A stretch of 64,000 nt of DNA. Source: Escherichia phage vB_EcoM-RPN242. Positions 1 through 64,000 of the stretch are shown here, one piece after another. The notes under the pieces were generated by a model. The model searched no databases. It was not told where the DNA came from and saw only the letters and a list, made by a program, of their open reading frames with translations. The position numbers and the translations under genes are program-made. Numbering within the stretch: position 1 is the first letter of the stretch; every line of letters starts with the position of its first letter. The stretch lies in sequence record OL656110.1; one strand, written 5' to 3'.

Positions 1-165
1 TGACTTGGTAAATAGGCGGACAACCCCGTCCCATTTAGAAAAGGGGTTGGGAACGAAGTTCGGGTCTTCGAATTTGAAGTAGTCATTAAGTTCTTCCCTG
101 ATAGAAAGATCTGCGATGCAACGCATGCGGACTTCGTTAACCTTAACAATCTGAATGTCTGCCAT
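1..165 (-). CDS. hypothetical late protein, N-terminal 55 codons only (gene continues beyond window start)
   Basis: ATG at 165-163 preceded by GGGAG and a CTAAATACCCC late-promoter motif; open frame MADIQIVKVNEVRMRCIADLSIREELNDYFKFEDPNFVPNPFSKWDGVVRLFTKS runs to position 1 with no stop. Absent from ORF track because truncated. Confidence 0.45.
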   Translation of the reverse strand, partial: MADIQIVKVNEVRMRCIADLSIREELNDYFKFEDPNFVPNPFSKWDGVVRLFTKS

Positions 166-186
166 ACAAAATCTCCCAAGGATTAT

Positions 187-197
187 GGGGTATTTAG
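187..197 (-). promoter_or_regulatory. T4-type late promoter motif CTAAATACCCC
   Basis: Minus-strand CTAAATACCCC; the TAA stop of ORF 194..940 lies inside the motif; followed by GGGAG and ATG at 165. Confidence 0.55.
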
Positions 198-940
198 TGA
201 TCCGGCCAGACTCCGTTTTGTTCTTTATCCATGCGATGATACAGACGAACACGCTCAAACATCTTTGTCAGAATGTCATCACGGTTGAACTCAATGACGG
301 TTGGTAGAGGGGAAGACTCGTTGGCGATCACGTTGATGAGGCGGGTGATCTTGACGCCGAACATCTGCTGGAACATGACCGAATATAAGCACAGCTGGAT
401 ACTGTAATCCTCGATCATGCCCCGCGTCTTCATGGTGTTCGATGTCTTGAAGTCGATGACAGCAGGTTTACCCTCATAAACCCCGATAAGGTCTACACGA
501 CCTGCAAGACCAAGCACCTCACTATATAATGGGATCTCCTGAGCATAGATCTTTGTCATCTTGTTCAGGTAAGGGAACAGCTGCTTGAACATGAACATGT
601 ATTCGCCAGCCGCTTCCAACACTTCTTTCATTGGGCGGTTCTTTAGATACAGTTCACACGCAAGGTGCAGCTTCTCCCCTCGGTCAGCACAGCGCATGGT
701 CTCAAGATCAGCGGCCTCTGCGCCCAGCTTCTTCCTCCAAGACTCAAGCCATTCATGATCTCCAGTGCGTCCCAGCATAGTCGTGACGGATGTCAGTTTT
801 ACACCAGACGGTGAAACGTAATGACGACCATTCTCCGTCGTAACACACTCCAGTTCCTTATGAGGAAGTTCGTATTGCTGGAATGTGTAATGACGGTTTT
901 CGAAGTCATTCAGCTTGCGTAGATCCTGGAGAGATGCCAT
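194..940 (-). CDS. hypothetical protein, 248 aa (weak PD-(D/E)xK-like D...E.K signature)
   Basis: ATG start with GAGGA upstream; segment GRVDLIGVYEGKPAVIDFKTS resembles a nuclease core but is unverified. Confidence 0.55.
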   Translation of the reverse strand: MASLQDLRKLNDFENRHYTFQQYELPHKELECVTTENGRHYVSPSGVKLTSVTTMLGRTGDHEWLESWRKKLGAEAADLETMRCADRGEKLHLACELYLKNRPMKEVLEAAGEYMFMFKQLFPYLNKMTKIYAQEIPLYSEVLGLAGRVDLIGVYEGKPAVIDFKTSNTMKTRGMIEDYSIQLCLYSVMFQQMFGVKITRLINVIANESSPLPTVIEFNRDDILTKMFERVRLYHRMDKEQNGVWPDH

Positions 941-955
941 TATGTGTGATCCTCG

Positions 956-1408
956 TTATACACCATCAATATATTTTCTCCACTCAATAGCATTTTTCAC
1001 TTCGTATCCCAGTTTGTTCAGGCGATCCAAACAAGTCTCTATGAACTTGACTTTTGCTTTTTGTTCTTGTAACAGAACAGACAACTCCACATAGTCATCG
1101 TCTGCTTTGACCCATGTATCTAGGTCAGACTTCAGGGGGCGAACCTTCAGGGGGCGATCTGCGTAGATGTTAGGGGGTAACTCCCCTGCATAGTAGCGGC
1201 GCAGATAGAGATCGATTTGGCGGAAGCGCCCGTTGAGAAATTCAAGATAACGTCCCTCGCGCAGATAATGCCGCTGTACAGCCATCCAAGAGCGCCCGAT
1301 TTTCAGTGAGATCTGGTCAAGGTTCATGTCTTCTGGGTCCACTGTGATCAGCGGCTCCAGTTCGTTCATGATGTCCTCGGTAGCCATTGTCTGTAGTTGT
1401 TCTTTCAT
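956..1408 (-). CDS. hypothetical protein, 150 aa
   Basis: ATG start; tightly packed behind downstream gene; no recognisable motif. Confidence 0.5.
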   Translation of the reverse strand: MKEQLQTMATEDIMNELEPLITVDPEDMNLDQISLKIGRSWMAVQRHYLREGRYLEFLNGRFRQIDLYLRRYYAGELPPNIYADRPLKVRPLKSDLDTWVKADDDYVELSVLLQEQKAKVKFIETCLDRLNKLGYEVKNAIEWRKYIDGV

Positions 1409-1450
1409 AAAATATCCCAGCTTGTCAATGTCATAGAATTATACCGCATT

Positions 1451-1951
1451 TCATGGATTAGAATCAATCGCCTTCCCAACAGATAGTGGAACCAGCTGTT
1501 GGAACTTGAAGGTCACTGTCGTCACCAGCTGAGGTACAGCCGCGTCTACGTCCACCAGTACGTTGTCCAAAGCAGTCGGGCGGGCTTCCTCCAGCACTAG
1601 AGTGAGGCCAATCGGTCGGTTGAGGTTATCCAGCAATTCAATGGTAATGTCCTTGCTGACAGGCAAATCCTTGCCGACGTTGCTGGTAATCCATTGGTGG
1701 ATCTGTAACCATGATTTCCAGTCCTCGTCTATAACGAAAGTAAATACGACGGGATCATAGGTTAAACGCTCTGAAGGTATAGAAACCAACACGTCACCAG
1801 GAGACGGACCATCGATGCCTTCGGAGTACACCCCTGGTATACTGAAGTCGTGGATGTTACGGGTTAGGAGTACAAGGTCTCCGATAGTCAGACGCCACTT
1901 ATCGGACGCCGCGAAATTAGGGTTTTCGTTCTTGAATTGTACGTTGGACAT
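1451..1951 (-). CDS. hypothetical (possibly structural) protein, 166 aa with the ATG at 1951
   Basis: Track ORF 1451..2254 starts at GTG; internal ATG (MSNVQFKNEN...) has AAAGGTG upstream. True start could be anywhere up to 2254. Confidence 0.4.
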   Translation of the reverse strand: MSNVQFKNENPNFAASDKWRLTIGDLVLLTRNIHDFSIPGVYSEGIDGPSPGDVLVSIPSERLTYDPVVFTFVIDEDWKSWLQIHQWITSNVGKDLPVSKDITIELLDNLNRPIGLTLVLEEARPTALDNVLVDVDAAVPQLVTTVTFKFQQLVPLSVGKAIDSNP

Positions 1952-2222
1952 AATAGCACCTTTGCTGTGGAGATATTTTGTGACCCTGATGCGCGGGATC
2001 AGTAGATTGTTGTTGGCATGCTCGATGCTCTTGTTTACGAGCTGTCGCATCTTTGTCACGCCAATAATTTCTGTTTCCGAACTCTGGAACCCAGAAGTGC
2101 GCACTGTACCTGTGACGTTGTCGGCCAGCGTTCCCACTTGTAACAAGGGTATGCTGGACATCATCGTGCAAGAGTTCCAGCCCTTCCAGAAGCTCGTACC
2201 TTTAGGTTGCTTTGATGAGAAC

Positions 2223-2630
2223 ATGAGCACCCTCAAGCCATACTGGAAGACCACAATTCCTCTCCTGCGGCATGGCGATGAAGGGAAGATTCCATACCTA
2301 TCAGCAAGTATTTATTACTCTCAGAACAACAGCATCATTATCACTTTTAATCCATCATTCCATGCCAAGCTGAAGCAACACATGGTTGGGCGACTGGATA
2401 CAACATCAGATATAATCGTGACGTTCAAGATCATGAATGACTCGGATAAACCAGTACGAATCGCAACTCAGGGTGTGTTCGTTAACAACGACGCGGTTGG
2501 AAATGGGATGAGTATCTTTGAAGTTAACCCAGGGGGAACGATCTTGATCAGACTGAGTAATGTGGGTGTGAACTCCCTGCTGTTGGATGGCATCGAACCA
2601 GTGGGAGTTCTTCCGGCGCGGGAGCACTGA
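2223..2630 (+). CDS. hypothetical protein, about 135 aa, on the opposite strand
   Basis: C-terminal two-thirds of plus ORF 1815..2630 looks protein-like (IIITFNPSF..., IVTFKIMNDSDKPVRIATQG...) while the overlapping minus frames are W/H-rich; start uncertain (2151 or 2223). Confidence 0.3.
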   Translation: MSTLKPYWKTTIPLLRHGDEGKIPYLSASIYYSQNNSIIITFNPSFHAKLKQHMVGRLDTTSDIIVTFKIMNDSDKPVRIATQGVFVNNDAVGNGMSIFEVNPGGTILIRLSNVGVNSLLLDGIEPVGVLPAREH

Positions 2631-3359
2631 TTACTTCAGCGCGTTCTTCAGATTATCGGAACCAATGCTGTTGATGACACCTCCGGCGCAGATATCTTTC
2701 GCCCACTCTGAGATCACGTTGGCAAAAGAGAAGTTAAGACACTTACCAACCATGTCTTGGATATGGGCTAACTCTGCTGCAATACCGTTCGTGATGTCCT
2801 GAGCAATAGAGGCTACTGATGCGACAGCAGTGTCGATGGCCTGAGTAACTTCAGCAGCCAGTGCCTGAATAGCATCAAGACCAGCACCGACGCCCTGAGC
2901 TACCAACTCAGCCAGCTCATTCATCTTGTTTGTGATAGTTGTGAGAACACTTTGCATGGTGTTGATCCACTGTTTGCCGAGGTTCTGAATAACCCCAAAT
3001 GCATTATTGATCAGATCACAGTTGTTCGGTTCTCGACCTATAGACTTCAGGGCGGACTTATACGACACAGATGTACCGATGCGGGAATATGCCTCGTTCA
3101 CTGACTGGTCGCCATAGTTGTTCAAAGTAGTGATGCTGTTGTTGGCTGAGTTGAACATTGCTGTAGATTCGTTGAGTTTGGCTGTAGTCAACCCACCTGC
3201 CGTCAGCGCTTCCTGAATCTGCGCATTTCCGGTGTTAGCCAGTGACGCTGTAGTCGCCTTACCACTGGTGATTAACCCCTGTGAGGCGCTGCTGAGGGAC
3301 GGGAGAGGATTGGTAAAGGCGTTGCCCTGTGATAGGGCGTCATAGATCTGTGCGTTCAT
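2631..3359 (-). CDS. late protein, Ala/Ser/Thr-rich, likely virion-associated, 242 aa
   Basis: Track start 3401 lies upstream of the late promoter; re-called to ATG at 3359 which follows GGGGGTATTTTCTT. Confidence 0.6.
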   Translation of the reverse strand: MNAQIYDALSQGNAFTNPLPSLSSASQGLITSGKATTASLANTGNAQIQEALTAGGLTTAKLNESTAMFNSANNSITTLNNYGDQSVNEAYSRIGTSVSYKSALKSIGREPNNCDLINNAFGVIQNLGKQWINTMQSVLTTITNKMNELAELVAQGVGAGLDAIQALAAEVTQAIDTAVASVASIAQDITNGIAAELAHIQDMVGKCLNFSFANVISEWAKDICAGGVINSIGSDNLKNALK

Positions 3360-3383
3360 AAGAAAATACCCCCATGGATGATG

Positions 3384-3394
3384 GGGGTATTTAG
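3384..3394 (-). promoter_or_regulatory. late promoter motif CTAAATACCCCC with inverted copy at the ribosome-binding site
   Basis: Minus strand reads CTAAATACCCCCATCATCCATGGGGGTATTTTCTT-ATG; 11-12 bp inverted repeat AATACCCCCAT / ATGGGGGTATT. Confidence 0.6.
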
Positions 3395-3608
3395 GGATCA
3401 TGGTAGTTTGTAAACGAAGTTGGACCAGAACTTACGAACAAACTTCTTGACATAAACCATTCGGTTGGCGTATTCCCCATCCTTCAGGTCATTGTAGGTC
3501 TCGATCCCTACCGCGCCCAAGAAGTACGCCGTGAAGATATAGCAGAACAGATTGATGACGACAAACATGATGTATCTCCGCTGTGTGTACTCAATTATTT
3601 ATGGTATG

Positions 3609-4031
3609 TTACAAAAGGCGCTTGGTCTTCGGCTTACCCATTAGAGTGATATCCACAGGCAGGCCAGCTTTCTTGCAACGGTTGATCATGTCCAGGGTGC
3701 CAGTGGACGAACCATCCCACATCGCAATCGGATACACTTCCAGCTTGGTCTGTCTGACGAGATCCAATGCCTTGTCTAACATGTCCTGATTGCGTTTGTT
3801 GCCCATCCCTTTCCCATACTTTTCATAATAGCTCGGAGGTATTGGCATAGGAGTGATATGAACATAATTGATTTCAGCCCAGTCACGGCAAATCTTGTCC
3901 ACACCAGAGGCTTCACCCTCAATCAGTGTATAGACCTCACGAGGATCGAGGAGTTCGTCCAGCTTGGCGAATACCTTATCCCGCTCGGTGATTGAGCGGG
4001 AACCCGTAATGAGAACGATATACTTCTTCAT
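3609..4031 (-). CDS. hypothetical protein, possible Rossmann-like SLOG/DUF2493-type fold
   Basis: MKKYIVLITGSRSIT...LIEGEASGVDKICRDWA pattern; start at 4031 or 4049. Confidence 0.45.
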   Translation of the reverse strand: MKKYIVLITGSRSITERDKVFAKLDELLDPREVYTLIEGEASGVDKICRDWAEINYVHITPMPIPPSYYEKYGKGMGNKRNQDMLDKALDLVRQTKLEVYPIAMWDGSSTGTLDMINRCKKAGLPVDITLMGKPKTKRLL

Positions 4032-4035
4032 AGAA

Positions 4036-4356
4036 TCACAGCGCCCCAAGATTGCCGATTACGTACAGGGAGCACAGAGGAGTACCTGACGAACGAGGTT
4101 CGATCGTCATCCCGCTCAGGCGGATCAGTTCCAGTAAGCCGTCAGTGGTCTGATACGCGCGTGTCGAACCGTTCGGTCGATATAGCTCCAGCTCAGTTCG
4201 CCCTTCCTTTATTGCATTTCGAATGCGAGTGAACACACTGTGGTCGCCGAACTTCTGTTTCAGAAGATCCAGCTTGGTGGTCAGGCGGCGACGTGGTTTG
4301 CGCGCACGAGGGTTCTCTTTTACGACCGCTTCTAAAATCGGGATGCTGTTAGCCAT
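4036..4356 (-). CDS. hypothetical protein, 106 aa
   Basis: ATG with AGAGGA upstream. Confidence 0.5.
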   Translation of the reverse strand: MANSIPILEAVVKENPRARKPRRRLTTKLDLLKQKFGDHSVFTRIRNAIKEGRTELELYRPNGSTRAYQTTDGLLELIRLSGMTIEPRSSGTPLCSLYVIGNLGAL

Positions 4357-4512
4357 GATAAAGTCCTCTATTTGTAGGGGATAGGGTATGCGGTTAACAT
4401 ACCCTGTTCAAAGGTTTAGAACAAATTGCTGCAATGTTACTTTGTAACGAGAGTGGTGATAGTTCCTTCATTTCAGAGTCAGTGTTGTGCTGCTTATGGA
4501 ATGAAGTATACG

Positions 4513-4545
4513 GGGTTTATTGAAGAATTAAACCCCGTATATTGA
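4513..4545. terminator. perfect 12-bp hairpin atacggggttta...taaaccccgtat in a 200-bp intergenic region
   Basis: Inverted repeat read directly; contains the recurrent TTCTTCAATAAA motif on the minus strand; sits just past the end of 4559..4795. Confidence 0.4.
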
Positions 4546-4558
4546 ATAAATTTAAAAT

Positions 4559-4795
4559 TTATTTGAAGCGATCAGGAAGGGTGTCGTGAACCTCGGCGCT
4601 CAGCACCAGAAACTTACCATCCGTCGTTGGGAAGCAATAGTCTTTCTTGATGTGACGCAAGTGTTCAGCTACAGCTGCTACGCAGTCATCTGTCACGTCG
4701 GTCTTCTCACCAACCCACATGCTGGTTTTGGTGTTCAACCTGCCCTGGAATATAGTACCAGTGAGAGGACTTGCGCCGATCTTTTTGATAATCAT
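4559..4795 (-). CDS. hypothetical protein, 78 aa
   Basis: ORF in gene-dense minus-strand block. Confidence 0.45.
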   Translation of the reverse strand: MIIKKIGASPLTGTIFQGRLNTKTSMWVGEKTDVTDDCVAAVAEHLRHIKKDYCFPTTDGKFLVLSAEVHDTLPDRFK

Positions 4796-4803
4796 GTTTA
4801 ACC

Positions 4804-5247
4804 TCAGTTGTTAACGCGGAATGCCGCCGGATACCCACCTGGATGCCCTTCTCCGGTCACGAAGACCTCGTACCGGGCACCTTTAACCAAACCAGGCAAA
4901 TTGCCTGAGTCAAGCAGATAGCGGATTTTATCCATAGTCTCCATCCAGGACTTAGCAGGTTCGGCCTCGGCCTCCCCACGGTTGATTTTGATCACACCCT
5001 CTGAATAATACTTCCCATTGTCCTTCATGTAGTACAGCTTGACATCGATAAACTGTGGGGATGGAACTTCTGTCCAACCCTCATCGTTCAAATCCTGGCG
5101 ATCATTGTCGAAACTCTGAAAATCAACATCACCGCATGCCAGGCGATAATCTTTGAATTTACGGAAACCTTCCACCTTGTCCCCAACGGAGCTACGGAAG
5201 AACTGTTTCTTGGCGGGACTAATGAAAATGAAATTCTTGTCACACAT
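4804..5247 (-). CDS. hypothetical protein, 147 aa
   Basis: Track start is TTG at 5268; ATG at 5247 has AAAGGAAGG 9 nt upstream. Confidence 0.5.
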   Translation of the reverse strand: MCDKNFIFISPAKKQFFRSSVGDKVEGFRKFKDYRLACGDVDFQSFDNDRQDLNDEGWTEVPSPQFIDVKLYYMKDNGKYYSEGVIKINRGEAEAEPAKSWMETMDKIRYLLDSGNLPGLVKGARYEVFVTGEGHPGGYPAAFRVNN

Positions 5248-5264
5248 GATATAGATCCTTCCTT

Positions 5265-5489
5265 TCAAAGAATGTTGTGTTCGTCGATATCGGACTGCGT
5301 TGCAATCTCCCAGCGGACGATGTTCTCGGTTGTGACGAAATCACGGTTCAGGTGAGAGGCTGGCACATACACCATCGTGTCGACCATGAAGTAACACTGC
5401 TCATTGTTACAAGAATCAACGTAAACCTCGATGAGGCACACCTCGGCAACACCGGCTTTCGGCTTCTTCACGATCTTTTTCAAGTACAT
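5265..5489 (-). CDS. hypothetical protein, 74 aa
   Basis: ATG start, GAGGG upstream. Confidence 0.45.
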   Translation of the reverse strand: MYLKKIVKKPKAGVAEVCLIEVYVDSCNNEQCYFMVDTMVYVPASHLNRDFVTTENIVRWEIATQSDIDEHNIL

Positions 5490-5514
5490 GGTACAACCCT
5501 CGGATAAGTAGACG

Positions 5515-5546
5515 GGGCAATAATACCTCTCGCCCCGTTATTGAAA
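5515..5546. repeat. 32-nt intergenic repeat, copy 1 (gggcaataatacctctcgccccgttattgaaa)
   Basis: Identical 32-mer recurs at 5775-5806, exactly 260 nt away; contains a hairpin. Confidence 0.7.
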
Positions 5547-5549
5547 CTG

Positions 5550-5750
5550 TTATCCTTCTTGTTCTTCCCAACCCCATTCATCTTCCCAAGACTGGCGAGG
5601 GGTCTTGCCTGCTTCGTAATCATCACGCCAGGCGTCGGCGTCGGCGGCTGAACCGCCCTGGCTTTTCGCGACTTTGCATAATACGTCGTGCCACTCACGG
5701 AAAGTGGAGTTGGCGACTGTGGTGTTTACAGAATCTTCTTTCAGGCTCAT
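5550..5750 (-). CDS. hypothetical acidic, Trp-rich protein, 66 aa
   Basis: Track start is TTG inside repeat copy 2; ATG at 5750 has GAGGAAATCACA upstream. Confidence 0.4.
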   Translation of the reverse strand: MSLKEDSVNTTVANSTFREWHDVLCKVAKSQGGSAADADAWRDDYEAGKTPRQSWEDEWGWEEQEG

Positions 5751-5774
5751 TGTGATTTCCTCGATTAATAGAGA

Positions 5775-5806
5775 GGGCAATAATACCTCTCGCCCCGTTA
5801 TTGAAA
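5775..5806. repeat. 32-nt intergenic repeat, copy 2
   Basis: Identical to 5515-5546. Confidence 0.7.
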
Positions 5807-5813
5807 TGTTCTT

Positions 5814-7286
5814 TTAGTTCAAGACATATTTGATCAGTCCACAATTCCAAATCCTGACCAACCCGGCTTCGGTTGCTAACTGGCTTTCTGTTTTGCCTTC
5901 TACGTCATACCCCATGCGAGCAAATGAACCTTTTCTGAAACCGAATTTGTGCTCACGCATAAATGTGCCAGGCTTGTGATATTTGTAGTCTGGCTTCTGT
6001 ACTTCCTCTTCTATGAATCCGTGGGATAGGTAAATGTTGGACAACCTGCTTACAACACACCTATCCCCAAAGGAATAGATTTTGGTGTCGGCAAATTTTC
6101 TTCTGAAGTGTGAAAGAAGTTTACTGAATGCCCCGTGGCAATCATTAGAGGCAAATCTGACTAATTCCAGGCCATCTTTCCTTTTAGTGAATAGCATCAC
6201 GGCTTGTATGACCCCACTCTTGTCAATTAACGATAAATGGTGGGTGGAAGAAACGGAACCTTGTATGTGGTGGTTGTCTAAAAACTCCCTCAAGCCGCTT
6301 ATATTTCCCCAAACGACTTTGTGTTGGCGAGCATATGACGCAGGCGTTTTAATGCCAAGTTTAGCTTTCAGAAGAGATTTGACCACTTCCTGTTTCTCAA
6401 CCCATTCATCTTCCCAGATGTGGATCAACTGGATACCCTGAGATTCACATATTTCAGTCTTTTCCAGGTGATAATATTTCTCTTTAAAAACTTCTGAATG
6501 CCAGTACAGGCCATTAAATTCAATCGCCAATTTGTGTTCAGGGCAATAGATATCCAGTTGTTTACCGGATAATATACTGTAATCAGAAACAGTGTTTACA
6601 ACTCCCATTGAGGTGAGAAACTCGGATATTTCCTTTTCATAAGAAGATTTCTTGTTCCTGATAGAACCATTGCTGAACAACGCACGTTTTAGTATGTTCG
6701 AGTTTTTCATAGGGTTGTCAACACCATAACGTTCTTGTAACGTTGCCAACGCCTTCTCCCTCACACCAGGTAATTGTAGTGTGGAGCAGCTTCCGTATTT
6801 GGATATATTCGAAGTCTCTATGGCTTTCCGACCAATCCCACCTTTACACATAGAAACCTGATAACATTCTTCAGAACAATATGTTCTGTAATCTTTATTA
6901 TTGATATAAAAGTTGGTTTCCTTGGAACACACCGGGCATATTTTCACGGTTCTATTGTACAGCCAAGCTGTGACTTTACAAGCCAAATCTTGTAGGGTGT
7001 TGTGGGTATTGGCGAACGCTAAAAGGTCTACATTGATGTGCTTCATAAGCAGTTCAGATTTGCATTTTTGGATATCCAATTTGTTGTTCTTGGTAAACAT
7101 ATATTTGTAGAAAAATTGGCGATATGATTCCTCGTCAGACAATTCATTCACTGCTTCAAGGAAACCTTCCGGGAGGTTCTTTAGGGTGTTCGATGCGAAG
7201 GTCTTGCAAGCATCTGAACAAAATTTCTTATCTTTCCTGGATGCTTTGAACTGTTCATGGCAGACACTACAGATTACCTGATACAT
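5814..7286 (-). CDS. putative free-standing homing-endonuclease-like protein with Vsr/DUF559-type nuclease motif and two Cys-pair zinc-finger-like elements
   Basis: LAIEFNGLYWHSE matches the Vsr-family (F/I)xDGxxWH signature; CSVCHEQF...CSDAC and CPVCSKE...CSEEC pairs; sits next to the capsid gene as segD does in T4. Track start 7382 runs through the terminator hairpin; re-called to ATG at 7286 (GGAGGAG upstream). Confidence 0.55.
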   Translation of the reverse strand: MYQVICSVCHEQFKASRKDKKFCSDACKTFASNTLKNLPEGFLEAVNELSDEESYRQFFYKYMFTKNNKLDIQKCKSELLMKHINVDLLAFANTHNTLQDLACKVTAWLYNRTVKICPVCSKETNFYINNKDYRTYCSEECYQVSMCKGGIGRKAIETSNISKYGSCSTLQLPGVREKALATLQERYGVDNPMKNSNILKRALFSNGSIRNKKSSYEKEISEFLTSMGVVNTVSDYSILSGKQLDIYCPEHKLAIEFNGLYWHSEVFKEKYYHLEKTEICESQGIQLIHIWEDEWVEKQEVVKSLLKAKLGIKTPASYARQHKVVWGNISGLREFLDNHHIQGSVSSTHHLSLIDKSGVIQAVMLFTKRKDGLELVRFASNDCHGAFSKLLSHFRRKFADTKIYSFGDRCVVSRLSNIYLSHGFIEEEVQKPDYKYHKPGTFMREHKFGFRKGSFARMGYDVEGKTESQLATEAGLVRIWNCGLIKYVLN

Positions 7287-7335
7287 AATTATTCTCCTCC
7301 ATATGGTATCTAGTATAACCTGTTCGATAATATGA

Positions 7336-7363
7336 ACAAATAAAAACCCCGCCGAAGCGGGGT
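7336..7363 (-). terminator. rho-independent terminator after the capsid gene
   Basis: Minus strand: hairpin CCCCGCTTCGGCGGGG followed by TTTTTATTTGTT. Confidence 0.7.
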
Positions 7364-7390
7364 TTGTCAGGGTTAAGGACAACTATTCGA

Positions 7391-8713
7391 TTAGAAAAGT
7401 CCCTTAATTAACCCTTTGCGGAAATACACGTTGCTGTCCTTGGCGATACCATCCGCAGTCACATAGACCTGTGGATCCTGGTTCGCTGGGATCTGAACGA
7501 ATGGGTTAGCACAAATCCCGTAGCGGGTCTTGAATGCCATACGTGGTGCGAAGGTGGTTTCACCCTGGGTGCGGTACATTTCCAGCGGTACATACGGTGC
7601 GAAGAAGATACCAGCGTCCAGCGCGGTTGCGCCTTTGTATGCCAGGGTGATGTATTCTGCTACTGCATACGGGTCGATGTAGACACGCATACCGTTAGAC
7701 AGCACACCAGCGAAGGTCTGGCCAGTCGGATCAATCGCCAGCTTGGTGTTTTCCTGCAGCGCCGGAGCATAATCCAGCATGCCGGACATCGCCAGAGCGG
7801 ATGCTACGTTCGGAGAACACAGAACACGGTTGCCTTTACCACGACGGGTATCAACACCGATGCCGTTCGCTTCAACTTCCAGCATGAAAGTCATGTACTT
7901 CCATTTTTCCAGCGCCCAACGACCGGAGATGTCAGTGGAGATATCTACGATACCATTGGTGCCGAATTTTTTGAAGCGTACTGCGCTGAAGTTCATGGTG
8001 CGGATAAACTCACGGTTCATCTCTGCCTGAATTTCAGTTACCATCACGTCGGACAGGATGCTGTCAACGTCTTCGCCGTGGATCGCCATCATGTCCTGGC
8101 GCAGTTCGTGGCTGTAGTCAGCGTACAGGCCACGAGACTTCGCAGTCACGGTTGCTTTCTGAACGGTGATACCAACACGTGCCCATGGGTTGGTGGTGGT
8201 GCCCAGCAGTTCGGCGTCGGTAGTTGACATACCTTTACCGATGGTGGTAGCAGCGCCGGAACCTTCGATCTCAGTCTGGGAGAAGCCAGATGGGTCGCCA
8301 GCCTGTGCAGTGTCGTCACCAGAGTAGCCAGAATCAGCTTCCTGCATGAACAGTTCTTTACGGGAATGTTGGGTGTTGGAGCCGCCGTCTGAAATGCCCT
8401 GGCGAGCACGCAGTGCGAAGATCTGACCGTCAGGACCAGACAACGGCTGAACGCCGAAGAAGTCCATCGCGATGTTGACCGGAGCCAGACGTTTGGCCAT
8501 GTCGATCAGGACTGGCTGCCATTTGCCCACAGAGGCGTTCACGGAGCCAGGAGCGTCAGATTCGCCCAGGTTTTTGGCGTTCCACTCAGCCTGGTTTTGC
8601 AGCAGACGGACGGCAACGTTTTCGGCAGAAAGCGGCTGGATGCTTTCAGATTCTTTCTGAAGAACTGGCAGCCACTGCTCGCGCATTTGTTCGGTAACAA
8701 GTTTCTTAGCCAT
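7391..8713 (-). CDS. major capsid protein (T4 gp23-like)
   Basis: 440 aa; follows scaffold, protease and portal in T4 order; ATG at 8713 has TAAGGAA upstream. Confidence 0.75.
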   Translation of the reverse strand: MAKKLVTEQMREQWLPVLQKESESIQPLSAENVAVRLLQNQAEWNAKNLGESDAPGSVNASVGKWQPVLIDMAKRLAPVNIAMDFFGVQPLSGPDGQIFALRARQGISDGGSNTQHSRKELFMQEADSGYSGDDTAQAGDPSGFSQTEIEGSGAATTIGKGMSTTDAELLGTTTNPWARVGITVQKATVTAKSRGLYADYSHELRQDMMAIHGEDVDSILSDVMVTEIQAEMNREFIRTMNFSAVRFKKFGTNGIVDISTDISGRWALEKWKYMTFMLEVEANGIGVDTRRGKGNRVLCSPNVASALAMSGMLDYAPALQENTKLAIDPTGQTFAGVLSNGMRVYIDPYAVAEYITLAYKGATALDAGIFFAPYVPLEMYRTQGETTFAPRMAFKTRYGICANPFVQIPANQDPQVYVTADGIAKDSNVYFRKGLIKGLF

Positions 8714-8804
8714 GATGGTCATTCCTTACATTGATATTCAGTTAAGTTGAAATTACTTAGTAGTTCAAAATCAAGCCCCCTTTCGAGGGCTGTGGCTGCT
8801 AAAA

Positions 8805-9656
8805 TTAGCCGTTGATGCCGAAGCGACGATTATAGTCGGCCAACTGACGCTTGATAGATTCTTTCAGCTCTTTGTCTGTTTCATCTTCATCGTCATCTTC
8901 ATCGCCTTCTTTCTTAGGCTTTTTGCCTTCGGCTTTAACATCTTTGTTGTCGTCATCGCCGTCTTTACCGCCGACTTTGTCCTGGAAGTCATCGTCATCG
9001 TCATCGCCTTCTTTCTTCACGGACTTACCTTCTACCAGGTTGCGGAAGGTGTGTACGCGGGAAGCGAATTCGCTTTCGGTGGTGAACTGCACAGCTTCCA
9101 GCAGATTGACAACCGTTGCTTTCTTGGTGTCGACCATACCTTCACAGATACGGGCGATCACAGAGTCACGCAGAGTCGCATTCGCGGCTTCTTTGATTTG
9201 ACGGTTTTCGCTTTCGGCAATCGCAGCACGTCGTTCTGCTTCGGTCAGGCGGGCAGTCAGCGCAGCGATCTGGCCGTTTTCGTCGGTGGCAAAGTTGATA
9301 CCAGCTTCTTTCAGAACACCAGTCAGGCCAGTCAGCAGATTTTCAGCCGCTTCACGTTTGATCTGAGCATCGATTCCAGGAGCGTTCTTGTTAGCCCACT
9401 CTTCTACAACAGCATTCAGGAAGCCATCGACTTTGGTCGCGATTTCCATCAAGTGAGACTCTTTCAGCTGAGCAATCTCAGCCTGATGAGCTTCAACCAG
9501 ACGCAGGCGCTCAATGTTGGCAGCGTTTTCGGTTTCTTGAATAGCGTTCAGGCGAGCGGCTTCTACTTTAGATTCCAGCAGACCAGACACTTTATCCAGG
9601 AAGTCGGTGCTGAGGCCGTTAACGCCCTCAAACAGTTTTTGCAATTCAGGTTTCAT
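8805..9656 (-). CDS. prohead scaffold protein (gp22-like)
   Basis: 283 aa, coiled-coil-like with a poly-acidic tract (DDDDDDFQDK...EGDEDDDEDE); positioned between protease and capsid. Confidence 0.7.
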   Translation of the reverse strand: MKPELQKLFEGVNGLSTDFLDKVSGLLESKVEAARLNAIQETENAANIERLRLVEAHQAEIAQLKESHLMEIATKVDGFLNAVVEEWANKNAPGIDAQIKREAAENLLTGLTGVLKEAGINFATDENGQIAALTARLTEAERRAAIAESENRQIKEAANATLRDSVIARICEGMVDTKKATVVNLLEAVQFTTESEFASRVHTFRNLVEGKSVKKEGDDDDDDFQDKVGGKDGDDDNKDVKAEGKKPKKEGDEDDDEDETDKELKESIKRQLADYNRRFGING

Positions 9657-9680
9657 GATTGTTTCCTTCTGAACGATTTT

Positions 9681-9690
9681 CAGTATTTAG
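9681..9690 (-). promoter_or_regulatory. late promoter motif CTAAATACTG upstream of scaffold gene
   Basis: CTAAATA about 25 nt upstream of ATG 9656; AAGGAAA ribosome-binding site. Confidence 0.45.
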
Positions 9691-9701
9691 TGAGGCTGAA
9701 T

Positions 9702-10370
9702 TCAGCCCAGATGTTTCAATGCGATATCGAGGCGGCGCAGGAAGTCGTCTTCTAACTGAATATTGGTTTTCACCAATGAATCGACCACATGCCCCTTAAT
9801 GTCCTTAGGAACCCAAATTCCTGAAGATTCATCAAGCTGCCATTCCACAGATTCGCTCACAGCCTTTACATAACAAACTTGTCCAGAAGGACGGTCGACT
9901 GCATCAACAGCAGTGAGCATAAAGCCGGGTTGAACGTCATCATAGCCGTTCACTGACTTGGTCTCACCAAGGCCACGTGTAGACACGGCCAGGTTGAAGT
10001 CTGCTTCAGCCAGAGCACGAATGATCTGACCTTTCGGTGTATTCAGGATCCGCGCTCGACCGATAGCGTTGGTGCCTTCCCAGCGCAAAGATTCGGTTTT
10101 GAGTGCAGCGTGTTCGATATCGGGGAAAGGATAATCCGGATGCTTGAGTTCACCGATTGCACGACGATCCTGGATATACTCTTTGTCGTATGCTTCGACA
10201 GCAGGGATACCCACCTTTTGGAGATCGTAGTTGCGACCATTACGGTTCACCTGGTTACACATCACGAATGGACCTTCGATGTACATGGCCTTGCCGCCAG
10301 TAGCCGTGGCCGCTTCACCAATCTGAAGATCTTTCCCTATCGCAGTGATCTCACGCAACAGTTTCATCAT
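9702..10370 (-). CDS. prohead protease (gp21-like)
   Basis: 222 aa; sits between prohead core genes and scaffold; AAGGAG upstream. Confidence 0.65.
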   Translation of the reverse strand: MMKLLREITAIGKDLQIGEAATATGGKAMYIEGPFVMCNQVNRNGRNYDLQKVGIPAVEAYDKEYIQDRRAIGELKHPDYPFPDIEHAALKTESLRWEGTNAIGRARILNTPKGQIIRALAEADFNLAVSTRGLGETKSVNGYDDVQPGFMLTAVDAVDRPSGQVCYVKAVSESVEWQLDESSGIWVPKDIKGHVVDSLVKTNIQLEDDFLRRLDIALKHLG

Positions 10371-10377
10371 TCGCTCC

Positions 10378-10683
10378 TTAACTCAGTCCCATCATACGAC
10401 GGAACTTCATTGCTTTTTTCTTACGACGCTCGATTTTGCGCTGGTATCCCATACCCATGCGTTTCTTGGCTCGGATCGCCTTGCGGTTGCCCAGCTTGCG
10501 AGTACGGCGCTCACTGGCGACCATCACCTCACAACGGGAACCATCCGCAGACAGTTTGAAACCAGGAGCACACTGAAGACGGCGACGGCGTTTGCCTTTT
10601 GCGTTCACCTTGTCAATGACTTTCTGCTCATCCATGCGGGAAGCCAGGAAATCAGCGAACGTTGCAACTTCTTCGATTTCCAT
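10378..10683 (-). CDS. highly basic small protein, likely prohead core/internal protein
   Basis: 101 aa rich in Arg/Lys (KGKRRRRL, RRKKKAMKFRR); AGAGGA upstream. Confidence 0.5.
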   Translation of the reverse strand: MEIEEVATFADFLASRMDEQKVIDKVNAKGKRRRRLQCAPGFKLSADGSRCEVMVASERRTRKLGNRKAIRAKKRMGMGYQRKIERRKKKAMKFRRMMGLS

Positions 10684-10695
10684 GATACATTCCTC

Positions 10696-10866
10696 TTACT
10701 GGTCGTCGCCGAAAGGACCCATGTCTTGGCTCAGGGAGTTCAAGACATATTCAGTACCCTGCTGGACCAGTTCTTGGGCGCGAGCGGACAGCTCCATTTC
10801 GCATTCAGCAGCAGCGGCATCAGTATCACCAGCGATGATTGCTTTTACCAGATCGATAGCGGCCAT
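10696..10866 (-). CDS. small acidic prohead core protein (gp67/68-position)
   Basis: 56 aa from ATG 10866 (MAAIDLVKAIIAGDTD...); track start is a GTG overlapping the portal gene. Confidence 0.4.
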   Translation of the reverse strand: MAAIDLVKAIIAGDTDAAAAECEMELSARAQELVQQGTEYVLNSLSQDMGPFGDDQ

Positions 10867-10903
10867 GTTCATATCCTCTAAATGTTTTCTATACTTAGTC
10901 GAA

Positions 10904-12598
10904 TTATTCTTCACCACCAGGAGGGTTAGTCGCTGGGATGACGTTAGGTCTGAATTTCAGTGGACTGACTTCCCCGCTGCCGAAGCCGCCGGACTCATCT
11001 GCCTGCACTTCAGGGTATTTGCCTTCTTTCTTCTCTTTCGCGATCTTCTCTTGCTGGTCTTTGATGTCTTCATCGGACATACGCAGCAAATTGCGTTGAG
11101 CAAAATCGATAGAGAAGAGAGTGCCGATATATGGTTCGATCTGACCGAGAGCCGCCATACGCTGTGACAAGATTTCGTTCTCTTGTTGTTCACGGATGAA
11201 GCTGTCAGAAGTGAATTCGAACTTGACGAACGGCTTGATCTTCTCATTCCAGTCAGCCTGATCTGTAATGCCTTTCAATATCAGTTGACGGCGCAGAAGT
11301 TCCAGGAAGATACCAGAAGAATAACGACGGCGCAGGCTCGCACAGAACTTGTTGAAGCGCAGTTCTTCCTGTGTGATTTCAGCAAGATTGGAACCACCGA
11401 TGTTGATGGAACCTTCCTCTTGCAGGCGGCTCTTAGGGATCATCAGAGCCTCGTAGAGCTTCTCGCGGAAGTATACCACATGATCCATTTGACCCAGTTG
11501 ATCGCCACCGCCTACGTTGGAGATCTCGGTTGCGTTCTGCCCTTCGCGACGTGGTAGCCAGTAGTCCTCAGCGATACCCATCAAATGAGTGTTACCAGCC
11601 ACCTTACCAGTGGTGCGATCATACGCCAGGCGGTTCTTGAATTTGCCCATCATGGCTTGCATGTATTCTTCGGCCGACTTCTTACCCAGCGTACCCACGT
11701 CGAGATAGAAAGCTCGCTTCTCAGGAGCACGTGTGATCGCATAGATCACCGTTGCATCTTCAGTTGTAACAAGGTTGTTCAGGGGACGGATAGCTGGGTT
11801 CAGCAGGCTTGGTACAACCCCATTCGCCAGAGGCTCTTCACCACTGTCCAGATACACTATGCTCTCATCATCAAACACCAGCTCTTGCTGTGACGGTTGG
11901 AAGTTCTGAGACGTACCGGACTGGCCAGTGAATTGGTTGCGGTTGTAGTTCGGGTTGTAGTAGTATTGAAGTTTTACGTCATTGATGACTTCGATACCGT
12001 CGCGCATCGCCTTTTGAACGATGTACACTGGGCGGATACAGCGTGAGTCCATCATGATGAGTTTGGCGATACCCGCTTTCTTGTTCTTCGGGTCCACTAC
12101 AACGTGGAATGCCTGACGGCCTTCAATATACCATTTGCGGATCTTCTGATACGCTGTGTTGTCAAAGTCAAGGAGATGCATGATCTCTTTGAATGCGTCA
12201 GTGATCTTCTCTTTGACTTCGTCTGTGATGCCATCTACCTTTTCCAGGTTGATGGTTACAGGAGTCTCTTCCTCTTCACAAGTGACGACGTCGTTGACAA
12301 TGATATCCACAGCCTTACGAATCTCAGGCTGCTGAGCCATAGACTGGTACTCTTCGACCAGCTGTTTGACGTTGAGCAACTCATTCTCAACACCAACGAA
12401 ATTGAATGTGTTCGCGCCGCCCTGGAGGATGATGGAACCATCCTGAGAATCGTCCAGCGCAACAACAGTCGCTTTTGAAAGCAACTTCTCTTCTTGGTTC
12501 GTGACCATCTTGTCGGTATCAATCGGCGCTTCTACTTTGCCGCCTCTGCCGAACAAGCCGAAGAACCCATTTCCGAATGCACCATTACCGAATGCCAT
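10904..12598 (-). CDS. portal protein (gp20-like)
   Basis: 564 aa; sits between tube and prohead core genes as in T4. Confidence 0.75.
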   Translation of the reverse strand: MAFGNGAFGNGFFGLFGRGGKVEAPIDTDKMVTNQEEKLLSKATVVALDDSQDGSIILQGGANTFNFVGVENELLNVKQLVEEYQSMAQQPEIRKAVDIIVNDVVTCEEEETPVTINLEKVDGITDEVKEKITDAFKEIMHLLDFDNTAYQKIRKWYIEGRQAFHVVVDPKNKKAGIAKLIMMDSRCIRPVYIVQKAMRDGIEVINDVKLQYYYNPNYNRNQFTGQSGTSQNFQPSQQELVFDDESIVYLDSGEEPLANGVVPSLLNPAIRPLNNLVTTEDATVIYAITRAPEKRAFYLDVGTLGKKSAEEYMQAMMGKFKNRLAYDRTTGKVAGNTHLMGIAEDYWLPRREGQNATEISNVGGGDQLGQMDHVVYFREKLYEALMIPKSRLQEEGSINIGGSNLAEITQEELRFNKFCASLRRRYSSGIFLELLRRQLILKGITDQADWNEKIKPFVKFEFTSDSFIREQQENEILSQRMAALGQIEPYIGTLFSIDFAQRNLLRMSDEDIKDQQEKIAKEKKEGKYPEVQADESGGFGSGEVSPLKFRPNVIPATNPPGGEE

Positions 12599-12663
12599 GA
12601 TTAAGTCCTCAACATTTTCTTGTAATTAGTGAGGGGGAATAAGATCCCCCAGCACTGAGGACA

Positions 12664-13197
12664 TTAGAGAGACTTGTCTGAGATGGCCTGGAAGTAACGC
12701 AGGTCAACAGTGAACTGAGTATAAGAGTCCATTGCAGACATGTCCAGTTCCAGCTGACCGAGGTTCTGAGGCCAGGCACCCTGAAGGGTCCAGGTCTTGG
12801 TGACGTTGTCATTCGCATCCAACAGTTCCATGATTACATCACGGAAATAATCATCTGGGTTAGCAGACGCACGGTTGTTGTTGCTGCCGTTGATATACTG
12901 CTGCCAGACTTCGAATGCGTTGTACGGGGCGTTGTCCACGACGTTGATGAACGTCACAGGCAGAGCCTCGAAGCGGCGGTCACCTGGGAATGGAAGTTCA
13001 CGACCACCCCATGGGACGAGTATTTCCCCGAGCTGGCCTGTTGGGGTATTTGTGGTCACCGCCAACAGCGAAACATCACGGATAGTATCGCTTCCAGCCA
13101 CGAAGGAAGGGAAGTTAACAGTCACACGCCAACGGTGTTGGCGCTGAACGCCACCCCCGCGTGACATAGCTGCTCTGAATTCATTAACTGTAGCCAT
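12664..13197 (-). CDS. tail tube protein (gp19-like)
   Basis: 177 aa; C-terminal GAWPQNLGQLELDMSAMDSYTQFTVDL resembles the T4 gp19 C-terminus. Confidence 0.75.
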   Translation of the reverse strand: MATVNEFRAAMSRGGGVQRQHRWRVTVNFPSFVAGSDTIRDVSLLAVTTNTPTGQLGEILVPWGGRELPFPGDRRFEALPVTFINVVDNAPYNAFEVWQQYINGSNNNRASANPDDYFRDVIMELLDANDNVTKTWTLQGAWPQNLGQLELDMSAMDSYTQFTVDLRYFQAISDKSL

Positions 13198-13217
13198 TAT
13201 AGATTCTCCAGAAAGAG

Positions 13218-13931
13218 TTACACAATTCTAATTAGCTGCCAACCCGTCGTGTTCAAACGCTCTGCGGTCGCAGTTTTCCTATGATACACAGACGGTGGTG
13301 GAACTGGAATACCCTTGTCGATGTAATCATAGAGTGCTGAATATTTAAGTCCCAACCTCTCCACGTATTCGCGACAATTCCCGTGGATTTCGTATTCTTC
13401 GCCGGATGGAGATACCAATTTGAATCGCTTGGCATGACCGTTGTTCTTGCCCTTTCTGATTCCAGTTTCAATGCATTTTCGACTAAATGATAATTTACCT
13501 TCTTCTTTCCATTCAACCCCGATCCGACAGCTAATGATTTCTCCTGTTTTCCACCGTGGATCATCGCAATCAACTAAACCGAGATGTTCACCAGTAGAAG
13601 TCAAAACTGCTCCGTGTTTATTGGAAAATGTGGACCCGTCTCCACCCCAGGTCTTGTTGTACCCTTTCTGAGTTGACATGTGGGTTCCGTGTTGCTTTAT
13701 AAGAATGATTTCCAATTCTTTTAGATCTTCCAGGGATTTGGTCTGGGCTAACACTTGAACAGAAAAGGACTCTTCTCCGTACTTTCTTATTGCTTGGTGA
13801 ATAAAGTAATCAGATCCCTTCTGAGCACTATTGCAGTGCTCCCACCACCTTTGCATAGGGTCTCTCGTCGTTATCCCAATATAGGCTTTCTGATTGACTA
13901 GATTTGTAATTTTGTAAACACTTCCGATCAT
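13218..13931 (-). CDS. GIY-YIG homing endonuclease, free-standing
   Basis: N-terminus VYKITNLVNQKAYIGIT...RWWEH is a GIY-YIG signature; inserted between sheath and tube. Confidence 0.8.
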   Translation of the reverse strand: MIGSVYKITNLVNQKAYIGITTRDPMQRWWEHCNSAQKGSDYFIHQAIRKYGEESFSVQVLAQTKSLEDLKELEIILIKQHGTHMSTQKGYNKTWGGDGSTFSNKHGAVLTSTGEHLGLVDCDDPRWKTGEIISCRIGVEWKEEGKLSFSRKCIETGIRKGKNNGHAKRFKLVSPSGEEYEIHGNCREYVERLGLKYSALYDYIDKGIPVPPPSVYHRKTATAERLNTTGWQLIRIV

Positions 13932-13987
13932 TTCGATGCTCTCTCAGTAAAATCGTTCCATTTTAACCCGCGAGAGACCATTGAAAT

Positions 13988-14003
13988 GCCCTCCGAAGAG
14001 GGC
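13988..14003 (-). terminator. hairpin after the sheath gene
   Basis: GCCCTCTTCGGAGGGC on the minus strand directly after the sheath stop; weak U-tract. Confidence 0.45.
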
Positions 14004-14013
14004 ATGGGGTAAA

Positions 14014-15909
14014 TTAAGAAGCGGCTACGATACCACCACCGGATTCGATCTCACTGAATTCCATGTCTGGACGCACGGAAGCAAAATCAAGATACACCCA
14101 ATTTATACTGTACTCTGGTTTCAGCCAGATACCCGCGACCATGGTGTTGGCTGCGATAACATCAGCGGTGTTGTTGTCCTCGTCACACTTCACCATCCCG
14201 TCATAGATCGCGCCCATGTTGGCCAACTGGCGGATATATGGGCGGACAGCGTTGCTGAACAACCCACGAGTGAATGCATCGTTGTTCTCACCAAGGTAGT
14301 ATTTGGCGATGGCTGCGATATTCTGCTCTGCCATAATGAACAGACCACGAACGTTGATGCGGTCGAACGCAGATGGGCGGGTCAGGCCAGTCTTGTCGCC
14401 GTACAACACGATGCCTTCGTTGGAGAAGGTGACGATGCTGTTGATCTGGTTGCGATACAGCACAGCACGCTCATCAGAAGACGCAGACCACGCCATTCGA
14501 TTATAGTTGTTGTATTTACCACGGTTGTGGAACGCCGGAGATTTGTAGATACCCGCGATTTCAATGCTTCGCGCCCAAACACCTGCGGTGCCGCCACAAG
14601 CCGGAATCCAACGCATTTTGTCGTTGTACTTGTCGTACACATACGCCCAGTTGTCATCCATGAAGAAGTAGGAGGAGTCGCGAACAAGGCTTTCACGCCA
14701 GGCCACAACATCATCCATCTCACGGCCACGGTTTCCGACGACCGTATCGCGAAGAGGAGACACGAAGGACACTGTGTCTTTACGCTCGGTGGACAGGTCG
14801 ATCAGTGCCTGCTGCTCAATCAGTTCTTCACAGAAACCGAACACTGGCTTGGCATCATACGCTTCGGCGTTGTTCAGTGCCTGGATAGCCGCAACACGGT
14901 TCCCAGTGTAATCGTCTACACCACCTTCGAGTTCAATCACACCAGCAGCCAGGGTAGTGGCGAAGGTGTACACCCAATTTGAGGTGCCGTTGATCACGTC
15001 TTTGAAGTACGCATTGGATCCATCAGATTTCTTAGAACCCTGAGCGGTCTGCACCAGTTCATACTTCTCGATGATCGTACCGGAAGCACCAACAGTTGTG
15101 ACGGCAGCGGTGGCAGTCAGACCATTCGCGTCTGGAACAATCGCAGTCGCAGCCTGAGGACCGATTGCTTTGTGAGTGACGGTGACGGTGTTGGACTTCA
15201 CGACAACAGAAGAATACACGTCAGACAGGGACGTCAGCGCGGTTCCGATCTTTGTCGCCAGAGTCGCCGGGGTGTCAGCGTCAGTGTACGCCACGGCTTC
15301 ACCAGCAACAGAGATGGAACCAGCAGCGGTGGCAGTACCGGATACAGAGATACGATCAACCTGACTAACAGCGCCAGAAGAGTCGGTAATGCGACCTACT
15401 TTGTCAACGATGGCGATATGGTACTCGCCATCCTGTGGAGCATATGCGAAGTTGTTACGGAATTCCCAGGTCGGGAACAGCGCAGCATCACAGATGTTCA
15501 CAGCAATGTCGTTACCCAGAGAGCCAGCATAGCGGCCTGTCCAGGTAATAGACGCAGATGGGGACGCAGTTTCGAAGTCTAGTTTGTTGCGGATAAGGAT
15601 TGCAGTCTGACCTTTGGTTACAGCGTTGCGTGCCGCCGGACCGACCACACGGGTCACCCATGCAACAGAGCTGTAAGACAGGAAGTCAGCAATCACCAAG
15701 AAGTCGGTGGCAGTTGCATCGTTTGGCTTGAAGAATTTCTTCACCAGACCAGTTTCGCCACCAGTGACCAACACAGGGAGTTCTGCTTCACCCCATTGGA
15801 ATTTGCCGACAGTCGCACCCTGAACAACAACGGATGGAGACGTCTGAAGCGTGGCATCACGCTCAGTCCACTGTACGGACGGCGCAACGCTGAAGCTTTG
15901 AGTTGCCAT
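14014..15909 (-). CDS. tail sheath protein (gp18-like)
   Basis: 631 aa from ATG 15909 (track start 15942 is TTG); follows terminase as in T4; conserved-looking C-terminal domain. Confidence 0.8.
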   Translation of the reverse strand: MATQSFSVAPSVQWTERDATLQTSPSVVVQGATVGKFQWGEAELPVLVTGGETGLVKKFFKPNDATATDFLVIADFLSYSSVAWVTRVVGPAARNAVTKGQTAILIRNKLDFETASPSASITWTGRYAGSLGNDIAVNICDAALFPTWEFRNNFAYAPQDGEYHIAIVDKVGRITDSSGAVSQVDRISVSGTATAAGSISVAGEAVAYTDADTPATLATKIGTALTSLSDVYSSVVVKSNTVTVTHKAIGPQAATAIVPDANGLTATAAVTTVGASGTIIEKYELVQTAQGSKKSDGSNAYFKDVINGTSNWVYTFATTLAAGVIELEGGVDDYTGNRVAAIQALNNAEAYDAKPVFGFCEELIEQQALIDLSTERKDTVSFVSPLRDTVVGNRGREMDDVVAWRESLVRDSSYFFMDDNWAYVYDKYNDKMRWIPACGGTAGVWARSIEIAGIYKSPAFHNRGKYNNYNRMAWSASSDERAVLYRNQINSIVTFSNEGIVLYGDKTGLTRPSAFDRINVRGLFIMAEQNIAAIAKYYLGENNDAFTRGLFSNAVRPYIRQLANMGAIYDGMVKCDEDNNTADVIAANTMVAGIWLKPEYSINWVYLDFASVRPDMEFSEIESGGGIVAAS

Positions 15910-15947
15910 AATCTTATTCCTTCTCTGTAGAGTTTCGCTCAATTTGA

Positions 15948-15958
15948 AAGATATTTAG
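15948..15958 (-). promoter_or_regulatory. late promoter variant CTAAATATCTT
   Basis: Between terminase stop (15962) and sheath ATG (15909); GAGAAGG ribosome-binding site. Confidence 0.5.
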
Positions 15959-15961
15959 TGA

Positions 15962-18190
15962 TCACCGTCTCAGCCATTCTTCCATAGACATACCAGAGCG
16001 TTCATCATAAACCTGAATTCCACCGAACCCTGGGATGTTCTCCACAGAGTGAGGATCTGGCGTCGTCATCATGCCCCCAAATGGTAGCATCTGTGATTCT
16101 TCCATCGCAGACAACCGTCCTCTCATATCCACAGAGATATTTGAATTGGTGAGATCACTAAACCATTCTTGTTTCACCGCCCATGCATACAACACGAGGG
16201 GCATTACACAGTCATCATGACAACCATCATCGGCTTCATACCTTGTTCCAGTCCATACGAATGTACTGAGTTCATCTATCGTGTCCTGGTCATCTATCAC
16301 CAGCATTTCACGTTCAATCAGGGCTTTCAGGTTGGCACAGCCGTTTGTGCGCACCTTCTTGTTGGTATTGATACCAGGCTCAGGACGGCGACCACCGATT
16401 CTCTTGCCTGTGCCCTTGGTATCTGTTGTAGTGAAGATGATCTCGGGATATTCAATTTCCTGGTATAGAATTGTGATTACCTGACCACCCACGTCGTTGT
16501 TGGTCTCGACTAGCATCGGGCACGTTCCATACTTCTCGCCCATATCGGCGATTGTGTACGCATACATCATTGGAGGTATCGTGTTATTTCGATACTTGGC
16601 TGCGATCTTGTGAGGATAGTCTGTGATGTCGATAATGGTCAGCACAGAATAATCCCCTTCGACACCCTTGCCTGTATCTGCGATACCCATATAGATGCGC
16701 TTAGGATCGTAGTCGTGATAAATCTTGGTGAACTCGTTCGGCTCCTGATACAGCTTCGAGGTCATCTTGTCCAGACACTTGGCAGGTATCAGTGATCCCA
16801 CAGAACCACGGAACTTAATGCCAAATTCTTGATCGAAACGTGCATCACCCAGCTTCGCCCTTTGTTTGGATTCCCAGTCTGGATCTTTGGTGTACGTTGG
16901 AACACGATACCATGGGACCTCGGTGAGTTTGAAGTCGTTGTATTGTGGGTGTTCTGGGTTCGCCTTGGTGACGATGTCGTAGAACAACCCGCGCTGACCT
17001 TTCGGCGTACTGGTCAGAATACAACGTGAAGTCTCTGCAGATGCAATCGCCGGGAATGTAGACTCCCAGAATTCAAAGTCGTTTTCAATGAACGCCACTT
17101 CGTCCACATACAGGAGCGATACAGATCGACCACGGATGGAGTCGGAAGATGTCGCATAGGCGTAGATCTTTGATCCGTTTTCGAACTCTATCAGCGTGGA
17201 ACCGAACTTCTCACAACCCTGTTGGAGGAAGAATGGCAAATCTTGATATGCTTTGCGAATACGATCTAGGATTTCAATCGCCTGCTTCTCTTTGTTCGCC
17301 AGTACTGCGATCTCTTTGTCGGAGTGGAACATCGCATACCAGAGCAGGAACGCTGCCACGACAGTCGTGTTGTGGCTGAGGAAGCCGTTGGTGTAGTAGC
17401 GCTGATCACTAGATTTCACCTGTAGGTCATACATGTGATGCGTCTCACCAGTCTGCCAAACCTCACGGATTTCTTCTGGACCTTCTGACGTCATGATGTA
17501 TGACCCAGCATTCAGGTCTTTGGCAAATATCTCCTTCATTTCCGGAGTGAAGAATATATGTTCGTCGGCCACGTTAATTCGCCGCCCAGTAACAGTCACA
17601 ATAACGAATTCCGCATATTTCTTCGTCTTATGCGCTGCGATAACCGGAACCCAGCCACTATCGGATTGCACAAAGTAACGCTTGCCGAAGCGGCTGTCCA
17701 CGAACTTGTCATGGTTGCCAATGGTATTCAGCGGCACGGCGTGATTGACGTCCTCGAAGCGACTGTGAAGCTCCCCTATGGTCAGGAGCAACTGCTCTTG
17801 GCTGAGAGTATCGTAAACTGTGACAAGCGTGTCACCTTTTACACATTTCCCAGACTGACGAGCCTGGACGACCGCATTGAATCGATAGTCCTGGAAGTCA
17901 TGGAACAACTGCTTCTGGTAATCGTGCATGTCAAAGAGGATGAAGCCTTTATCGATGGTCGTGATCTTGTAGTAGTTGGCGGCGAAGTAATGGGCGTCCA
18001 TCGCGCACTCGACGAACTCCGATTCTTGTTCGTCGGTTAGCATCAACTCCACACGAGGTGCACGCACAGACGGCTTGCGCATGAACGTTTGGTCCATACG
18101 CAGTCTGACGTCTTCTGTCTTAAACCCCGTCTTGAGCGGGGCGTATTCTACATCACGCTTCTGATACGCCATCGTCTTCACCTTCTCCAT
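15962..18190 (-). CDS. terminase large subunit (gp17-like) containing a mini-intein
   Basis: Walker A reads ARQSGK|C...HN|TTVVAAF, giving ARQSGKTT after excision (T4 gp17 has SRQLGKTT); later region aligns with gp17. Alternative start at 18172. Confidence 0.9.
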   Translation of the reverse strand: MEKVKTMAYQKRDVEYAPLKTGFKTEDVRLRMDQTFMRKPSVRAPRVELMLTDEQESEFVECAMDAHYFAANYYKITTIDKGFILFDMHDYQKQLFHDFQDYRFNAVVQARQSGKCVKGDTLVTVYDTLSQEQLLLTIGELHSRFEDVNHAVPLNTIGNHDKFVDSRFGKRYFVQSDSGWVPVIAAHKTKKYAEFVIVTVTGRRINVADEHIFFTPEMKEIFAKDLNAGSYIMTSEGPEEIREVWQTGETHHMYDLQVKSSDQRYYTNGFLSHNTTVVAAFLLWYAMFHSDKEIAVLANKEKQAIEILDRIRKAYQDLPFFLQQGCEKFGSTLIEFENGSKIYAYATSSDSIRGRSVSLLYVDEVAFIENDFEFWESTFPAIASAETSRCILTSTPKGQRGLFYDIVTKANPEHPQYNDFKLTEVPWYRVPTYTKDPDWESKQRAKLGDARFDQEFGIKFRGSVGSLIPAKCLDKMTSKLYQEPNEFTKIYHDYDPKRIYMGIADTGKGVEGDYSVLTIIDITDYPHKIAAKYRNNTIPPMMYAYTIADMGEKYGTCPMLVETNNDVGGQVITILYQEIEYPEIIFTTTDTKGTGKRIGGRRPEPGINTNKKVRTNGCANLKALIEREMLVIDDQDTIDELSTFVWTGTRYEADDGCHDDCVMPLVLYAWAVKQEWFSDLTNSNISVDMRGRLSAMEESQMLPFGGMMTTPDPHSVENIPGFGGIQVYDERSGMSMEEWLRR
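17369..17845 (-). mobile_element. mini-intein, 159 aa, no endonuclease domain, inside the terminase P-loop
   Basis: Starts with Cys after GK, ends SHN followed by Thr; C-terminal block HHMYDLQVKSSDQRYYTNGFLSHN matches intein F/G blocks; removal restores GKTT. Confidence 0.8.
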
Positions 18191-18854
18191 TCGGCTCTGC
18201 CTGAACGTCGATTACATCTTCTTCGGGATCAGGTCCTTTGGGCGCAGCTTTCGCTGCAGCACGTTCTTCAGCACGTTTACGGGCGTCTTCGATGGTCTTC
18301 AGTAGATCACGGGAAGACCTGGCCTGTTTACCGACGTTGACCGTGGTTGTGCCATCAGGGGACGTGGTGACCTCGACGGTTGTTTCGTCTCCAGGAGGTG
18401 GCTCTCTGTCGCCCGTGACCGCCTTGATAGTTTTCTGGTTCTCCATCAGGTCTTTGTTCAGGCCGCGCATGAGTTCACCCAACTCTTTGAAGACTGTGAA
18501 GGCACGGGGTGCTTCAGTCGTCGTCGCGAGTTTGGCTGCCTGTCCCATCATGAACATCGTGGCTTCCTGCATGGCATAAGTCGTGTCACGGATGCGTTTG
18601 TAGTCGGTGGTGGCATCAGTGTCTTCGAAGTCTGGAACCTTAGACTCCTTGGGCTTCAGCTCTTCTGGGTCCAATGAAGGAGGAAACACCACAGGCTCAT
18701 ACCCCGCAGGCTTTTCACCCAACCATTCGCCTGTATCCGGATCGTAATTTTTTCCGGCCATAGGCGAGGTCTTCTCCATGACTTCTTGAGCGACCTCATC
18801 CCGCGCTTGGATAGCACTGAGGGTGGATAATAGGCGTTCTGACATAGCACTCAT
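18153..18854 (-). CDS. putative terminase small subunit (gp16 position)
   Basis: 233 aa directly upstream of and overlapping the large terminase gene; ATG at 18854. Confidence 0.45.
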   Translation of the reverse strand: MSAMSERLLSTLSAIQARDEVAQEVMEKTSPMAGKNYDPDTGEWLGEKPAGYEPVVFPPSLDPEELKPKESKVPDFEDTDATTDYKRIRDTTYAMQEATMFMMGQAAKLATTTEAPRAFTVFKELGELMRGLNKDLMENQKTIKAVTGDREPPPGDETTVEVTTSPDGTTTVNVGKQARSSRDLLKTIEDARKRAEERAAAKAAPKGPDPEEDVIDVQAEPNGEGEDDGVSEA

Positions 18855-18856
18855 AA

Positions 18857-19552
18857 TCAATCTCCAGGATGATGTACACCGTCTTTGTCAACACGGAACC
18901 ACTCCGGCAGTTCCGTCCACGGTGTTTTCAAATCATTAGACATTTCGATAATTATCTCTTTGATCCCGTTAGGATCCCCGCCTCCCTCGTTGTCCACCCA
19001 ATAGTCATACCCGTAGATGAAGCCGCTCAGCTGGAACATGAAGGAGCAGTCGACGTGTGGTGAATCAGAAGCATCCCCTTCCCAGTTATCGGACATCTGG
19101 TGGCTGATCAGTTGGATCTTGATCTTCTGGTCTTGCTGTAGTGTATCGTTGTCCTTGATACCACAGTCTAGAGAGGGAGTGAATACCGAATAAACCTGCT
19201 CTAGCACCTGTAACATCTCAACCAATTTCTTGGTTCGGATATTGTACTCAAAATCGATAATCAGGGGGATTCGCTGCTTCGCCCCTGCTGTTGGTGTCGA
19301 TTGTCGATTGTGGTACGTCTTCGTCACCTGTTTGTTGATCTCAAACTGGCCAAAAGAGAATGTCGCAAATGGAAGCATGTTGGACGGCACGTTCCTGTTG
19401 AGGTCATTGCGTCTCCCGATGGCCATGTGTAATGGGACTTCCATAAGACCACGCTCTGTGTTCACCTTCAGATCAGACATAATGGTGGCAAACAGATTGA
19501 TGTATTTCATCAATGAATCATGGTAGAAGTAATTTTCAAATGGTCTGGCCAT
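18857..19552 (-). CDS. neck/tail-completion protein (gp15 position)
   Basis: 231 aa; synteny only. Confidence 0.45.
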   Translation of the reverse strand: MARPFENYFYHDSLMKYINLFATIMSDLKVNTERGLMEVPLHMAIGRRNDLNRNVPSNMLPFATFSFGQFEINKQVTKTYHNRQSTPTAGAKQRIPLIIDFEYNIRTKKLVEMLQVLEQVYSVFTPSLDCGIKDNDTLQQDQKIKIQLISHQMSDNWEGDASDSPHVDCSFMFQLSGFIYGYDYWVDNEGGGDPNGIKEIIIEMSNDLKTPWTELPEWFRVDKDGVHHPGD

Positions 19553-19554
19553 GA

Positions 19555-20205
19555 TTATTCTCCAAAGTCGATCTTCATATTGTCTGTTGCAAGCCCCTTC
19601 TCAAGATCATCTGCTAAAGCATTGTCGGTCTGCAGAGAAGAATCCTTGTACACGTCCGGTTCGTTCTCTTCGTCCAAGATGGACAGACGTTTGTCGATAT
19701 CGTCGATCTCCGGAACGCCCGTATCGAAGTTTTCGTTGCCGTACTGGAACAACGTGCACGGCAGAGAGAACGTATACCATTTGCCAAATTGCATGAAGTC
19801 TTCATCGTTGTTCGGGTTGTTGACCTTGAAGATCTTGTTCGCCAGTGGTAGATAGATCAGGTCACCTTCCTGAGGTTGTTGTTCAAACCCAACACCGTTG
19901 CCTATCACCTCGGCAAATCGGCGGCGCGAGATAGAGAACGTCACTTCGTCTTGCAATTGGATACCCCCAAACTTCTCCCACATCTGGGTGTTGAAGCCCT
20001 GATAATCCTGCATGTACGCTTCGATGTCGAACGCCTGGTCGAATCTGTGGTTAGCGTCGTTGGTGATAGGAAATTTTTCAACGATGGAACGGGGTATATA
20101 CTTGATGTCTATCCCGCGCAACTCAATCATTTCCTGTACCAAATCTTCAATCAGCTTCTGTGTGCCTTGGTGATTGGTGGCGTTGAAATATTTAGAAGTG
20201 GCCAT
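19555..20205 (-). CDS. neck protein (gp14 position)
   Basis: 216 aa; synteny only; late promoter upstream. Confidence 0.45.
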   Translation of the reverse strand: MATSKYFNATNHQGTQKLIEDLVQEMIELRGIDIKYIPRSIVEKFPITNDANHRFDQAFDIEAYMQDYQGFNTQMWEKFGGIQLQDEVTFSISRRRFAEVIGNGVGFEQQPQEGDLIYLPLANKIFKVNNPNNDEDFMQFGKWYTFSLPCTLFQYGNENFDTGVPEIDDIDKRLSILDEENEPDVYKDSSLQTDNALADDLEKGLATDNMKIDFGE

Positions 20206-20224
20206 ATCAATACCCTCAATTTTG

Positions 20225-20235
20225 AAGGTATTTAG
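20225..20235 (-). promoter_or_regulatory. late promoter CTAAATACCTT with inverted repeat to ribosome-binding site
   Basis: CTAAATACCTTCAAAATTGAGGGTATTGAT-ATG on the minus strand. Confidence 0.5.
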
Positions 20236-20264
20236 TCGAAGTTTATTCTTTTGAGGAATAGCTC

Positions 20265-20477
20265 ATGCAAGTGGAAGACATCAAAGAAGTTCGCAGCGGT
20301 CGTCGCGTCCGAATCATCTGTGTGGACGCCAAGATTGGAGGTGGTGATTACGACATCGTCGGTCTGGTGAAAGAAGTAGATGGCACAGACTTCATTGAAT
20401 GGTGGAACTCCAAAGACAAGACAGAAGACGGTCTGCTGCGTGGTAGTGGCAACGGAAACCTGGATTTGAAAATCTAA
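20265..20477 (+). CDS. small hypothetical protein, 70 aa, opposite strand inside the late operon
   Basis: ATG with GAGGAA upstream; followed immediately by a strong hairpin and T-run. Confidence 0.5.
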   Translation: MQVEDIKEVRSGRRVRIICVDAKIGGGDYDIVGLVKEVDGTDFIEWWNSKDKTEDGLLRGSGNGNLDLKI

Positions 20478-20478
20478 A

Positions 20479-20507
20479 AGAAGGGCGGGAACCCGCCCTT
20501 CTTTTAC
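20479..20507. terminator. bidirectional terminator hairpin AAGGGCGGGAACCCGCCCTT
   Basis: Lies between convergent gene ends (plus 20477, minus 20504); T-run on the plus side. Confidence 0.65.
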
Positions 20508-21256
20508 CCCATGTAGAAGTCGATAGGGTACTGCTGACCAGTACGCAATTCTTCCTCTAAACGCTCGATCTCCGCTTCAGCCTCACTGAACATACTATCG
20601 CCATCCAGCTCGATACCGCCAGGGAGACGGATGCCTCTTGCCTTCTTGAGCACTTCTGCCCAGCGGCGCTTGACCAACGCAGTTGCATATGCCTTCAGCC
20701 ACATATCATTCCATGCTTCTTCATTACCCTCAACCTCTGGGTCGATGTTCTGGAAGCATTTGAACGCCAACACCTCGTCCTTTGTCAGGGCGAATTGTGG
20801 GTAGAGTTTGCGCTGGAATTTCTTGTAAACGAAGGTGCGTTTCACGTTCAGCACACTGGTGATGTCAGACAAACGCTGTTGCATTGAAACATAGTCGACC
20901 AAGCGGATGGAAACGAGGGCGGCCTTTGGTACCAACATGGCTTGGGCCATCTGCCATTGAGGGGTTGCCCAGTTACCGATCGATTCAATCGGAGGGCCAA
21001 CGATGACTTCAACCACGTCGTCGATGTCTTTGGGGAATTCGATGTAACCGTTGGTGATAGTTTCTTCAGTCACCTGGTGAACAAAGAATGCGTCCTGACT
21101 GCCATCACGATGATACTCCCAAAACTTCTGTAGAGCATCGTCTACAGCATCCGAAACTTGCGTTGGGTCAAGGTTGATCTGAATTACAGGTGCCCCCAAT
21201 TTCTTGAGAATGTAATTCATAAATCCTTTACGATCAACAATAGAATTAACGGCCAT
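20504..21256 (-). CDS. neck protein (gp13 position)
   Basis: About 250 aa from ATG 21256 (AAGGGGAA upstream); track start 21316 is over-extended. Confidence 0.45.
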   Translation of the reverse strand: MAVNSIVDRKGFMNYILKKLGAPVIQINLDPTQVSDAVDDALQKFWEYHRDGSQDAFFVHQVTEETITNGYIEFPKDIDDVVEVIVGPPIESIGNWATPQWQMAQAMLVPKAALVSIRLVDYVSMQQRLSDITSVLNVKRTFVYKKFQRKLYPQFALTKDEVLAFKCFQNIDPEVEGNEEAWNDMWLKAYATALVKRRWAEVLKKARGIRLPGGIELDGDSMFSEAEAEIERLEEELRTGQQYPIDFYMG

Positions 21257-21584
21257 TGCCATTCCCCTTGTTGCTCTGGATATCAGCGACGGTGATACGT
21301 AAAGTGCGAACGTCATCGGATAGACTGTTGCTATTGAGTTTCAACTCAGCAACGTTCTGCTTGACGTAGTTAACGTCTGTGTTTAACACAGCAATCTTCT
21401 CATTCATATCGTTCACCTTGGTGAGGATTAGGTTGACCTTGTTGGAGTCACGCTCAACCACATCAAGGCGATTCTCAAATTTACCCATCATCCAAACAAC
21501 CGAGCCAACAGAGACTATCGTCGCCGTCAGCACCCCGGTGAGGATCGCTTTCACATCGATCACAGTGTCAGTTTGGGCTGCCAT
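21246..21584 (-). CDS. small membrane-anchored coiled-coil protein
   Basis: 112 aa from ATG 21584 (CAGGAGG upstream); hydrophobic segment ILTGVLTATIVSVGSVVWMM. Confidence 0.45.
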   Translation of the reverse strand: MAAQTDTVIDVKAILTGVLTATIVSVGSVVWMMGKFENRLDVVERDSNKVNLILTKVNDMNEKIAVLNTDVNYVKQNVAELKLNSNSLSDDVRTLRITVADIQSNKGNGNGR

Positions 21585-21816
21585 CTTGGCCTCCTGACGG
21601 GAGTTCAATCCCGAGGTGTTCCGCCATGAGTTGTACCATCGCTGTCAGTTGATCTATTTGCGCTGCCTGCGCTGCAATAGTTCTGTCCTTTTCTTCCTGA
21701 TTTCGACGAGCGTTCAATGCTGCCAAACCGGCAGCATTGTCTGTGCAGATGATAGCCCCAGGGCAAGAGCTACTTCTCATCATCGATGCATGCCCTTGTA
21801 CTTTTACACCACGCAT
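21568..21816 (-). CDS. hypothetical protein, 82 aa
   Basis: ATG with AGAGGA upstream. Confidence 0.4.
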   Translation of the reverse strand: MRGVKVQGHASMMRSSSCPGAIICTDNAAGLAALNARRNQEEKDRTIAAQAAQIDQLTAMVQLMAEHLGIELPSGGQDGSPN

Positions 21817-21865
21817 GATAATATCCTCTGTTAATGGCGGGGCAACCCCGCCTTGTTAATACTAC

Positions 21866-24800
21866 TTATGCCAGAGCAATCAAACGGAAATCTTTGAATG
21901 ACGGCGGTGCTATGCGGTTGCCTCTGACCAGCAGGCGGATCTTCAGACCAACGAAAGGATTGGTGCTGTCTACAGTCTTGTCATACTCATATTCGAAGAA
22001 TGCAGAACCGTCATTGACCAGAGGGGATGTCGGTGTCACAGTTTCCCATGCCACATTATCCATCTCCTGACCTGCGCGCAGCAGTTTAACCTGCACAGTC
22101 ATTGAAGACTGAGAAGGTAGCATCGCGCCGAAGTATTGCTTCAGAGTGGTGCAAGGGTTATCGAATCCGATATCCTTGGTCACATAGCTGAACACATCTT
22201 CAAACGGATCCACACCGTAGGTGTTGAAGATGATAGTGAAATCATCACCGTCGATCATTGGAGCCGTGTAGACATTACTCTCGTTGCGAGTCATGGTTGC
22301 ACGAACCTGGAAGTCGCCCACCTGACGATAGATACCTTCCGTCGGCAGAGACACGTCCGTATCGGATTCGAACTCAACCCAATCAGAGAATGAGTTGGAG
22401 GTCGCATCGCGATAGCGGTATTCCAGTTTCAATACAGATCCTTCTAGGGCTGAATTGGTGACGCTTGCGTAGAACATGTCTACCAAGTAGTTGCCTAGGA
22501 AAGAAGCCGCTTCACCACCAATCTGACCGTCGGAGTCGGCGTTGGAACTCAGAACGAATTTGAACGTCGTGAACGTCGCATCAGTCACAGTGTGTTGAGC
22601 GTTCAGTTGCTCAGGAGTGAAACCGCAACCACCCGTCAACCCAGACAGAGTAACACTTTCACCCGCAGTCAGGCCATGCCCCGGAGCGTACACAGTAACA
22701 GTTGAAGAACCGTTGACACATTTCACGGTGTTCAGACCCAGAGGGCGGATCTTCGGACCGACTTTAGCATCGAAGGTCACGATGTTTGAACCAGCGGAGA
22801 AGTTACAGCGATACACACGGAACTTCATATCGGCAGTCTGGTTTGGAGTCCAGGTCGTACCATTTGAAGATGTGAAGAACACGCCAGTGTACGGCTGTTT
22901 GGCAATGAACTCGTTGGTCAGCAAGTTCTTCTTACCCATCTCTGCGATGTATGCGTTGTAGTCCTGAGTGTTGGCCAAGAGAACAATCGCGAACTCAGTC
23001 TGCGCCTGCAGATACACAGGATAATCAAACTTGAACATCGTCGGCACAGAAGAGTCTGTGGAGATGGAAACTTCTGATGGATTCAGAGTCTTACGAGTGA
23101 CGACAGTCGTCGCTGGCAGACCATTGCTCATCTCACGGATTTCCAGAGTGATCGGGATATCACGGGACTTGGTAGAGAAGAACACTTCAATACCTTCGAT
23201 GTATTCGCCGCCGATATTGGTGGCAACCATGAAGGACTGGGCGATAGGATCTTTCCACTTCGCGACTTCAACCGTCTCTGTTTTGTTTTCCGTAGACTTG
23301 GTCGCAGTGTATCCCAGGACGCGAGTGTTGACATAAGTCTTCTGGATGCCCTGTTTCTTGCCGAAGGACTTATGAACAGCCTCGGCATTGGTCAGGGTAT
23401 CATCAGCAGACTTGCTATCCACAGGACTGTCAGTCAGACGGAAGACGTTGTCGCCCGTGTTAAACTTGATAGTCTCGTTCTGAGGAACCGCAAACACACC
23501 TTTGATGTTACCGTTGGCATCAGTGTTCAACGCACCACCCAGTACACCACCGTTTGGGGTACAGTACGCGCTCACATCACGCCCAGAGAAGAACGGATAC
23601 ACACGAGTAAATGGACGCAGGCCTGTGGCTTCGAAGTTGATGTTCGTTTTGCGCATGTATGGGATAACCTGCGTTTCAACGATCTGCTCGCCAGTCAGGG
23701 TAGTGGTCGTCTTGTCGGTGTACGTGTACGTGGTGACGTCACGGGTAGACACAGTCGTGCGGTAGCGATAGCCCCACCATACACCACCTGCACCATGCGG
23801 TTCCCACACACGCTCAGACACAGACACAGTACGCCATGTGCCATACACAGAACCTTCTTTGATCGCACCACGGGTGTTGATCGTTTCGTTGACCACACGT
23901 GGGGTGACATAGTAGTTCTCAAACCAGTAATCAGTAGTTGGGTTCAGCTTCAAGAAACCTTCCCAGTTGAACACCGCATACGGGTTCACGTTGATGGTCG
24001 TGGTTGCATAGTCCTGGCGGACAGAGATCTCACGGGTGTAGTTGCATACAACCATGCCATCCTGAACGTTGTTCCAACCGACTGGCGTCAGGTCAATCGC
24101 GTTCTGCTGAACAAACGGGCGTAGGCGACCATTGTCAGTGTCGATTGAACCCACCCAGTCTGCAGACAAATCGTCGATCAGACGGAAGTCTTTGAACGGG
24201 TCTGCTGCGATACCGTTCTTGAAGCGCGGGTTGCCAGTAATTGGATCGAACACCTGTTGTGACATCGCCGAGGATTCCAGCTGAGACAGTGAGGTGTAAT
24301 ATTCGACATTGGAGATACGGGTCTCCAGTTTACCGATATCGCGCATCGTGTAGCGGCGGTTGTCGATAGTACGAATCTGGATGTCGTCAATGTTGGCCGT
24401 GTATGGTGGGATCATCAATTCATACAGGCGCATGCCGTTGTCTGGGATCGCAGGGGAAGCCAGGTTGTTGGAACTCACACCACGAGCAACGTTGAACACG
24501 CCGTTGTCTGCCAGATACACAGCATCAATACGAGGCAGATAGTACTCTGCATCTAGGATGATCGCGGTGTTCGGGCGAACCATGTCCGTGTCAGACGCTC
24601 CGCTGGTGATCTTGGGACGGAAGTCCAGACTGTCGGCCAACCCATACACAGTACCAGAACTGGATGAAACATAGTTCGGGATGTCTGGGTAGTTGATGGA
24701 CGAATAGGAGTCCGCTGTGAAGAAATCACCAGAGCTGTGAGCGAAATACTGATACACCACCGTGAACGTCCCTGAAATGGCTCCTGTGGACGATATGAGG

Positions 24801-26704
24801 TTAGAAAGGTAGTATGCAGCATCACGCTGACCGCCGTCCAGAGTGAAGTTAGAGGTGACGTCAGCGCCATTTGCGTTCTTCACGCTGATCAGCTTGTAAC
24901 CATCATGGTTCCCAAGTTGTGCGCTGGCCGCCGCAGTAAACGTCACAGTCTCGGTGACTTCGGTAACAGTCTTGGTCTTGATCGTCGCTGTGGTGCGGAC
25001 CATCAATGCCAACAGGTTGATAGACTGGTTGGCGTACCCCGCGCCCAGGGAAATCTGTAGTGCTGAACCAACCGGAGTACCAGCCAGGGACAGTCCCGAA
25101 GAGATATCAAACTGAGCTGCAGTGCCATCTGCCTTCGCTGCGGAGTACAGTGAAAACTCAGGGCTGAAGCTGTAACCCAGAGGAGCAGAAATTGAGCCTG
25201 CACCAGCGGCGTTCAACGTGATCTTGTTTGACCGCAGGACAGTGTAGTTGATGTCGATGGTGCCTGTAGGTGCTAGAGTCTTCACACCAAATACAGGCAG
25301 AGGGAAGATCAGGTCAATCGCCGAACTCTGGCTGAACTGATTGGACTCCAGTTCGCAAGAGAACATCGTTGTACCGCTTTCTTCATAAGCGACTTTGGTC
25401 ACCGTGCCCATGTCCCCAGTCACAACCAGGTCGCGCATATACAGACGGAATTCAGTACCAGAGCGCTCTGCCGAAATCAACAGGGCGGTGGCCTGCACAT
25501 CGCTGGATGCGTTCAGGAACTTGTAGCGGATTGTGCGGGAGACAACCGGAACCCCTTTGGAGTTCTTGGACACCAGATAGTTTCCAGTCGAAACAGCCAC
25601 AGGGTTGTTGTTCAGGATATCAGTGTCACGGGCTTTGTCAATTATGACCAGCTCTTCGCCGAGGTTTTCGATACGACGACCACGAACGTAGGAAATGCCT
25701 GGCTTCATAACCGCCACGAATTTGCTTTCATCACCGCCTTCAGCCGGAGTGTAAACGCCGCCGTTGTTGTTCTGTTTCAGATGTTCACGCAGGTCGATCT
25801 GGTGAGTAGAGACGTTGTAGTCACCATTGGTCTCATAGGTACGCTGAGCCATGGCGTCTTCGAGGATGTTGTACGTTGACTGGGTGACCATGGACTGAAT
25901 GCGACCGTCTTTCACCTTCGCCAGTTCGACGAAGTCGGCCACTTCTTCATCATAACCGTAGCGAGACAACACGAGGTCGACGCGCAGGCGATGCGCACCA
26001 GGGGCTTTAGAGTTCGGAGTACCCTGAGCATTGGAGAACAGACTTTCATCTTCTGCTTCGGTCACGATTGTTTCTGTAACTTTGAAGCCAATGCGGTGAG
26101 ATGTAGAGTTCGATGCGTTGTCTACGATCAGAGTGGCTGGTTCAACATCCAGGAACATACCACGAACGAAATAAACACCCTTTGTCATGCGAGCGACAAT
26201 CGAACCACCAACAGTATCGGCCACACCATAGCCGACACGGATGAAGTTATCGTTCACGTCATAGGTGTTGAAATATAGATTGTCGCCAGCTTCGAAACCG
26301 TCTGAACTACCACTTTCAGTCATCTCTAAGATGGCATACATTGTATCTGGCTCAGCTGGATAACGTTCCAAGGACAGGACGCGTGCTTTCGCATTGTTGT
26401 CCTTGCCCAGAACATAGAGTTCGGAGATACCTTCCAGATCAGTGAACTCACTACCACCAGCCAGAGTGAACTTCATGGACACAGCAGTGTTGGTGATCGT
26501 TAGGCCGCCGGGGATAACCATTGAACCGTCTTTGAACAGATGGTTGCCAAGTTTCTCCAGTTGATCCTGGAAGATGGTCTGCATCTGGTTCAGTTCACGC
26601 GTCTGAACTTTGATAGGTGCCGGACGGAATAGGATGCGCGAAAAACGCTTCTCTGGATTCCAGTCATCCCAATATGGGCGGCGGTTGAGGTTCATTTCTT
26701 GCAT
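21866..26704 (-). CDS. very large virion structural protein, about 1612 aa (tail or baseplate associated)
   Basis: Single uninterrupted frame; ATG at 26704 (GGAG upstream) after a CTAAATATCTC motif; sits between tailspikes and neck genes. Confidence 0.7.
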   Translation of the reverse strand: MQEMNLNRRPYWDDWNPEKRFSRILFRPAPIKVQTRELNQMQTIFQDQLEKLGNHLFKDGSMVIPGGLTITNTAVSMKFTLAGGSEFTDLEGISELYVLGKDNNAKARVLSLERYPAEPDTMYAILEMTESGSSDGFEAGDNLYFNTYDVNDNFIRVGYGVADTVGGSIVARMTKGVYFVRGMFLDVEPATLIVDNASNSTSHRIGFKVTETIVTEAEDESLFSNAQGTPNSKAPGAHRLRVDLVLSRYGYDEEVADFVELAKVKDGRIQSMVTQSTYNILEDAMAQRTYETNGDYNVSTHQIDLREHLKQNNNGGVYTPAEGGDESKFVAVMKPGISYVRGRRIENLGEELVIIDKARDTDILNNNPVAVSTGNYLVSKNSKGVPVVSRTIRYKFLNASSDVQATALLISAERSGTEFRLYMRDLVVTGDMGTVTKVAYEESGTTMFSCELESNQFSQSSAIDLIFPLPVFGVKTLAPTGTIDINYTVLRSNKITLNAAGAGSISAPLGYSFSPEFSLYSAAKADGTAAQFDISSGLSLAGTPVGSALQISLGAGYANQSINLLALMVRTTATIKTKTVTEVTETVTFTAAASAQLGNHDGYKLISVKNANGADVTSNFTLDGGQRDAAYYLSNLISSTGAISGTFTVVYQYFAHSSGDFFTADSYSSINYPDIPNYVSSSSGTVYGLADSLDFRPKITSGASDTDMVRPNTAIILDAEYYLPRIDAVYLADNGVFNVARGVSSNNLASPAIPDNGMRLYELMIPPYTANIDDIQIRTIDNRRYTMRDIGKLETRISNVEYYTSLSQLESSAMSQQVFDPITGNPRFKNGIAADPFKDFRLIDDLSADWVGSIDTDNGRLRPFVQQNAIDLTPVGWNNVQDGMVVCNYTREISVRQDYATTTINVNPYAVFNWEGFLKLNPTTDYWFENYYVTPRVVNETINTRGAIKEGSVYGTWRTVSVSERVWEPHGAGGVWWGYRYRTTVSTRDVTTYTYTDKTTTTLTGEQIVETQVIPYMRKTNINFEATGLRPFTRVYPFFSGRDVSAYCTPNGGVLGGALNTDANGNIKGVFAVPQNETIKFNTGDNVFRLTDSPVDSKSADDTLTNAEAVHKSFGKKQGIQKTYVNTRVLGYTATKSTENKTETVEVAKWKDPIAQSFMVATNIGGEYIEGIEVFFSTKSRDIPITLEIREMSNGLPATTVVTRKTLNPSEVSISTDSSVPTMFKFDYPVYLQAQTEFAIVLLANTQDYNAYIAEMGKKNLLTNEFIAKQPYTGVFFTSSNGTTWTPNQTADMKFRVYRCNFSAGSNIVTFDAKVGPKIRPLGLNTVKCVNGSSTVTVYAPGHGLTAGESVTLSGLTGGCGFTPEQLNAQHTVTDATFTTFKFVLSSNADSDGQIGGEAASFLGNYLVDMFYASVTNSALEGSVLKLEYRYRDATSNSFSDWVEFESDTDVSLPTEGIYRQVGDFQVRATMTRNESNVYTAPMIDGDDFTIIFNTYGVDPFEDVFSYVTKDIGFDNPCTTLKQYFGAMLPSQSSMTVQVKLLRAGQEMDNVAWETVTPTSPLVNDGSAFFEYEYDKTVDSTNPFVGLKIRLLVRGNRIAPPSFKDFRLIALA

Positions 26705-26744
26705 TTTGATGCTCCATCGATAGGTGCCATTATAGAGATATTTA

Positions 26745-26755
26745 GTATACAACCA
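26745..26755 (-). promoter_or_regulatory. late promoter variant CTAAATATCTC
   Basis: About 40 nt upstream of ATG 26704. Confidence 0.5.
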
Positions 26756-27114
26756 ACCGAGGAATAGAAAGAAATAAGCCCGAAGGGGCTTTGATTATCT
26801 TTCTGTGGTTATGGTCATGGATTCAAGACCTCCGCATTCTTCAGGAACTATTGCAGGGGTGCTGGTACAGCCAGGGAATGGAGAACGCAAACAAGGCGAA
26901 CCAATGGAACCACAGTAGTAGGTTCAGATGCTAGTGTTAAGGTACAGGGTACAGACATTGCCAACAGAGATAACGTATTAGCCACTTACACACTTGGTTC
27001 GACAGACCCTTTCATGGTAGAAGGTATTCAATTGGGTATGTTTAATATCTCTGGGCAAGTAATCACCTTAACAGCAGTATCAATTAGGGTAATGCAAACA
27101 GTAAATTCTATATA

Positions 27115-27140
27115 AGAAAAGACCCCAAATGGGGTCTTAG
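27115..27140 (-). terminator. terminator hairpin AAGACCCCAAATGGGGTCTT after tailspike gene
   Basis: Minus strand: hairpin followed by TTTCTTATA. Confidence 0.6.
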
Positions 27141-27155
27141 TTTTACAGTTATAAG

Positions 27156-29381
27156 TCACGCTTCTGGCGAGGGGATAGTAAACCAATCGGACGCTGTTCC
27201 TGTTGTAGTGCCTTTATGCCTCCAGCCACTAACAGTTCTTTTTACCGTAGGGCTATCCTGCCAACCTGTTGCCGGGAGAAAGAAATTCCTCACTGGGGCG
27301 GGGTTTAACGCTCCAGTAGCTGGCGTGGCGGTTCCAGTCTGAGATGATACGAAGGTGGTTACTGTTGAGTAATCTATTACGTTATCATCATGAAACGCAT
27401 TCGTGTATAGATTTGCGGGTGCTGAGTTAACGAAGAATGCCGTAGTAACCCCGCTAACCTTGTTTCTATATACGTTGTTCCATCTACAGTTACCACCAAG
27501 GCGTATACCCTCAGAATCAGAAGCCCCCGCAATGGTGTTACTATCTATGTCACAATATTGGAAACTTTGAGCTACTAAAAACCGGCAACTATTACGCGTA
27601 ACCCTGCCGTAAGTAGACGTACCATTGGCATAGTAAACTGTTATATTGCCAGATGTTAAACAGTCTTTAATCGAGAAATTGGTCATAGGGCTAGTAAGGT
27701 ATACACTGCCAGTACCTTTCACTGTAATGTTTATATTTTTTCTAACTGTCAGGGTGTATGCGGGCGCGCTATACATACTGACTATATACCCGTTCGCCCC
27801 TGTATTTACAGGGACATTTGCATCCACTGTCACATAATCACAGTCCTTAATTAATATCGCAGCGGTTGTTTGAGCGCCAGTCTTTACGAATCTAATAGAC
27901 GGGTTTGTGATGGTAAAGTTCTGGCATTGCTCCATAAAGATAACGCCTGATACTTGATCGTCTGCCGCCAGCGAGTCTACAACAATACGCTGAGCACCAA
28001 ATGCCCCCATAACCCCATACTTTCCGCCTTTAATATAATCAGCATGGGTGTTGCAGTCGAAGCATTTTGCACCAAAATATATACCTCCGTTGTTGGCCGT
28101 AGGTTTTAGGGTGTTATGGGATGTACGGATGTTACGGCAGCCAGCATAAGATATTATTTGCGCATCCCCACCGGTCCCTCCAATGTGGGTCGTACCTGTA
28201 ACAGTACAATCTGTAGATCCGTAACCAAAAAATATATTACCATTTCCGACACGCCCGGTATGGGTAGTGTTGTGGTACACCACACCGTACGCGTTATCAT
28301 GCCTTGAACCGCCATTTCCATTATAATCAAAAACAGTACCATGGAACTCTATAAGCGAAGCCCCCACAGATTGGTACATGTAGCTAGACCCTGACGCAGA
28401 ATTTTTTAAGATTCCCCCGATGAACTTAGTAGCGTTGCCTTTTATAAGATAAATAACCGAATTGGTGGTAGTTAGGTCCCACGGTAAAGCCGTTGCTAAA
28501 TTTACGGTAGCACCTGATATGGACGAGATTAAAAAAGATTCGCCTTGGTATCCGGTTACATCCGGATTCTGTGCGTTGGCAATATACCAAGCGTCACTTG
28601 TGTCCTCAGTGCGTATTACCAACGCCCGAGTATACCCAGTTCCTGCCACCTCAGATGTTAATGTGATGGACGTTGCTCCGGAAGCCGCAGGGGAAAGCAA
28701 GCTGAATTGGCTCTCGCTGACGAAATTAAGAGCATTAGCGGTCAATGATGTCAACCCAGCACCGTGACCGAAAGTAAAAATCGTACCTTTTGGTATGTTG
28801 ACTTGTGAATGGGAAATTGTCATGCCCGGAGGAACAAAAACATTCCCCGAGTTAATGGCTAACTGTAAACTAGATGCCTCATCAGACCCATCACCGACAA
28901 CCCCAAAAGCACGCACGTCCCGTAAATTAGGATCTGTCTGCGGCTTCCAGTCAGCGTTACCAACTGGGTTAGTTCCTGCGACAATAGTTACAGGTAAGGA
29001 ACCTAAGTAGGTGTAACCTATGCCATTATAAAATAGTAATTCATTTCTAGTATTCACAACTAAACCAGTAGCAAACGAGTCGGATAGGTTCACGAACTCT
29101 CTACGTGTAGCAGCCAGTTCCCCCAAATCAACTGTGCCTGCGGAATGAACCAGGACTGCATGTTTATTGAGGCTTACGGCAGTGGTTCCTACTGGAAGTA
29201 CAGGTAATGAGTAAGCACGTTGGGTAGACTTGTCATAGATTACTTTGTAGCCACCCAAGTCCACTCCCACAGCAAAGTAGACTACTTCATTTTGCTTAAC
29301 ACCAAACTTACGAGCAATGGCTTGCTTATTGGTAAGAATACCAGTAGAGCCTTTACCGCCTTGTGAGAACATTTCGTTCAT
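27156..29381 (-). CDS. tailspike protein (741 aa)
   Basis: N-terminal module (KQAIARKFGVKQNEVVYF...YKVIYDKSTQRAYSLP...VDLGELA) is shared with the other tailspike genes. Confidence 0.7.
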   Translation of the reverse strand: MNEMFSQGGKGSTGILTNKQAIARKFGVKQNEVVYFAVGVDLGGYKVIYDKSTQRAYSLPVLPVGTTAVSLNKHAVLVHSAGTVDLGELAATRREFVNLSDSFATGLVVNTRNELLFYNGIGYTYLGSLPVTIVAGTNPVGNADWKPQTDPNLRDVRAFGVVGDGSDEASSLQLAINSGNVFVPPGMTISHSQVNIPKGTIFTFGHGAGLTSLTANALNFVSESQFSLLSPAASGATSITLTSEVAGTGYTRALVIRTEDTSDAWYIANAQNPDVTGYQGESFLISSISGATVNLATALPWDLTTTNSVIYLIKGNATKFIGGILKNSASGSSYMYQSVGASLIEFHGTVFDYNGNGGSRHDNAYGVVYHNTTHTGRVGNGNIFFGYGSTDCTVTGTTHIGGTGGDAQIISYAGCRNIRTSHNTLKPTANNGGIYFGAKCFDCNTHADYIKGGKYGVMGAFGAQRIVVDSLAADDQVSGVIFMEQCQNFTITNPSIRFVKTGAQTTAAILIKDCDYVTVDANVPVNTGANGYIVSMYSAPAYTLTVRKNINITVKGTGSVYLTSPMTNFSIKDCLTSGNITVYYANGTSTYGRVTRNSCRFLVAQSFQYCDIDSNTIAGASDSEGIRLGGNCRWNNVYRNKVSGVTTAFFVNSAPANLYTNAFHDDNVIDYSTVTTFVSSQTGTATPATGALNPAPVRNFFLPATGWQDSPTVKRTVSGWRHKGTTTGTASDWFTIPSPEA

Positions 29382-29669
29382 AATGACCTCTTTGTTTTTC
29401 TAAGTAAGCCTCCCAACGTGGGGAGGCATGTAAGTAAAGTTATTTACCGATTCTCAATTCAGCTAACCAACCTAGAATTTGTTTATTGATTCTAGACGGG
29501 TAAGCAGCCTCTAACCATGCACATCGGTCTGGTATTAAACCTCACCTTGAACCAGCAGGAGTAACAAATTCTTTCCATCCTTTCTGTAGAACTCAGGTAT
29601 ACGCTTCTTTAATACCATTATTACCAACAATACTTGCATACACAACAGACACTAAACTCTATATAAGAA

Positions 29670-29688
29670 AAGGTCCCGAATGGGACCT
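29670..29688 (-). terminator. terminator hairpin AGGTCCCGAATGGGACCT
   Basis: Just past gene end 29700; minus strand followed by TTTCTTATAT. Confidence 0.55.
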
Positions 29689-29699
29689 TTATAATAAAA

Positions 29700-32108
29700 T
29701 TAAGGGCTAACCCGATACCACCCGTCGTAGCTAATATACAAACGTTTACCGGACACAACTGCATCAATGCGAAGCGTTTTTTCACCTTCAGTAAAGAACG
29801 CTCCTCCAGTGTTCCCGATGTTCATTCGAAAGCTGGCTGGAATATTTCCAGAGGTAAAACCGATGTCCCCGTTGTTCACCCCTGTTACTGCTATGTATGC
29901 GTAATCCCGCGCGACAGGAAATCCTGTCACAGATATGAACTGACTGGTGCCGGAACTCCATTCAATTGTCACATCAAACACACCGAATATATGAGCAAAA
30001 TCTCCGACATAATTTATGTTATGTACGGTATACTCGCCGTATGATATCACCGCATTGGTGCCTGATTGAACTGTAATTTCAGGCGAACCGGGGTCATTCG
30101 CTAAGAAAGTACGGTCTGGTCTGATTTTGGCGGATGAATTCGCCACCGTTCTGGTAACGTTGTTGAGCCAACCGGCCTCCACCGGATCCCCATTTCGCGT
30201 AGACCTTACAATGTTGTTACGCAATATTGCGTTAAAAAACGTAATATCGGAGATGTAAATATTATGGTGCTGCCCGGCTACGGCCCCGCCAAACAACATC
30301 CCATTAGAGTTGTACTCATAAGATACGTTGTTCTCAATGATGCTGTTGCGCGCCACTCCATTTAATTCTAGCCATGATATGTTAGACGGGCCTGTGTAAT
30401 CAGAACCAAGTCTAATACTGGTGTTATTGGTGAATGAGCTATGGTCGAAATTATCCAATCTCCAGTTAATACCCAGAGTGCCTTCTTGACCATTCCCAGT
30501 TACCGTTACCCCTAGCAGGTTCTGTAATATATAGCCATAACACACTCTTGTCCTGTCCGGATAATAGTCGTTCCTGTTAGTGTGATCACAGGCATTAGCC
30601 TCTATAACAGAGTATTTAAGATCCCGATAGCAATGCCCATAATCACGGCAACTATTACTATAGTTAGTAGATATTACGCATGAAGTGCCGTTGTTTATAA
30701 ATATCCCACCGAGACATGCGGTAACGCGGTTGTTTCCTACTCGCGACGCAAATACAACAGGGAGAATTAGCCCATACTTGCAATCGTAAATATAGACGTC
30801 TTCTATCGTGGCGTCGGATACCACGCCTGCATTTACGATACCAAATTCTACCGCGTGGTTTTCCGTTGTAGTTTTTGTCCCATGCAGAGTAACCCCTGTG
30901 ATGACACCGGACCATCTTGAACTACTAGAATCCCCTAAACAAATAACCGCATTCATATCTGTAGGCAGGGTTCCGGTATATCCTCCAGATAGTGCAGGCG
31001 CCGTCACCAGAACTGTAACGGTAGTGGATGTCGTTTTCGTTATAGTAACTGATTCGCGACTTCTCCCTATTACTGATACATTCGATGGTAGAGCAAGAGT
31101 ACTGCTTATTTTATAGTTACCATCCGGGAAATAAACCACGCCTTTTGTGGTGCTGGCATAAGCTATAGCTGCTTTTATAGCTACCGTATCATCAGTAGCT
31201 CCGTCACCAACAGCACCAAAATCTTTAACGTTATAGTAGTCTTTAAAATGGCTATCAATGGTTCGCTTAATTGCAGAAGAAACACCAGATAAGCCAGAAT
31301 TTACTAATGTTCCCCCATCAGTAACCATAGCCGTTTTATATACCTGCAACTCATTCTCCACTGGAGTTACATCATTGGGTGCAGGGAGCAGGTCAACAAC
31401 AATCCCACCAGGATTGTATGTTAGTTGGTCACCATTAACGGAAGAAATATATACGTTAGTAGGCAATGTAGGCAACCCATATGCCTTCTGCTCACTAACA
31501 GAATAAATAATCTTCTTACCATTGAGGGACTGAGTAGTATCGGTGCTAAGAATTACTTCACTATCTTTAACGTTAGTAGCACGAGCGATTTCTTGAATAC
31601 TTCGGTCAAACAACGGACTGATATTCGGTTGTTTAACAGACATTTCAGCGACTACCCAAACGCCTGCTGTCAGCGCAGTTTGTAAAGACACTTTCCCTGT
31701 CGTGCTGTCATAGGAATATTCAATTTCGGGTGTTTTGTACTCACCACCGATATAAAGAGATTGGACTCCATAAGATGTGTAATCAGGAGTGAACTCGGTT
31801 TCACCTCCTATAGCCTGAAACTTATAGATTCGAATCCCAGTTTTATAATCTTCTGGAGACAGAATCTTATCAAACAGACAGAACACAACGTCACCTTTGG
31901 ATAATGCGCGTCCGAGATTTAACGTATTTCCATCGATTTCAAAGTTGTCTAACGGAACTTGCATACCACCGTTGATTGTGACTATACCAGTGACAGGGTA
32001 GAAAGGGAGGGAGATAAACTTCTCTCCGCCCGTTGCTGTGTAAGTGTATGGAATCTGGTGCGGAGCTGTTACGACCGCTCCAAAGATGCTCTCGACGTTT
32101 CTGGTCAT
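29700..32108 (-). CDS. tailspike protein (about 802 aa)
   Basis: ATG at 32108 follows GGGGTATTTTCAA; shares the module IARATNVKDSEVIL...KKIIYSVSEQKAYGLP with the others. Confidence 0.7.
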   Translation of the reverse strand: MTRNVESIFGAVVTAPHQIPYTYTATGGEKFISLPFYPVTGIVTINGGMQVPLDNFEIDGNTLNLGRALSKGDVVFCLFDKILSPEDYKTGIRIYKFQAIGGETEFTPDYTSYGVQSLYIGGEYKTPEIEYSYDSTTGKVSLQTALTAGVWVVAEMSVKQPNISPLFDRSIQEIARATNVKDSEVILSTDTTQSLNGKKIIYSVSEQKAYGLPTLPTNVYISSVNGDQLTYNPGGIVVDLLPAPNDVTPVENELQVYKTAMVTDGGTLVNSGLSGVSSAIKRTIDSHFKDYYNVKDFGAVGDGATDDTVAIKAAIAYASTTKGVVYFPDGNYKISSTLALPSNVSVIGRSRESVTITKTTSTTVTVLVTAPALSGGYTGTLPTDMNAVICLGDSSSSRWSGVITGVTLHGTKTTTENHAVEFGIVNAGVVSDATIEDVYIYDCKYGLILPVVFASRVGNNRVTACLGGIFINNGTSCVISTNYSNSCRDYGHCYRDLKYSVIEANACDHTNRNDYYPDRTRVCYGYILQNLLGVTVTGNGQEGTLGINWRLDNFDHSSFTNNTSIRLGSDYTGPSNISWLELNGVARNSIIENNVSYEYNSNGMLFGGAVAGQHHNIYISDITFFNAILRNNIVRSTRNGDPVEAGWLNNVTRTVANSSAKIRPDRTFLANDPGSPEITVQSGTNAVISYGEYTVHNINYVGDFAHIFGVFDVTIEWSSGTSQFISVTGFPVARDYAYIAVTGVNNGDIGFTSGNIPASFRMNIGNTGGAFFTEGEKTLRIDAVVSGKRLYISYDGWYRVSP

Positions 32109-32140
32109 TTGAAAATACCCCATAAAGGATTTGCCAATAT

Positions 32141-32151
32141 GGGGTATTTAG
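32141..32151 (-). promoter_or_regulatory. late promoter CTAAATACCCC with inverted repeat
   Basis: CTAAATACCCCATATTGGCAAATCCTTTATGGGGTATTTTCAA-ATG; 12-bp arms. Confidence 0.6.
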
Positions 32152-32185
32152 TCTGAACTAATAAATTTATAAACAAATGTATAGA

Positions 32186-32220
32186 GAAACCCCGCCGAAG
32201 CGGGGCTAGTTTTTATTTGT
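32186..32220. terminator. hairpin CCCCGCCGAAGCGGGG with T-run on the plus side
   Basis: Same hairpin core as at 7347 and 34851; located just past the end of 32227..34776. Confidence 0.55.
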
Positions 32221-32226
32221 GGTGTG

Positions 32227-34776
32227 TCAATTGAGTTTTGATATCTCTACAGTTATACCGAATACGTTATTCGGTCTACTTGTGGTTGTAGCTATAGTTA
32301 GCTCAAAGAAATGCGCGTTTATATCTGGTGACTGTGTGTATCCCGCAGAATTAGTTAATGTTACATTGAGTGATATGTCCGAATCTGTTACGCCGTTTAT
32401 GCGAATTTCATTCACAGGTCCTGATAGCGACGCGGCGGAAGTTGCACCTATCTTATGATTTACCAGGTACGTCTTCTCAATATAAGCAACGGATCCCCCA
32501 TTATTATATGAAGAGCACGACTTAACTTTTACCAGTAGGTTTTGCGATTCTAATGTTCCATAGTTATCAAAAATCTTTAAAACTTTGTTAGCAGATGCAC
32601 CAGAAATGCTTCCACAGTTCACTTCCCATAATGTAGTTCTATTCGCATTCGGTGCGTTCTCATACATGTAGAAACTACCATCTGGAATTACCCTGTTGTT
32701 TATTAATGTTTTCAGATTTCCGCAGTTACCTATTAGTCTCACGTGGGCATTGATGTTTGTTAATGTTACTGTTTTTATTTTTGATTCTGTGTTTGCGCAC
32801 CTAATAGAACCACCCATGCAGTTAATATTTTCGTAATAGACATTACCAGCTTGCCACGGTAACGCGAAAATATCGTCCGCCCGGTTTTTATAATTGAGCG
32901 CAACATTAGCAGCAATCCAGTCTCGGTGCATAGAAGAATCACCAGTAAATGTGACGATACCTATTTGAGGGTCTTCTGCTGGGGTTGTGCCCAAACTGGC
33001 AACTATATTGATATCTGTCAGCTCACCACCAAGACATCTTATATTTGGCATATCATATTCTTCGGTGGCAAATACGTTACGCCATTTAGCATCAAAACCA
33101 GCGTGCGAGTCCATCGTGGCGAAGTTATTATAACCGAAGCACTTTTTAACCTCGAACTTGTTGAACCATGTTGTTGGGGAGGCAGCATGTCTACAGAATG
33201 ATGCTGTGATGCTATCAACAACTGTATCGTAAGTGCCCGCCGCAGGGCTGATAGGATACTGACACCTATTAGCAACTACATTGCCAATCCTTGGCATATA
33301 GCAAGCTATTAATAAGTACGAGGAACCACCACTGGTTTCCACGTCACCAGAAAAGACTGGCATATAAAAACCACGGAACCATGAAGATGAAACCCCAAAT
33401 GATGCGGTGCCTATATTAACAAAAGATGAGTTATCACGGTTGTTAAAGTGCTCCATCTTGAAGTTATTGAAAATCAACCTTACCGGTTTGTACCTGTTAA
33501 CCTTAACGTTGTTTGCTACTAGATGATCGAATAGCGCTGGCCTATCAACTTTCATATTAGAACCAGATTCACGCTCTGCAATAAACAACTCCCTTGAGTT
33601 AAAATTCCACTGAGTCTCGTACGTCTTGTTGTCCTCTATATAAATCAAATCACCCTCTACAGCCCCAGCCACCCGCGCAACTGTGGAGCCGCTTACCATA
33701 TCAGCTAGAAGTGAAGACTGAATCTCGGTTGATGACAGGTGCATTTCCACCCCATCAGAGGCCCCGAACAGCTTTATGCCAGACCAATCAACAACTAAGT
33801 TTTTATCAATCGACAATAGTTCTATATTACTGGTTACAGTAACCTCACCGACTGACCTGAAGTATCCACGGCACCCGGATGTGTAAGCTACAGTCAGGAA
33901 TTCAGATATAGTCTGGCCTGATACAGACCCTCCAGCGGTTATGCCGAAATCATCTCCGCAAATCGCGCTTATAGGGGTAAATGATGTTAATGCCGGCTGG
34001 GAAGCAGACCTGACCCACATTGTACCGCCGGTTGAGCATACCGAATCTACAGGTAACTCTGCCTCCGTGGACGCAATCATCTCGTAAAAAGAGGAGAAAT
34101 GTTTGTATATTCCAGCAACTTTGTAACCACCAGTTATAGGATTAGTCCCAGCGACAACTATACCAGCAGGACCGGAGAACGCCTTACCAGTGCGTTCTTG
34201 TAGTAGCACATCGTTGGCGTTCACTAGTGTACCGCCCGACTCAAAGCTACCATCTACTAGATTATAGCCTGCTGTTGCATAGCTACGGCGCAACGCCTCA
34301 CGGGTCTGTGTACTTGTGAACTGATTGGAGCACCTAATATAACCACTCCCTGGAAGAGTAGGGTCTGTGCCAGCAGGAACTACTTTAGGTAATGCCCCAT
34401 CCCAACGGTACTTCCCATCTGTAAAGACAACTAATTCATTCTTGGTATTAACTGTTACACCGGTATCAAATGACCCAGACAATGTGACGTACTCTTCACG
34501 AGATACAGCCAATTCCCCGAGATCTACAGAACCTGCTGAATGTACCAGGATTGCCTGTTCGTTCAGACTTATCGCAGTCGTTCCTGAAACAATACCTGAA
34601 GGAAGAGAATAAGCCCGTTGGGTAGACTCATCATAAATTACTTTAAATCCACTGAGATCAATACCAGCAGTGAAATAAATGACTTCGTCTTCTTTGACAC
34701 CGAAATTTCGAGCGATAGATTGTTTGTTAACTTCTATGGAAGTGGAGCCGCGTGGTTGATTGAATTGAGAAATCAT
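32227..34776 (-). CDS. tailspike protein (849 aa)
   Basis: Shared N-terminal module; contains a 160-bp segment nearly identical to one in the next gene. Confidence 0.7.
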   Translation of the reverse strand: MISQFNQPRGSTSIEVNKQSIARNFGVKEDEVIYFTAGIDLSGFKVIYDESTQRAYSLPSGIVSGTTAISLNEQAILVHSAGSVDLGELAVSREEYVTLSGSFDTGVTVNTKNELVVFTDGKYRWDGALPKVVPAGTDPTLPGSGYIRCSNQFTSTQTREALRRSYATAGYNLVDGSFESGGTLVNANDVLLQERTGKAFSGPAGIVVAGTNPITGGYKVAGIYKHFSSFYEMIASTEAELPVDSVCSTGGTMWVRSASQPALTSFTPISAICGDDFGITAGGSVSGQTISEFLTVAYTSGCRGYFRSVGEVTVTSNIELLSIDKNLVVDWSGIKLFGASDGVEMHLSSTEIQSSLLADMVSGSTVARVAGAVEGDLIYIEDNKTYETQWNFNSRELFIAERESGSNMKVDRPALFDHLVANNVKVNRYKPVRLIFNNFKMEHFNNRDNSSFVNIGTASFGVSSSWFRGFYMPVFSGDVETSGGSSYLLIACYMPRIGNVVANRCQYPISPAAGTYDTVVDSITASFCRHAASPTTWFNKFEVKKCFGYNNFATMDSHAGFDAKWRNVFATEEYDMPNIRCLGGELTDINIVASLGTTPAEDPQIGIVTFTGDSSMHRDWIAANVALNYKNRADDIFALPWQAGNVYYENINCMGGSIRCANTESKIKTVTLTNINAHVRLIGNCGNLKTLINNRVIPDGSFYMYENAPNANRTTLWEVNCGSISGASANKVLKIFDNYGTLESQNLLVKVKSCSSYNNGGSVAYIEKTYLVNHKIGATSAASLSGPVNEIRINGVTDSDISLNVTLTNSAGYTQSPDINAHFFELTIATTTSRPNNVFGITVEISKLN

Positions 34777-34802
34777 GATAATACCCCAAGAATGACCAAT
34801 AT

Positions 34803-34813
34803 GGGGTATTTAG
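34803..34813 (-). promoter_or_regulatory. late promoter CTAAATACCCC with inverted repeat
   Basis: CTAAATACCCCATATTGGTCATTCTTGGGGTATTATC-ATG. Confidence 0.6.
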
Positions 34814-34848
34814 TCTGAACTAATAAATTTATGAACAAAGTTATAATA

Positions 34849-34872
34849 AGAACCCCGCCGAAGCGGGGTTTA
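34849..34872. terminator. hairpin CCCCGCCGAAGCGGGG
   Basis: Third copy of this hairpin core; just past gene end 34876. Confidence 0.55.
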
Positions 34873-34875
34873 TTG

Positions 34876-37800
34876 TTATGATGCATTTGCTGATTTGTTT
34901 AAATACCATCCGTAGTTCGTTTTTATTAACTCTACAATCTCCCCGTTTGTCTTGTATTTTGTCTTCCCGGTTTCTGTATTATACATAATTCTGTCGGTGA
35001 CAGAGACGCCGGACGCTTGTTTTGAAAGCGTCACAACAGTGTTGCCGGATAACGGAAGTATTGATATCCTTTGTCCGATATATCCACCAGTGATTGACGT
35101 TATCACTGATCCATTACTTCCAGCGTCGAGATAAAATACGTCGCAAGAGTTGGCATCTAATGTAGTTGTTTCAGTTGTTAGCGTTTTCGTTGGCGACGAA
35201 ATACCAAGCACAAATGATGAACCGTTCCATGTATATTCTTTGCCGTCAGCAAGACCAATCACTCGCTCGTTGATTCTTAAATCGGGTGCAAAAGTCTTTC
35301 TAATGTCAACAATTTTAATAGTGCCACAAAACGGGACAGGGATAATCACGTTACCTGCAAGCCTGTTAATAGTGTAAATTGAATTGCTGATCGTCCACTG
35401 TCTACCGTTCCACATACTCATAAATGAACCAGAAGATAGAAGCACGGTTGAACTGTAACCTGCTTCCAAAGCATTTGTGTCTGTTATCATGCCGCGATCA
35501 ATAGGATTGCTAAAATCGTCAGAGCAGTCGAATACTCTAATGTTTGCACGTCCTTCATAATTACCTGATTGACCAACAGGTGCGATAACAAAGAGATAAT
35601 CCTTATCAAAACCATAATCAGGGCCAACGCGTAAGAACGACGCCATACAGTTAGTGGTAGGGAACTGTCCTTTTACAACCCACTTTCCACTAGAATCTTG
35701 CATCAATAGCTTTTGAATGGCTATTTTGTACGGCTTAGTGGTCGTATCTGCTGCGCGCTCAATGGCAAACGGTGTTCCGTCATAAAAATTTCCGAAACCA
35801 ATTTCACCGCCAGATGTACCGAGAGTATCGGTATCCGTGTCTTTCCTGACATCTTCACCGTAGGTGTAGTTACCGCTATCATCAACTGTGATATACCCCT
35901 CAACTATTCCGGTAGATAGTTGAGTTAAATAATAATAAGGAATTGCAGGCTTGCCATTTATGTACCCGACTTGTGTAGGTGCAATTGATGAGAAGTAAGC
36001 ACCAGATGGTTTAACCAATGGCGTAATATCAACAGGGGTGCTCCATGTATTGCCACCATCCTTTGATATGACATATTCAATAGTTGATGTTGTGTCAGGG
36101 TTAGTTCCTTGTTGTGCATGCCCCCACCCAGTAATCCCCTTCATTGATGTAAAGAAACAATACAAATATCCATCAAGATTATTTAGGAATAGTACCGTTT
36201 CAGAAGTGGCATATCCTGGCCCTTTGTTAACAACAGTTCCAGTGGTCCAGTTCACACCGTTATCATCAGATATTAGGTAATCAATGTGCATAGGTGTGCC
36301 GTCCTGTCCTGGGTCAATATTAGCACCATCCTTCACTGTGTAGATACATACCACCCGCCCACTTGGAAGTGACACCGCTTTTGGTGCAAAGTTAAATACA
36401 TTCTCCACATAAGTTTGCAACTGTAAGCGCAAATTATTGTTAAAGCTTCTTGAGTATTTATTCCCAAAAGCGAAATTAAATCTATTTTTTGCAATTGATT
36501 GCCTTTTGTAAAGCTCAAAATCTTTATCCTTGACTGCTCCGTTAACTAAATCAACTCCGTCATCATCAGCCAGGTCACTTCTTAAACTTACATCACCAAC
36601 ACTTAACCATTTTCCTGCACCAGTACCACCAGCACTCCCTGGGGTTGAGCCAGCAGAAACCTCTTTAGGCAATTCCCCATCCCAGCGATACTTCCCATCT
36701 GTAAAGACAACTAATTCATTCTTGGTATTAACTGTTACACCGGTATCAAATGACCCGGACAATGTGACGTACTCTTCACGAGATACAGCCAATTCCCCGA
36801 GATCTACAGAACCCGCTGAATGCACAAGTACAGCGGAAGGACTAAGACTGACAGCAGTAGTACCAGGGGCAATATCAGCAGGCAAGGGATAAGCCCTTTG
36901 CGTCTCCTTGTCATAAATAACTTTATACCCACTTAACGCAGCACCAACACTAAAATAAACGACCTCTGTATCTTTAACATTGGTTACACGAGCAACTTCC
37001 CGCAAAGTATAATCAATTTGATTGTAGATGTTTGGTGTTCCATTGATAATTACAACAACTTCATCCTCTGGTTCCAGTTCTTGCGCAAGAGTGATTTTAC
37101 TGGTTGATGGATCGAATGTGAATCCCAGATTTTTATACTGGCGACTTCCGTTTATATCAATGGCCGGAACATCGTCAACAACGACGTCCAACGTGATTTC
37201 GGTTTCACCGCCAATCGCTGAACCCCCATTATAGACCCAGGTAATCGTAGAAGAACCAGAACCACCGACATTACCCAATTGAATAGGAGTATATTCAATC
37301 ACCTGAAGTTCTGTGCTGGCTGGCAAAGAAGGACTGAAAGTGATTACATTCCCATCTAGTGAATATTTGGATTCCGCAAGACGTTTTCCGTCAGCATACA
37401 CGTCCACGATTGTTGGTGGAGTATTGAGAGCGACAGAACTTGTTTCAGACGCCAAAATTTTTGTAAAGATTTCACGACTGTAGACACGGCCTTGGCCAAG
37501 ACCGACGCCGGATGTAATAATCCAACCTTGTTCAGGTCCAGACCAAGTGAACGTTGCTGATACGTTATCAGTTGTTATAGCCATGTCTTCAGTGGAGCCA
37601 TACAAATTATTTCCAGAAGGAGACACGGTCAATGGGTAAGTGGCAAATTTCCCATAAGCATCACAAATAGTAACGGAATCCCCAATACGCGTAGGGGAAG
37701 GGAGAACCACTGTAGATGCCCCTGTGGTATTATTAATGAGATAGCCTCGCCCTTCAGTGAGCGTTGCCGTAGAGGCATGCGGAAGGACTTCCCAGCGGAT

Positions 37801-38037
37801 ACCACCGCCACCCAGCGGCAACCATCCACCATTTTCATAGAAGCCCTCAAATTCGTCGGAGTCGGCATTGTAGCGAACGGAAGACGGGAGTCCTGCGCTG
37901 GCATTACCCTCGGGTAAAGTCAGGACAGCATCTGGTCCATGCTCAATCGTACCCGTGTTGAGGAGACCAGCCAAAGTAGACTGCTCTTCAGCCGCCAGAC
38001 CGAGAGGGAAAACAGGCTGTGTTGGTTTATTAGCCAT
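34876..38037 (-). CDS. long tailspike protein (about 1053 aa) with extended N-terminal domain
   Basis: ATG 38037 follows GGGGTATTTGAA; internal copy of the shared module (VARVTNVKDTEVVYF...YKVIYDKETQRAYPLP...VDLGELAVSREEYVTLSGSFDTGVTVNTKNELVVFTDGKYRWDG). Confidence 0.7.
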   Translation of the reverse strand: MANKPTQPVFPLGLAAEEQSTLAGLLNTGTIEHGPDAVLTLPEGNASAGLPSSVRYNADSDEFEGFYENGGWLPLGGGGIRWEVLPHASTATLTEGRGYLINNTTGASTVVLPSPTRIGDSVTICDAYGKFATYPLTVSPSGNNLYGSTEDMAITTDNVSATFTWSGPEQGWIITSGVGLGQGRVYSREIFTKILASETSSVALNTPPTIVDVYADGKRLAESKYSLDGNVITFSPSLPASTELQVIEYTPIQLGNVGGSGSSTITWVYNGGSAIGGETEITLDVVVDDVPAIDINGSRQYKNLGFTFDPSTSKITLAQELEPEDEVVVIINGTPNIYNQIDYTLREVARVTNVKDTEVVYFSVGAALSGYKVIYDKETQRAYPLPADIAPGTTAVSLSPSAVLVHSAGSVDLGELAVSREEYVTLSGSFDTGVTVNTKNELVVFTDGKYRWDGELPKEVSAGSTPGSAGGTGAGKWLSVGDVSLRSDLADDDGVDLVNGAVKDKDFELYKRQSIAKNRFNFAFGNKYSRSFNNNLRLQLQTYVENVFNFAPKAVSLPSGRVVCIYTVKDGANIDPGQDGTPMHIDYLISDDNGVNWTTGTVVNKGPGYATSETVLFLNNLDGYLYCFFTSMKGITGWGHAQQGTNPDTTSTIEYVISKDGGNTWSTPVDITPLVKPSGAYFSSIAPTQVGYINGKPAIPYYYLTQLSTGIVEGYITVDDSGNYTYGEDVRKDTDTDTLGTSGGEIGFGNFYDGTPFAIERAADTTTKPYKIAIQKLLMQDSSGKWVVKGQFPTTNCMASFLRVGPDYGFDKDYLFVIAPVGQSGNYEGRANIRVFDCSDDFSNPIDRGMITDTNALEAGYSSTVLLSSGSFMSMWNGRQWTISNSIYTINRLAGNVIIPVPFCGTIKIVDIRKTFAPDLRINERVIGLADGKEYTWNGSSFVLGISSPTKTLTTETTTLDANSCDVFYLDAGSNGSVITSITGGYIGQRISILPLSGNTVVTLSKQASGVSVTDRIMYNTETGKTKYKTNGEIVELIKTNYGWYLNKSANAS

Positions 38038-38070
38038 TTCAAATACCCCTAAATGTGTTCGTTTCATCTA

Positions 38071-38081
38071 GGGGTATTTAG
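38071..38081 (-). promoter_or_regulatory. late promoter CTAAATACCCC with inverted repeat
   Basis: CTAAATACCCCTAGATGAAACGAACACATTTAGGGGTATTTGAA-ATG. Confidence 0.6.
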
Positions 38082-38089
38082 TTTTCACT

Positions 38090-39280
38090 TTAGAAAGAAG
38101 CTACAATAGAATAATCGACCGAACAAGCAGTCGTCGTGTTCGCATTAACAACGGAAATTCTCAATTTACCACCCACCACAGCTCCTGTGAACGTCACTGT
38201 ACCGCTCGTACTTTTCTGAACCAACAACTCCGACTTGATAGTTCCGTCGCGAGTTATGGTTACTCGATATGTATCAACAACGTTACCTGTCCCCCATTGC
38301 GCGGTCACCAGTATTTGACAAAGGTTCACCAAATCAAAATCTGGAAGAGCCGTCGTCCCAGAAGCCGAAACCGTGTAAGAAGACAAATTCGTTTTGGTAC
38401 GATAAACGGCGTTCCCTAAACTATTGTCGACAGAGGTCATCTTGGCATTATACGTTGATACATTAACTTTATCACTGGAAAGAGAACTGATGCTGTTATC
38501 CAACGATGCCATCTTAGTGTTGTACGTGCTGACCTCGACTTTATTACCCAGAGACGTATTGATATTGGAGATACTCAAATCCAACGATGCCATCTTAGTG
38601 TTGTAAGTCGATGTGTTGACTTTCCCGTTCAACGACGTGTTGATGTTATTAATCTGGGACTCTAGACTCAGCATATCTGCGTCATACGCTGTCGTTGTCA
38701 CATATCCATTAAATCGGTTATCTGCAAACAACGCATCAAAAAATGCAGTCATTGTCCAATAACGCACTCCAGAATCTGTTTGTACTGGAATTGAAGTCGG
38801 CATCGTTGATCCGGTATACGCAGACAATCTGGTGAAATCCAAATTGAATTTGTAATATCCGGATGCCAACAACTCCCCAGCCAAACCAGAACCAGGTGGG
38901 GTAGTGTCTTCACTGACACCATGCTTTCTCAGCATGCTCAGGTTAACACCATCTGTCGCTACCATAGGTTCATCCGCGATAGACAGTTTCTTTCCAGTCG
39001 GAACAGTCAGGCCGCCGTTGGCTGTCAACAACGCAGCAAAAGTCTTGTTCCCGTTGATCGTTTGTTCACCACCGTCGGTGCGAATCACTTTGTTTTCCAG
39101 TGTGTCGTAGATAATATCCACAGAACGCTTCAGCTCGTATGTCAAATGAGCTGAAGGAGGGAACAACGGATCATCAACAGCGAAATCGTTGACAACATCA
39201 GTCTTGCTTATTTTATCGTCAACAGAAGAAAGGATTGCATCAATCTGCTGACCTGTGTATCGACTCAGAAAATCGGCCAT
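38090..39280 (-). CDS. tail fibre protein with tandem 26-27-aa repeats
   Basis: 396 aa; repeats NINTSL..KV..STYNTKMASLD; AGGAG ribosome-binding site. Confidence 0.6.
   Translation of the reverse strand: MADFLSRYTGQQIDAILSSVDDKISKTDVVNDFAVDDPLFPPSAHLTYELKRSVDIIYDTLENKVIRTDGGEQTINGNKTFAALLTANGGLTVPTGKKLSIADEPMVATDGVNLSMLRKHGVSEDTTPPGSGLAGELLASGYYKFNLDFTRLSAYTGSTMPTSIPVQTDSGVRYWTMTAFFDALFADNRFNGYVTTTAYDADMLSLESQINNINTSLNGKVNTSTYNTKMASLDLSISNINTSLGNKVEVSTYNTKMASLDNSISSLSSDKVNVSTYNAKMTSVDNSLGNAVYRTKTNLSSYTVSASGTTALPDFDLVNLCQILVTAQWGTGNVVDTYRVTITRDGTIKSELLVQKSTSGTVTFTGAVVGGKLRISVVNANTTTACSVDYSIVASF
38400..38640. repeat. in-frame tandem repeats of about 78 nt inside the tail fibre gene
   Basis: tccaacgatgccatcttagtgttgta recurs about 78-79 nt apart. 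Confidence 0.6.
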
Positions 39281-39282
39281 TT

Positions 39283-40137
39283 TTAACTCCTTGAACTTTC
39301 TAGGAATACAGTAAACCCAGCAGGATGGAAATGCTGACGGAAGACGCGATCAAACACACCTTCAAAATCAGATACGTTGCCAGGAACTCTTATCACATAC
39401 GTGAATTCATCATAGTAGTAATCGTCACGCATTCCTGTCGCGCCGTCACATTCAAAGTTGTCATCCAGGCCACCAATTGCTTCCTTGGGATAATACACAC
39501 TCACTGGGCAACCAAAGTAAATCCAGAAGAACAATTCAATCGCTTTCTTCGTCCCGCGAATGCGATAAATGTGTTTAAGTAACTTCAACCAGCGTACATG
39601 GTCCAGTGTCCGGCGTTCAGTTCCCTCGACATACACAGAGAGTGTGTCTCCGTCTGAAGTCACCAAACTGTCCGAACCAACTGGCACAAACTTCCCGAAC
39701 TCCAGGAAGGACTTATCAACCGTTCTCTGGAATCCAAAATCAGCATACCAATCGTCGATGCGTTCGTTCTTGTCTTCCATTGAGATTAATGCTCGACCGT
39801 CCACGTCCAGCAAATCTTCGAAGTCTAGCGCCATCATGTTCTCAAACGTGCGCGTCAGGAACTTGTCTTCCAAGAAGTCTTTGGCCTCAGTACCTGGCGT
39901 CTTGCGCTTCTTGATGTCAATCAACTGCTCAATAGGAGACTGATCCGTATTTGGATTCACCCAACCACCAGTGTCTGCCAGATACGCCAAGATCTCCTCT
40001 TCGGTGAATCCCTGCTGGCGATACAACCAGTTGAAGAACGTATCCATAAACTCGATGAATACTGGGAATTCATTCTGGTAAAACAATGGGGTTTCATATT
40101 TCACCCCATTGTGCCCGTTATTAAGATCTTTGGACAT
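39283..40137 (-). CDS. baseplate-associated protein
   Basis: 284 aa; start overlaps the upstream gene by 17 nt, suggesting translational coupling; synteny only. Confidence 0.45.
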   Translation of the reverse strand: MSKDLNNGHNGVKYETPLFYQNEFPVFIEFMDTFFNWLYRQQGFTEEEILAYLADTGGWVNPNTDQSPIEQLIDIKKRKTPGTEAKDFLEDKFLTRTFENMMALDFEDLLDVDGRALISMEDKNERIDDWYADFGFQRTVDKSFLEFGKFVPVGSDSLVTSDGDTLSVYVEGTERRTLDHVRWLKLLKHIYRIRGTKKAIELFFWIYFGCPVSVYYPKEAIGGLDDNFECDGATGMRDDYYYDEFTYVIRVPGNVSDFEGVFDRVFRQHFHPAGFTVFLESSRS

Positions 40138-41899
40138 AACGCACCTCCGGCTCCACAGTTACAGCACCGATGCGGAGCACCTGATTCTGTGTGGCCTGAA
40201 TGTTCTGGTCAAGACCGTCTGGAGACACAATTATTGTCACACCCTCAGTGTTGTAGTTGGATACTATGATACGCTGGAGTTCAACAACGCCAGTCACATA
40301 ATCAACCGTCCCAACAGCTTGTACCAGATATTCCTTGGTCGTGTCTGTTGTACTCACCTTGTACATATTCAGGACACCACTGACGTCGCGTATGTAGTAA
40401 GTGAATTCGACCTCGGCCGGAAGCGGCTTAAACCCACTGATACGCACAGAACCAGACGCAATCGAGCGCCCAAACTCGAATGTGAAGCTGTCCAGTACCC
40501 CATAGTCTGGCTTGAAATGGCGCTTATACTTCACAGAAGTGATGTTTGACACTATCGATCTGTCTATGTCGGTGATGGCCGACTGTAACTGCTCTTTATC
40601 GAACAGTTCGTCGAATCCTTCTAGGTTCCCCAAGCCCCAGTTGACAACACCGTTCTTCACGACTGTCTTCAACTGCTCTTCGGTATAGGACGTGGAAGTC
40701 GGATCCCAGAACACGCGGGTGGTGACATCAACATAAGTCAGTTCAGCGTCGACAATCTTGGGTGTGATCGTGCCCACATTGTACTTGTCTAACGTCGCCA
40801 CGATATCTGCCTTCTCAGCGTCCGAGAGCGCCTCACCAACAGAAGGTATCACAGCAATGTAAACGTATCCGGAGTCGGGCGGAGAGAGCGTGTCGCCGCC
40901 ATATGCTTTGGCGCGGGAGACGTTGGAGAACAGACGCTCGGTCAACATAGCATAATCGACTTCGGCTACCGCCGCACCCTCAGCCTGATAAGCCAGCGGA
41001 GCAAGGCGCTTGATGTCCTCAATGCTCTCTGGGTCCGCACCGCCGGAAGAACGTTCTGACACCAGCTCAACATCTACAAGGTTGAATCCCCCGATGGAAG
41101 ACGCGGAGGACAAGGCAGTGATGTCATTGCCGTCTGCACCAGCTGTCTCCAGATACTGGAGGTACACGACGTTCCCGTCTTCTACTCGCTTACAGATATA
41201 CCCATCACCGAATTCGAACGTGTACATCCCGTCCAACCCCAGCTCAACGAAGTAGAGTTGCGCATACTGGCTCAAATCGAACGGGCTGACATATCGTGAA
41301 AAGGTAGACAGCACGTCAGATGTCTCAGATTCCTGCACCTGCACCACCATATGGTCGATGTCCACGGAAGAAGATGGGATCACATAGGTGGAGATCGCGC
41401 TACCTTCCACATCATAGGACTTGTACAGCCAGTTACCCTGTATGAGTTTGATGTTCTCGAACTTGTAAGAGCCGTCTACAAGAGAGGCGCTCACAGGTTG
41501 GTCAACCGTGAAGTTATAGGATTTGCCATCCTTCACCCCAATGAACATCGCGCGGCGATCCATTACAATCGTGTCTGGAGCCGTGCTGGCGTCATATGGA
41601 GTGACTGTGACGTTTGCGTACAGGTACGCGGCCTGGTAGTTGTGAGGGGTGTAAGATAAGAACCCCGCCGCCAGACCGACATTAGAACGCTGTTGAGCAG
41701 AGTGAAGATGGCTTTCGCCATTCAGCATGTTCTGCATGAACCCGATAGAGTTGGCATCCGAGGCCAAGATACGCACGATTGCACTGAGACCAGAACCTTC
41801 AAAGTCATAATCCTTGAAAGTTGGATCAGCTTTCATGCGCTTCTTGATAAGATACTCGAAAGCCCTGACATCGAGTGAAGGGACTGTTTGCGTGGCCAT
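40121..41899 (-). CDS. baseplate wedge protein (gp6-like)
   Basis: About 592 aa from ATG 41899 (track start 41950 is TTG); first gene of the late module. Confidence 0.55.
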   Translation of the reverse strand: MATQTVPSLDVRAFEYLIKKRMKADPTFKDYDFEGSGLSAIVRILASDANSIGFMQNMLNGESHLHSAQQRSNVGLAAGFLSYTPHNYQAAYLYANVTVTPYDASTAPDTIVMDRRAMFIGVKDGKSYNFTVDQPVSASLVDGSYKFENIKLIQGNWLYKSYDVEGSAISTYVIPSSSVDIDHMVVQVQESETSDVLSTFSRYVSPFDLSQYAQLYFVELGLDGMYTFEFGDGYICKRVEDGNVVYLQYLETAGADGNDITALSSASSIGGFNLVDVELVSERSSGGADPESIEDIKRLAPLAYQAEGAAVAEVDYAMLTERLFSNVSRAKAYGGDTLSPPDSGYVYIAVIPSVGEALSDAEKADIVATLDKYNVGTITPKIVDAELTYVDVTTRVFWDPTSTSYTEEQLKTVVKNGVVNWGLGNLEGFDELFDKEQLQSAITDIDRSIVSNITSVKYKRHFKPDYGVLDSFTFEFGRSIASGSVRISGFKPLPAEVEFTYYIRDVSGVLNMYKVSTTDTTKEYLVQAVGTVDYVTGVVELQRIIVSNYNTEGVTIIVSPDGLDQNIQATQNQVLRIGAVTVEPEVRYVQRS

Positions 41900-41935
41900 G
41901 ATAATCTCCATCACCTGAGTTTGAATATGGTGTTG

Positions 41936-41946
41936 AAGATATTTAG
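41936..41946 (-). promoter_or_regulatory. late promoter variant CTAAATATCTTC
   Basis: About 40 nt upstream of ATG 41899. Confidence 0.5.
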
Positions 41947-42265
41947 CCAACGGGAATCAAAACGGCTCGCGCGCGTTTAATTTATTCGAATATAACTCGC
42001 GAGGGGGCTGACGCCCTCGCTCGTAACACCGCCCTGTGCGGGCAGCACCATTCCACAGCCATGGAGGCTGCTTCTCGTTGTTCGTTGACACTCACAACTC
42101 GAAGGGCACTGCGTTAGGATACAGTTTCTTGATGTTGTAGAAAAGTAGTTTTTACCTATTAATAATCACTGTCATTATTTTATTGGTCATTCCTGTGTTT
42201 ATATTCAATAAACATACTCCCAATATAATAACGGAGACATTTAATCAATCCAGTGAGGCTCCGGA

Positions 42266-42835
42266 ATGCACATTAACACAGCAATCATGAAACACATTAT
42301 TCCTTTGTTAGCAAAATACGAAGGGGAACGCGCCACGAATATCCCTTTTGAAACAATCACCGATGAAGTGAAACGCCTGACAGGTAAAAGTATCAATTTC
42401 CGTCGCGTTATTGAATCTGCGTTAGAGTTGGCCCGTTCTGATTTACGAAATCCAACATTTTCATTTAATATTGACATAACTTCTTCACTTCGACAAGAAT
42501 TGGAAGAATCATCACAAGCACGGCGCAATCGCTTCCGTCATTTATATGTTCGTAACGAATTCTCTGAAGGTCGTGTTGGTATGAAACTGGAGTCTATTCG
42601 TTCTGACATTTGCTTCACTGTCAACTACGTTTTAGAGCCAGAAAGTGGGCGCATTTATTTTGGCGCGATTATCGGTTTCTATGGGAACTCTATTAATGGT
42701 TGGGCTGAACGCGTTGGATTAAAAGAAACCCAGAACACTCATTCCACACCTTCTACCCATTATATGACGCATGAAGCTGCTGGTGAATATGTTTACATTC
42801 TGCGTCGTATTGTGAAGTTAGAAGTGTTAAAATAA
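42266..42835 (+). CDS. hypothetical protein, 189 aa
   Basis: First plus-strand gene after the divergent region; GTGAGG upstream. Confidence 0.55.
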   Translation: MHINTAIMKHIIPLLAKYEGERATNIPFETITDEVKRLTGKSINFRRVIESALELARSDLRNPTFSFNIDITSSLRQELEESSQARRNRFRHLYVRNEFSEGRVGMKLESIRSDICFTVNYVLEPESGRIYFGAIIGFYGNSINGWAERVGLKETQNTHSTPSTHYMTHEAAGEYVYILRRIVKLEVLK

Positions 42836-42892
42836 CGCTTTATTCAATAAATAATTGCAGTAAAGTTAGTTGCATGGAAGGGAGGGAACACT

Positions 42893-43039
42893 ATGTTTTA
42901 CATGATGTTACTCCTCATCCTCCTGATCGGGATTACCTTTACTCTCCTGGGTCTACCCGATCAGTCCGGTAAACAGTCGCCCACTTCGGCGCATCCGGTT
43001 TTGTGTGAAGGTTCGTCCGCACTGCTGTGGGCAGTGTAG
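42893..43039 (+). CDS. small hydrophobic membrane protein, 48 aa
   Basis: Strong ribosome-binding site GGAAGGGAGGG; MFYMMLLLILLIGITFTLLGLP... Below the track length cut-off. Confidence 0.4.
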   Translation: MFYMMLLLILLIGITFTLLGLPDQSGKQSPTSAHPVLCEGSSALLWAV

Positions 43040-44864
43040 CTCAAAGAGGAGAGGACTTTTCAAATTAGCTGGGCTGCAGTAAAGTATTAAGCGTGAGGCG
43101 AACAACGCATCGAGTTAGGCATCTAAAGCCGACCTCGCTAATCCCAGTCTCAGGGGCATGCGTGAATAGAGGCGTGATATCCACCTTGCATGGTGTCAGT
43201 GGACGCACTTGACCGTCGGAGAACGAAACTCCCTGTTGTAGCGTGATTAGCTCAGAATCAGAGAGCACCCCGTTGGCAAGTCGACACCAACACAAGGGGA
43301 GGTCGGGGGCGCTAATCTCCATCACGCCGACAACATTATGAGTCTTCCATAGAGGGTTCATAATGTTGCGTCAAAGGGCAACAAGGTTCCTGTTGGTTGA
43401 ATTAACTTGATTCATAGTTCCTACTGATCTTCCCGGATTCGAAGGATCACCAACAGGCGAGGCCGGATGCGTAAGTTCCGGTAAATCGATGGTAACGCCC
43501 TCGCCAACAAAAATAAAAGGTTTTATCAATAACGGGTTACAAAGTATAGTTAACCCACTGAAGCGAAAAGCTGTTTGGGCATTAGACAAACACTTCGATG
43601 TGAACCCAGGACATGGTGTCTTGTGCTCAAACAGGTTTTCGTTTTCGTTGTGCGTGACTTTGCGGGTTTTTAGAAACTGACCAAGCAAATAACTGCTAAT
43701 GATTCCGAAGTTCTGATGGCGGCGTAACAGCCTATAAGTCAGTGAGGTCTTCCGATTCCTCATCACCAAATTCGGCGCACTAAAATAGACGGGAGGGTGT
43801 GATTAATAATCTCCCGTCGACAATGCCGTTATATCTGACTGTCCAAAGGGGATAAGCTCCTGAGTAAGCAGAGGTGGGTTGCCTAAGTCAGATGGGATGT
43901 AAGGTCAGCGCTGGCCAAGCATTTGGGTTCGACTCCTAAAAACGGCTCCACATCTTTGAGGATATTCTCACGAGTATCTTGAAAGATGTGAGCGAAGTCT
44001 TGCCATCAGCCCTGATCCCTGGCAGGTGAAGGGCACACAAATCGAAGTGTCTTGACAATTTATCTTAAACCCAAAGGTTGATCTAGAAATTGGGCGGCCA
44101 ATCCGGTGGACGATAACAGCATATTGGGCCATACTGTTGAGTCAGGGCACTTCGATTTGTGAACTTGAGAGAGCATTGGGTGAAATAGACCATGCCTTGC
44201 AGATTGCGATGTCTACACATTCCGGACACTGGTGGACACCAAGAAGAACTCAGTAGCAGACGAGCCATCAGGGTTAGCTACCCGGCGCGGCGAGGACTGG
44301 GAGGCCGAACTAAGGGGAAACCCGAGACAGGCGTAGTATTCTCAAGTTCACAAAATGAAGAGCATTAAAGAACTCGCAAAGGACCTGAAATTGGTATCCC
44401 TGGCTTGTACCACTGAGTGTTCTTCATCTTTGGGTGATTCTATGTTGCCGGGCTATCAACCCATGCTTGCTGGAGCAACCAGCGGCTCTGAATCAACCAG
44501 CCAGCCTCGTTTGGTCCGAGCGTTAGAGGACAAGTTGCTTCTACATGGAAGTTGCGAGTTGCGACATTGGTTGCAACTTTGATGGCTCTGGATTTTATAA
44601 ACCATGTCTATGGGTGACGCGGGATCTTTAGTACCAGAGCTATCAAAGTTGTGTCCAACCCGATCTTACAAGCCCGTATCCCGGTCTGGTTAAGACTTGT
44701 AAGTGGAAAGCCCTGGAAAAATAAACGCCTGTGGCGAGGCTATGGTGCAAGCCAAAGACTCACAGAAGCGCATGCCGTGAGGCAGCACAAAGAGGCATGC
44801 ATGAACTGATCATGCACAAACGGGATAAAGGGTTGACAGTCCTTGGTCGGACACACAATAATTT

Positions 44865-44941
44865 GGTCCTGTAGCTCAGTGGTAAGTAGCAGTGAACTCA
44901 TAATTCATTGGTCGTTGGTTCAAATCCAACCAGGATCACCA
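44865..44941 (+). tRNA. tRNA with CAU anticodon (Met or Ile2)
   Basis: Hand-folded cloverleaf: acceptor GGTCCTG/CAGGATC, anticodon loop CTCATAA, T-arm GTTGG-TTCAAAT-CCAAC, encoded CCA. Confidence 0.75.
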
Positions 44942-45193
44942 TGTTAAGGGGTGTGAAACATGACACTCCGACAAACACAGTAAGCGTTGCAGTCAGCTGT
45001 GTATAAAATGGGGTGACTCCGCATCGGAAACGATGCCCCAACTTCCAGAAATGGTCGGGCGCAAAGCCTGTAAAGTTCCAGGAGATCGAACCAGAAGGCA
45101 CTGGTCGCCAGTTAACCAATCGGCGCTGAGAAGCGCGGGGAGTTGGGCTACGGCAGATCAAATGCTCAATCGGGTGTGAAGCCCGTCCAAATT

Positions 45194-45282
45194 GGAAGGT
45201 TGCCCGAGATGTTTAAGGGACTCGACTGCTAATCGAGTGGGGCTTTTAGCCCCCGAAGGTTCGAATCCTTCACCTTCCGCCA
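45194..45282 (+). tRNA. tRNA-Ser (GCU) with long variable arm
   Basis: Acceptor GGAAGGT/ACCTTCC, anticodon stem CTCGA/TCGAG with loop CTGCTAA, variable arm GGGGCTTTTAGCCCC, T-arm GAAGG-TTCGAAT-CCTTC, CCA. Confidence 0.75.
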
Positions 45283-45498
45283 AATTACGGGCGTGACTTC
45301 CTGAAGAGTTAGAAGATGTGCATGTCGACTCTCTCGTAATCGGGTGTTTAGGAAGTTAAGAAAATCGCGGCGAGGATAGTGAAATGCAAATAGCTTTCTC
45401 TACGTCGACGACTTCAGGTTCGACTCCTGACGCGCTCTCCCATAGGGTAGTACCAGTGCAAGCGTGTAGTCTTTCAACCCATCCCATCGATGTGGTGT

Positions 45499-45528
45499 AG
45501 CCGGATATCCTATCCGGCTTTCTTTTTA
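45499..45528 (+). terminator. rho-independent terminator after the tRNA region
   Basis: Hairpin GCCGGATATCCTATCCGGC followed by TTTCTTTTTA. Confidence 0.7.
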
Positions 45529-45651
45529 TCCCTGTCTTATTATCTTCTTATCGACCCAAGCATGTCCTCCTTTATCATAGTTTGTTCAATGATACAAAGG
45601 GGGTTTAAAATTTAACCGTTAACCCCCTATCATAGATTTGAGGATACACCA

Positions 45652-46320
45652 ATGCGTAATGTTTCTATCTGGGAATTGAACGAAGTGATTTCCCATGACA
45701 CCCCTCCAATTGTCAGACTCTTCCGATACAAGGGTGTCAAGCGTACTCTGAATGAGTTCCTGTCGCCTGTTTACGTCTACCGTGATGGCGGGTTCTTCCG
45801 CCGCGATAAAAACATCCCGAACCTTGGTATGACGTTTGATTTGAGTATCAAAGGCCAGGTTGTATTGATGGGTTATGATAGCCTGGAACAATCTGAGAAA
45901 GGCCAGGGCGCTCCACTTATGGTCTTCGGTTCGTTTGAACAAGCCGTGCACTGGCTGATCAGAAACGGATATGATTTCTATGGCGAAGAAAGCGCCAATT
46001 GGCGTCGTCGCAAGGTCAAGTCTGTTGATTTCTACGCAGAGCGCAAGAAATACCTGGATATCGCTCATCAGTATGAGCAGTCTAAGAAATCCGTTCTAAT
46101 CAAACCATGCGTTACGGTCGGTGAAGAAGTGGGTGTCGTGGATAATTCCGATTTGAATCAGGCAATTAAATCTTTGAATCCAACTCCTCCGGTCAGTCGT
46201 GTTCTGAATGATCAGGGTGCTCCGGCCAAGCATGACAGTTCTATTCCGGTCCCCCAATCGGAGAAACCAGCGGAGCACAAATCGTTCTTCCGTCGCTTGC
46301 TGGACTTCCTGACCAAGTAA
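45652..46320 (+). CDS. hypothetical protein, 222 aa
   Basis: ATG with GAGGA upstream. Confidence 0.55.
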   Translation: MRNVSIWELNEVISHDTPPIVRLFRYKGVKRTLNEFLSPVYVYRDGGFFRRDKNIPNLGMTFDLSIKGQVVLMGYDSLEQSEKGQGAPLMVFGSFEQAVHWLIRNGYDFYGEESANWRRRKVKSVDFYAERKKYLDIAHQYEQSKKSVLIKPCVTVGEEVGVVDNSDLNQAIKSLNPTPPVSRVLNDQGAPAKHDSSIPVPQSEKPAEHKSFFRRLLDFLTK

Positions 46321-46389
46321 GACGAGATTCTCCTTTTCTATACTCCTGTAGATACGCTATGATAAGCCAATGTCTACAGGAGAAATAGA

Positions 46390-47664
46390 ATGAACAAATT
46401 CGCTGCACAACCCCTCGCTCCATATATCCCGTTCCGCACGTATATCCCGTTCCACACGTTAGGGAAAGGTCCATATAAAACGATTTTTGATGTCCTCTCT
46501 CTTCATCGTGAACATATTCACTGGGAAGACTACCTCTACAAACACACTCCGTGTGAACTCGTCGCCAACCCCGAAACTAACCAGCAGGTCTGGTTCAAGC
46601 GTGAAGATTACTTCGCGCCGCTATCTTGTTATATGAATGGCAAGCAGGGCATCAATGGCAGTAAGTTGCGCCAGGCCATCTGGTTGATGGTTGAGCACCT
46701 GAAGACCGGAGGCTCCCCTGACATCATCCATGGTACTGTCGTTGGTAGTCCGCAGTCCCCTATGGCGACGGCAGTCTCTCGGCACTTCGGCGGCAAGACA
46801 ACCACTGTACTCGGAGCGACCAAACCCACCACCTGTATGAACCACGACATGGTGGCAATGTCAGCCTGGTTTGGTAGTGAGTTCAACTTCGTCGGCTCGG
46901 GTTACAACAGCACGATCCAGCCGCGCTGTAAGAAGTTGATCGAACAACAGAATCCAAAGGCGTATTATCTGGAATATGGTATCACCCTCGACCACACAGC
47001 GCATTCTCCTGAGCGCATCGCTGGCTTCCATATGCTGGGTGGCGAGCAGGTTGCCAACATCCCTGACCATATTACCGATCTGATTATCCCAGCCGGATCC
47101 TGCAACTCTTGCACAAGCATCCTGACCGGGCTGGCAATGCATCCGAAGCCTAATCTGAAGCGTGTGTATCTGATTGGCATCGGTCCTAACCGCCTTGACT
47201 TTATCGAGAGCCGTCTGCGCATCATCGGCAAACATGCCAATCTGCCGCACATTGTCGACTTCACCCGTCGCTATCACGACAACCCAGACTATGTACACGG
47301 CAAGAAGGAGCTTCAGCATGCCTCTAAGAGCGTTTCGCTGGCTGGCCTCCTAAGTGGTATCAGGCAGAAGGAAGAGCCAGAGGTCGTGCTTCCTCGCTTT
47401 GAGGTACACCATTGGGATCTTCATACCACTAATTGGGTTCGTTACAATGATCTGATGGAATATCAGTGGGGTGATATTGAGTTGCATCCTCGCTATGAAG
47501 GCAAGGTCATGACCTGGGTTCAACAACACAAGCCCGAGTTGCTCAACGAGAACACCCTGTTCTGGATTGTGGGTAGCAAGCCATACATCGAGCCGATGAA
47601 GGCAGCATGCCCTGAGCTGGCTATCCCTGAAACAGTTCCTGTAAACGACTTCACCCCTTCCTGA
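46390..47664 (+). CDS. putative PLP-dependent enzyme (fold-type II, ACC-deaminase/D-cysteine-desulfhydrase-like)
   Basis: 424 aa; GINGSKLRQ resembles the GGNKxRK PLP-lysine loop and GSPQSP the Gly-rich phosphate loop; AGGAG upstream. Confidence 0.45.
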   Translation: MNKFAAQPLAPYIPFRTYIPFHTLGKGPYKTIFDVLSLHREHIHWEDYLYKHTPCELVANPETNQQVWFKREDYFAPLSCYMNGKQGINGSKLRQAIWLMVEHLKTGGSPDIIHGTVVGSPQSPMATAVSRHFGGKTTTVLGATKPTTCMNHDMVAMSAWFGSEFNFVGSGYNSTIQPRCKKLIEQQNPKAYYLEYGITLDHTAHSPERIAGFHMLGGEQVANIPDHITDLIIPAGSCNSCTSILTGLAMHPKPNLKRVYLIGIGPNRLDFIESRLRIIGKHANLPHIVDFTRRYHDNPDYVHGKKELQHASKSVSLAGLLSGIRQKEEPEVVLPRFEVHHWDLHTTNWVRYNDLMEYQWGDIELHPRYEGKVMTWVQQHKPELLNENTLFWIVGSKPYIEPMKAACPELAIPETVPVNDFTPS

Positions 47665-47670
47665 TCCATC

Positions 47671-47681
47671 CTAAATACCCC
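47671..47681 (+). promoter_or_regulatory. late promoter CTAAATACCCC with inverted repeat, plus strand
   Basis: CTAAATACCCCATGCAAACCAGTGTGGGGTATTT-ATG. Confidence 0.6.
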
Positions 47682-47704
47682 ATGCAAACCAGTGTGGGGT
47701 ATTT

Positions 47705-48169
47705 ATGAAAACCTTTCTTGAATATCTTAAAGAGGCGTCTGAGGCTGAACCCAAGTTCGATAACATGCGCCTCTTTCACGGCTCCAACGTAGGATTCGAT
47801 GTCTTCGACTTTGAGCGCTTCGGTCAGACTGACTGTGGTACGATGGGACCTGGGTTCTATCTGACAGGCAACGAAGAAGAGGCACAGCGCTATGCAGAGA
47901 ACGCCGTCCGCTACCGCCAGAGTGGTGAACCCCATGTTCTGGTGTTTAACGTCAGTGTTAAGAAGCCCCTCGAACTCGACTCTAACAATGTCTCGGCCTG
48001 GGAAGACGCTATGCGTGAACTTGGTATCGAACCGGGTAAGATCCATGAGAACGCCGCCGAGCTAATTGCTCAGGGCTATGACTCCACCATCGTGCTGGAC
48101 CGCTTTGGGTTGCCTATGGTGCGTGAGATCGTCCTGTACAAACCAGGCCTGGCAGTGCGGGAAGCCTAA
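47705..48169 (+). CDS. late-expressed hypothetical protein, 154 aa, with an HGS motif
   Basis: RLFHGSN...GFYLTGN suggests a nucleotide-modifying fold but is unverified; driven by a late promoter. Confidence 0.55.
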   Translation: MKTFLEYLKEASEAEPKFDNMRLFHGSNVGFDVFDFERFGQTDCGTMGPGFYLTGNEEEAQRYAENAVRYRQSGEPHVLVFNVSVKKPLELDSNNVSAWEDAMRELGIEPGKIHENAAELIAQGYDSTIVLDRFGLPMVREIVLYKPGLAVREA

Positions 48170-48177
48170 ATACCCCC
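48166..48177 (+). promoter_or_regulatory. late promoter CTAAATACCCCC
   Basis: The TAA stop of the upstream gene is embedded in the motif; GAGGAA then ATG at 48206. Confidence 0.55.
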
Positions 48178-48205
48178 ATATGGCTAACCCACTGAGGAAC
48201 CTAAC

Positions 48206-48664
48206 ATGCCAACCTCCAAATTGTTTGAATCAGAATACACCAATGACATCCCTGTATGGACTGGTGTTCAAGACGGTATCACGATTGAGCTGTTTGATCG
48301 TGAAGAGACAGGCGCGGAAGAGATCTATGCAGGCGTTGAAGGCACTGATGTTGTCCGCGCCGCCGTAGCACTTGCCACCTTCCTGGAAGATGCACCGATT
48401 GATGGTGTGCCGTTCGAGGCGCACGTAGATCCTCAGGATCCGACCTCTATCATCATTACAGTGAATGGGGTGCCATACACTTCATACAGCATCGAGACGG
48501 ACGAAGAAGGCAGTGGAGCGCTGTATATTGCCACCGACCTGCAGCTGGAAGACGATGAGATGGATTATCTGATTCAGAACGGGGTGCTGCCACCGTTTAC
48601 CGATGAAGAACTGGACACGGAACTGGCCGCCGTCGGGGACGACGAAGACTTCTGGGAAGAATAA
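48206..48664 (+). CDS. highly acidic late protein, 152 aa
   Basis: Asp/Glu-rich throughout (EEGSGALYIATDLQLEDDEMDYL...DEELDTELAAVGDDEDFWEE). Confidence 0.55.
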   Translation: MPTSKLFESEYTNDIPVWTGVQDGITIELFDREETGAEEIYAGVEGTDVVRAAVALATFLEDAPIDGVPFEAHVDPQDPTSIIITVNGVPYTSYSIETDEEGSGALYIATDLQLEDDEMDYLIQNGVLPPFTDEELDTELAAVGDDEDFWEE

Positions 48665-48666
48665 GA

Positions 48667-48695
48667 AAAGGGGCTTAACGCCCCTTTCTTTATTT
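48667..48695. terminator. bidirectional terminator GGGGCTTAACGCCCC
   Basis: Between convergent gene ends 48664 (plus) and 48690 (minus); T-run on plus, A-run upstream. Confidence 0.65.
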
Positions 48696-49241
48696 CACCT
48701 TGCGAGTTGGATATTGGTTAAAGAGTTTGCCTAGCTTAGACACGTTGATGATCGTTTGGGTCTTCCAGCGCTGGATCCCTTCCGGGGTAGTCACGGTCAG
48801 GATTGAATGCCCCCAAATGTGGGAACCGTCCAGCACAGCCGCGCTGTGGCTACCAATCTTATCTTCCAGTTTGCAAATGAAAGATTCATACTGATGGGCA
48901 GCGTTGCAACGGGCTTCCTTGATGAACAGACGCTGGCGCTCTGGATCGGCCTTGACGATGTTCGGTGCACCCACTTGATAAGAACGGTTTGGCGGGTTAT
49001 TGTCGGTAGTCAGGCTCATATACAAAGACTGCTTTGCCTTCATGCGATGGTAATCGTGGTGACCCATTCTGATGCCAACAGTTGATGGCCAAGGAGCGCA
49101 CTTCTGAAGATCCCAGCCGTTGGTGGCTAGATCGTCCATCACGTTCTTGATGATTTTGTTCGCGTACTGCTCGGCAGCTTCTTCGGCTTGCGACAACAGA
49201 GGCTCAACAGCGATACGGACAGCAGTTTTTGGTATTGTCAT
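48690..49241 (-). CDS. hypothetical protein, about 183 aa
   Basis: ATG at 49241 with GAAGGG upstream; track start 49295 over-extended. Confidence 0.5.
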   Translation of the reverse strand: MTIPKTAVRIAVEPLLSQAEEAAEQYANKIIKNVMDDLATNGWDLQKCAPWPSTVGIRMGHHDYHRMKAKQSLYMSLTTDNNPPNRSYQVGAPNIVKADPERQRLFIKEARCNAAHQYESFICKLEDKIGSHSAAVLDGSHIWGHSILTVTTPEGIQRWKTQTIINVSKLGKLFNQYPTRKVK

Positions 49242-49287
49242 GATATAGCCCTTCAGTTCAAAGTAAGCCCCCGGAGGGGCTTTGTAA

Positions 49288-49596
49288 TTAGACAAAGATG
49301 AATTTAGAATCTTTGAATGTCAAGCGGGAGCAAACTTCTTCAACCGCGTCAACCACCATAAAATCGTTGAATGCTTTGTGTAGGGCTTTCAGGAAGGAAG
49401 CCGGAACCAGCCCACACGCTGGGTTGTCAAACAAAGCCGAAGAGACGACAGAGTTGAAAGTTGAGTCTGGAGTACAAGACTGGGCAATCATAAGCGCTTC
49501 TGCGTTTCTCACTGCGTGGAACTTAAAGGTAGCAACAACGGTTTCTTTGTTAGATTTAGCCAGTTGTGCTTCAAATTGTTCTTTTGTGATTGCCAT
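49288..49596 (-). CDS. hypothetical protein, about 102 aa
   Basis: ATG at 49596 with GAGAAGGAAA upstream. Confidence 0.45.
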   Translation of the reverse strand: MAITKEQFEAQLAKSNKETVVATFKFHAVRNAEALMIAQSCTPDSTFNSVVSSALFDNPACGLVPASFLKALHKAFNDFMVVDAVEEVCSRLTFKDSKFIFV

Positions 49597-49691
49597 GATG
49601 TATTTCCTTCTCTTCAGATTGTTGTTTGTTCGTACTACAATTAGAAGTATACGCCAGTTATTGAAGAAGTAAACTTTATTCAATAAATATT

Positions 49692-49904
49692 TTAATAAAT
49701 TTTGAACTCCGCTCCTTTATACACCGCCGACCCTCGTTCTATGAGACCGTCTGGGACAATCACCTTTGTCGGCCAACCACCATCGGGAGCCTTAACAGTC
49801 AGGCGCGTCTTATGATCGCCCAGCTGTGTTTGTTCATAGATCCTTCCGCGTACTATCGTCGCCCCGCCCTGGGTGACGAGCAATCTCTTGTTTACCACAT
49901 TCAT
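49692..49904 (-). CDS. hypothetical protein, 70 aa
   Basis: ATG start but weak ribosome-binding site. Confidence 0.35.
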   Translation of the reverse strand: MNVVNKRLLVTQGGATIVRGRIYEQTQLGDHKTRLTVKAPDGGWPTKVIVPDGLIERGSAVYKGAEFKIY

Positions 49905-49946
49905 TCCCTAAACACCAAAAGAAAGGGGAGTTTCCTCCCCTTGAAC

Positions 49947-50519
49947 TTATTTCTTCAGATCAGGCCACGCACCAGAGGTCGCAGTAGACCCAGCTGGGGG
50001 AGCAGACTCAAGATCGGGAGAACCCGACTGAGTAACAACAGTGGGATCTTTCTGTACGACCCGAACCCCAAATTGCTTGAGAGCATCCATAGCTTGGGCT
50101 TTTCGCCTGTTGCTTTTGTAGTGGTTGTAGCCTTTGATACCGAATGATGCACTAATTGCTGTCAATAACGAATAGGTATACCATTCAGGTGCGGTATCTA
50201 GTGCCTGAAGGCCACCGATTACTGCTTTGATGAAATCCCCTTTATGATACTCACCAGGGAACAGAATCAGTTCCACAACCGGAGCAGTCATGACGAGGAT
50301 GGCGGGTATGGCCAACACGATAGTCCAGAATTCGTCTTTCCAAGACCCGCCGACTTCGGTAATCTTAGACAGCTCCCAATCTGAGGAGGACTTGATGGCC
50401 TCCAGCTTGACGTCGTGTTTGGCCTGTACAACTTCCCGCTTATATTGGATCAAATCAGTCCCGAGGTTCCAGAGTTGCTTGAGCGCCCCTGGGATCATAC
50501 CAACGAGGGGGATTGCCAT
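49947..50519 (-). CDS. membrane protein, possibly holin-like
   Basis: About 190 aa from ATG 50519 (AAGGAG upstream); two to three hydrophobic segments and a charged C-terminus. Confidence 0.5.
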   Translation of the reverse strand: MAIPLVGMIPGALKQLWNLGTDLIQYKREVVQAKHDVKLEAIKSSSDWELSKITEVGGSWKDEFWTIVLAIPAILVMTAPVVELILFPGEYHKGDFIKAVIGGLQALDTAPEWYTYSLLTAISASFGIKGYNHYKSNRRKAQAMDALKQFGVRVVQKDPTVVTQSGSPDLESAPPAGSTATSGAWPDLKK

Positions 50520-50598
50520 AATAAACTCCTTGGTCAATGAATGGCTCTATGGTTAAATATGCCCACGTGCTAACGGCACGGATAACCTGGAGAATTAC

Positions 50599-52016
50599 AT
50601 GACCGTCTTCTATACGAACGTTGCCCGCCGGGGCAATGACCTGTTGATTCGAATCGCAGATGACATGGGTAATCGCCGTCTGTTGAAAAAGAAATTCGAA
50701 CCCACTCTCTATTTACCCACGGCTGATTATTCAAATGTTGAAAAGGTCGGCCTGCTCAACGAACCCCTGGTCTCCAAGAAGTTCCCTGACATGCGCACTG
50801 CTGACAACTACCTTGAAGAGTACAAGGAAGTCCAGGGTGCAGCCATTTACGGGCAGACCGATTATGCATACCAGTTCATCGCCCATAGCTTTCCTGGAAA
50901 GATTGAGCCGGATTACTCCAACATCCATATTGCTAACCTCGATATCGAAGTGTTCTCCGCCGGGTGGAAAGATGGAAAGATGACCAAAGGTCCATTCCCT
51001 CACCCAACCATTGAGCAGCAGACGTTCAAAGGGAATGAGGCGCGCATTCGCCGCTTCCATCAGCAGGTACTGGCCAACCATGACTTCATCCGTGAGCACT
51101 TTCCCAGTTCCTTTATCAGCAACAACGTCACTGATCAGTTCCCTATCATTGACAGCAACGGTAAGATCACCCAAGACATGAATGCGGCGTTCCCCATTAC
51201 CCTGATCCAGCTTCAGGACATGGCGACCAATAAGTTCATGGTGTGGGGTATGCCGTGCGCGAAGGATCGTGCGAAGTTCAGATACGATCCAGAAGACGCG
51301 GAGATCGGTGGACTTGAGGTGGAGTACAAGGAGTTTGTCACCGAGCAGGATCTGCTGCGATCTTTCCTTGACTTCTGGTCACAGCGTCAGTTCGACGGCT
51401 GGACAGGCTGGAACATTGAGACGTTTGATAGCCCTTATCTTGTTGAGCGCATGAATCAGGTTCTGGGTGAGGCTGAAACGTCGCGCCTCAGTCCTTGGGG
51501 TATCATTAAGAAGCGTATCATTCGCGATAAGAAGGGCGATATCACGACGTATCAGTTCGTGGGTTGCCCTATGCTCGATTATATGCAGATCTACAAGAAA
51601 CACACGTACACCACCCGTGAACGCTACTCTCTTGACTGGATTGCGTATTGTGAGCTGGGTGAGAAGAAGATGGACTACAGTGAGAGCAAGTCGCTCTTTG
51701 ATCTGTACTTCAACGACTACTGCAAACACACCCGATATGGTATCAAAGACGTTAAGCTGGTATGGCGACTTGAACAGAAGCTGCGCCTGCTCCAGCTGAT
51801 GTTCGTCCTGGCCTACCGCACCAAGTCCAACTATGAGGACGGCCTGGGTACTGTGGCTCCGTGGCTGGCCATGTGCTATTATCGCCTGTATGAGAAGGGG
51901 ATAGTGCCTAAGATCCAGCGTGTATACGATGGTCCGACCGACTTTGAGGGTGCATACGTCATGGATGTGACACCAGGAATCTACTTCTGGGTCTTCTCTG
52001 AGGACTTGAACTCCCT
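50599..52016 (+). CDS. DNA polymerase, family B, exon 1 (N-terminal and exonuclease region up to motif A)
   Basis: N-terminus MTVFYTNVARRGNDLLIRI... resembles T4 gp43; frame ends at ...SEDLNSL, the first half of motif A. Confidence 0.85.
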
Positions 52017-53199
52017 TAAGTTAGCAGCATAGGGGCTTTGGTTGGCGACAACCATCGAATAACTCTCTTAATTGCTGGGAAGTCTCTTTAGAGATAATCA
52101 GCAGCCAAGGTCGGCCACGAAGACCTAAATACTCTGTAACCACGGTGAAGGAGTAAGGTCATGAAGGAAATCAAGAGTCTGTTCTATCGAAATGATTTGG
52201 TAATTGAAGAATCTAAGATAGAAGAATATTTGAAGTTCTGTAAGGAACACAGTTATGATGGTGATGGATACAGTGAACGCCATCATATACTGCCTCAGGC
52301 GCATTATCCTGAGTTCTCTAAAGAAGAATGGAACATTGTAAACCTGTTATATAAAGATCATGTAGAGGCTCATCGCCTGTTGCATGAAGCATTACCAGAA
52401 GATAAATCAGCGTTCTTCGCCTACTTCATGATGAAATCCCATAACGGGGAACTAAGTGAGGAATTGAGAAGAAAGAATGTTGAAATGCTGACGGGAGAGG
52501 GAAATCCTTCGAAGAGGGAAGATGTCAGAAGAAAGATATCCAAATCTAAGAAGGGTGTTAGAAGAGCAGATATGAAGGGTAAGGCTTATTTCGGCGCTGA
52601 TAAAGAAACAGCTGAAAGAATTAAAGCCAATTCCAGTCTTGTTCACAAAGGCACTGTCCCCGTAAGACTCCTGGATGGTAGTGTTATCAAAGTTTCAACG
52701 CAAGACCCGAGATATTTGAGTGGTGAGTTGAAATGTATAATAGGTGCAAAGAAAGGTCAGGTGGGACCAAACACCGACCCAAAAGCGAAGAAGAAATTTA
52801 AAGATTCTTTAGAGAAAAGGAAGGAAATGTTTGCCAGAATGAGTGGGGAAGAAATAACCACTCATTGCTTGACACAACAGGATTTAGGTAAGAAGACTGT
52901 AGAGTGGGGCAAGTTGGCAAGAAACTTCAAACGACTCTTTGGTTACGCTGGGTTAAACCCAGATGATTTCCTTGAAGTAGTGGGTGACAAGGTTCAACGA
53001 CTATCGAAAGCAAGACCGACGACTAAGCGTCTGATCTGAAGCGAGTAGAGTAGGGGCAAGCGCCTCGAAATGGAGAGAATCTCTAGACAGTTCTGGAGAT
53101 TGTGATATAGTCTGGCCTGTATGGTGACATACAGCAGTGTTCGGTAAACTGAATGACGAACACGGGGGATGAAATAGCGAGCATCCCTGAACATAAGCG
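52017..53199 (+). mobile_element. group I intron carrying an HNH homing endonuclease gene
   Basis: R-like element GTTCAACGACTA at 52992-53003 and S-like GATATAGTC at 53104-53112; 5' exon ends in U, intron ends in G; splicing gives DLNSL|YPHIIQQYNLGPETI. Confidence 0.7.
52161..53039 (+). CDS. HNH homing endonuclease (intron-encoded)
   Basis: ERHHILPQ...NIVNLLYKDHVEAHRLLHE is an HNH motif; GGAG upstream; 3' end overlaps the intron core. Confidence 0.8.
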   Translation: MKEIKSLFYRNDLVIEESKIEEYLKFCKEHSYDGDGYSERHHILPQAHYPEFSKEEWNIVNLLYKDHVEAHRLLHEALPEDKSAFFAYFMMKSHNGELSEELRRKNVEMLTGEGNPSKREDVRRKISKSKKGVRRADMKGKAYFGADKETAERIKANSSLVHKGTVPVRLLDGSVIKVSTQDPRYLSGELKCIIGAKKGQVGPNTDPKAKKKFKDSLEKRKEMFARMSGEEITTHCLTQQDLGKKTVEWGKLARNFKRLFGYAGLNPDDFLEVVGDKVQRLSKARPTTKRLI

Positions 53200-54781
53200 A
53201 TATCCACACATCATTCAGCAATACAACCTCGGTCCAGAGACTATCGTTGGCGACAAACACCAGCGCCGCGAGATTATTGAGGCTATGTGTGAAGAGCTGG
53301 CTGCTCAGATGAATAACATGGCAACGCCGATGCACAAACGTCGGTTGATGAAAGCCCTTCACGACAAGCTGTTGCGTGCGGTTGACGAACGCCTGCAGGT
53401 TGTTGATGAGTTGGTTGCCCTGGGTGAGTTCCACTTTGAAACCCTGCGCCGCTACAACGTGTCGTTCACGCCGAACGTTCAATTCTTCAGCAACGAGAAG
53501 ATGTCGTTCCTGTCTGAAATCATGCGTGGTATCTACAGCGACCGTAAAGTAGAGAAGGCCAAGGGTCTGAAGTATGAGCAGTGGGCTGGCTGGTGTAAAG
53601 AGATGTCGAAGGGCGACTTCCATCTTGAGTCTGCCATGAAGTCTCGCTACTATGACCCAGAGTGGTATGAAGAGCACAAGAACATTGATCTTGATGCCCT
53701 GACCGAAGTGATGAAGAAGTGGGAAGACCTGGGCGTCGCTCAAGATACCCTACAGCAAGGTCTGAAGATCTTGATGAACGCAGGTTATGGCGCTATCTCA
53801 AACGTCTGGTTCAAAGAGTACTTCAACCTCAACATTGCCGAAGCCATCACCACATCCGGTCAGCTGATCAACAAGTGGAACAAGCGTTACACTGATGACT
53901 ATCTGAACAAGCTGTGTGGTACAACAGGCCAGGACTTCGTCATCGCAGGGGATACCGACTCCAACTACATCTGTATTGAGCGTCTTGTCAAGCAGTTGTG
54001 GCCTGATGTTACTGACCATCATGCTATGGTTGATAATATCGACCAATGGATCAAAGACAACTACCAGCCGAAGACCAATGAGTGGGCACAGCTTCTGTGT
54101 AACACCATGAACGGATTTGAACAGCGCATGGTGTGGGAGCGTGAGGTCATTGCGTCAGCCGCTGTCTGGCGAGCCAAGAAGATGTATGCCATGGCCGTGT
54201 ACGACAGTGAGGGTATCAAGTATGAGAAGCCGAAGATCAAGTTCAAAGGTCTGGAAGCCCGCAAGTCCACCACGCCGGAATGGTGTCGTGAGCGCCTTGT
54301 CAAGTGCTATGAGAAGATCCTACTCGGCACCGAAGAGGAAGTACAGACGCTCATCTCCCAGTACAAAGAGGAGTATATGAAACTCTCTGTAGACGATATC
54401 GCCAAGGCGTCAGGCGTGTCCGACATAGAGAAGTGTGTGGCTGCTGACGGATCGTTTATATCTGGTGCTCATTTTGCTGCCAAGGCGTGTGTGGGCTACA
54501 ACCGTCTGGTTGAGAAGAACGAAGATCTGGGTCTACCGATGATCGAGTCGGGTGATAAGGTACAGATGGTGTTGTTGAAGCCGGGCAACCCGTTTGGGCA
54601 GAACTACTTTGCATATCCTGAGTTCTTCCCAGAGGAGCTTGGTCTGGGCAAATGGGTGGATTATCAGGCGGCCTTTGAGAAGTCCTTCATTGATCCGATT
54701 CAGTCTATCCTCGACGTGGTCGGCTGGTCACACAAGCGCCGTGTGAACCTTCTTGCCATGATGCAAAAGAAGAAAGGTTGA
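53200..54781 (+). CDS. DNA polymerase, family B, exon 2 (motif A second half, motif C, thumb)
   Basis: Begins ...YPHIIQQYNLGPETI; contains VIAGDTDSNYI (motif C). The track's ATG at 53153 lies inside the intron. Confidence 0.85.
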
Positions 54782-54843
54782 TTCAATAAACCAAAGGGGG
54801 ATATAATTCCCCCTGTTAACCCTTTGACAAACAGGTGATTGAA

Positions 54844-55185
54844 ATGAAACTCAATAAGATTCTTCTGGTGTGCGCTCTGGCTTTCTCTACCACTGCGTGT
54901 TCCACCCTTCTGGACGTTGCGTCTACTGTAGACCTTGACGCGCCGACGTTCACCAATGAGCAGGCCGTGTCCAAGATGGAAGACACCATCAAGGCGCATG
55001 CAGCACTGGACAACACTACCCCAGGTCCGCTCCAAACTGTCTGCAACTATGACGATTCCATCCAGGAAGACGAAACTTACCACTGCATCACCTACGTGAA
55101 GCAGGCCTCCGTCGTTCTGTATGCAGATTGTACCGAAGAACAGTGTGTTGCTACAGGCTACGATAAAGTTGAGGAAGACAAATGA
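54844..55185 (+). CDS. putative lipoprotein, about 113 aa
   Basis: MKLNKILLVCALAFSTTAC signal peptide with lipobox-like TTAC; AGGTGA upstream; track start is a GTG at 54835. Confidence 0.5.
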   Translation: MKLNKILLVCALAFSTTACSTLLDVASTVDLDAPTFTNEQAVSKMEDTIKAHAALDNTTPGPLQTVCNYDDSIQEDETYHCITYVKQASVVLYADCTEEQCVATGYDKVEEDK

Positions 55186-55961
55186 ACAACCTGGTTTGTA
55201 TCTATGATATGAAATCAAAGGTCGGTGGCCTGTATCGCGTCCTCGTGGATGTTGACCTGACGTTGGTCGACAGCCTCTCCCCTTGGGTGCAGTGGTTTAA
55301 CGAAGAGAACATCGCCGCCGCTGCTACCGCTACGGGGGAACATAAGTCATACCAGTTCCAGCCGATTACCAAAGAGTGTTATATGTCCCATGCTGGCGAC
55401 CTGGCTATTCTGATGCGTGAACGTGCGCATCCGGCGTGGCTATACCATGAAGTCCAATTGGGGATGCACAAACAACGTGTGCCAAGCGGTAACGATCCTA
55501 TGGACTGGTGGCGTCGCCCTGACTTGTACGCCAAGATGAACCCACTTCCTGGTGCTTACGAGTTCCTGGTAAATCTGAAGAAGATTCTGCTCGAAGACTT
55601 TGACAATGTTGAATTCATCGCAGTGTCCAAGTGTGAGCCGGAACACGAGCGCAGCAAGCGCCAGTTTGTCTACGACAAGTTCCCTGGTATCTTCAACGGG
55701 TTTGTCAGCACCGACGAAAAGCATCTGCTGGCTGGCGATGTCCTGATTGATGACAATCCGAAGTATGTCGAGCCATGCGGTCTGAACAACATCTTCGTCA
55801 TCTTTGTTCCTCAGGGTAATTATGAAAAACTGGATCTTTCGAATTCGGAAGACATGCTTTATATTAAACCAGTAGAAGGCCAGAACCACTTCGACTTCCT
55901 GAACCACAATATTGTCGAAGTGGTTAACCGCCTGATTAGTCATTATCAATACGTCCGATAG
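55182..55961 (+). CDS. HAD-superfamily hydrolase-like protein (possible nucleotidase)
   Basis: LVDVDLTLVDS resembles HAD motif I (DxDxT/V); ATGA overlap with the upstream stop. Confidence 0.45.
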   Translation: MNNLVCIYDMKSKVGGLYRVLVDVDLTLVDSLSPWVQWFNEENIAAAATATGEHKSYQFQPITKECYMSHAGDLAILMRERAHPAWLYHEVQLGMHKQRVPSGNDPMDWWRRPDLYAKMNPLPGAYEFLVNLKKILLEDFDNVEFIAVSKCEPEHERSKRQFVYDKFPGIFNGFVSTDEKHLLAGDVLIDDNPKYVEPCGLNNIFVIFVPQGNYEKLDLSNSEDMLYIKPVEGQNHFDFLNHNIVEVVNRLISHYQYVR

Positions 55962-55970
55962 GAGGACATC

Positions 55971-56276
55971 GTGCAAGAACAATCCAAGTTTGGGGAAACC
56001 CCAGACAAGCGTTCCGGTGATAGCGACATGGATAGCGTGATTAACCATGTGAACAACTTCATTCGCCAGCAGGAGACTCCAACTCCTATCGGTGCAGCCA
56101 AGGCTCTTCATGATGTACTGGTGAAGATCGGCCAGCGCTCTGAAGCGGATGAAATCTTCTATAACTTCGACGACCAGTATAAAGTTAAGTTTGAAGAGAA
56201 TGGCTGCCCACAGGTTGCTGTGTTCTGGGCACCTTGGCTGGGCGGCGTGAGCTGGCGTATTGAGGATGCTGTGTAA
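55971..56276 (+). CDS. hypothetical protein, 101 aa
   Basis: GTG start with strong AGGAGG 6 nt upstream. Confidence 0.5.
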   Translation: MQEQSKFGETPDKRSGDSDMDSVINHVNNFIRQQETPTPIGAAKALHDVLVKIGQRSEADEIFYNFDDQYKVKFEENGCPQVAVFWAPWLGGVSWRIEDAV

Positions 56277-56962
56277 TGCTGTCGCTTTACCTGATCACGA
56301 ATCTCGTCAATCATAAATTCTATATCGGTGTCACCTCAGAACCGGATAGGCGGTTGGCTGAGCATAAGTGTGGTCAGGGGAGCATTGCATTACAACGAGC
56401 GTTCAAGAAATACGGTGAAGACCAGTTCAAGTTTGAAGTTCTGTTCCGAGGGAAAGATTCGGTTATCCTTCAGATAGAGTCTGAACTGGTCTGCCAGGAG
56501 ATCCTTGACTCTGGGTGGTGCTACAACATGGTCGTCGGGGGTGGGAAGCCTCCATTGGCCACGCCTAATTCATCCGCAAAGAGTGCTGCAACCCGCAAAC
56601 GTTTGATCGCTGAGGGTAAGATCAAGCCACCTCCCCGCATATCGGCTGAGTCACAAAGAAAGGGTGGTGAAACCAGAAGGAAACTGATTTCCGAGGGAGT
56701 GATAAAGAAGCCATTACCTCCACCTTCAAAAGCCCAGAGGCGAGCAGGTGAGACAAGGAAACAGTTGCATGCTCTTGGCCTGATAGACATTGGTCCTGGC
56801 CGCGATGAAACGATTTACAAATGGCAGCACAAAGATGGTCGCATTGTTGAGTTAAGAAGATGCGATATGGAACTTCAATATGGCCTCCCTTCTGGTAATA
56901 TAACGAATCTCTTGAAAGGTAGGGCTAAAACATGTCTCGGTTGGAGAATAATGAATGGCTAA
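56276..56962 (+). CDS. GIY-YIG homing endonuclease with C-terminal NUMOD-like repeats
   Basis: LYLITNLVNHKFYIGVT...RRLAEH; three repeats of TRK.L...G.I; paralogous to 13218..13931. Confidence 0.8.
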   Translation: MLSLYLITNLVNHKFYIGVTSEPDRRLAEHKCGQGSIALQRAFKKYGEDQFKFEVLFRGKDSVILQIESELVCQEILDSGWCYNMVVGGGKPPLATPNSSAKSAATRKRLIAEGKIKPPPRISAESQRKGGETRRKLISEGVIKKPLPPPSKAQRRAGETRKQLHALGLIDIGPGRDETIYKWQHKDGRIVELRRCDMELQYGLPSGNITNLLKGRAKTCLGWRIMNG

Positions 56963-57860
56963 AATAATTGTAGTGAAGGGAACAAGTGGCGTGGGTAAGG
57001 GTACGAGAGTGGTCCAGTTCATCGAATGGCTGCGCACTAAGCTGGAGCCTACCGAACTGACCTACACCGTTGGTGACAAGACTCGCCCGTTTGGCTTGAA
57101 GTTCGGAGAGCTGAAGTTAATCTTCGTTGGACAGTACACCGTGTCTAACAAATCCGGCCTGGCTTCCTGGACTTCAATGGATGCAATCCATGCTGCTACA
57201 GGCTCAGGCGATATTGCTCGTGATCTAATCAAGTGCTGGTTGGTTCAGGGATACACTCTGGTGTGCGAGGGAGAACCTCTCATGCTATCGGACAAATGGC
57301 GTCCTGAATGGATGTTCAAGAACTATCCGATTGAATCATTGGCGCTGCTGTACTTTGCGTACCCCGACCGCTATCAGTACGATGCTCGTATCCGTGGTCG
57401 CTCTGGTAAAGAAGCAGGGAACTCCGGCTGGTCGCGCAACGAATCTTACTACAAGGAGTTTGAGAAGTCGAAGGCCGAAATGTTGGCACTGGGGTGGAAC
57501 GTTTTGGCAGACGTGTACAGTGGGCAGGATGTTGAGTATACAAAACCTTCTCAGAATGAGTGGGAAATGGATCCACGTAGCGAACTGGCAGTCATGCCGT
57601 TTGATGCCCCTCTTTGGGTTGTCGGGGATGCTATCGCTTATCAGATGGATATCGGCGCGGTTAACCTTGACATCAAAGATTTTTATGCCTACTGTGAAAC
57701 CAATCCAATGACCCGTGAGGTCGGCGGTGATGATCCTTTGGCGCACAGAGTGCCTGAGAAGCCGCAGAAGGCATCCAAAACTAAAACCAAGGCGAGCGCC
57801 CAGCCAGAAGCAACGAAGGCAGCGTCGCGCTCTCTCCTTGACCTGATGAAGAAGGGGTGA
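56955..57860 (+). CDS. P-loop kinase, candidate 5-hydroxymethyl-dU DNA kinase
   Basis: KGTSGVGKGT P-loop (NMP-kinase-like GxxGxGKGT); 301 aa without a HAD motif, so not a T4 Pnk-type kinase/phosphatase. Confidence 0.5.
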   Translation: MAKIIVVKGTSGVGKGTRVVQFIEWLRTKLEPTELTYTVGDKTRPFGLKFGELKLIFVGQYTVSNKSGLASWTSMDAIHAATGSGDIARDLIKCWLVQGYTLVCEGEPLMLSDKWRPEWMFKNYPIESLALLYFAYPDRYQYDARIRGRSGKEAGNSGWSRNESYYKEFEKSKAEMLALGWNVLADVYSGQDVEYTKPSQNEWEMDPRSELAVMPFDAPLWVVGDAIAYQMDIGAVNLDIKDFYAYCETNPMTREVGGDDPLAHRVPEKPQKASKTKTKASAQPEATKAASRSLLDLMKKG

Positions 57861-57862
57861 TC

Positions 57863-58060
57863 ATGAAACGGTTGTCTAATTATCTGTTGTTCATTGGTCT
57901 GGTTATGGCAGCCGTTTCAATGTGTACTGCCCTAGCCTATCATTTCACCCCTCTGGACTTAACAACCTCAGAGAAGTTGAACGTGACTGTGATGTACTGT
58001 ATTGGCGCGGTGATGTCTATCGGCGCTGCTGGTTACAAAATATTCAAGGAACCAAAATGA
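57863..58060 (+). CDS. small two-helix membrane protein, 65 aa
   Basis: ATG at 57863 with AAGGGGTG upstream; two hydrophobic segments. Confidence 0.45.
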   Translation: MKRLSNYLLFIGLVMAAVSMCTALAYHFTPLDLTTSEKLNVTVMYCIGAVMSIGAAGYKIFKEPK

Positions 58061-58434
58061 AAATTCAAATCCCTCGCGATGCTGTGGCTGTTGCGATCGA
58101 CTACACCGGAAACGCCAAGCACATTACTGCCGTGCGCCTGATTCCTGAAAAGAACTGCGTCATCCCTCAGTTCCAGCTGAATGCCAATCCGTCGTCCAAA
58201 GACTTCGGAAAGTGGTTGCAGGCTGCTCCGTTCCGTACCCAGACGAACGCTCAGATGTTCATCTCGGGTAAGACCCACACTGCAGCCCGTCTGTGGTTCG
58301 TGACCGCTGACCGTCGCTTTGTCGATATGTGGGAACGTCCGATGGGGTTCGTGAAGCCGGAAGATATTCAGCTGGCTCCTGAGCCTGAAGCTGTGGCTCC
58401 TGAAGAGGAAGCGAAAGATGCATCATTTATCTAA
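58057..58434 (+). CDS. hypothetical protein, about 125 aa
   Basis: ATGA overlap with the upstream stop; track ORF 57922..58434 is over-extended. Confidence 0.45.
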   Translation: MKIQIPRDAVAVAIDYTGNAKHITAVRLIPEKNCVIPQFQLNANPSSKDFGKWLQAAPFRTQTNAQMFISGKTHTAARLWFVTADRRFVDMWERPMGFVKPEDIQLAPEPEAVAPEEEAKDASFI

Positions 58435-59644
58435 AATGCCGACGGGCTATACGCCTCCGGCTGAATGGAAGTACCCGATTGACCTGGCTGTTGATTATCG
58501 CAAGCCTGAGAATCGCATGTACTTGCTCAAGGCTTGGGTGGAGGCGCTGTCCTACACAGAAGAGCACAACCAGCAGATGCGTCTGATGGACTATGCGATC
58601 GAAGTCACTGAAGGCATCAGCCTCGAACAGAAAGTCGAGCGCAAGATCTGGATGGCATTCCTGTGGGGTTGTTGCTATAACGCCGTCGGGCCGTGGACGA
58701 TCTACAGTGAGTTCCCTGTGCCGCCTCAGTCTAAGGAAGAGATGCAGCGCTTCTCTGATTGGTATAATCTGAACTTTGAACGCATGCGATTCGATACCGA
58801 CTGTCGCTACCGCAAGTCCAAGATGATCCCGTGTGTTCAGTCCTATATTGACTGGCTGGCTGGCCGTACTCAATATGACGCTTTCCGTGGGATGTTGGTG
58901 TGCATCGATAAGACAGAACAATTCACCCAGCTGTGGGACACGGCGATGTCCTGGAAATACTTCGGTCGCCTGAGCGCCTGGAACTTCCTGGAAGCCCTGA
59001 ACATGGTATTCGGAAACGAATACACCATTGACGTCCCTGGCTTCATGCTGCGTGATCGTGATGGAAGCGAGTCCAACCGTAATGGCGCGGCGTTCTTGTC
59101 CAACCGTGACGATTGGGTGACTAAACACGGGAAGAAAAAGATCAACGGTTGTCCTATCACGGATGAAGAGTGTGACATCCTTGAGGCTGACCTTGAGCAG
59201 GCGTTCCAGGATTGTGTGGCTGAGTTCGGGCACCTGACGTTCATCAACCGTCTGAACTTTGAAACCTCCGGTGCTTGTTGGCTGAAGAAATTCTTCCGAC
59301 TGAAGAATACCCGTTACATCGGGTGGGACGCAGAGCGTACCTGGGATGAGATAGACTACATGGAACGCGTCTGGCCTGAATACTCCTGCGCAGCGCTCTG
59401 GGAAGCCCGTTCGCTCTGGCTGCCAGATACCCTGTTGTGCGAAAAGGCTCCTGCAGGGCACGTTCCAGGCGTCCAGAAGTGGAAGATGCCTGTGTTCTTT
59501 GAGACTGGTGTTCCTCTGCACATCTGGCATCTGCAAAAGGGTACGCGTTGGGAGCCTGACCAGGTGTATCGAGAATTGGGTAAACCGAAGATTGATAAAC
59601 CGAAGTCCAACAGCGTCAACCTCATGGCACTCTTGAAACGCTGA
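58418..59644 (+). CDS. hypothetical 408-aa protein, candidate base-modifying transferase by context
   Basis: GAGGAAG upstream; no motif recognised by eye; assignment rests on neighbourhood with the kinase only. Confidence 0.5.
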   Translation: MHHLSKMPTGYTPPAEWKYPIDLAVDYRKPENRMYLLKAWVEALSYTEEHNQQMRLMDYAIEVTEGISLEQKVERKIWMAFLWGCCYNAVGPWTIYSEFPVPPQSKEEMQRFSDWYNLNFERMRFDTDCRYRKSKMIPCVQSYIDWLAGRTQYDAFRGMLVCIDKTEQFTQLWDTAMSWKYFGRLSAWNFLEALNMVFGNEYTIDVPGFMLRDRDGSESNRNGAAFLSNRDDWVTKHGKKKINGCPITDEECDILEADLEQAFQDCVAEFGHLTFINRLNFETSGACWLKKFFRLKNTRYIGWDAERTWDEIDYMERVWPEYSCAALWEARSLWLPDTLLCEKAPAGHVPGVQKWKMPVFFETGVPLHIWHLQKGTRWEPDQVYRELGKPKIDKPKSNSVNLMALLKR

Positions 59645-59680
59645 TATAAATATCCTCGCCTATAAAGTGAGGATATTATC

Positions 59681-59848
59681 ATGTTACAAGATCTGCTGGT
59701 TTATGCGCTTCCTGGCGTGGTTGTCGGCTTCGTAGCTGGCGCTCTGGTATTCCGCAAACACGCGCAAGACGGTGAAGTGATTGTTCAGAAGGGTAAAGAC
59801 ATCCTGGAACAAATCGAAGCCAAACTGGAAGAGCTGAAGAAAAAGTAA
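59681..59848 (+). CDS. small membrane protein, 55 aa
   Basis: MLQDLLVYALPGVVVGFVAGALVFRK...; ribosome-binding site GAGGA lies inside an 8-bp inverted repeat ATATCCTC/GAGGATAT. Confidence 0.4.
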   Translation: MLQDLLVYALPGVVVGFVAGALVFRKHAQDGEVIVQKGKDILEQIEAKLEELKKK

Positions 59849-59875
59849 TCTGATTGCGATTGCGTTCTTCAATAA

Positions 59876-59916
59876 AGGGGAATGGGTTAATATTAGCCCG
59901 TTCCCCTTTCTTTTTG
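59876..59916 (+). terminator. rho-independent terminator
   Basis: AGGGGAATGGG...CCCGTTCCCCT followed by TTCTTTTTG; preceded by the TTCTTCAATAAA motif. Confidence 0.7.
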
Positions 59917-59930
59917 CAAGGAAATACATC

Positions 59931-60143
59931 ATGGCAATGCAACGAATTGAAGATATGTCCCTACTGGATATGGAAGCGACTTTTGGTGATTACTTTGAGT
60001 CCACTCCGAAACAAAAAGACCCTCTGGTTGGCCGTCTGGTGGTTTCTGAAGCGTTCGCACAGAAAGTTCGCGAAGGTCTTCCACCTGAATATGGGTGCTT
60101 CCGTAATGGCGCTTCCGTTATCGTCATGGGTGAATCTAAATGA
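59931..60143 (+). CDS. hypothetical protein, 70 aa
   Basis: AAGGAAA upstream. Confidence 0.5.
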   Translation: MAMQRIEDMSLLDMEATFGDYFESTPKQKDPLVGRLVVSEAFAQKVREGLPPEYGCFRNGASVIVMGESK

Positions 60144-60526
60144 CACAGTCCGAATACAAACAGTACCTGTACGATCTGTTCATGAAAGAAACGGATGGTA
60201 CACTCCACCCTAAGAAAGCCACTATCGTCTTGCTGTATTCACAAGGTGCCCTGTCATTCTCCTATCTTTTCAAAGAATTGGATCTGATGGGCATTGAATA
60301 TAAAAAGCACATTACGCCAGAACGCACTCTGAAGCGCGCAATCGCTCACTGCGTCCACTCGGTGGCGACTGTTATGTTCCGCCATCACATTACATTCGAT
60401 GAAGCTCTTGACCCACAGTATCACGAAGAGCGTTGGGATCTGTTGTTAAAGAACGGTGCCAAGCCTGAGCACAAAGATCAACTCCTTGGGATGACCAAGG
60501 CGCAACTCGTGGATGGTGTGTTATGA
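60140..60526 (+). CDS. hypothetical protein, 128 aa
   Basis: ATGA overlap with the upstream stop. Confidence 0.5.
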   Translation: MTQSEYKQYLYDLFMKETDGTLHPKKATIVLLYSQGALSFSYLFKELDLMGIEYKKHITPERTLKRAIAHCVHSVATVMFRHHITFDEALDPQYHEERWDLLLKNGAKPEHKDQLLGMTKAQLVDGVL

Positions 60527-61635
60527 TCTATCTCCTGTTTGGTGTGCCATTGATACTGGCCATCCTGTTTGTGGTCTACCACCGCAAGACCCATGAGCCG
60601 AAAGAGACTCTGATTGCGACGGCGATTGTGGTGGTGCTATCCTGTCTGATTCAGGTCGGGGCTTATGCTGCGTTCTCCCTCGGCAGTTCAGGGGACGTTG
60701 AGATACTGAACGGGTACGTCACTGCAAAGGAACGGAATAAGGTGAGCTGTGAGCATTCATATGAATGTATGTGCTATTACACAACATCTTGTACAGGTTC
60801 AGGAAATAACCGATCTTGTACACAAACGCGTCATTGCAGCACATGCTATGAGCACTCTTATGACGTTGATTGGGATGTATTAACAACCGTCGGTGATCTG
60901 AGCATTGACCGTATTGATCGTCAGGGTACTACAGAGCCTCCGCGTTGGACACAAGTTAAAATCGGGGAACCTGCGGCACGTGAACATTCATATATGAATT
61001 ATGTGCTGGGTAACAAAGACTCTCTGTTCTCTCGTTCAGACCAGCAGTTTGCTGAGCGCTTCAAAGACAAGATTCCGAAGTATCCCGAAGTCTATGACTA
61101 CTATCGTGTCACTCGTGTACTGAATGTGTCTGGTCTGGCGTTACCGACCACATACTGGAACGATTATCTGAACAATACTCTGAAAACATTAGGTGCTTCA
61201 CGTCAGGTCAATATCGTCTGGGTTGTGACTTCCGGCCAGCCAGTTGAATACTTCCAGGGCTTGGTCTATGCTTGGGATGGTGGTAAAAAGAACGACGTTA
61301 TCGTCGTGACCGACATCAGCAAAGACCTGAAGATCAACTGGGGTAAGAGCACTTCGTTCGCTGATGGTATGCATAACCGTGAACTCCACTCTCGCAATGG
61401 TATGGCTCTCACAGGACACGACATGGGTGTCGGTGTCATGGCTGATGTTGTCGCTAACATCACCAAAGGCTACAACCGCGTTGAGATGAAGGAAATGGAG
61501 TACCTGAAGTGGCGGGAACTCAAGACCTGGGAAGTTGTGATTGTTGTTCTGCTAGGCTGTCTGCCGTTCACCGCAATTTTCATATTACAGCGAATGGAGT
61601 ACAATGGTGGTCGTCGTTATCCGTTTAATTTTTAA
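60523..61635 (+). CDS. Cys-rich integral membrane protein, 370 aa
   Basis: N- and C-terminal hydrophobic segments; Cys cluster CEHSYECMCYYTTSCTGSGNNRSCTQTRHCSTCYEHSY. Confidence 0.55.
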   Translation: MIYLLFGVPLILAILFVVYHRKTHEPKETLIATAIVVVLSCLIQVGAYAAFSLGSSGDVEILNGYVTAKERNKVSCEHSYECMCYYTTSCTGSGNNRSCTQTRHCSTCYEHSYDVDWDVLTTVGDLSIDRIDRQGTTEPPRWTQVKIGEPAAREHSYMNYVLGNKDSLFSRSDQQFAERFKDKIPKYPEVYDYYRVTRVLNVSGLALPTTYWNDYLNNTLKTLGASRQVNIVWVVTSGQPVEYFQGLVYAWDGGKKNDVIVVTDISKDLKINWGKSTSFADGMHNRELHSRNGMALTGHDMGVGVMADVVANITKGYNRVEMKEMEYLKWRELKTWEVVIVVLLGCLPFTAIFILQRMEYNGGRRYPFNF

Positions 61636-61653
61636 TCAAAAGAGGAAGTAAGA

Positions 61654-62223
61654 ATGTCTCAATCTAAGGGTATCGCAACAGGTTGGATAGTTGGTTTGGC
61701 TTTGCTGGGTATAGTGATTCTCGGCATCAGTACAGTCATCAGCTACTTCAACGACTTCAACCGCACTGAGCAGCAGGTCAAGAAGTTCAACAAAGACTCC
61801 GAGAACTACCTGAGCAACTACACGCTCAAAGTTCAGGAGACGGCGCAGATTCCTGACATGTATAAAGACGGCCTGAAGGAAGTGATCAAAGGCACGTTCG
61901 AAGGGCGTTATGGCGCTGATGGTTCCAAGGCCGTCATGCAGTGGATCCAGGAGCAGAATATTCAGTTCGATTCCAGCCTGTACAAAGAGATCCAGGTGGT
62001 GATCAGTTCTGGGCGTGATGAATTCCGCATCAGCCAGACCAAGAAGCTGGATATCTGCACAATATACGAAACCAAGCTGGCTCAGTTCCCTGGTTCGTTG
62101 ATTGCTGGCATGTTCGGCTACCCGCGCATCGACCTTGACAAGACCTGCCAAGTGGTGAGTGATACCCGTACCCAGGCCGCGTTCGACGCTGGTATTCAGA
62201 AACCGATTAACTTCAAAGGCTGA
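61654..62223 (+). CDS. LemA-family-like membrane protein
   Basis: N-terminal hydrophobic segment; C-terminal YETKLAQFPGSLIAGMFGYPRID resembles the LemA C-terminal motif; AAGAGGAAG upstream. Confidence 0.45.
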   Translation: MSQSKGIATGWIVGLALLGIVILGISTVISYFNDFNRTEQQVKKFNKDSENYLSNYTLKVQETAQIPDMYKDGLKEVIKGTFEGRYGADGSKAVMQWIQEQNIQFDSSLYKEIQVVISSGRDEFRISQTKKLDICTIYETKLAQFPGSLIAGMFGYPRIDLDKTCQVVSDTRTQAAFDAGIQKPINFKG

Positions 62224-62227
62224 TGTC

Positions 62228-62641
62228 ATGAGCGTGAAACTCACTGAATCCCTGACACTGGACCAACAGCAGGCTCTGTTGGATGAGGTGGTGATCTCTG
62301 CTATCAAGCAAGGGATTATCAAAGACGACATGTTGATTGACCGCCCCGAGATGATCCATCATCTGGTGGTGTGCCTGGGTGAGGCCAGCAACCCTCGCAA
62401 GAAGATCGTGCTGTTTACTGATGGTGTGATCCTTCCGAGCGGGAAATGTGCGTTCTTGGATGTGGTTGAACATCCGAACACGAAAGGCAAAGAGGTCAAG
62501 ACTTCTGTTCCGGTGACTCCATACACTGAGGGTGTTGACCAGCTGTCTTGGTTTGAGACAATCAACACCATTTATGTGATGACACCGGACGGTAAACCAG
62601 TTCGGGATCTACGAGGCGGCAAAGTAGAATCTGAAGACTAA
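62228..62641 (+). CDS. hypothetical protein, 137 aa
   Basis: ATG at 62228 just past the upstream stop; track ORF starts earlier in-frame. Confidence 0.45.
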   Translation: MSVKLTESLTLDQQQALLDEVVISAIKQGIIKDDMLIDRPEMIHHLVVCLGEASNPRKKIVLFTDGVILPSGKCAFLDVVEHPNTKGKEVKTSVPVTPYTEGVDQLSWFETINTIYVMTPDGKPVRDLRGGKVESED

Positions 62642-62658
62642 TCGTTCTTCAATAAAAG

Positions 62659-62690
62659 GGGATAGGGTATTATTGCTCTATCCCTTTTTC
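62659..62690 (+). terminator. rho-independent terminator
   Basis: GGGATAG...CTATCCC followed by TTTTT; preceded by TTCTTCAATAAA. Confidence 0.6.
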
Positions 62691-62751
62691 GTGGACAGGA
62701 ACATGACAGACAAGCCAAGAAGATGAAGAACAAACGCCGGAGCAAACGCTG

Positions 62752-63207
62752 ATGACTACCAAACCAACTTATGAAGAACTGGCGCAGACCGTTCTGACCT
62801 TTGACAGTACCCTGAAGAATCTTTACAAGGTGCTGGGAAATAACCCGACTTCAGAGTCAGGAGAAACAGTTAATCTTCTGTTACTGATGAACCCTCTGTG
62901 GGATATTGATACCACTGTTACTGCCCTGAAAGATCCTGGGGCACAGGAGCCGGAGCCAGCCCCTATATCCACTGGGATTCAGAAATACCTGGAGAACTTT
63001 GACGAGTACTCCTTCACCGATCTGCTCCTGCGTGATATGATCAACACAGAACGCCGTCGCCAGGGGAAGAACTGTCCTGTGGTCCAGTCTGATGAAGAAA
63101 TCGAGCAGAGTGTTCGAGAAGATCTGAACAGCACCTACTCGCCGATCGATCTGGCTGTAATGATTGTTCAGGCACTGTCCTATGCTGCCAAGGGGGAAAC
63201 AAAATGA
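62752..63207 (+). CDS. hypothetical acidic protein, 151 aa
   Basis: ORF with GGAG upstream. Confidence 0.5.
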   Translation: MTTKPTYEELAQTVLTFDSTLKNLYKVLGNNPTSESGETVNLLLLMNPLWDIDTTVTALKDPGAQEPEPAPISTGIQKYLENFDEYSFTDLLLRDMINTERRRQGKNCPVVQSDEEIEQSVREDLNSTYSPIDLAVMIVQALSYAAKGETK

Positions 63208-63404
63208 AGAAATCATCTGCGGCTGTTGCTGCTATGCTAGCGCTGTCAGAAATGGAAATCGTCGCCGCGCATCGTGGTGATGACATGTGGGGGCGTCGTT
63301 ACACTCAGGGTGGCACACCCGGCGAACCAGGACATGGTCGTCCATCTGCAACCCGCAAGAAGAAGGCGAAGACCTATGGAAAGAACAAGCGCAAACGTAA
63401 GTGA
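63204..63404 (+). CDS. small protein with a strongly basic C-terminal tail
   Basis: 66 aa ending RKKKAKTYGKNKRKRK; ATGA overlap. Confidence 0.45.
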   Translation: MKKSSAAVAAMLALSEMEIVAAHRGDDMWGRRYTQGGTPGEPGHGRPSATRKKKAKTYGKNKRKRK

Positions 63405-63545
63405 GGAGTGCCTGTAGAAAGATCCTTCAGGCACTCCAAAGTTGGCCAGATCATGGGTGATGTTTGATGACCGACGAGATAATCTTCCTTCGAGCAGAGG
63501 TCGCTCGATTAAGTAAAACCGAACCCAAAAAGTAGAGGATATGTT

Positions 63546-63893
63546 ATGAGTTCTATTGAACAGCTGATCACCCCACAGTATGTGTACTCCAACATTGTTG
63601 AGCACCTGCGCTCACAGTTGAACGTGGGAACCCTGAACAGCACTGACCTGAAAGATCTACAAATCGTTAAAGTCGAAGTGGCGGCCTTTGGTTCTCGCTA
63701 TCACTTCAATGTGGAATACACGCGTGTAGAAGAGCAGCAGTCCTCTATCATCGCGCTGGCTACTCCAGTCAACCCACGCAAAGAGCCTGTGTCGGTCACC
63801 CGCACCATCATCGGCTATCTGGAAGAGAAGTTGGAACCTGGTGCCCAGCGCCCAACATTCGACTTCCAGGCGCGATTTGCCACCGAAGATTGA
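63546..63893 (+). CDS. hypothetical protein, 115 aa
   Basis: AGAGGA upstream; followed by a terminator. Confidence 0.5.
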   Translation: MSSIEQLITPQYVYSNIVEHLRSQLNVGTLNSTDLKDLQIVKVEVAAFGSRYHFNVEYTRVEEQQSSIIALATPVNPRKEPVSVTRTIIGYLEEKLEPGAQRPTFDFQARFATED

Positions 63894-63901
63894 TCTGAAC
63901 A

Positions 63902-63926
63902 AAGCCCTCAGTCGAGGGCTTTTTCA
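63902..63926 (+). terminator. rho-independent terminator
   Basis: AGCCCTCAGTCGAGGGCT followed by TTTTT. Confidence 0.65.
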
Positions 63927-64000
63927 ATTGAAGCCCACCACAGGTATCATACTCACTCAACCAATATGTTTCCCTTTGACATTGATAGGATTTCTATACT

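Follow-up and report, generated by a model that had tools for sequence, protein, structure and literature searches.

Which strand codes, and for what, has to be established where two long open reading frames of opposite strands run face to face over several hundred nucleotides. This is the situation at one end of a 64,000-nucleotide stretch of the Escherichia phage vB_EcoM-RPN242 (OL656110.1; this 64-kb stretch is referred to as the window), which represents an Agtrevirus-like Ackermannviridae phage and has 99.6% identity with Escherichia phage AV101. The geometry given in a preliminary description of the locus is exact: the minus ORF spans 1451..2254 (267 aa, GTG start), the plus ORF spans 1815..2630 (271 aa, ATG start), and the two overlap over 1815..2254, which is 440 nt. 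The palindromic CATG at 2222-2225 is also present, with an in-frame ATG on both strands (Met82 of the plus protein and Met11 of the long minus ORF), and the plus stop TGA (2628-2630) indeed abuts the minus stop of the next gene (TTA, read as TAA, 2631-2633). Relatives share this convergent arrangement at 2630/2631, with 0-1 nt between the stops.

The locus very probably consists of two ordinary divergent phage genes with start codons 28 nt apart (1951/1980), such that the long overlap is a shadow and not double coding (Table 1). Gp3, a T4-type protein, would be read leftward from ATG 1951 to 1451, and a 216-residue lipoprotein precursor of the DUF7424 family would be read rightward from GTG 1980 to 2630, each being served by one Shine-Dalgarno site within the 28-nt spacer. 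The gene pair is already known, as public records of related phages annotate both genes correctly; both coding sequences are found in the records of AV101, Ag3, CAU_YEP3, CBA120, Coodle, 0507-KN2-1, Marshall and Sajous1.

Table 1. Positions of the genes, signals and open extensions at the locus (numbering of the window)
Feature	Position	Strand	Remarks
gp3, tail-tube terminator / tail completion and sheath stabilizer CDS	1451..1951	minus	166 aa, ATG 1951, stop included
DUF7424 lipoprotein precursor CDS	1980..2630	plus	216 aa, GTG 1980, alternative ATG 1989, stop included
Divergent intergenic spacer	1952..1979	none	28 nt, both Shine-Dalgarno sites
Predicted signal peptide and lipobox (MTLMRGISRLLLACSMLLFTS followed by Cys22)	1980..2045	plus	Cys22 codon 2043-2045, +2 residue Arg23
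Very probably non-coding shadow extension of the minus ORF	1952..2254	minus	the 101 codons preceding the gp3 ATG, opposite the lipoprotein gene
Very probably non-coding shadow extension of the plus ORF	1815..1979	plus	the 55 codons preceding GTG 1980, opposite gp3
CATG palindrome	2222..2225	none	internal Met82 codon of the lipoprotein; start on neither strand
Abutting convergent stops	2628..2633	both	TGA (lipoprotein, plus) and TAA (DUF7217 gene, minus)
Candidate internal late-type promoter (ATAAATAC, 1 mismatch)	2308..2315	minus	lies within the lipoprotein gene and precedes the gp3 start by 357 nt
Late-type promoter core (CTAAATACCCCC), nearest exact copy	3387..3398	minus	just upstream of the probable true start of DUF7217, ATG 3359

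Limits of the two genes

The product of the minus gene is matched by the tail tube family phrog_45 (8.8e-35), and a phmmer search against the PDB finds the T4 gp3 tube terminator (PDB entry: 9mkb) with E = 7.7e-6, residues 130-252 of the ORF being aligned with residues 30-162 of gp3. Since residue 30 of T4 gp3 corresponds to residue 130 of the ORF, the N terminus of gp3 is placed at Met102. The homology with T4 gp3 extends over most of the length of the protein (166 aa here, 176 aa in T4). The genomic arrangement around T4 gp3 differs; in the phage studied here, the gene adjoins uvsY and an exonuclease gene and is divergent from the lipoprotein gene. The alignments of distant gp3 homologues likewise start only at ORF residue ~94-113, a protein of ~166 aa is annotated in the Ag3, CBA120, Limestone-type, Taipeivirus, Marshall and Sajous1 records, and the same limits are given for Coodle and 0507-KN2-1. 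By these three lines, namely the T4 gp3 alignment, the distant homologues and the annotations, the gp3 start is ATG 1951, and not a codon near 2224 as had been suggested. Over the gp3 region, the minus frame is free of stops in every relative, and the ratio of synonymous to nonsynonymous changes favors the minus frame. The orthologue in phage Sajous1, gp168, is a virion protein, detected with eight spectra by MS in CsCl-purified virions (PMC10892097).

The plus gene was previously thought to start at ATG 2223, but the conserved protein spans the 81 codons upstream of this position, and its true start is GTG 1980 (or ATG 1989). GTG 1980 is kept in all aligned genera; ATG 1989 is missing from Kuttervirus. 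The product matches Pfam PF24199 (DUF7424, 8.9e-57) and phrog_3832 (1e-94), and these matches start 143 to 81 codons upstream of 2223; the DUF7424 score is 192.5 bits, compared with a gathering threshold of 27 bits, and covers profile positions 2-196 of 196. When compared by tblastn, the whole 216-residue product is conserved from residue 1-3 onward in 288 Ackermannviridae records, and the lipoprotein is core to the family. The plus frame of this region is free of stops in every relative, and a 651-nt coding sequence is annotated in AV101, Ag3 and CAU_YEP3 (as 'lipoprotein') and in Marshall (as 'putative conserved lipoprotein'). The 81 residues that are dropped by a start at 2223 include the signal peptide, the invariant lipobox cysteine Cys22 and the invariant Cys54 and Cys77. 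In the vB_CECAV_050 record, a shorter plus coding sequence is called from ATG 2151, in the 3M record only the C-terminal 102 aa are called, and in the phiEa2809 record the lipoprotein gene is omitted; the signal peptide is therefore lost from these records.

The spacer between the two genes carries AAAGGTG as the Shine-Dalgarno site of gp3 on the minus strand and GGAGA (1969-1973) as that of the plus gene, and the Marshall record has one annotated ribosome-binding site per gene in this spacer. No substitutions are found in it when compared with phages having only 82% overall identity. A 1-nt indel (28 versus 29 nt) occurs in Ag3, CAU_YEP3 and Coodle, so that the phase between the two long ORFs is shifted in these phages. 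For an RNA gene at the junction, there is no Rfam match at E ≤ 1, and there is no tRNA in the region. The proposal of two divergent genes with facing 5' ends is borne out, but the junction lies ~250 nt to the left of the CATG at 2222.

Origin of the open upstream frames

Third-position periodicity is uninformative for the choice of strand, because both frames share their wobble positions; the strands were discriminated by second-position variability, by the counts of synonymous and nonsynonymous changes and by stop counts. The compositional cue of the preliminary description, with the minus frame looking real below about 2150 and the plus frame above about 2250, is reproduced by a codon-usage model for which 23 long ORFs from other parts of the window served as the training set: the log-likelihood prefers the minus frame as far as ~2140, and from ~2110 onward it prefers the plus frame. 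As a gene limit this switch is misleading. Its margin over 1980-2140 is small, the minus frame being favored by +3.9 versus -1.5, as compared with ~±40 for unambiguous segments, and the signal misleads because the signal-peptide and N-terminal region, with the lipobox, has an atypical codon composition.

This switch at ~2110-2140, together with the in-frame ATGs of both strands that share 2222-2225, is what speaks for an arrangement in which the minus gene starts near 2224, the plus gene starts near 2223 and the 5' ends meet at the CATG. Such an arrangement is already refuted by the comparative sequence data and is left with virtually no probability. The 81 plus codons upstream of 2223, which encode the signal peptide, Cys22, Cys54 and Cys77 and are spanned by the DUF7424 and phrog_3832 matches, are conserved as protein in 288 phages; on the other strand, the minus frame 1952-2224 is interrupted by stops in five of six relatives and is put out of phase in Ag3 by the 1-nt spacer indel, and T4 gp3 and the distant homologues align only from Met102. 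The preliminary description had named homologues over the full 267-residue minus ORF as evidence against two genes; such homologues are not meaningfully found, as distant relatives match the gp3 part only. The N-terminal 101 codons of the minus ORF have no match at all in distant relatives, and in close relatives they are matched only as a second, frame-broken piece, owing to the nucleotide conservation of the antisense gene.

It is most improbable, although not quite to the same extent, that the overlap is genuine, with an extended gp3 (from GTG 2254, ATG 2224 or ATG 2050) and/or a longer plus protein (from ATG 1815) being made besides the canonical products. Both frames are open in the window, in AV101 and in vB_CECAV_050, the envelope of the phrog_45 HMM begins at ORF residue 62, 40 residues upstream of Met102, and the two extensions together have a shuffle probability of ~0.025. 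The open extensions are, however, confined to the window and its kin of at least 98% identity, and they are closed in Ag3, at 93% identity. The minus extension is open for 120 codons only in the three genomes named above, compared with 16 codons in Ag3 and CAU_YEP3, 9 in CBA120 and Marshall, 4 in 3M and 1 in Vibrio K476, with the in-column stops in five of the six relatives; the plus extension has plus-frame stops in three of six relatives and in Ag3 and CAU_YEP3 is open only for the 8 codons upstream of the start. The relatives thus do not keep both overlapping frames open under purifying selection. Moreover, substitutions in the extensions track the codon structure of the other strand, no Shine-Dalgarno-like sequence was noted at the alternative starts in an unsystematic look, and a longer plus protein would bury its own signal peptide. 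Antisense ORFs that are as long or longer are common in the window: 11 opposite-strand ORF pairs (of at least 100 aa) overlap by at least 440 nt, the largest overlap being 1110 nt.

An overlap of 440 nt does not exceed what is expected by chance in this genome. When the codons of the two real genes are shuffled synonymously, the observed antisense openness has P = 0.089 for the minus extension and P = 0.28 for the plus extension, and the antisense frame through the lipoprotein gene has a median open run of 65 codons. The sharing of wobble positions by the two frames, together with the intrinsic scarcity of stops in the antisense frame, accounts for the open upstream frames; each frame happens to stay open through the antisense of its neighbor, generating two face-to-face ORFs of ~270 codons. 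This is in agreement with the properties of shadow (antisense) ORFs, which are long stop-free frames opposite a real gene, in the wobble-sharing frame, unconserved and frequent in the genome, and which classically make the strand ambiguous when a sequence is read ab initio. The twists here are that two shadows run into each other head-on, each extending one real gene into its divergent neighbor, and that the codon-usage scoring is tilted to the wrong strand by the signal-peptide region.

Transcription across the locus

Many starts in the window are preceded, at a distance of 25-45 nt, by the late-type promoter motif. The nearest exact copy on the minus strand, upstream of the DUF7217 gene, gives a context for how gp3 may be transcribed. 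In some annotations, the 5' end of the DUF7217 ORF itself is probably placed too far upstream. The lipoprotein gene is surrounded by a minus-strand block, in which it is the only gene of the opposite strand, and late transcription toward gp3 probably runs antisense across it, because neither an exact late-promoter motif nor a convincing terminator is found between the promoter at 3388 and the lipoprotein gene. The ATAAATAC site within the lipoprotein gene is conserved in five enterobacterial genera. Near-matches to the late-type promoter occur at chance frequency and the synonymous-site conservation at 2308 is not exceptional, and this site, like GTAAATAC at 1740 on the plus strand, therefore counts as no more than a weak lead. 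The family-specific promoter cores that were derived, CTAAATAcc and TTCAATAA-N12-TAtaAT, have no exact copy between 1400 and 3380, no promoter is recognizable upstream of 1980, and scans for sigma-70-type promoters and intrinsic terminators gave nothing relevant, the counts being at or below shuffle expectation. The T4 late promoter TATAAATA was rejected, as it has 2 copies in 64 kb versus 1.2 expected and none near the junction. A bidirectional terminator hairpin at 2620-2645 (a stem_loop in the Ag3 annotation) was also rejected, with z = -0.7 to -1.4, no U-run and no conservation in CBA120. No transcriptome study was found in the literature searched.

The DUF7424 lipoprotein and its possible role

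The plus protein is a predicted lipoprotein precursor of the Lgt/LspA/Lnt type, having a bacterial-type signature in its sequence with the signal peptide MTLMRGISRLLLACSMLLFTS-C22 and a lipobox of the form [LVI(F)]-[ASTV]-[GAS]-C. At position -3 of the lipobox, this protein has Phe where most relatives carry Leu. Among 22 diverse members of the family, Cys22 and Arg23 do not vary and the lipobox is mostly L-[TV]-S-C, and the N-terminal lipobox cysteine is present in all 28 distant DUF7424 representatives inspected. Across 83 sequences, Cys22, Cys54 and Cys77 are at least 90% conserved, and Cys54 and Cys77 probably form a disulfide bridge. The protein is a typical full-length member of DUF7424/PHROG 3832, whose hallmarks are the lipobox cysteine, two further cysteines, an N-D-(T/S) motif and an LS(D/N)VG motif. 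The mature protein of ~194 residues is predicted to adopt a compact fold, alpha/beta plus beta-sandwich, for which no informative structural relative was found. A characterized function for DUF7424 was not found either: the family is a DUF in Pfam, has 'unknown function' in PHROGs and is not mentioned in the literature searched, and the protein has no PADLOC and no NCBIfam match. An Ackermannviridae review makes no mention of lipoprotein, promoter, superinfection, transcript, secondary receptor or spanin.

The genomic positions of DUF7424 homologues offer a clue. In four independent P2-like prophages, the DUF7424 gene lies directly downstream of the CI/S24 repressor gene, on the same strand, which suggests, without proof, an envelope-acting superinfection exclusion function; in a Mu-like prophage, it lies just past the tail-fibre genes. 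By analogy with Llp of phage T5, an envelope-acting conversion or superinfection-exclusion function is tentatively taken as the most likely role, with rather low confidence. T5 Llp is a phage lipoprotein that is made early in infection; from the periplasmic side it binds FhuA, and it prevents both superinfection and adsorption to the debris of lysed cells (PMC9586334). The features shared with Llp, and with Cor of T1/phi80-type phages, which are superinfection-exclusion or lytic-conversion lipoproteins, are that the gene lies here amid late and structural genes of a virulent phage and that the homologues in temperate phages occupy sites typical of conversion genes expressed in the lysogen; homology to Llp or Cor was found neither in sequence nor in structure. 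The known primary receptors of Ackermannviridae are polysaccharides, so that there is no obvious target protein for an exclusion lipoprotein.

The alternative that the lipoprotein is a component of lysis (an o-spanin or unimolecular spanin) or of the virion or its assembly is unlikely. Like o-spanins and u-spanins, it is predicted to be of the outer-membrane type, its gene is embedded among the structural genes gp3 and DUF7217, and it belongs to the core genes of a family that is strictly virulent. An o-spanin is a small lipoprotein encoded beside or within the i-spanin gene, and a u-spanin is a lipoprotein with a C-terminal transmembrane helix; the lipoprotein ends in ...GIEPVGVLPAREH, with no C-terminal transmembrane segment, its C terminus (...SLLLDGIEPVGVLPAREH) has no hydrophobic helix and is modeled as a strand, and there is no adjacent or embedded i-spanin partner, the neighbors being gp3 and DUF7217. 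O-spanins are also short, unlike this protein with its predicted compact fold of ~194 residues. The homologues are found in prophage immunity operons beside CI and not in lysis cassettes. Against a virion component, the orthologue gp167 is absent from the virion MS list of Sajous1, in which both neighbors, gp166 and gp168, are detected (PMC10892097); this is negative evidence from one virion proteome. The 'gp214-217 ferrojan operon' of Sajous1 (PMC10892097) was considered as the orthologous locus and rejected, as gp214 is a 795-aa protein elsewhere and the true orthologues are gp166-168.

Returning to exclusion, a wider reading is possible but still more doubtful, namely that DUF7424 is a previously unrecognized, widespread family of envelope lipoproteins, with its own fold, that excludes superinfecting phages or protects the progeny from adsorption to debris. 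P2-like and Mu-like phages may express it from immunity or moron regions, and virulent Ackermannviridae may keep it as a core gene, where its antisense position within the late transcription unit could be a built-in temporal off-switch.

The finding on the coding strand itself is of little weight, being a textbook shadow-ORF situation; it does teach that signal-peptide regions can mislead composition-based strand calls and that some deposited records truncate or omit the lipoprotein gene. The lipoprotein is the only mildly interesting part of the locus. It may reasonably be regarded as a candidate for a new exclusion or conversion factor of phages, and such a role, if true, would be relevant to the design of cocktails with therapeutic Ackermannviridae phages.

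Gene limits at the divergent locus

The long face-to-face open reading frames reported in the preliminary description are present, with an overlap of 440 nt, and the TGA stop of the plus ORF (2628-2630) directly abuts the stop of the next minus ORF (TTA at 2631-2633, TAA on the minus strand). There are also two genes with facing 5' ends, as claimed, but their junction, which had been placed at a CATG, is misplaced by about 250 nt. Public records have two non-overlapping genes at this locus, and both genes are already annotated in the records of related phages: the start codon of the 'tail completion / gp3' CDS corresponds to position 1951, and a 651-nt plus-strand CDS, named 'hypothetical protein', 'lipoprotein' or 'putative conserved lipoprotein', corresponds to 1980..2630. 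The region shares 99.6% identity with Escherichia phage AV101 and 82-93% with Ag3, SKML-39 and the Limestone-type Dickeya phages (Ackermannviridae, Aglimvirinae). The gene order exonuclease <- uvsY <- gp3 / -> lipoprotein / <- DUF7217 is common to Agtrevirus, Limestonevirus, Kuttervirus and Taipeivirus records; the records of Miltonvirus 3M and Erwinia phage phiEa2809 shorten the lipoprotein gene or leave it unannotated, and in Vibrio phage K476 a homing endonuclease replaces DUF7217 as the right-hand neighbour. In several deposited genomes the DUF7424 (lipoprotein) gene is shortened or missed, with loss of the signal peptide and lipobox.

Residues 30-162 of T4 gp3 (tube terminator, PDB 9mkb, 176 aa) align to residues 130-252 of the minus ORF, which places the N-terminus of gp3 at M102, being ATG 1951, and the matches of gp3 homologues from distant Vibrio, Delftia and Ralstonia phages begin only at residue ~86-113. 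No homologue meaningfully covers the minus ORF over its full length; its first 101 codons match only as a separate second piece in close relatives, as would be expected if the antisense gene were conserved at the nucleotide level. On the plus strand, the matches of Pfam DUF7424 (8.9e-57) and phrog_3832 (1e-94) span residues 80-270 and 59-270 of the long ORF, and in tblastn 288 records conserve the 216-aa product starting at 1980 from residue 1-3 through to its C-terminus, with identity as low as 26%. GTG 1980 is kept in all aligned genera, and ATG 1989 is absent from Kuttervirus; a GGAGA stands 6 nt before the GTG.

Features of the locus and its surroundings, with related loci in other genomes
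Feature	Strand	Position	Remark
Minus ORF	minus	1451..2254	267 aa, GTG start
Plus ORF	plus	1815..2630	271 aa, ATG start
gp3 (tail-tube terminator)	minus	1451..1951	
Spacer		1952..1979	28 nt
Lipoprotein gene	plus	1980..2630	
CATG		2222-2225	in-frame ATG on both strands
DUF7217 ORF	minus	2631-3401	256 aa
522-aa ORF	minus	5814-7382	
CTAAATAcc(cc)	minus	191, 3388, 9684, 15952, 20229, 26739, 32145, 34807, 38075, 41940	hairpin at 3388, 32145, 34807, 38075
CTAAATAcc(cc)	plus	47671, 48166, 52125	hairpin at 47671
TTCAATAA-N12-TA(t/a)(a/t)AT	minus	4516; 5510-5550; 5770-5810	
TTCAATAA-N12-TA(t/a)(a/t)AT	plus	42205, 42844, 49680, 54783, 59869, 62649	
Direct repeats, ~35 nt		about 5521 and 5781	GGGCAATAATACCTCTCGCCCCGTTATTGAAA on plus strand
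Paired upstream regions, ~45 nt	minus	32120-32190, 34780-34850	TTGTT[T/C]ATAAATTTATTAGTTCAGACTAAATACCCCATATTGG
ORF pair	plus / minus	58418-59644 / 58427-59536	overlap 1110 nt
ORF pair	plus / minus	13981-14982 / 14014-15942	overlap 969 nt
ORF pair	plus / minus	23372-24124 / 21866-26752	overlap 753 nt
Short DUF7424 call, vB_CECAV_050		L004:2352-2831	
Short DUF7424 call, Serratia 3M		L008:1834-2142	
Unannotated DUF7424, phiEa2809		L009, about 1480-2163	
Bacterial tandem/ankyrin-type DUF7424		L023:346-2118 (GCA_963611245.1)	also P0138, P0139

Coding strand of the upstream extensions

The junction at CATG had been proposed from composition, and a coding-versus-shadow codon log-likelihood reproduces this switch, scoring higher for the minus frame until about 2140 and for the plus frame after that point. 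The margin over 1980-2221 is small (+3.9 versus -1.5, compared with about ±40 in unambiguous segments), and the lipoprotein's signal peptide and Cys/Leu/Arg-rich N-terminus are encoded in this segment; the compositional cue is real, yet misleading. Over 1980-2221 stops occur in the plus frame of none of six relatives and in the minus frame of five, whereas over 1815-1951 the minus frame is free of stops in all six and the plus frame is interrupted in three. For five of these relatives the syn:nonsyn ratios agree with this assignment; Ag3, which has few substitutions, gives a tie between the frames over both segments. The least-variable codon position falls at coordinate mod 3 = 0 in gp3 and at mod 3 = 1 from 1980 on, the change that a switch of strand at the spacer should give. 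The spacer itself has no substitutions versus phages at 82% overall identity, yet Ag3, CAU_YEP3 and Coodle differ in it by a 1-nt indel that alters the phase of the long ORFs with respect to each other. Counted upstream from the true starts (minus, ATG 1951; plus, GTG 1980), the minus and plus frames are open for 120 and 73 codons in the window, AV101 and vB_CECAV_050, 60 and 42 in Coodle, 16 and 8 in Ag3 and CAU_YEP3, 9 and 30 in CBA120 and Marshall, and 1 and 20 in Vibrio K476; in Serratia 3M the minus frame is open for 4.

The two long frames share wobble positions, and the antisense frame is stop-poor. An overlap of 440 nt is not unusual: 11 opposite-strand ORF pairs (each ORF at least 100 aa) in the window overlap by at least this length, the largest by 1110 and 969 nt, and when synonymous codons of the real genes are shuffled, open runs as long as those seen arise with P = 0.089 and P = 0.28. 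The three very long pairs in the table are presumably likewise shadow ORFs, open by chance opposite real genes, and illustrate the stop-poor antisense frames of this genome. The observation at 1451-2630 is accurate but ordinary, and its interpretation was half right.

Predicted transcription signals and neighbouring genes

De novo k-mer enrichment yields a late-type core, CTAAATAcc(cc), which precedes many starts by 25-45 nt and is probably the late promoter core of the phage family, related to T4 TATAAATA; it also yields TTCAATAA-N12-TAtaAT elements, which look like host-type (early) promoters. Five of the late cores are followed by a hairpin, AAATACCCC pairing with GGGGTATTT immediately ahead of the ATG, which allows folding of the 5' UTR back on promoter-derived sequence. 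The two direct repeats hold a host-type element on the minus strand, and the paired upstream regions, near-identical before two different genes, look like a duplicated promoter/leader module.

Between 1400 and 3380 there is no exact copy of either element. On the minus strand the nearest late core, at 3388, precedes the DUF7217 gene, and no convincing terminator was found between this core and gp3, so that gp3 may be reached by read-through, with transcription crossing the lipoprotein gene in antisense. A one-mismatch late core at 2308(-) is kept in five genera; its conservation is not statistically compelling. The DUF7217 ORF is probably over-extended: the Pfam match begins at residue 15, the gene is annotated at 729 nt in Ag3 and CBA120, and the longer ORF takes in the late-type motif CTAAATACCCCC (3387-3398) and a hairpin, both a short way before ATG 3359 (MNAQIY...). 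The longer form is annotated in AV101 and vB_CECAV_050. Further along, the Cys-rich N-terminal motifs of the 522-aa ORF, together with its low-GC patch (0.37-0.44 versus about 0.48 around), suggest an inserted mobile endonuclease-like gene.

The predicted DUF7424 lipoprotein

At its N-terminus, MTLMRGISRLLLACSMLLFTS-C22-R, the lipoprotein has a signal peptide and then a lipobox, and C22, R23, C54 and C77 are invariant across 22 relatives. Under the established '+2 rule', the Arg at +2 would send the protein to the outer membrane by the Lol pathway. An exhaustive profile search gives 85 cluster representatives (E <= 1e-3); the 28 inspected are of ~185-370 aa, with the lipobox Cys present in every one, and DUF7424 is found in all 10 subjected to the Pfam scan. 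Family-wide, C22, C54, C77, N153 (within an N-D-T/S motif) and S193 are near-invariant. The AlphaFold model, calculated from a deep alignment, is confident (pLDDT 90.4, pTM 0.85) and has alpha/beta elements followed by beta-strands. NCBIfam and PADLOC models do not match the lipoprotein, and the literature searched contains no mention of the DUF7424 family.

In four independent P2-like prophages, DUF7424 shares a strand with the CI/Peptidase_S24 repressor, lying directly downstream of it and opposite the Ogr/GPA early operon; by analogy with P2-like phages, this would be the lysogen-expressed immunity operon. A Mu-like Halomonas prophage has it in a 'moron' position, after the tail-fibre genes and separated from them by one opposite-strand hypothetical gene, and in another genome it lies next to an S24 fragment, UmuC and an R-M system. 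Chromosomal copies also exist, including ankyrin fusions; some of the bacterial lipoproteins are tandem pairs and some carry ankyrin repeats fused at the C-terminus, in a context that seems not to be prophage. Mass spectrometry of virions of Kuttervirus Sajous1 detected gp166 (DUF7217), thereby a virion protein, and gp168 (gp3), with 8 spectra each, and gp167, the lipoprotein orthologue, is not in that list (PMC10892097). Taken together, the prophage contexts and the virion data make the lipoprotein look like a non-virion, envelope-located factor useful in lysogens.

The best-known analogue of such a factor, by likeness in role and not in family, is T5 Llp. This lipoprotein attaches to the receptor FhuA on the periplasmic side and prevents both superinfection and adsorption to debris (PMC9586334). 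An Llp-like role for the DUF7424 lipoprotein may be put forward tentatively, as a candidate that is on balance somewhat doubtful.

Follow-up and report, generated by a model that had tools for sequence, protein, structure and literature searches.

At least seven late genes of Escherichia phage vB_EcoM-RPN242 have a late promoter complementary to the gene's own ribosome-binding site

Introduction

Late promoters of the gp55 type consist of the sequence xTAAATA and carry no -35 element. In 1986, McPheeters et al. reportedly found that the late promoters of T4 gene e lie within the 5' strand of a leader hairpin that sequesters the ribosome-binding site (RBS). This leader hairpin with its embedded late promoters has been reviewed (PMC3014915), and regulation by an RBS-sequestering hairpin is documented for T4 genes 49 (endonuclease VII), e, I-TevI and segB, with further hairpins of this kind on soc, I-TevII and I-TevIII (PMC3014915, PMC2988022). 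The late promoter of the Aeromonas phage Aeh1 is CTAAATA, and in both T4-type and Aeh1 late promoters the motif begins at -12 (PMC1524935). According to two reviews that cite the work of Gibb and Edgell (2007, 2009), the Aeh1 gene mobE has an RBS-sequestering hairpin that is relieved in late transcripts (PMC3014915, PMC2988022).

In this study, we analyzed a window of 64,000 nucleotides from Escherichia phage vB_EcoM-RPN242 (OL656110.1), an Agtrevirus-like, and thus Vi1-like, genome of the Ackermannviridae. In this window, at least seven late genes have a late promoter that is complementary to the RBS of the same gene. A consensus of CTAAATAcCcc is said to have been given by Adriaenssens in 2012. 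Late promoters were searched for by Anany (2011) with TATAAATA, one mismatch being allowed, and the late promoter of ViI was not identified by Kutter (2011). In the literature we searched, the Ackermannviridae late promoter was reported as unidentified or was only putatively annotated; searches on the motif, start sites and transcriptomes of the family returned nothing on hairpins, and no transcript 5'-end, read-through or translation data were found for any Ackermannviridae phage. An Rfam scan of the window at the gathering threshold returned two tRNAs only.

Results

Late promoters and hairpin sites in the window

The motif CTAAATA occurs 15 times in the window, compared with 4.9 occurrences expected, and none of 100 shuffles reached 15; a preliminary description of this DNA had proposed such a count against shuffled controls, and its outcome favored the motif. 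Thirteen of the 15 copies immediately precede genes in the same orientation, the majority of which are structural. Among orthologues, TAAATA is invariant, while the first base may be C, T, A or G. Homologues of gp55, gp33 and gp45 are annotated in the relatives LIMEstone1 and CBA120, all of them outside the region corresponding to the window. These observations support the view that CTAAATA behaves as a gp55-type late promoter.

The hairpins and the features used for comparison are collected in Table 1. All six sites named in the preliminary description are present where it had placed them, and the gene starts it had assigned to them hold, with PHROG profiles aligning from residue 1. To its "at least six" late genes we add a seventh strong site, at 59645-59683 on the plus strand. 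Its arm length of 8-12 bp is borne out at five sites, which have perfect arms of 9-12 bp, but not at 20235, where only 6 bp are perfect (10 with one G·U); the gap between arm and ATG, given as 3-5 nt, measures 0-4 nt instead. The two genes described as having their TAA stop inside the next late promoter do so: the stop of the exonuclease ORF 194..940 on the minus strand (196-194) lies within CTAAATA 197-191, the order exonuclease then UvsW being that of LIMEstone1, and the stop of ORF 47705..48169 on the plus strand (48167-48169) lies within CTAAATA 48166-48172.

Three of the sites in Table 1, namely the seventh strong one and the two weak ones at 52125 (plus strand) and 197 (minus strand), were absent from the earlier list of hairpins. 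At 52125, CTAAATActc pairs with GGAGTA over 5-6 bp, and the duplex is no better than those with other TIRs; LIMEstone1 annotates its orthologue as a late promoter plus I-LimII. At 197, CTAAATAcccca…tgggagatttt is interrupted by a 2x2 internal mismatch. Once G·U pairs are counted, the stems of sites 38081 and 47671 also exceed the lengths first stated, reaching 16 and 14 pairs, respectively.

Table 1. Late promoter hairpins, late promoters lacking an inverted copy, and terminators in the window (energies in kcal/mol; opening cost as read-through RNA vs late transcript)
Site	Feature	Span	Strand	Motif	5' arm	3' arm	ATG	Longest perfect arms (bp)	Own duplex	Opening cost	Remarks
3394	Hairpin, DUF7217 virion protein gene (2631-3359)	3357..3394	-	CTAAATA 3394-3388	3392-3381 (AAATACCCCCAT)	3375-3364 (ATGGGGGTATTT)	3359-3357	12	-18.8	20.4 vs 8.0	Loop 3380-3376
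20235	Hairpin, neck protein gp14-like gene (19555-20205)	20203..20235	-		20232-20223 (AATACCTTCA)	20218-20209 (TGAGGGTATT, one U·G)	20205-20203	6 (10 with one G·U)	-13.7	14.0 vs 9.8	Profile match to head closure Hc2
32151	Hairpin, tail spike gene (29700-32108)	32106..32151	-		32149-32138 (AAATACCCCATA)	32124-32113 (TATGGGGTATTT)	32108-32106	12	-17.0	16.7 vs 5.7	Orthologue: CBA120 124081
34813	Hairpin, tail spike gene (32227-34776)	34774..34813	-		34810-34802 (AATACCCCA)	34788-34780 (TGGGGTATT)	34776-34774	9	-14.2	11.8 vs 6.6	Orthologue: CBA120 126074
38081	Hairpin, large tail spike gene (34876-38037)	38035..38081	-		38079-38069	38051-38041	38037-38035	11	-19.7	21.3 vs 9.2	Hairpin -21.0; orthologues: LIMEstone1 123298, CBA120 129288
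47671	Hairpin, virion protein gene with ART-PolyVal domain (47705-48169; Pfam)	47671..47707	+		47672-47682 (TAAATACCCCA)	47695-47705 (TGGGGTATTTA), into A of ATG	47705	11	-20.8	21.1 vs 9.0	Orthologues found
59645/59646	Seventh strong hairpin, TATAAATAtcctc…gaggatatt; gene (59681-59848) for a 55-aa single-TM protein	59645..59683	+	TATAAATA 59645-59652	59649-59657 (AATATCCTC)	59669-59677 (GAGGATATT, canonical SD)	59681		-15.9	22.4 vs 4.2	Orthologues: LIMEstone1 147904, CBA120 152405
52125	Weak hairpin, 292-aa ORF splitting the DNA polymerase gene (52161-53039)	52125..52163	+						-7.1		
197	Weak hairpin, uvsW-like gene (runs off window)	163..197	-				165		-6.9		
48166	Late promoter CTAAATAccccc, no inverted copy	48166..48208	+				48206		-2.8	7.1 vs 4.1	SD GAGGAA
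	Late promoter, no inverted copy, scaffold/prohead gene	9654..9690	-				9656		-4.8	4.4 vs 2.0	
	Late promoter, no inverted copy, tail sheath gene	15940..15958	-	15958-15952			~49 nt downstream		-6.1		
	Late promoter, no inverted copy, gp6-like baseplate gene	41897..41946	-						-7.0		Divergent intergenic region
	Canonical intrinsic terminator (AACCCCGCTTCGGCGGGGTT + T-rich tail)	34851..34870	-								Between two tail spike genes; ~40 nt upstream of 34813 promoter
	Canonical intrinsic terminator (CCCCGCTTCGGCGGGG)	32190..32205	-								~40 nt upstream of 32151 promoter
	GC-rich stem-loop + T run (AAGAAGGGCGGGTTCCCGCCCTTCTTTT)	20475..20503	-								Directly after gp13-like gene, upstream of 20235 promoter; found by reading the sequence, not called by a simple terminator scan

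Comparison with T4 and Aeh1

As a positive control, the same scan was applied to T4 and recovered genes 49, e, I-TevI and segB. The layout of T4 gene e, TATAAATAccttc…ggaggtatt-ATG, has the same architecture as both CTAAATAcccc…ggggtattt-ATG in the window and the Ackermannviridae endolysin leader, TTAAATAccttcgca…tgcggaggtattt-tctt-ATG; in each, the promoter lies in the 5' arm and the Shine-Dalgarno (SD) sequence in the 3' arm, with an upstream ORF ending beside the promoter. However, the motif mostly starts with C (otherwise with T, A or G) and is followed by CCCC, the stems are stronger (-12 to -21 vs -11 to -14 kcal/mol), and each hairpin holds one promoter, whereas that of T4 e holds two. 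For the group of T4 gene 49 and I-TevI, the Ackermannviridae counterparts are a RuvC-like resolvase and, at the weak 52125 site, the ORF that splits the DNA polymerase gene, although the RuvC-like protein and EndoVII are not homologous. Unlike in T4, the device in the window is also carried by the genes of three tail spikes, one neck protein and two virion proteins, and the same scan gave approximately 8-10 sites per 155-kb Ackermannviridae genome, compared with 4 in the 150 kb of T4. By the account of those two reviews, Aeh1 mobE shares the C-initial CTAAATA at -12 and the RBS-sequestering hairpin, but there the hairpin is on a single homing-endonuclease gene in a phage of another family, the Straboviridae.

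Pairing between promoter and ribosome-binding site

The pattern TAAATACC-N{4,30}-GGTATT matched 7 times in the window (6 sites, one of them a palindromic double hit), compared with 0.01 matches expected from shuffles. Perfect arms of at least 9 bp were present at 5 of the 15 CTAAATA sites, for which random window positions gave a null probability of 0.005. The duplex between promoter and own RBS ranged from -13.7 to -20.8 kcal/mol at the seven strong sites and from -0.9 to -7.1 kcal/mol at ten other candidate late promoters. Because the random-position null for duplex energy is loose, with 4-7% of positions reaching -13 kcal/mol or lower, we relied on the perfect-arm null, the pattern shuffles and a permutation test. 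In the latter, each promoter paired best with its own translation start, and none of 20,000 permutations reached the observed energy sum. The arm sequences differ from site to site (CCCCCAT, CCCCATA, CCCCTA, CCTTCA, TCCTC), each having a partner arm that matches it.

The 3' arm holds a usable SD (GGGGU, GAGGG or GAGGA), which is as good as that of other late genes; GGGGU pairs with the anti-SD no less well than theirs do. At all sites and in all orthologues, the stem ends at -2 to +4 nt from the AUG, with the SD segment inside the 3' arm. At the other end, the 5' arms begin 1-3 nt inside the 7-mer and extend to a point 11-16 nt from the first base of that 7-mer. With the spacing of T4 and Aeh1, which puts +1 at 12 nt from the motif's first base, this geometry supports a late transcript that would start after the 5' arm. 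When the late transcript was modeled as an RNA starting at that position, the predicted cost of opening the -15..+4 region was 18.2 kcal/mol in read-through RNA and 7.5 kcal/mol in the late transcript; at late genes lacking a hairpin, the corresponding values were 9.8 and 6.7 kcal/mol (Mann-Whitney p=0.003). From these opening energies, the long transcripts are predicted to be translated much less than the late ones. We also looked for a rule for which late promoters carry a hairpin, considering the presence of an upstream gene and the absence of a terminator, and no clean rule emerged.

Conservation of the hairpins

The hairpins are kept in Agtrevirus, Limestonevirus, Kuttervirus and Miltonvirus. 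Across orthologues the loops vary from 4 to 17 nt, and the distance from stem to AUG is fixed. In the RuvC hairpin, two pairs differ on both sides, with A-U replaced by G-C and by U-A, and there is a paired G/C insertion; the endolysin hairpin shows switches from U·G to C-G and from G-C to G·U, with 77 of 78 cells paired; and the KNP4 orthologue of the 3394 hairpin keeps 13 pairs with changed bases. This conservation with compensatory and wobble changes argues that the structure is selected as RNA. The sense strand was predicted to fold more stably than the antisense strand in a supportive manner in 23 of 28 hairpins; this asymmetry is absent in the RuvC and 3394 families, and we regard it as weak evidence.

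In the relatives, the hairpin is carried by the genes of the endolysin and of the RuvC-like (Holliday-junction) resolvase, which correspond in function to T4 genes e and 49. In unrelated viral contigs, it was found on an e-type lysozyme, a RusA-like resolvase, a homing endonuclease and a holin; all of these are classes that are regulated by such hairpins in T4.

Transcription from upstream

The promoters at 47671 and 59646 are preceded, on the same strand, by genes for DNA-modification enzymes: a PLP-enzyme gene stopping at 47664 and an amino-acid:DNA transferase gene stopping at 59644. Only 1-7 nt separate these genes from the promoter, and no terminator intervenes. Read-through across the hairpin is plausible at these two sites as well as at 197 and 52125, where enzyme genes likewise adjoin the promoter and a terminator is absent. 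At 20235, 32151 and 34813, which have terminators upstream, it is doubtful, and the genes upstream of 3394 and 38081 are themselves late. Because of these terminators and late genes, little early read-through would be expected at these five sites, and the rationale of early read-through from T4 fails to explain them.

Discussion

Several alternative explanations of the hairpins were weighed. That they are mainly intrinsic terminators or insulators, with an embedded promoter restarting transcription and an incidental overlap with the RBS, seems unlikely to us. The GenBank record of phage Matapan does label a 3394-type hairpin 'terminator', with an RBS annotated inside its 3' arm, other records place terminator features at the DUF7217 gene, and LIMEstone1 has such features beside two of the sites. 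The 3394 hairpin, with its 8-bp GC-rich core, 5-nt loop and U-rich tail (UAUUUUCUU), is also the nearest to terminator form; however, the loops at 4 of the 7 sites are 12-17 nt long, whereas the clear terminators of this phage have loops of 4-5 nt, GC stems of 8-9 bp and uninterrupted T runs. The tail of the hairpins reads UAUUU, as dictated by complementarity to AAAUA. Three sites are already preceded by a canonical terminator, and a scan of 29000-48999 called canonical terminators but none of the three tail-spike hairpins. A terminator would also have no need for a 3' arm whose end stays within 0-4 nt of the AUG across all sites and genera, or for an arm that covaries with the type of SD (GGGG, GAGGA or GGAGG). 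Identity as intrinsic terminators, tried as a candidate, was largely rejected, as the combination of GC stem, 3-8 nt loop and immediate U run was not found. A role mainly in protecting the 3' ends of upstream mRNAs or in processing, with no part in downstream translation, is highly improbable. The hairpins do sit at cistron boundaries, and stable stem-loops at cistron ends can block 3' exonucleases, but RNase III requires stems longer than the 9-16 bp seen here, and such a role would leave unexplained why the stems are anchored to the AUG, include the SD and recur on lysis, resolvase and endonuclease genes.

Translational coupling, in which a ribosome ending on the upstream ORF of a polycistronic RNA melts the 5' arm and thereby enables downstream translation, so that the output of the downstream gene would follow upstream translation instead of being blocked, draws on the upstream stops that lie 1-8 nt from the promoter, or inside it, at 3394, 38081, 47671, 59646, 197 and 48166. 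Such distances are probably within reach of the footprint of a terminating ribosome. We nevertheless consider coupling quite improbable, since T4 gene e has the same geometry (upstream ORF end 67035, promoter start 67030) and its long transcripts are approximately 100-fold less translated (PMC3014915), and since coupling is inapplicable at 20235, 32151 and 34813, whose promoters are separated from the end of the closest upstream ORF by 40-270 nt and a terminator. There is very little to recommend an action of the inverted repeat as DNA, either as a palindromic protein site or as a cruciform modulating use of the late promoter. The repeat does include the promoter, and the opposite strand at 47671 also reads ATAAATAcccc, but the spacing of the arms, which ranges over 4-17 nt among sites and orthologues, does not fit a dimeric binding site; in addition, almost every non-Watson-Crick stem position is a sense-strand G·U, a pair that forms only in RNA, and the arm is anchored to the AUG rather than to the promoter. 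A DNA palindrome or protein-binding site was rejected on the variable spacing and the sense-strand G·U. The inverted copy as an antisense or second promoter was likewise rejected, because it lacks the T of xTAAATA in 4 of 5 CCCC-type sites, and only 47671 keeps xTAAATA on the other strand.

The reading we prefer, to which we assign a probability of roughly 0.75, is that the hairpins in the window are T4-type late-promoter hairpins that sequester the RBS. In this model, the 5' arm of each RNA hairpin would consist of the gp55-type late promoter core (xTAAATA) and the next 4-8 nt, and the 3' arm of the gene's own SD and spacer, stopping 0-4 nt short of the AUG. A transcript coming from upstream would fold, because it holds both arms, and its ribosome site would be hidden. 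A transcript from the hairpin's own promoter would start approximately 12 nt past the motif's first base, immediately beyond the 3' edge of the 5' arm, and could not form the hairpin and would be translated. Because the late transcript lacks the 5' arm and the read-through RNA is folded, the protein would be made essentially only from late, promoter-proximal mRNA. The in silico support covers the anatomy, the non-random occurrence, the matching of promoter to RBS, the conservation with compensatory changes and the energy gap between the two transcript forms; we infer where transcription starts, that read-through transcripts exist and how translation is affected. The preliminary description had read the layout as the RBS lock of the T4 lysozyme gene used repeatedly, which agrees with every in silico test that was run, and on this computational basis the hairpins would be new members of that known mechanism.

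Discrimination between early and late transcripts is not the whole story, because several sites come after late genes or canonical terminators. At the late-late junctions, before the three tail-spike genes, the neck gene and the DUF7217 gene, we tentatively suggest that the hairpins may make each cistron translatable only from the mRNA of its own promoter, forming a portable, insulated cassette that would fix tail-spike output despite read-through and travel with exchanged tail-spike modules. Under the same tentative proposal, phages that use gp55 may also apply the device as a rule to their lysins, homing endonucleases and junction resolvases, whether EndoVII, RuvC-like or RusA-like.

Vi1-like phages are widely used in the biocontrol of Salmonella, E. 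coli, Klebsiella and Dickeya and in tail-spike engineering. Expression would be expected to change if a tail spike gene were swapped without its 45-nt promoter and hairpin leader, or if a payload were placed upstream. For database annotation, at least one such hairpin labeled as a terminator can be corrected, and in-frame ATGs within the 3' arm give gene starts that are too long. The findings provide a testable model of how Vi1-like phages may time and insulate their lysis, DNA-cutting, tail-spike and packaged-enzyme genes. The same lock is shared by functionally equivalent, non-homologous genes of T4, the Ackermannviridae and uncultured phages, which points to a common need to keep lysins, resolvases and endonucleases untranslated until late.

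Late promoters paired with an inverted copy in the window

Megablast assigned the window (GC content 48%) to the Ackermannviridae, with 98% identity over 20 kb to the Agtrevirus-like Escherichia phages YX22 and AV101 and ~85-90% identity to Shigella, Salmonella and Dickeya relatives. The head, neck, tail and tail-spike genes lie on its minus strand (~1 to 42 kb), and the tRNAs, DNA-modification enzymes, two virion proteins and a split DNA polymerase on the plus strand (~42 to 64 kb). All six hairpins of the preliminary description, in which a late promoter core forms the 5' arm and the gene's own Shine-Dalgarno the 3' arm, were found at their positions, as were the two cases of an upstream TAA stop inside the promoter. 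The CTAAATA motif occurs 15 times, against an expectation of 4.9 ± 2.1, and 13 of these copies immediately precede a gene in the same orientation. The arm length given there, 8-12 bp, applies to five sites, where perfect arms of 9-12 bp start 1-3 nt into the motif (an inverted arm of at least 9 bp has a chance of 0.005 at random positions); site 20235 has only 6 perfect pairs, or 10 with one U·G. The gap between arm and ATG is 0-4 nt rather than 3-5 nt. The pattern TAAATACC-N4-30-GGTATT had 7 matches where 0.01 were expected, and PHROG profiles aligned from residue 1 of the proposed start codons. We also found a seventh strong site, with a 3' arm ending 3 nt short of the start codon of a gene for a 55-aa membrane protein, and two weak versions. 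The promoters of two adjacent tail-spike genes share a near-identical 38 nt (32134-32171 and 34796-34833 on the minus strand; …ataaatttattagttcagaCTAAATAccccatattgg), a sequence likeness that points to duplication or exchange of a promoter/leader cassette.

Hairpin sites and neighbouring features of the window
Feature	Position	Strand	Remark
Hairpin site	3394	-	DUF7217 virion protein
Hairpin site	20235	-	neck gp14-like
Hairpin site	32151	-	tail spike
Hairpin site	34813	-	tail spike
Hairpin site	38081	-	tail spike
Hairpin site	47671	+	ART-PolyVal virion protein
Seventh strong site	59645-59683	+	T4-consensus TATAAATA then TCCTC; pairs with canonical GAGGATATT
Weak hairpin version	197	-	
Weak hairpin version	52125	+	
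tRNA gene	44865-44938	+	Rfam RF00005; 3' of divergent intergenic region at ~42 kb
tRNA gene	45194-45279	+	Rfam RF00005; 3' of the same region
PLP-dependent enzyme	46390-47664	+	weak Pfam match
ART-PolyVal gene	47705-48169	+	Pfam, 40.8 bits (cutoff 31.2)
Family-B DNA polymerase	50599-54781	+	two ORFs, 50599-52032 and 53153-54781
292-aa ORF	52161-53039	+	between the polymerase ORFs
Amino-acid:DNA transferase	58418-59644	+	PF18724, E=4e-60
55-aa protein gene	59681-59848	+	PHROG 3879, function unassigned there
Strong terminator	~59866-59910	+	after the 55-aa gene

Evidence for pairing as the selected feature

Candidate late promoters form two classes by duplex energy with their own translation initiation region: seven reach -13.7 to -20.8 kcal/mol, and the other ten only -0.9 to -7.1 kcal/mol. 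Among the 17 regions tested, the own region was the best partner for 5 of the 7 strong promoters, and none of 20,000 permutations reached the observed total energy. The sequence following TAAATA varies by site (CCCCCAT, CCCCATA, CCCCTA, CCCCA, CCTTCA, TCCTC), and every time the 3' arm matches its 5' arm, also where GGGG gives way to GAGGA. Limestonevirus, Kuttervirus and Miltonvirus retain orthologous hairpins, in which the loop varies in sequence and length while the stem stays within -2 to +4 nt of the AUG. In relatives, the hairpin of a RuvC-like resolvase gene, which lies outside the window, shows A-U to G-C and A-U to U-A changes and a paired G/C insertion. This insertion, found in IMG/VR contigs L137, L138, L140 and L143 as a G in the 5' arm (GTAAATAGCCC) and a C in the 3' arm (GGGCTATTTAC), leaves the stem perfect and alters the sequence just 3' of the promoter core. 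The endolysin hairpin keeps 77 of its 78 cells paired, with U·G replaced by C-G and G-C by G·U.

Late promoter and predicted effect

The motif most likely corresponds, in the Ackermannviridae, to the T4 late promoter, in which a TATA box precedes the start by about one helical turn. Relatives encode gp55, gp33 and gp45, the late promoter reported for the T4-like phage Aeh1 is CTAAATA with its first base at -12 (PMC1524935), and the LIMEstone1 authors annotated putative late promoters at the same positions. With +1 set 12 nt from the first base of the motif, a late transcript would start just 3' of the 5' arm and carry a leader of 18-32 nt. The hairpin is predicted in read-through RNA, which holds both arms, and is absent from the predicted fold of the late transcript. 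The mean cost of opening -15..+4 is 18.2 kcal/mol in read-through RNA versus 7.5 in the late transcript, compared with 9.8 and 6.7 in eight late genes that lack an inverted copy (p=0.003). GGGGU equals the GGAG and AGGA of other late genes in anti-Shine-Dalgarno pairing, at a spacing of 3-7 nt. We infer where transcription starts, that read-through transcripts exist and how translation is affected; the reading in which the hairpin locks the ribosome-binding site until the late promoter fires is supported by every computational test run.

Comparison with T4 and other phages

T4 gene e is the established case of such a hairpin, with others reported for soc, 49, I-TevI/II/III, segB and Aeh1 mobE (PMC3014915, PMC2988022), and our scan, applied unchanged to T4 bases 1-150,000, ranked gene 49, e, I-TevI and segB highest. 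The hairpins described here are thus new members of a known mechanism, not a new one. T4 e has TATAAATAccttc…ggaggtatt-ATG, and the Ackermannviridae endolysin TTAAATAccttcgca…tgcggaggtattt-tctt-ATG. Whole-genome scans of LIMEstone1 and CBA120 gave 8-10 sites each, comprising the seven families of the window together with those on the endolysin and RuvC-like resolvase genes, which correspond in function to T4 e and 49. The Ackermannviridae use the hairpin more frequently than T4, and on structural genes. In LIMEstone1 (L001-L003), a hairpin-bearing gp14 promoter with the first gp14 codons (112806, minus strand) is left over next to an inserted cassette of two genes, and the intact gp14 (112032, minus strand) has another CTAAATA promoter without an inverted copy.

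An IMG/VR pattern scan revealed the same layout, xTAAATACCCC-loop-GGGGTATT-(0-6 nt)-ATG, outside the Ackermannviridae (contigs L186, L191, L216, L219, L224; L204-L210, L229-L231, L239; L253-L255; L245; L258), before genes for a RusA-like resolvase, a gp13-like head-tail adaptor, a T4 e-type lysozyme, a homing endonuclease and a holin-like protein. Of the 90 matches, 27 had an ORF starting with an ATG behind them, versus 4.3% of random positions.

Genes around the hairpins

The 55-aa protein, with a single predicted membrane helix and a coiled, charged tail, is possibly related to lysis; because its gene stands between the TATAAATA/hairpin unit and a strong terminator, it appears to be a tightly late, stand-alone cistron. 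The LIMEstone1 orthologue of the ART-PolyVal (ADP-ribosyltransferase) protein, ORF173, is a virion protein confirmed by mass spectrometry; the product may be a packaged, injected ADP-ribosyltransferase, a candidate analogue of T4 Alt. The 292-aa ORF has no Pfam match, its LIMEstone1 orthologue is named "intron I-LimII", and Rfam at gathering threshold found no group I intron at the split polymerase.

Possible role of the hairpin at individual sites

In T4, the rationale for the hairpin is the silencing of early read-through. This fits 47671, 59646 (the seventh site), 197 and 52125; at the first two, the upstream PLP-dependent enzyme and amino-acid:DNA transferase genes, both for DNA hypermodification, stop 1-7 nt 5' of the promoter. 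It does not fit 20235, 32151, 34813, 38081 and 3394, since canonical terminators lie upstream of 32151, 34813 and 20235 and the upstream genes at 38081 and 3394 are late. At these five sites, the hairpin may insulate its cistron from read-through late mRNA, back up a terminator that leaks or itself take part in termination. The most terminator-like is 3394, and GenBank calls a hairpin of its type in Salmonella phage Matapan (L045; 277-302) a "terminator", in a record that places the downstream RBS at 290-294, within the 3' arm.

A ribosome terminating on the upstream ORF could possibly open the hairpin by translational coupling, but the long transcripts of T4 e, which has this geometry, are reportedly translated poorly (PMC3014915). 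A role of the inverted repeat in DNA is unlikely, because the arm spacing ranges from 4 to 17 nt and the arm is anchored to the AUG. In addition, almost all non-Watson-Crick pairs in the stems are G·U when read on the sense strand, which favours RNA over DNA as the level of action; two hairpin families lack this asymmetry.

The hairpins also bear on annotation. In-frame ATGs at 3401, 32123 and 38067 (minus strand) are located within the 3' arm or 5' of it, which makes the longest ORFs begin too early; PHROG alignments favour the downstream ATGs 3359, 32108 and 38037. The annotated RuvC start of LIMEstone1 is such an ATG inside the hairpin, and terminator features of that phage lie ~30 nt from two hairpins, possibly through a coordinate offset. 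A known mechanism is newly recognised in the Ackermannviridae, with practical consequences for annotation and tail-spike engineering.

Follow-up and report, generated by a model that had tools for sequence, protein, structure and literature searches.

Two copies of a putative promoter-type motif bound a small gene downstream of the capsid gene in a ViI-like phage

Why would a phage carry the same 32 nucleotides twice within a few hundred nucleotides, and what might the two copies do there? The 32-mer GGGCAATAATACCTCTCGCCCCGTTATTGAAA has two exact matches, both on the plus strand (5515-5546 and 5775-5806), in the window, by which we mean the whole 64,000-nt stretch of DNA that was analysed. The start-to-start distance is 260 nt, just as an earlier sequence-only reading of this DNA had reported for a repeat in two adjacent intergenic gaps. 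That reading took the repeat for a duplicated, hairpin-containing regulatory element, a description that holds; its further suggestions, that the element is REP-like, that it is a terminator and that it lies between late genes, do not. Here, we propose that the copies are probably the cores of a phage-specific promoter-type element, that copy 2 became chimeric by recombination, and that the resulting repeat permits the loss of a 260-nt unit.

The repeat, its gaps and its genes

The window comes from a phage of the Ackermannviridae (ViI-like, Aglimvirinae-like), the nearest relatives of which are the Escherichia phages YX22 (97.7% over 3 kb), LHE287, ZQ1 and AV101. All genes of the repeat region are on the minus strand, where the order is major capsid gene, terminator, Hef-like endonuclease gene, copy 2, ORF-B, copy 1, ORF-A and more small genes. 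The features are as follows.

7391-8722, minus strand: major capsid gene
7344..7365, minus strand: canonical intrinsic terminator after the major capsid gene, AAACCCCGCTTCGGCGGGGTTT then a T-run (terminator scan)
5814..7286, minus strand: Hef-like free-standing homing endonuclease gene, 490 aa (phrog_3339, E = 2.5e-156)
5775..5806, minus strand: copy 2, chimeric ORF-B leader; TTCAAT box 5805-5800, TATTAT 5785-5780
5796-5774, minus strand: copy 2 stem, 7 bp (folding)
5550..5750, minus strand: ORF-B, 66 aa, phrog_519; start ATG 5750, Shine-Dalgarno (SD) sequence GAGGAAAT 5762-5755
5515..5546, minus strand: copy 1, ORF-A leader element; TTCAAT box 5545-5540, 14-nt spacer 5539-5526, -10-like TATTAT 5525-5520
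5538-5512, minus strand: copy 1 stem, 9 bp, ACGGGGCGA/TTGCCCCGT (folding)
5265..5489, minus strand: ORF-A, 74 aa, phrog_7113; start ATG 5489, SD GAGGG 5501-5497

Each copy occupies the gap between a preceding stop codon and the SD/ATG of a small gene, the repeat itself spanning from 3-7 nt past the stop codon to about 10 nt short of the SD. Copy 1 serves ORF-A, and ORF-B is the gene within the 260-nt unit that the repeat bounds. The idea that small genes flank both copies is right for copy 1, which lies between ORF-B and ORF-A, and wrong for copy 2, which lies between the 490-aa homing endonuclease gene, a homolog of LIMEstone1 F-LimVII with its stop codon 7 nt upstream of the copy, and ORF-B. 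A Pfam search of ORF-A and ORF-B gave no match, and an IMG/VR search with ORF-A returned 3 loci only.

Two practical corrections to the annotation follow from the locus, one for the start of ORF-B (5750, not 5780) and one for the temporal label of ORF-A and ORF-B. The automated open reading frame start inside copy 2 is indeed the artefact that it had been suspected to be: the final base of the TATTAT hexamer falls within this TTG (5780), a triplet that reads TTA in both Ag3 and YX22. The true start, ATG 5750, is preceded by GAGGAAAT and is annotated so in YX22, Ag3, A221 and PC3. As for timing, the window has 8 occurrences of the family's late motif CTAAATACCCC, none of them before ORF-A or ORF-B, and the strong terminator after the capsid gene (7344-7365) sets the repeat region apart from the late capsid transcript; the label "late genes" does not survive these two observations.

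How many copies are there? With as many as 3 mismatches allowed, the window has no third copy of the 32-mer (expectation from shuffles, 0), and the wider similarity around the repeat extends over 44 nt at 91% (5503-5546 and 5763-5806). In YX22, a sister phage with a complete genome, the count is again two, and the copies there differ from each other at 4 of 32 positions. An intergenic repeat that is short and palindromic could in principle be a small mobile or dispersed repeat of the REP or MITE type, but the search for further copies yielded no more than two in the window and two in the YX22 genome, and no dispersed family of this sequence; terminal inverted repeats and target duplications are absent, and the copies are fixed at orthologous positions before the same genes in many phages. 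The two-copy count and the orthologous positions effectively refute a repeat of this type. A known RNA family can also be set aside, as Rfam gave no match at the gathering score, the lone hit being a chance-level CRISPR repeat model (17.5 vs 35 bits, E = 0.95).

A family motif on the coding strand and the stem around it

Read on the minus strand, each copy is TTTCAATAAC-GGGGCGAGAGG-TATTAT-TGCCC. In other words, both copies have the form TTCAAT-AACGGGGCGAGAGG-TATTAT on the coding strand, which the sequence-only reading missed because it worked on the plus strand. TTCAAT[N14]TATAAT has been published, alongside CTAAATAcCcc, as a "unique regulatory motif" of the ViI-like phages or Ackermannviridae in the EspM4VN genome paper, and the literature puts forward its promoter role as a proposal only (PMC7283392). 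Like the published motif, the repeat has this box, the 14-nt spacing and a -10-like hexamer (TATTAT matches TATAAT at 5 of 6 positions), and it is found on the coding strand, in intergenic DNA and in the same family; the literature covers exact-consensus occurrences only, without the stem-loops, tandem duplication and role in gene gain and loss that we note for the repeat. Given the match to the published motif, the repeat copies are two instances of a known, putative promoter-type motif of the Ackermannviridae, from which we infer promoter activity.

The spacing of the motif is specific. In the complete YX22 genome, TTCAAT and TAWWAT are separated by 14 nt at 11 sites, as compared with 0-2 sites at each other spacing from 8 to 21, and the window has 7 sites of the form TTCAAT-N14-TAWWAT. 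When the box was taken as TTCAATAA and followed by TAWWAT at N(8-14), there were 6 matches in the window vs 0.01 expected, all with N = 12. Orientation is also consistent: the clear motif sites, both copies included, lie on the same strand as the gene that follows and start about 54-65 nt before its ATG (55-56 nt for ORF-B and ORF-A, minus strand, intergenic), and a few sites have a longer distance to the start codon or no clear downstream ORF. The other sites of the window that bear on the argument are these.

13960..13985, minus strand: exact motif site TTCAAT-N14-TAAAAT, ahead of the gene at 13218-13931
42204..42229, plus strand: exact motif site TTCAAT-N14-TATAAT at a transcription divergence point, weak stem
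54782..54807, plus strand: paralogous motif site, stem AGGGGGA/TCCCCCT enclosing TATAAT, z = -2.44
59868..59893, plus strand: paralogous motif site, 16-bp stem centred on the -10, then a T-run (composite promoter/terminator), z = -5.55
62648..62673, plus strand: paralogous motif site, 16-bp stem centred on the -10, then TTTTT, z = -5.35

The stems at 59868 and 62648 have the form AAAGGGG...CCCCTTT, and box, stem and T-run are kept at both sites in Agtrevirus, Limestonevirus, Kuttervirus and Taipeivirus. The spacers are wholly different between paralogous sites.

What kind of promoter could this be? A sigma-70 consensus scan made no call at either repeat copy or at the motif sites, and a spacing of 14 nt is too short for sigma-70 -35 contact. 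In the middle promoters of phage T4, a MotA box is found about 12 bp upstream of a TAnnnT -10, and MotA and AsiA appropriate sigma. The repeat resembles these promoters in having a box that ends 12 bp upstream of the -10 and no sigma-70 -35 (PMC4122927); it differs from them in the sequence of the box, and MotA and AsiA are reported absent in ViI-like phages (PMC3184105). More broadly, ViI-like phages are reported to be without MotA, AsiA, Alt and ModA, to have few sigma-70-type promoters, and to have early promoters that are not identifiable (PMC3184105; PMC3121705). Our search of the open-access literature found no transcript-mapping study of these phages.

The leader of ORF-A is highly conserved. 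Its 48-nt core has 3 variable columns among 15 genomes, as compared with 32 of 74 variable third-codon positions in ORF-A, and a common C/T polymorphism preserves a G.U pair on the sense strand. The leader is the same whether it lies below ORF-B, o315, o858 or the endonuclease gene. Part of this near-invariance could come from homogenisation by recombination rather than from selection. In relatives, the neighbouring o183/o315 leader has its SD within the 3' arm of a stem. Taken together, the Mot-box-like geometry, the reported lack of MotA, AsiA, Alt and ModA and the near-invariant 48-nt ORF-A leader make the elements candidate early or middle promoters.

A related reading is that the element is mainly a binding site for a putative phage DNA-binding transcription factor, with a box 12 bp upstream of the -10, as with a class II activator or the T4 Mot box, and with the invariant spacer and the stem belonging to the site. 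The box and the -10 are arranged as in T4 middle promoters and in the PmSLs that phage nt-1 carries, the whole 48-nt leader is near-invariant rather than the boxes alone, and early and middle control in ViI-like phages is unexplained according to the literature (PMC3184105). The wholly different spacers of the paralogous sites count against this reading, since they leave only the TTCAATAA box as a possible common site, and we consider it very unlikely.

What, then, of the hairpin from which the sequence-only reading started? A stem is present in both copies, as that reading had it, but it differs between them, and neither version is exceptional for its composition. Copy 1 folds into 9 bp at -16.5 kcal/mol (z = -0.84; 42 of 200 shuffles fold as well), and copy 2 into 7 bp, two G.U pairs included, at -11.8 kcal/mol (z = -1.26; 20 of 200 shuffles fold as well), with GAGAGG/CCTCTC as an alternative stem. 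These values rule out a hairpin that is exceptional in itself at either copy; such hairpins are found at a subset of the paralogous sites only. There is also no T-run after either repeat stem, the tails being CTACTTATCC and TATTAATCGA. The absent T-runs and folds that are no better than those of shuffles mean that the repeat copies are not canonical terminators, and the proposal of a duplicated terminator fails, as the terminator scan lists neither copy and instead finds the capsid terminator at 7344-7365.

Across the family motif as a whole, some sites do have a genuine stem around the -10. When a minimum of 7 bp and 3 GC pairs was required, stems enclosed the -10 at 4 of the 11 YX22 motif sites vs 11 of 241 control hexamers (Fisher p = 0.002), and a minimum free energy of -10 kcal/mol or lower is reached at 5 of 11 sites vs 33 of 241 controls (p = 0.014). 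The shift in folding energy over all 11 sites is modest (Mann-Whitney p = 0.08), and a G/C stem surrounds the -10 at roughly a third to a half of motif sites. Changes in orthologous stems are one-sided and pairing-preserving only; double-sided compensatory changes were not found among them. In the leader of ORF-B in the Taipeivirus Menlow, the exact motif stands without any stem, and some sites at least can thus dispense with one. With the spacing-specific boxes, this hairpin-free motif indicates that the boxes, and not the stem, are the constant feature.

These observations bear on the possibility that the hairpin acts in RNA, where the upstream genes have their 3' end (as a terminator, an attenuator, or a processing or stabilising site), and that the promoter boxes are incidental. 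Both copies do have a stem of 7-9 bp directly after an upstream stop codon, genuinely terminator-like hairpins, T-runs included, are found at the paralogous sites 59868 and 62648, and the C/T polymorphism retains G.U pairing on the sense strand. We nevertheless judge an RNA signal of this kind to be quite unlikely at the repeat: a T-run is missing, the terminator scan is silent at both copies, the z-scores are -0.84 and -1.26, the TTCAAT and -10 boxes are spacing-specific, and the exact motif stands before ORF-B in Menlow free of any hairpin.

Origin of the second copy and loss of the 260-nt unit

Where did copy 2 come from? In genomes in which ORF-B has no endonuclease gene next to it, ORF-B has its own leader, related but different (Ag3, CAU_YEP3 and Menlow, with differing spacers). 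For example, the Ag3 leader is TTTCAA-N14-TATTAT with a stem GAGGGTA/TACCCTC (z = -3.9), and CAU_YEP3 and Menlow each have another version. The ORF-A-type spacer CGGGGCGAGAGG is found before ORF-B only in genomes with the Hef-like gene directly upstream, namely those of the window, YX22, A221, PC3/PH4 and fGh-Ecl02. In the window, the 5' part of copy 2 is of the ORF-A-leader type, and the sequence from about 5774 downstream is the native ORF-B leader (TCTCTATTAATCGAGGAAATC). The position of this junction varies: the ORF-A-type tract is shortest in YX22, where it ends before GGTATCATTACCC, longer in the window and A221, where it ends after TTGCCC, and longest in PC3 and fGh-Ecl02, where it ends after GCCCCGTCTA.

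Do the differing junctions mean differing origins? The two-copy genomes have in common a block of 97-100% identity from about 120 nt inside the endonuclease gene onward, and further upstream the identity between their endonuclease alleles drops to 40-60%. That the two-copy state arose several times independently is unlikely given the common block, which favours the reading of a single origin in which the differing junctions are conversion tracts of different length. The two-copy state is thus better read as one origin followed by conversion between adjacent paralogous elements, i.e. concerted evolution, a reading drawn from the comparison of these genomes.

Our explanation of the duplication runs as follows. 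In each element, a TTCAAT(AA) box is followed, after a 14-nt spacer, by a -10-like TATTAT, and a G/C-rich stem-loop overlaps these parts. Copy 1, which is highly conserved, would be the native leader of ORF-A, and ORF-B would originally have had a related leader of its own. In the lineage with the Hef-like endonuclease, the 5' part of the ORF-B leader would have been overwritten by ORF-A-leader sequence, whether by recombination or by gene conversion, and this overwriting between neighbouring paralogous elements would have produced the exact 32-nt direct repeat.

Could the duplication instead be a neutral scar? If endonuclease-driven co-conversion left copy 2 behind, then copy 2 would add nothing to the native leader, and the repeat would be a deletion substrate only. 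The ORF-A-type spacer before ORF-B is seen only with a Hef-like gene immediately upstream, the endonuclease gene takes the place of one, two or three ORFs downstream depending on the genome, a mosaic boundary lies within the 3' end of the endonuclease gene, and copy 2 varies between phages, all of which fits such a scar. This account is compatible with the promoter-type explanation rather than opposed to it, but all chimeras keep an intact box, spacing and -10, which suggests retained function, and we regard a purely neutral scar as unlikely. Additionally, genomes with and without the endonuclease have one and the same ORF-A leader, which is therefore not the discriminating target of the endonuclease.

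The promoter-type explanation also bears on the loss of ORF-B. LHE287 is without exactly one 260-nt unit, bounded by the repeat, in comparison with both the window and YX22, and the IMG/VR locus L009 and phage ChubbyThor have the same arrangement of endonuclease gene, leader and ORF-A as LHE287. An exact direct repeat makes possible the precise loss of a 260-nt unit, consisting of one element and ORF-B, as in these sister phages.

The region downstream of the capsid gene is hyperplastic, with 0-4 small ORFs between capsid gene and ORF-A, two families of endonuclease genes, and an ORF-B that some genomes lack. One ORF has given way to the Hef-like gene in pSal02 and the IMG/VR locus L010, two in genomes of the window type and three in those of the LHE287 type; in RC-2014, the endonuclease gene at this place is of the NUMOD3 and not the Hef-like kind, and other genomes have 2-4 different small ORFs there. 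ORF-B is found in 189 records, Taipeivirus and Kuttervirus included, and its distribution is that of an old gene that has been lost more than once. We tentatively attribute its loss in SKML-39, RC-2014 and pSal02 to an intragenic fusion deletion that was not mediated by the repeat.

Two broader ideas about this variability were set aside. ORF-B is not a roaming cassette, as it occupies a single position per genome, and all loci inspected have it downstream of the capsid gene. Nor does the motif have a general role in indels: no other window-vs-YX22 indel examined outside the tailspikes (two intragenic deletions, read base by base, and one insertion inside the DNA polymerase gene, with two replacements left out) is bounded by the motif.

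Likeness to the cassettes of T4-type phages

Elements of a comparable layout, the PeSL and PmSL cassettes, have been described in T4-type phages (Arbiol et al. 2010, PMC2839356; Comeau et al. 2014, PMC4122927). As in the repeat, a single gap contains a stop codon, then promoter boxes with a G-rich/C-rich stem-loop that usually overlaps the -10, and finally an SD and an ATG, and the setting is a variable region of small ORFans. The behaviour is similar as well: an ORFan between two elements is precisely missing from a sister phage, in which one element is left, and there are chimeric elements with differing crossover points. The PeSL stem type, A3-4G3...C3T3-4, is present at paralogous motif sites. 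The differences are also clear. The T4-type phages belong to the Straboviridae and our phage to the Ackermannviridae; the cassettes use sigma-70 boxes (TTGACA N17 TATAAT) or a TGCTT Mot box, as compared with TTCAAT at N14; and both repeat copies are without a T-run and fold unexceptionally, the sites at 59868 and 62648 being the clearly stable ones. Shuffling was seen at the repeat locus only. Excised mini-circles that form during infection are a further mark of the T4-type cassettes. Because layout and behaviour are of the PeSL type and box, family and stem differ, we call the repeat element functionally PeSL-like, by analogy, and not a proven PeSL. We found no report of PeSL-type elements in the Ackermannviridae in the open-access literature.

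How might such an element work? Genes e, soc and I-TevI of T4 have hairpin-embedded promoters that control translation. The repeat shares with these the position of the putative promoter inside a stem-loop, such that read-through RNA would fold and promoter-initiated RNA would be without the 5' arm. It differs in that the main stem of both copies leaves the SD uncovered, and in that the timing would be reversed, with an early or middle promoter here lying within late read-through. On our reading, each element would start early or middle transcription of its small gene. In RNA that reads through from upstream, the stem-loop would fold and could act as an attenuator or insulator, or perhaps as a processing site; RNA initiated at the element itself would be without the 5' arm of the stem. 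Taken further, the elements could be the early and middle promoters of ViI-like phages in general, read via a putative phage factor and insulated by the stem-loop, which would extend PeSL-type cassettes beyond the T4 family. We offer this fuller version with low confidence.

An improved understanding of this locus has value beyond one phage. ViI-like phages are widely used candidates for biocontrol and therapy, and their early and middle transcription is unexplained; the repeat locus is a compact, testable example of the family's candidate promoter. Nature has already supplied the variants with which to pursue it: a native ORF-B leader, three chimeras of different length, a hairpin-free version and a natural deletion. 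The logic of T4-type phages, in which a promoter plus stem-loop serves as a recombination linker, appears to operate here too, beside a homing endonuclease gene, and we view the repeat as an instructive, fairly ordinary example of modular phage evolution.

Motif sites at the tRNA cluster and of the probable late type

An ORF-poor stretch carrying tRNA-Met and tRNA-Ser is headed by a variant of the putative promoter element TTCAAT-N14-TATAAT, and this variant may serve as the promoter of the tRNA cluster. The second published motif of the phage family, CTAAATACCCC, occurs eight times in the window against 0.5 expected and is a probable late promoter.

43525-43550, plus strand: variant motif ATCAAT-N14-TATAGT, stem GGGTTA/TAACCC
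44865-44941 and 45194-45282 (window): tRNA-Met and tRNA-Ser
187, 3384, 32141, 34803 and 38071, minus strand: CTAAATACCCC sites
47671 and 48166, plus strand: CTAAATACCCC sites
47696, minus strand: CTAAATACCCC site, one mismatch

One copy of CTAAATACCCC lies on either side of gene 47705-48169, and the pair at 47671/47696 makes an inverted repeat immediately ahead of its ATG.

Differences between the window and YX22

In the sister phage YX22, this same gene is missing ∼390 nt internally (window 47739-48130); neither the TTCAAT-N14-type motif nor CTAAATACCCC was found at the bounds of that deletion. Parts of two further ORFs, 59931-60143 and 60140-60526, are absent from YX22 (window 59986-60330). 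The strong motif/terminator site at 59868 lies directly upstream of these losses, which are intragenic deletions. The DNA polymerase gene of the window contains a 1.18-kb insertion relative to YX22, which is probably of intron or intein type with a homing endonuclease, of the sort described in LIMEstone1.

52016-53201: insertion in the DNA polymerase gene
52161-53039: ORF of 292 aa inside the insertion

The tailspike region (26840-36590) is mosaic with respect to YX22, with patches at 70-90%, and a 188-nt module, presumably the conserved N-terminal anchor of tailspike genes, is found at three places in the window (28966, 34361 and 36641).

Observations on ORF-A and ORF-B

ORF-A (74 aa) is frameshifted in the relative LHE287 by a 2-nt insertion (GGTCGAGACACG), and its annotation in that record is limited to a 135-nt remnant. 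The C-terminus of ORF-B (66 aa, phrog_519), WEDEWGWEEQE, resembles the segment IWEDEWVEKQE of the neighboring Hef-like homing endonuclease, with 77% nucleotide identity over 31 nt (window 5558-5588 versus 6386-6416), a likeness that is possibly due to chance. Weak tblastn matches of ORF-B extend beyond the phage family, e.g. to Stx2a-converting phages and to Morganella and Enterococcus phage records.

The o183/o315 leader in relatives

The leader of the neighboring gene o183/o315 combines TTCAAT-N14-TATGCT with a stem of 11-14 bp, the 3' arm of which contains the Shine–Dalgarno sequence (AGGAG).

2017-2108 of locus L004 (Ag3), with the corresponding gap of RC-2014, SKML-39, EspM4VN and pSal02: o183/o315 leader

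With this arrangement, the ribosome-binding site would be hidden in read-through RNA and exposed in RNA initiated at the element.
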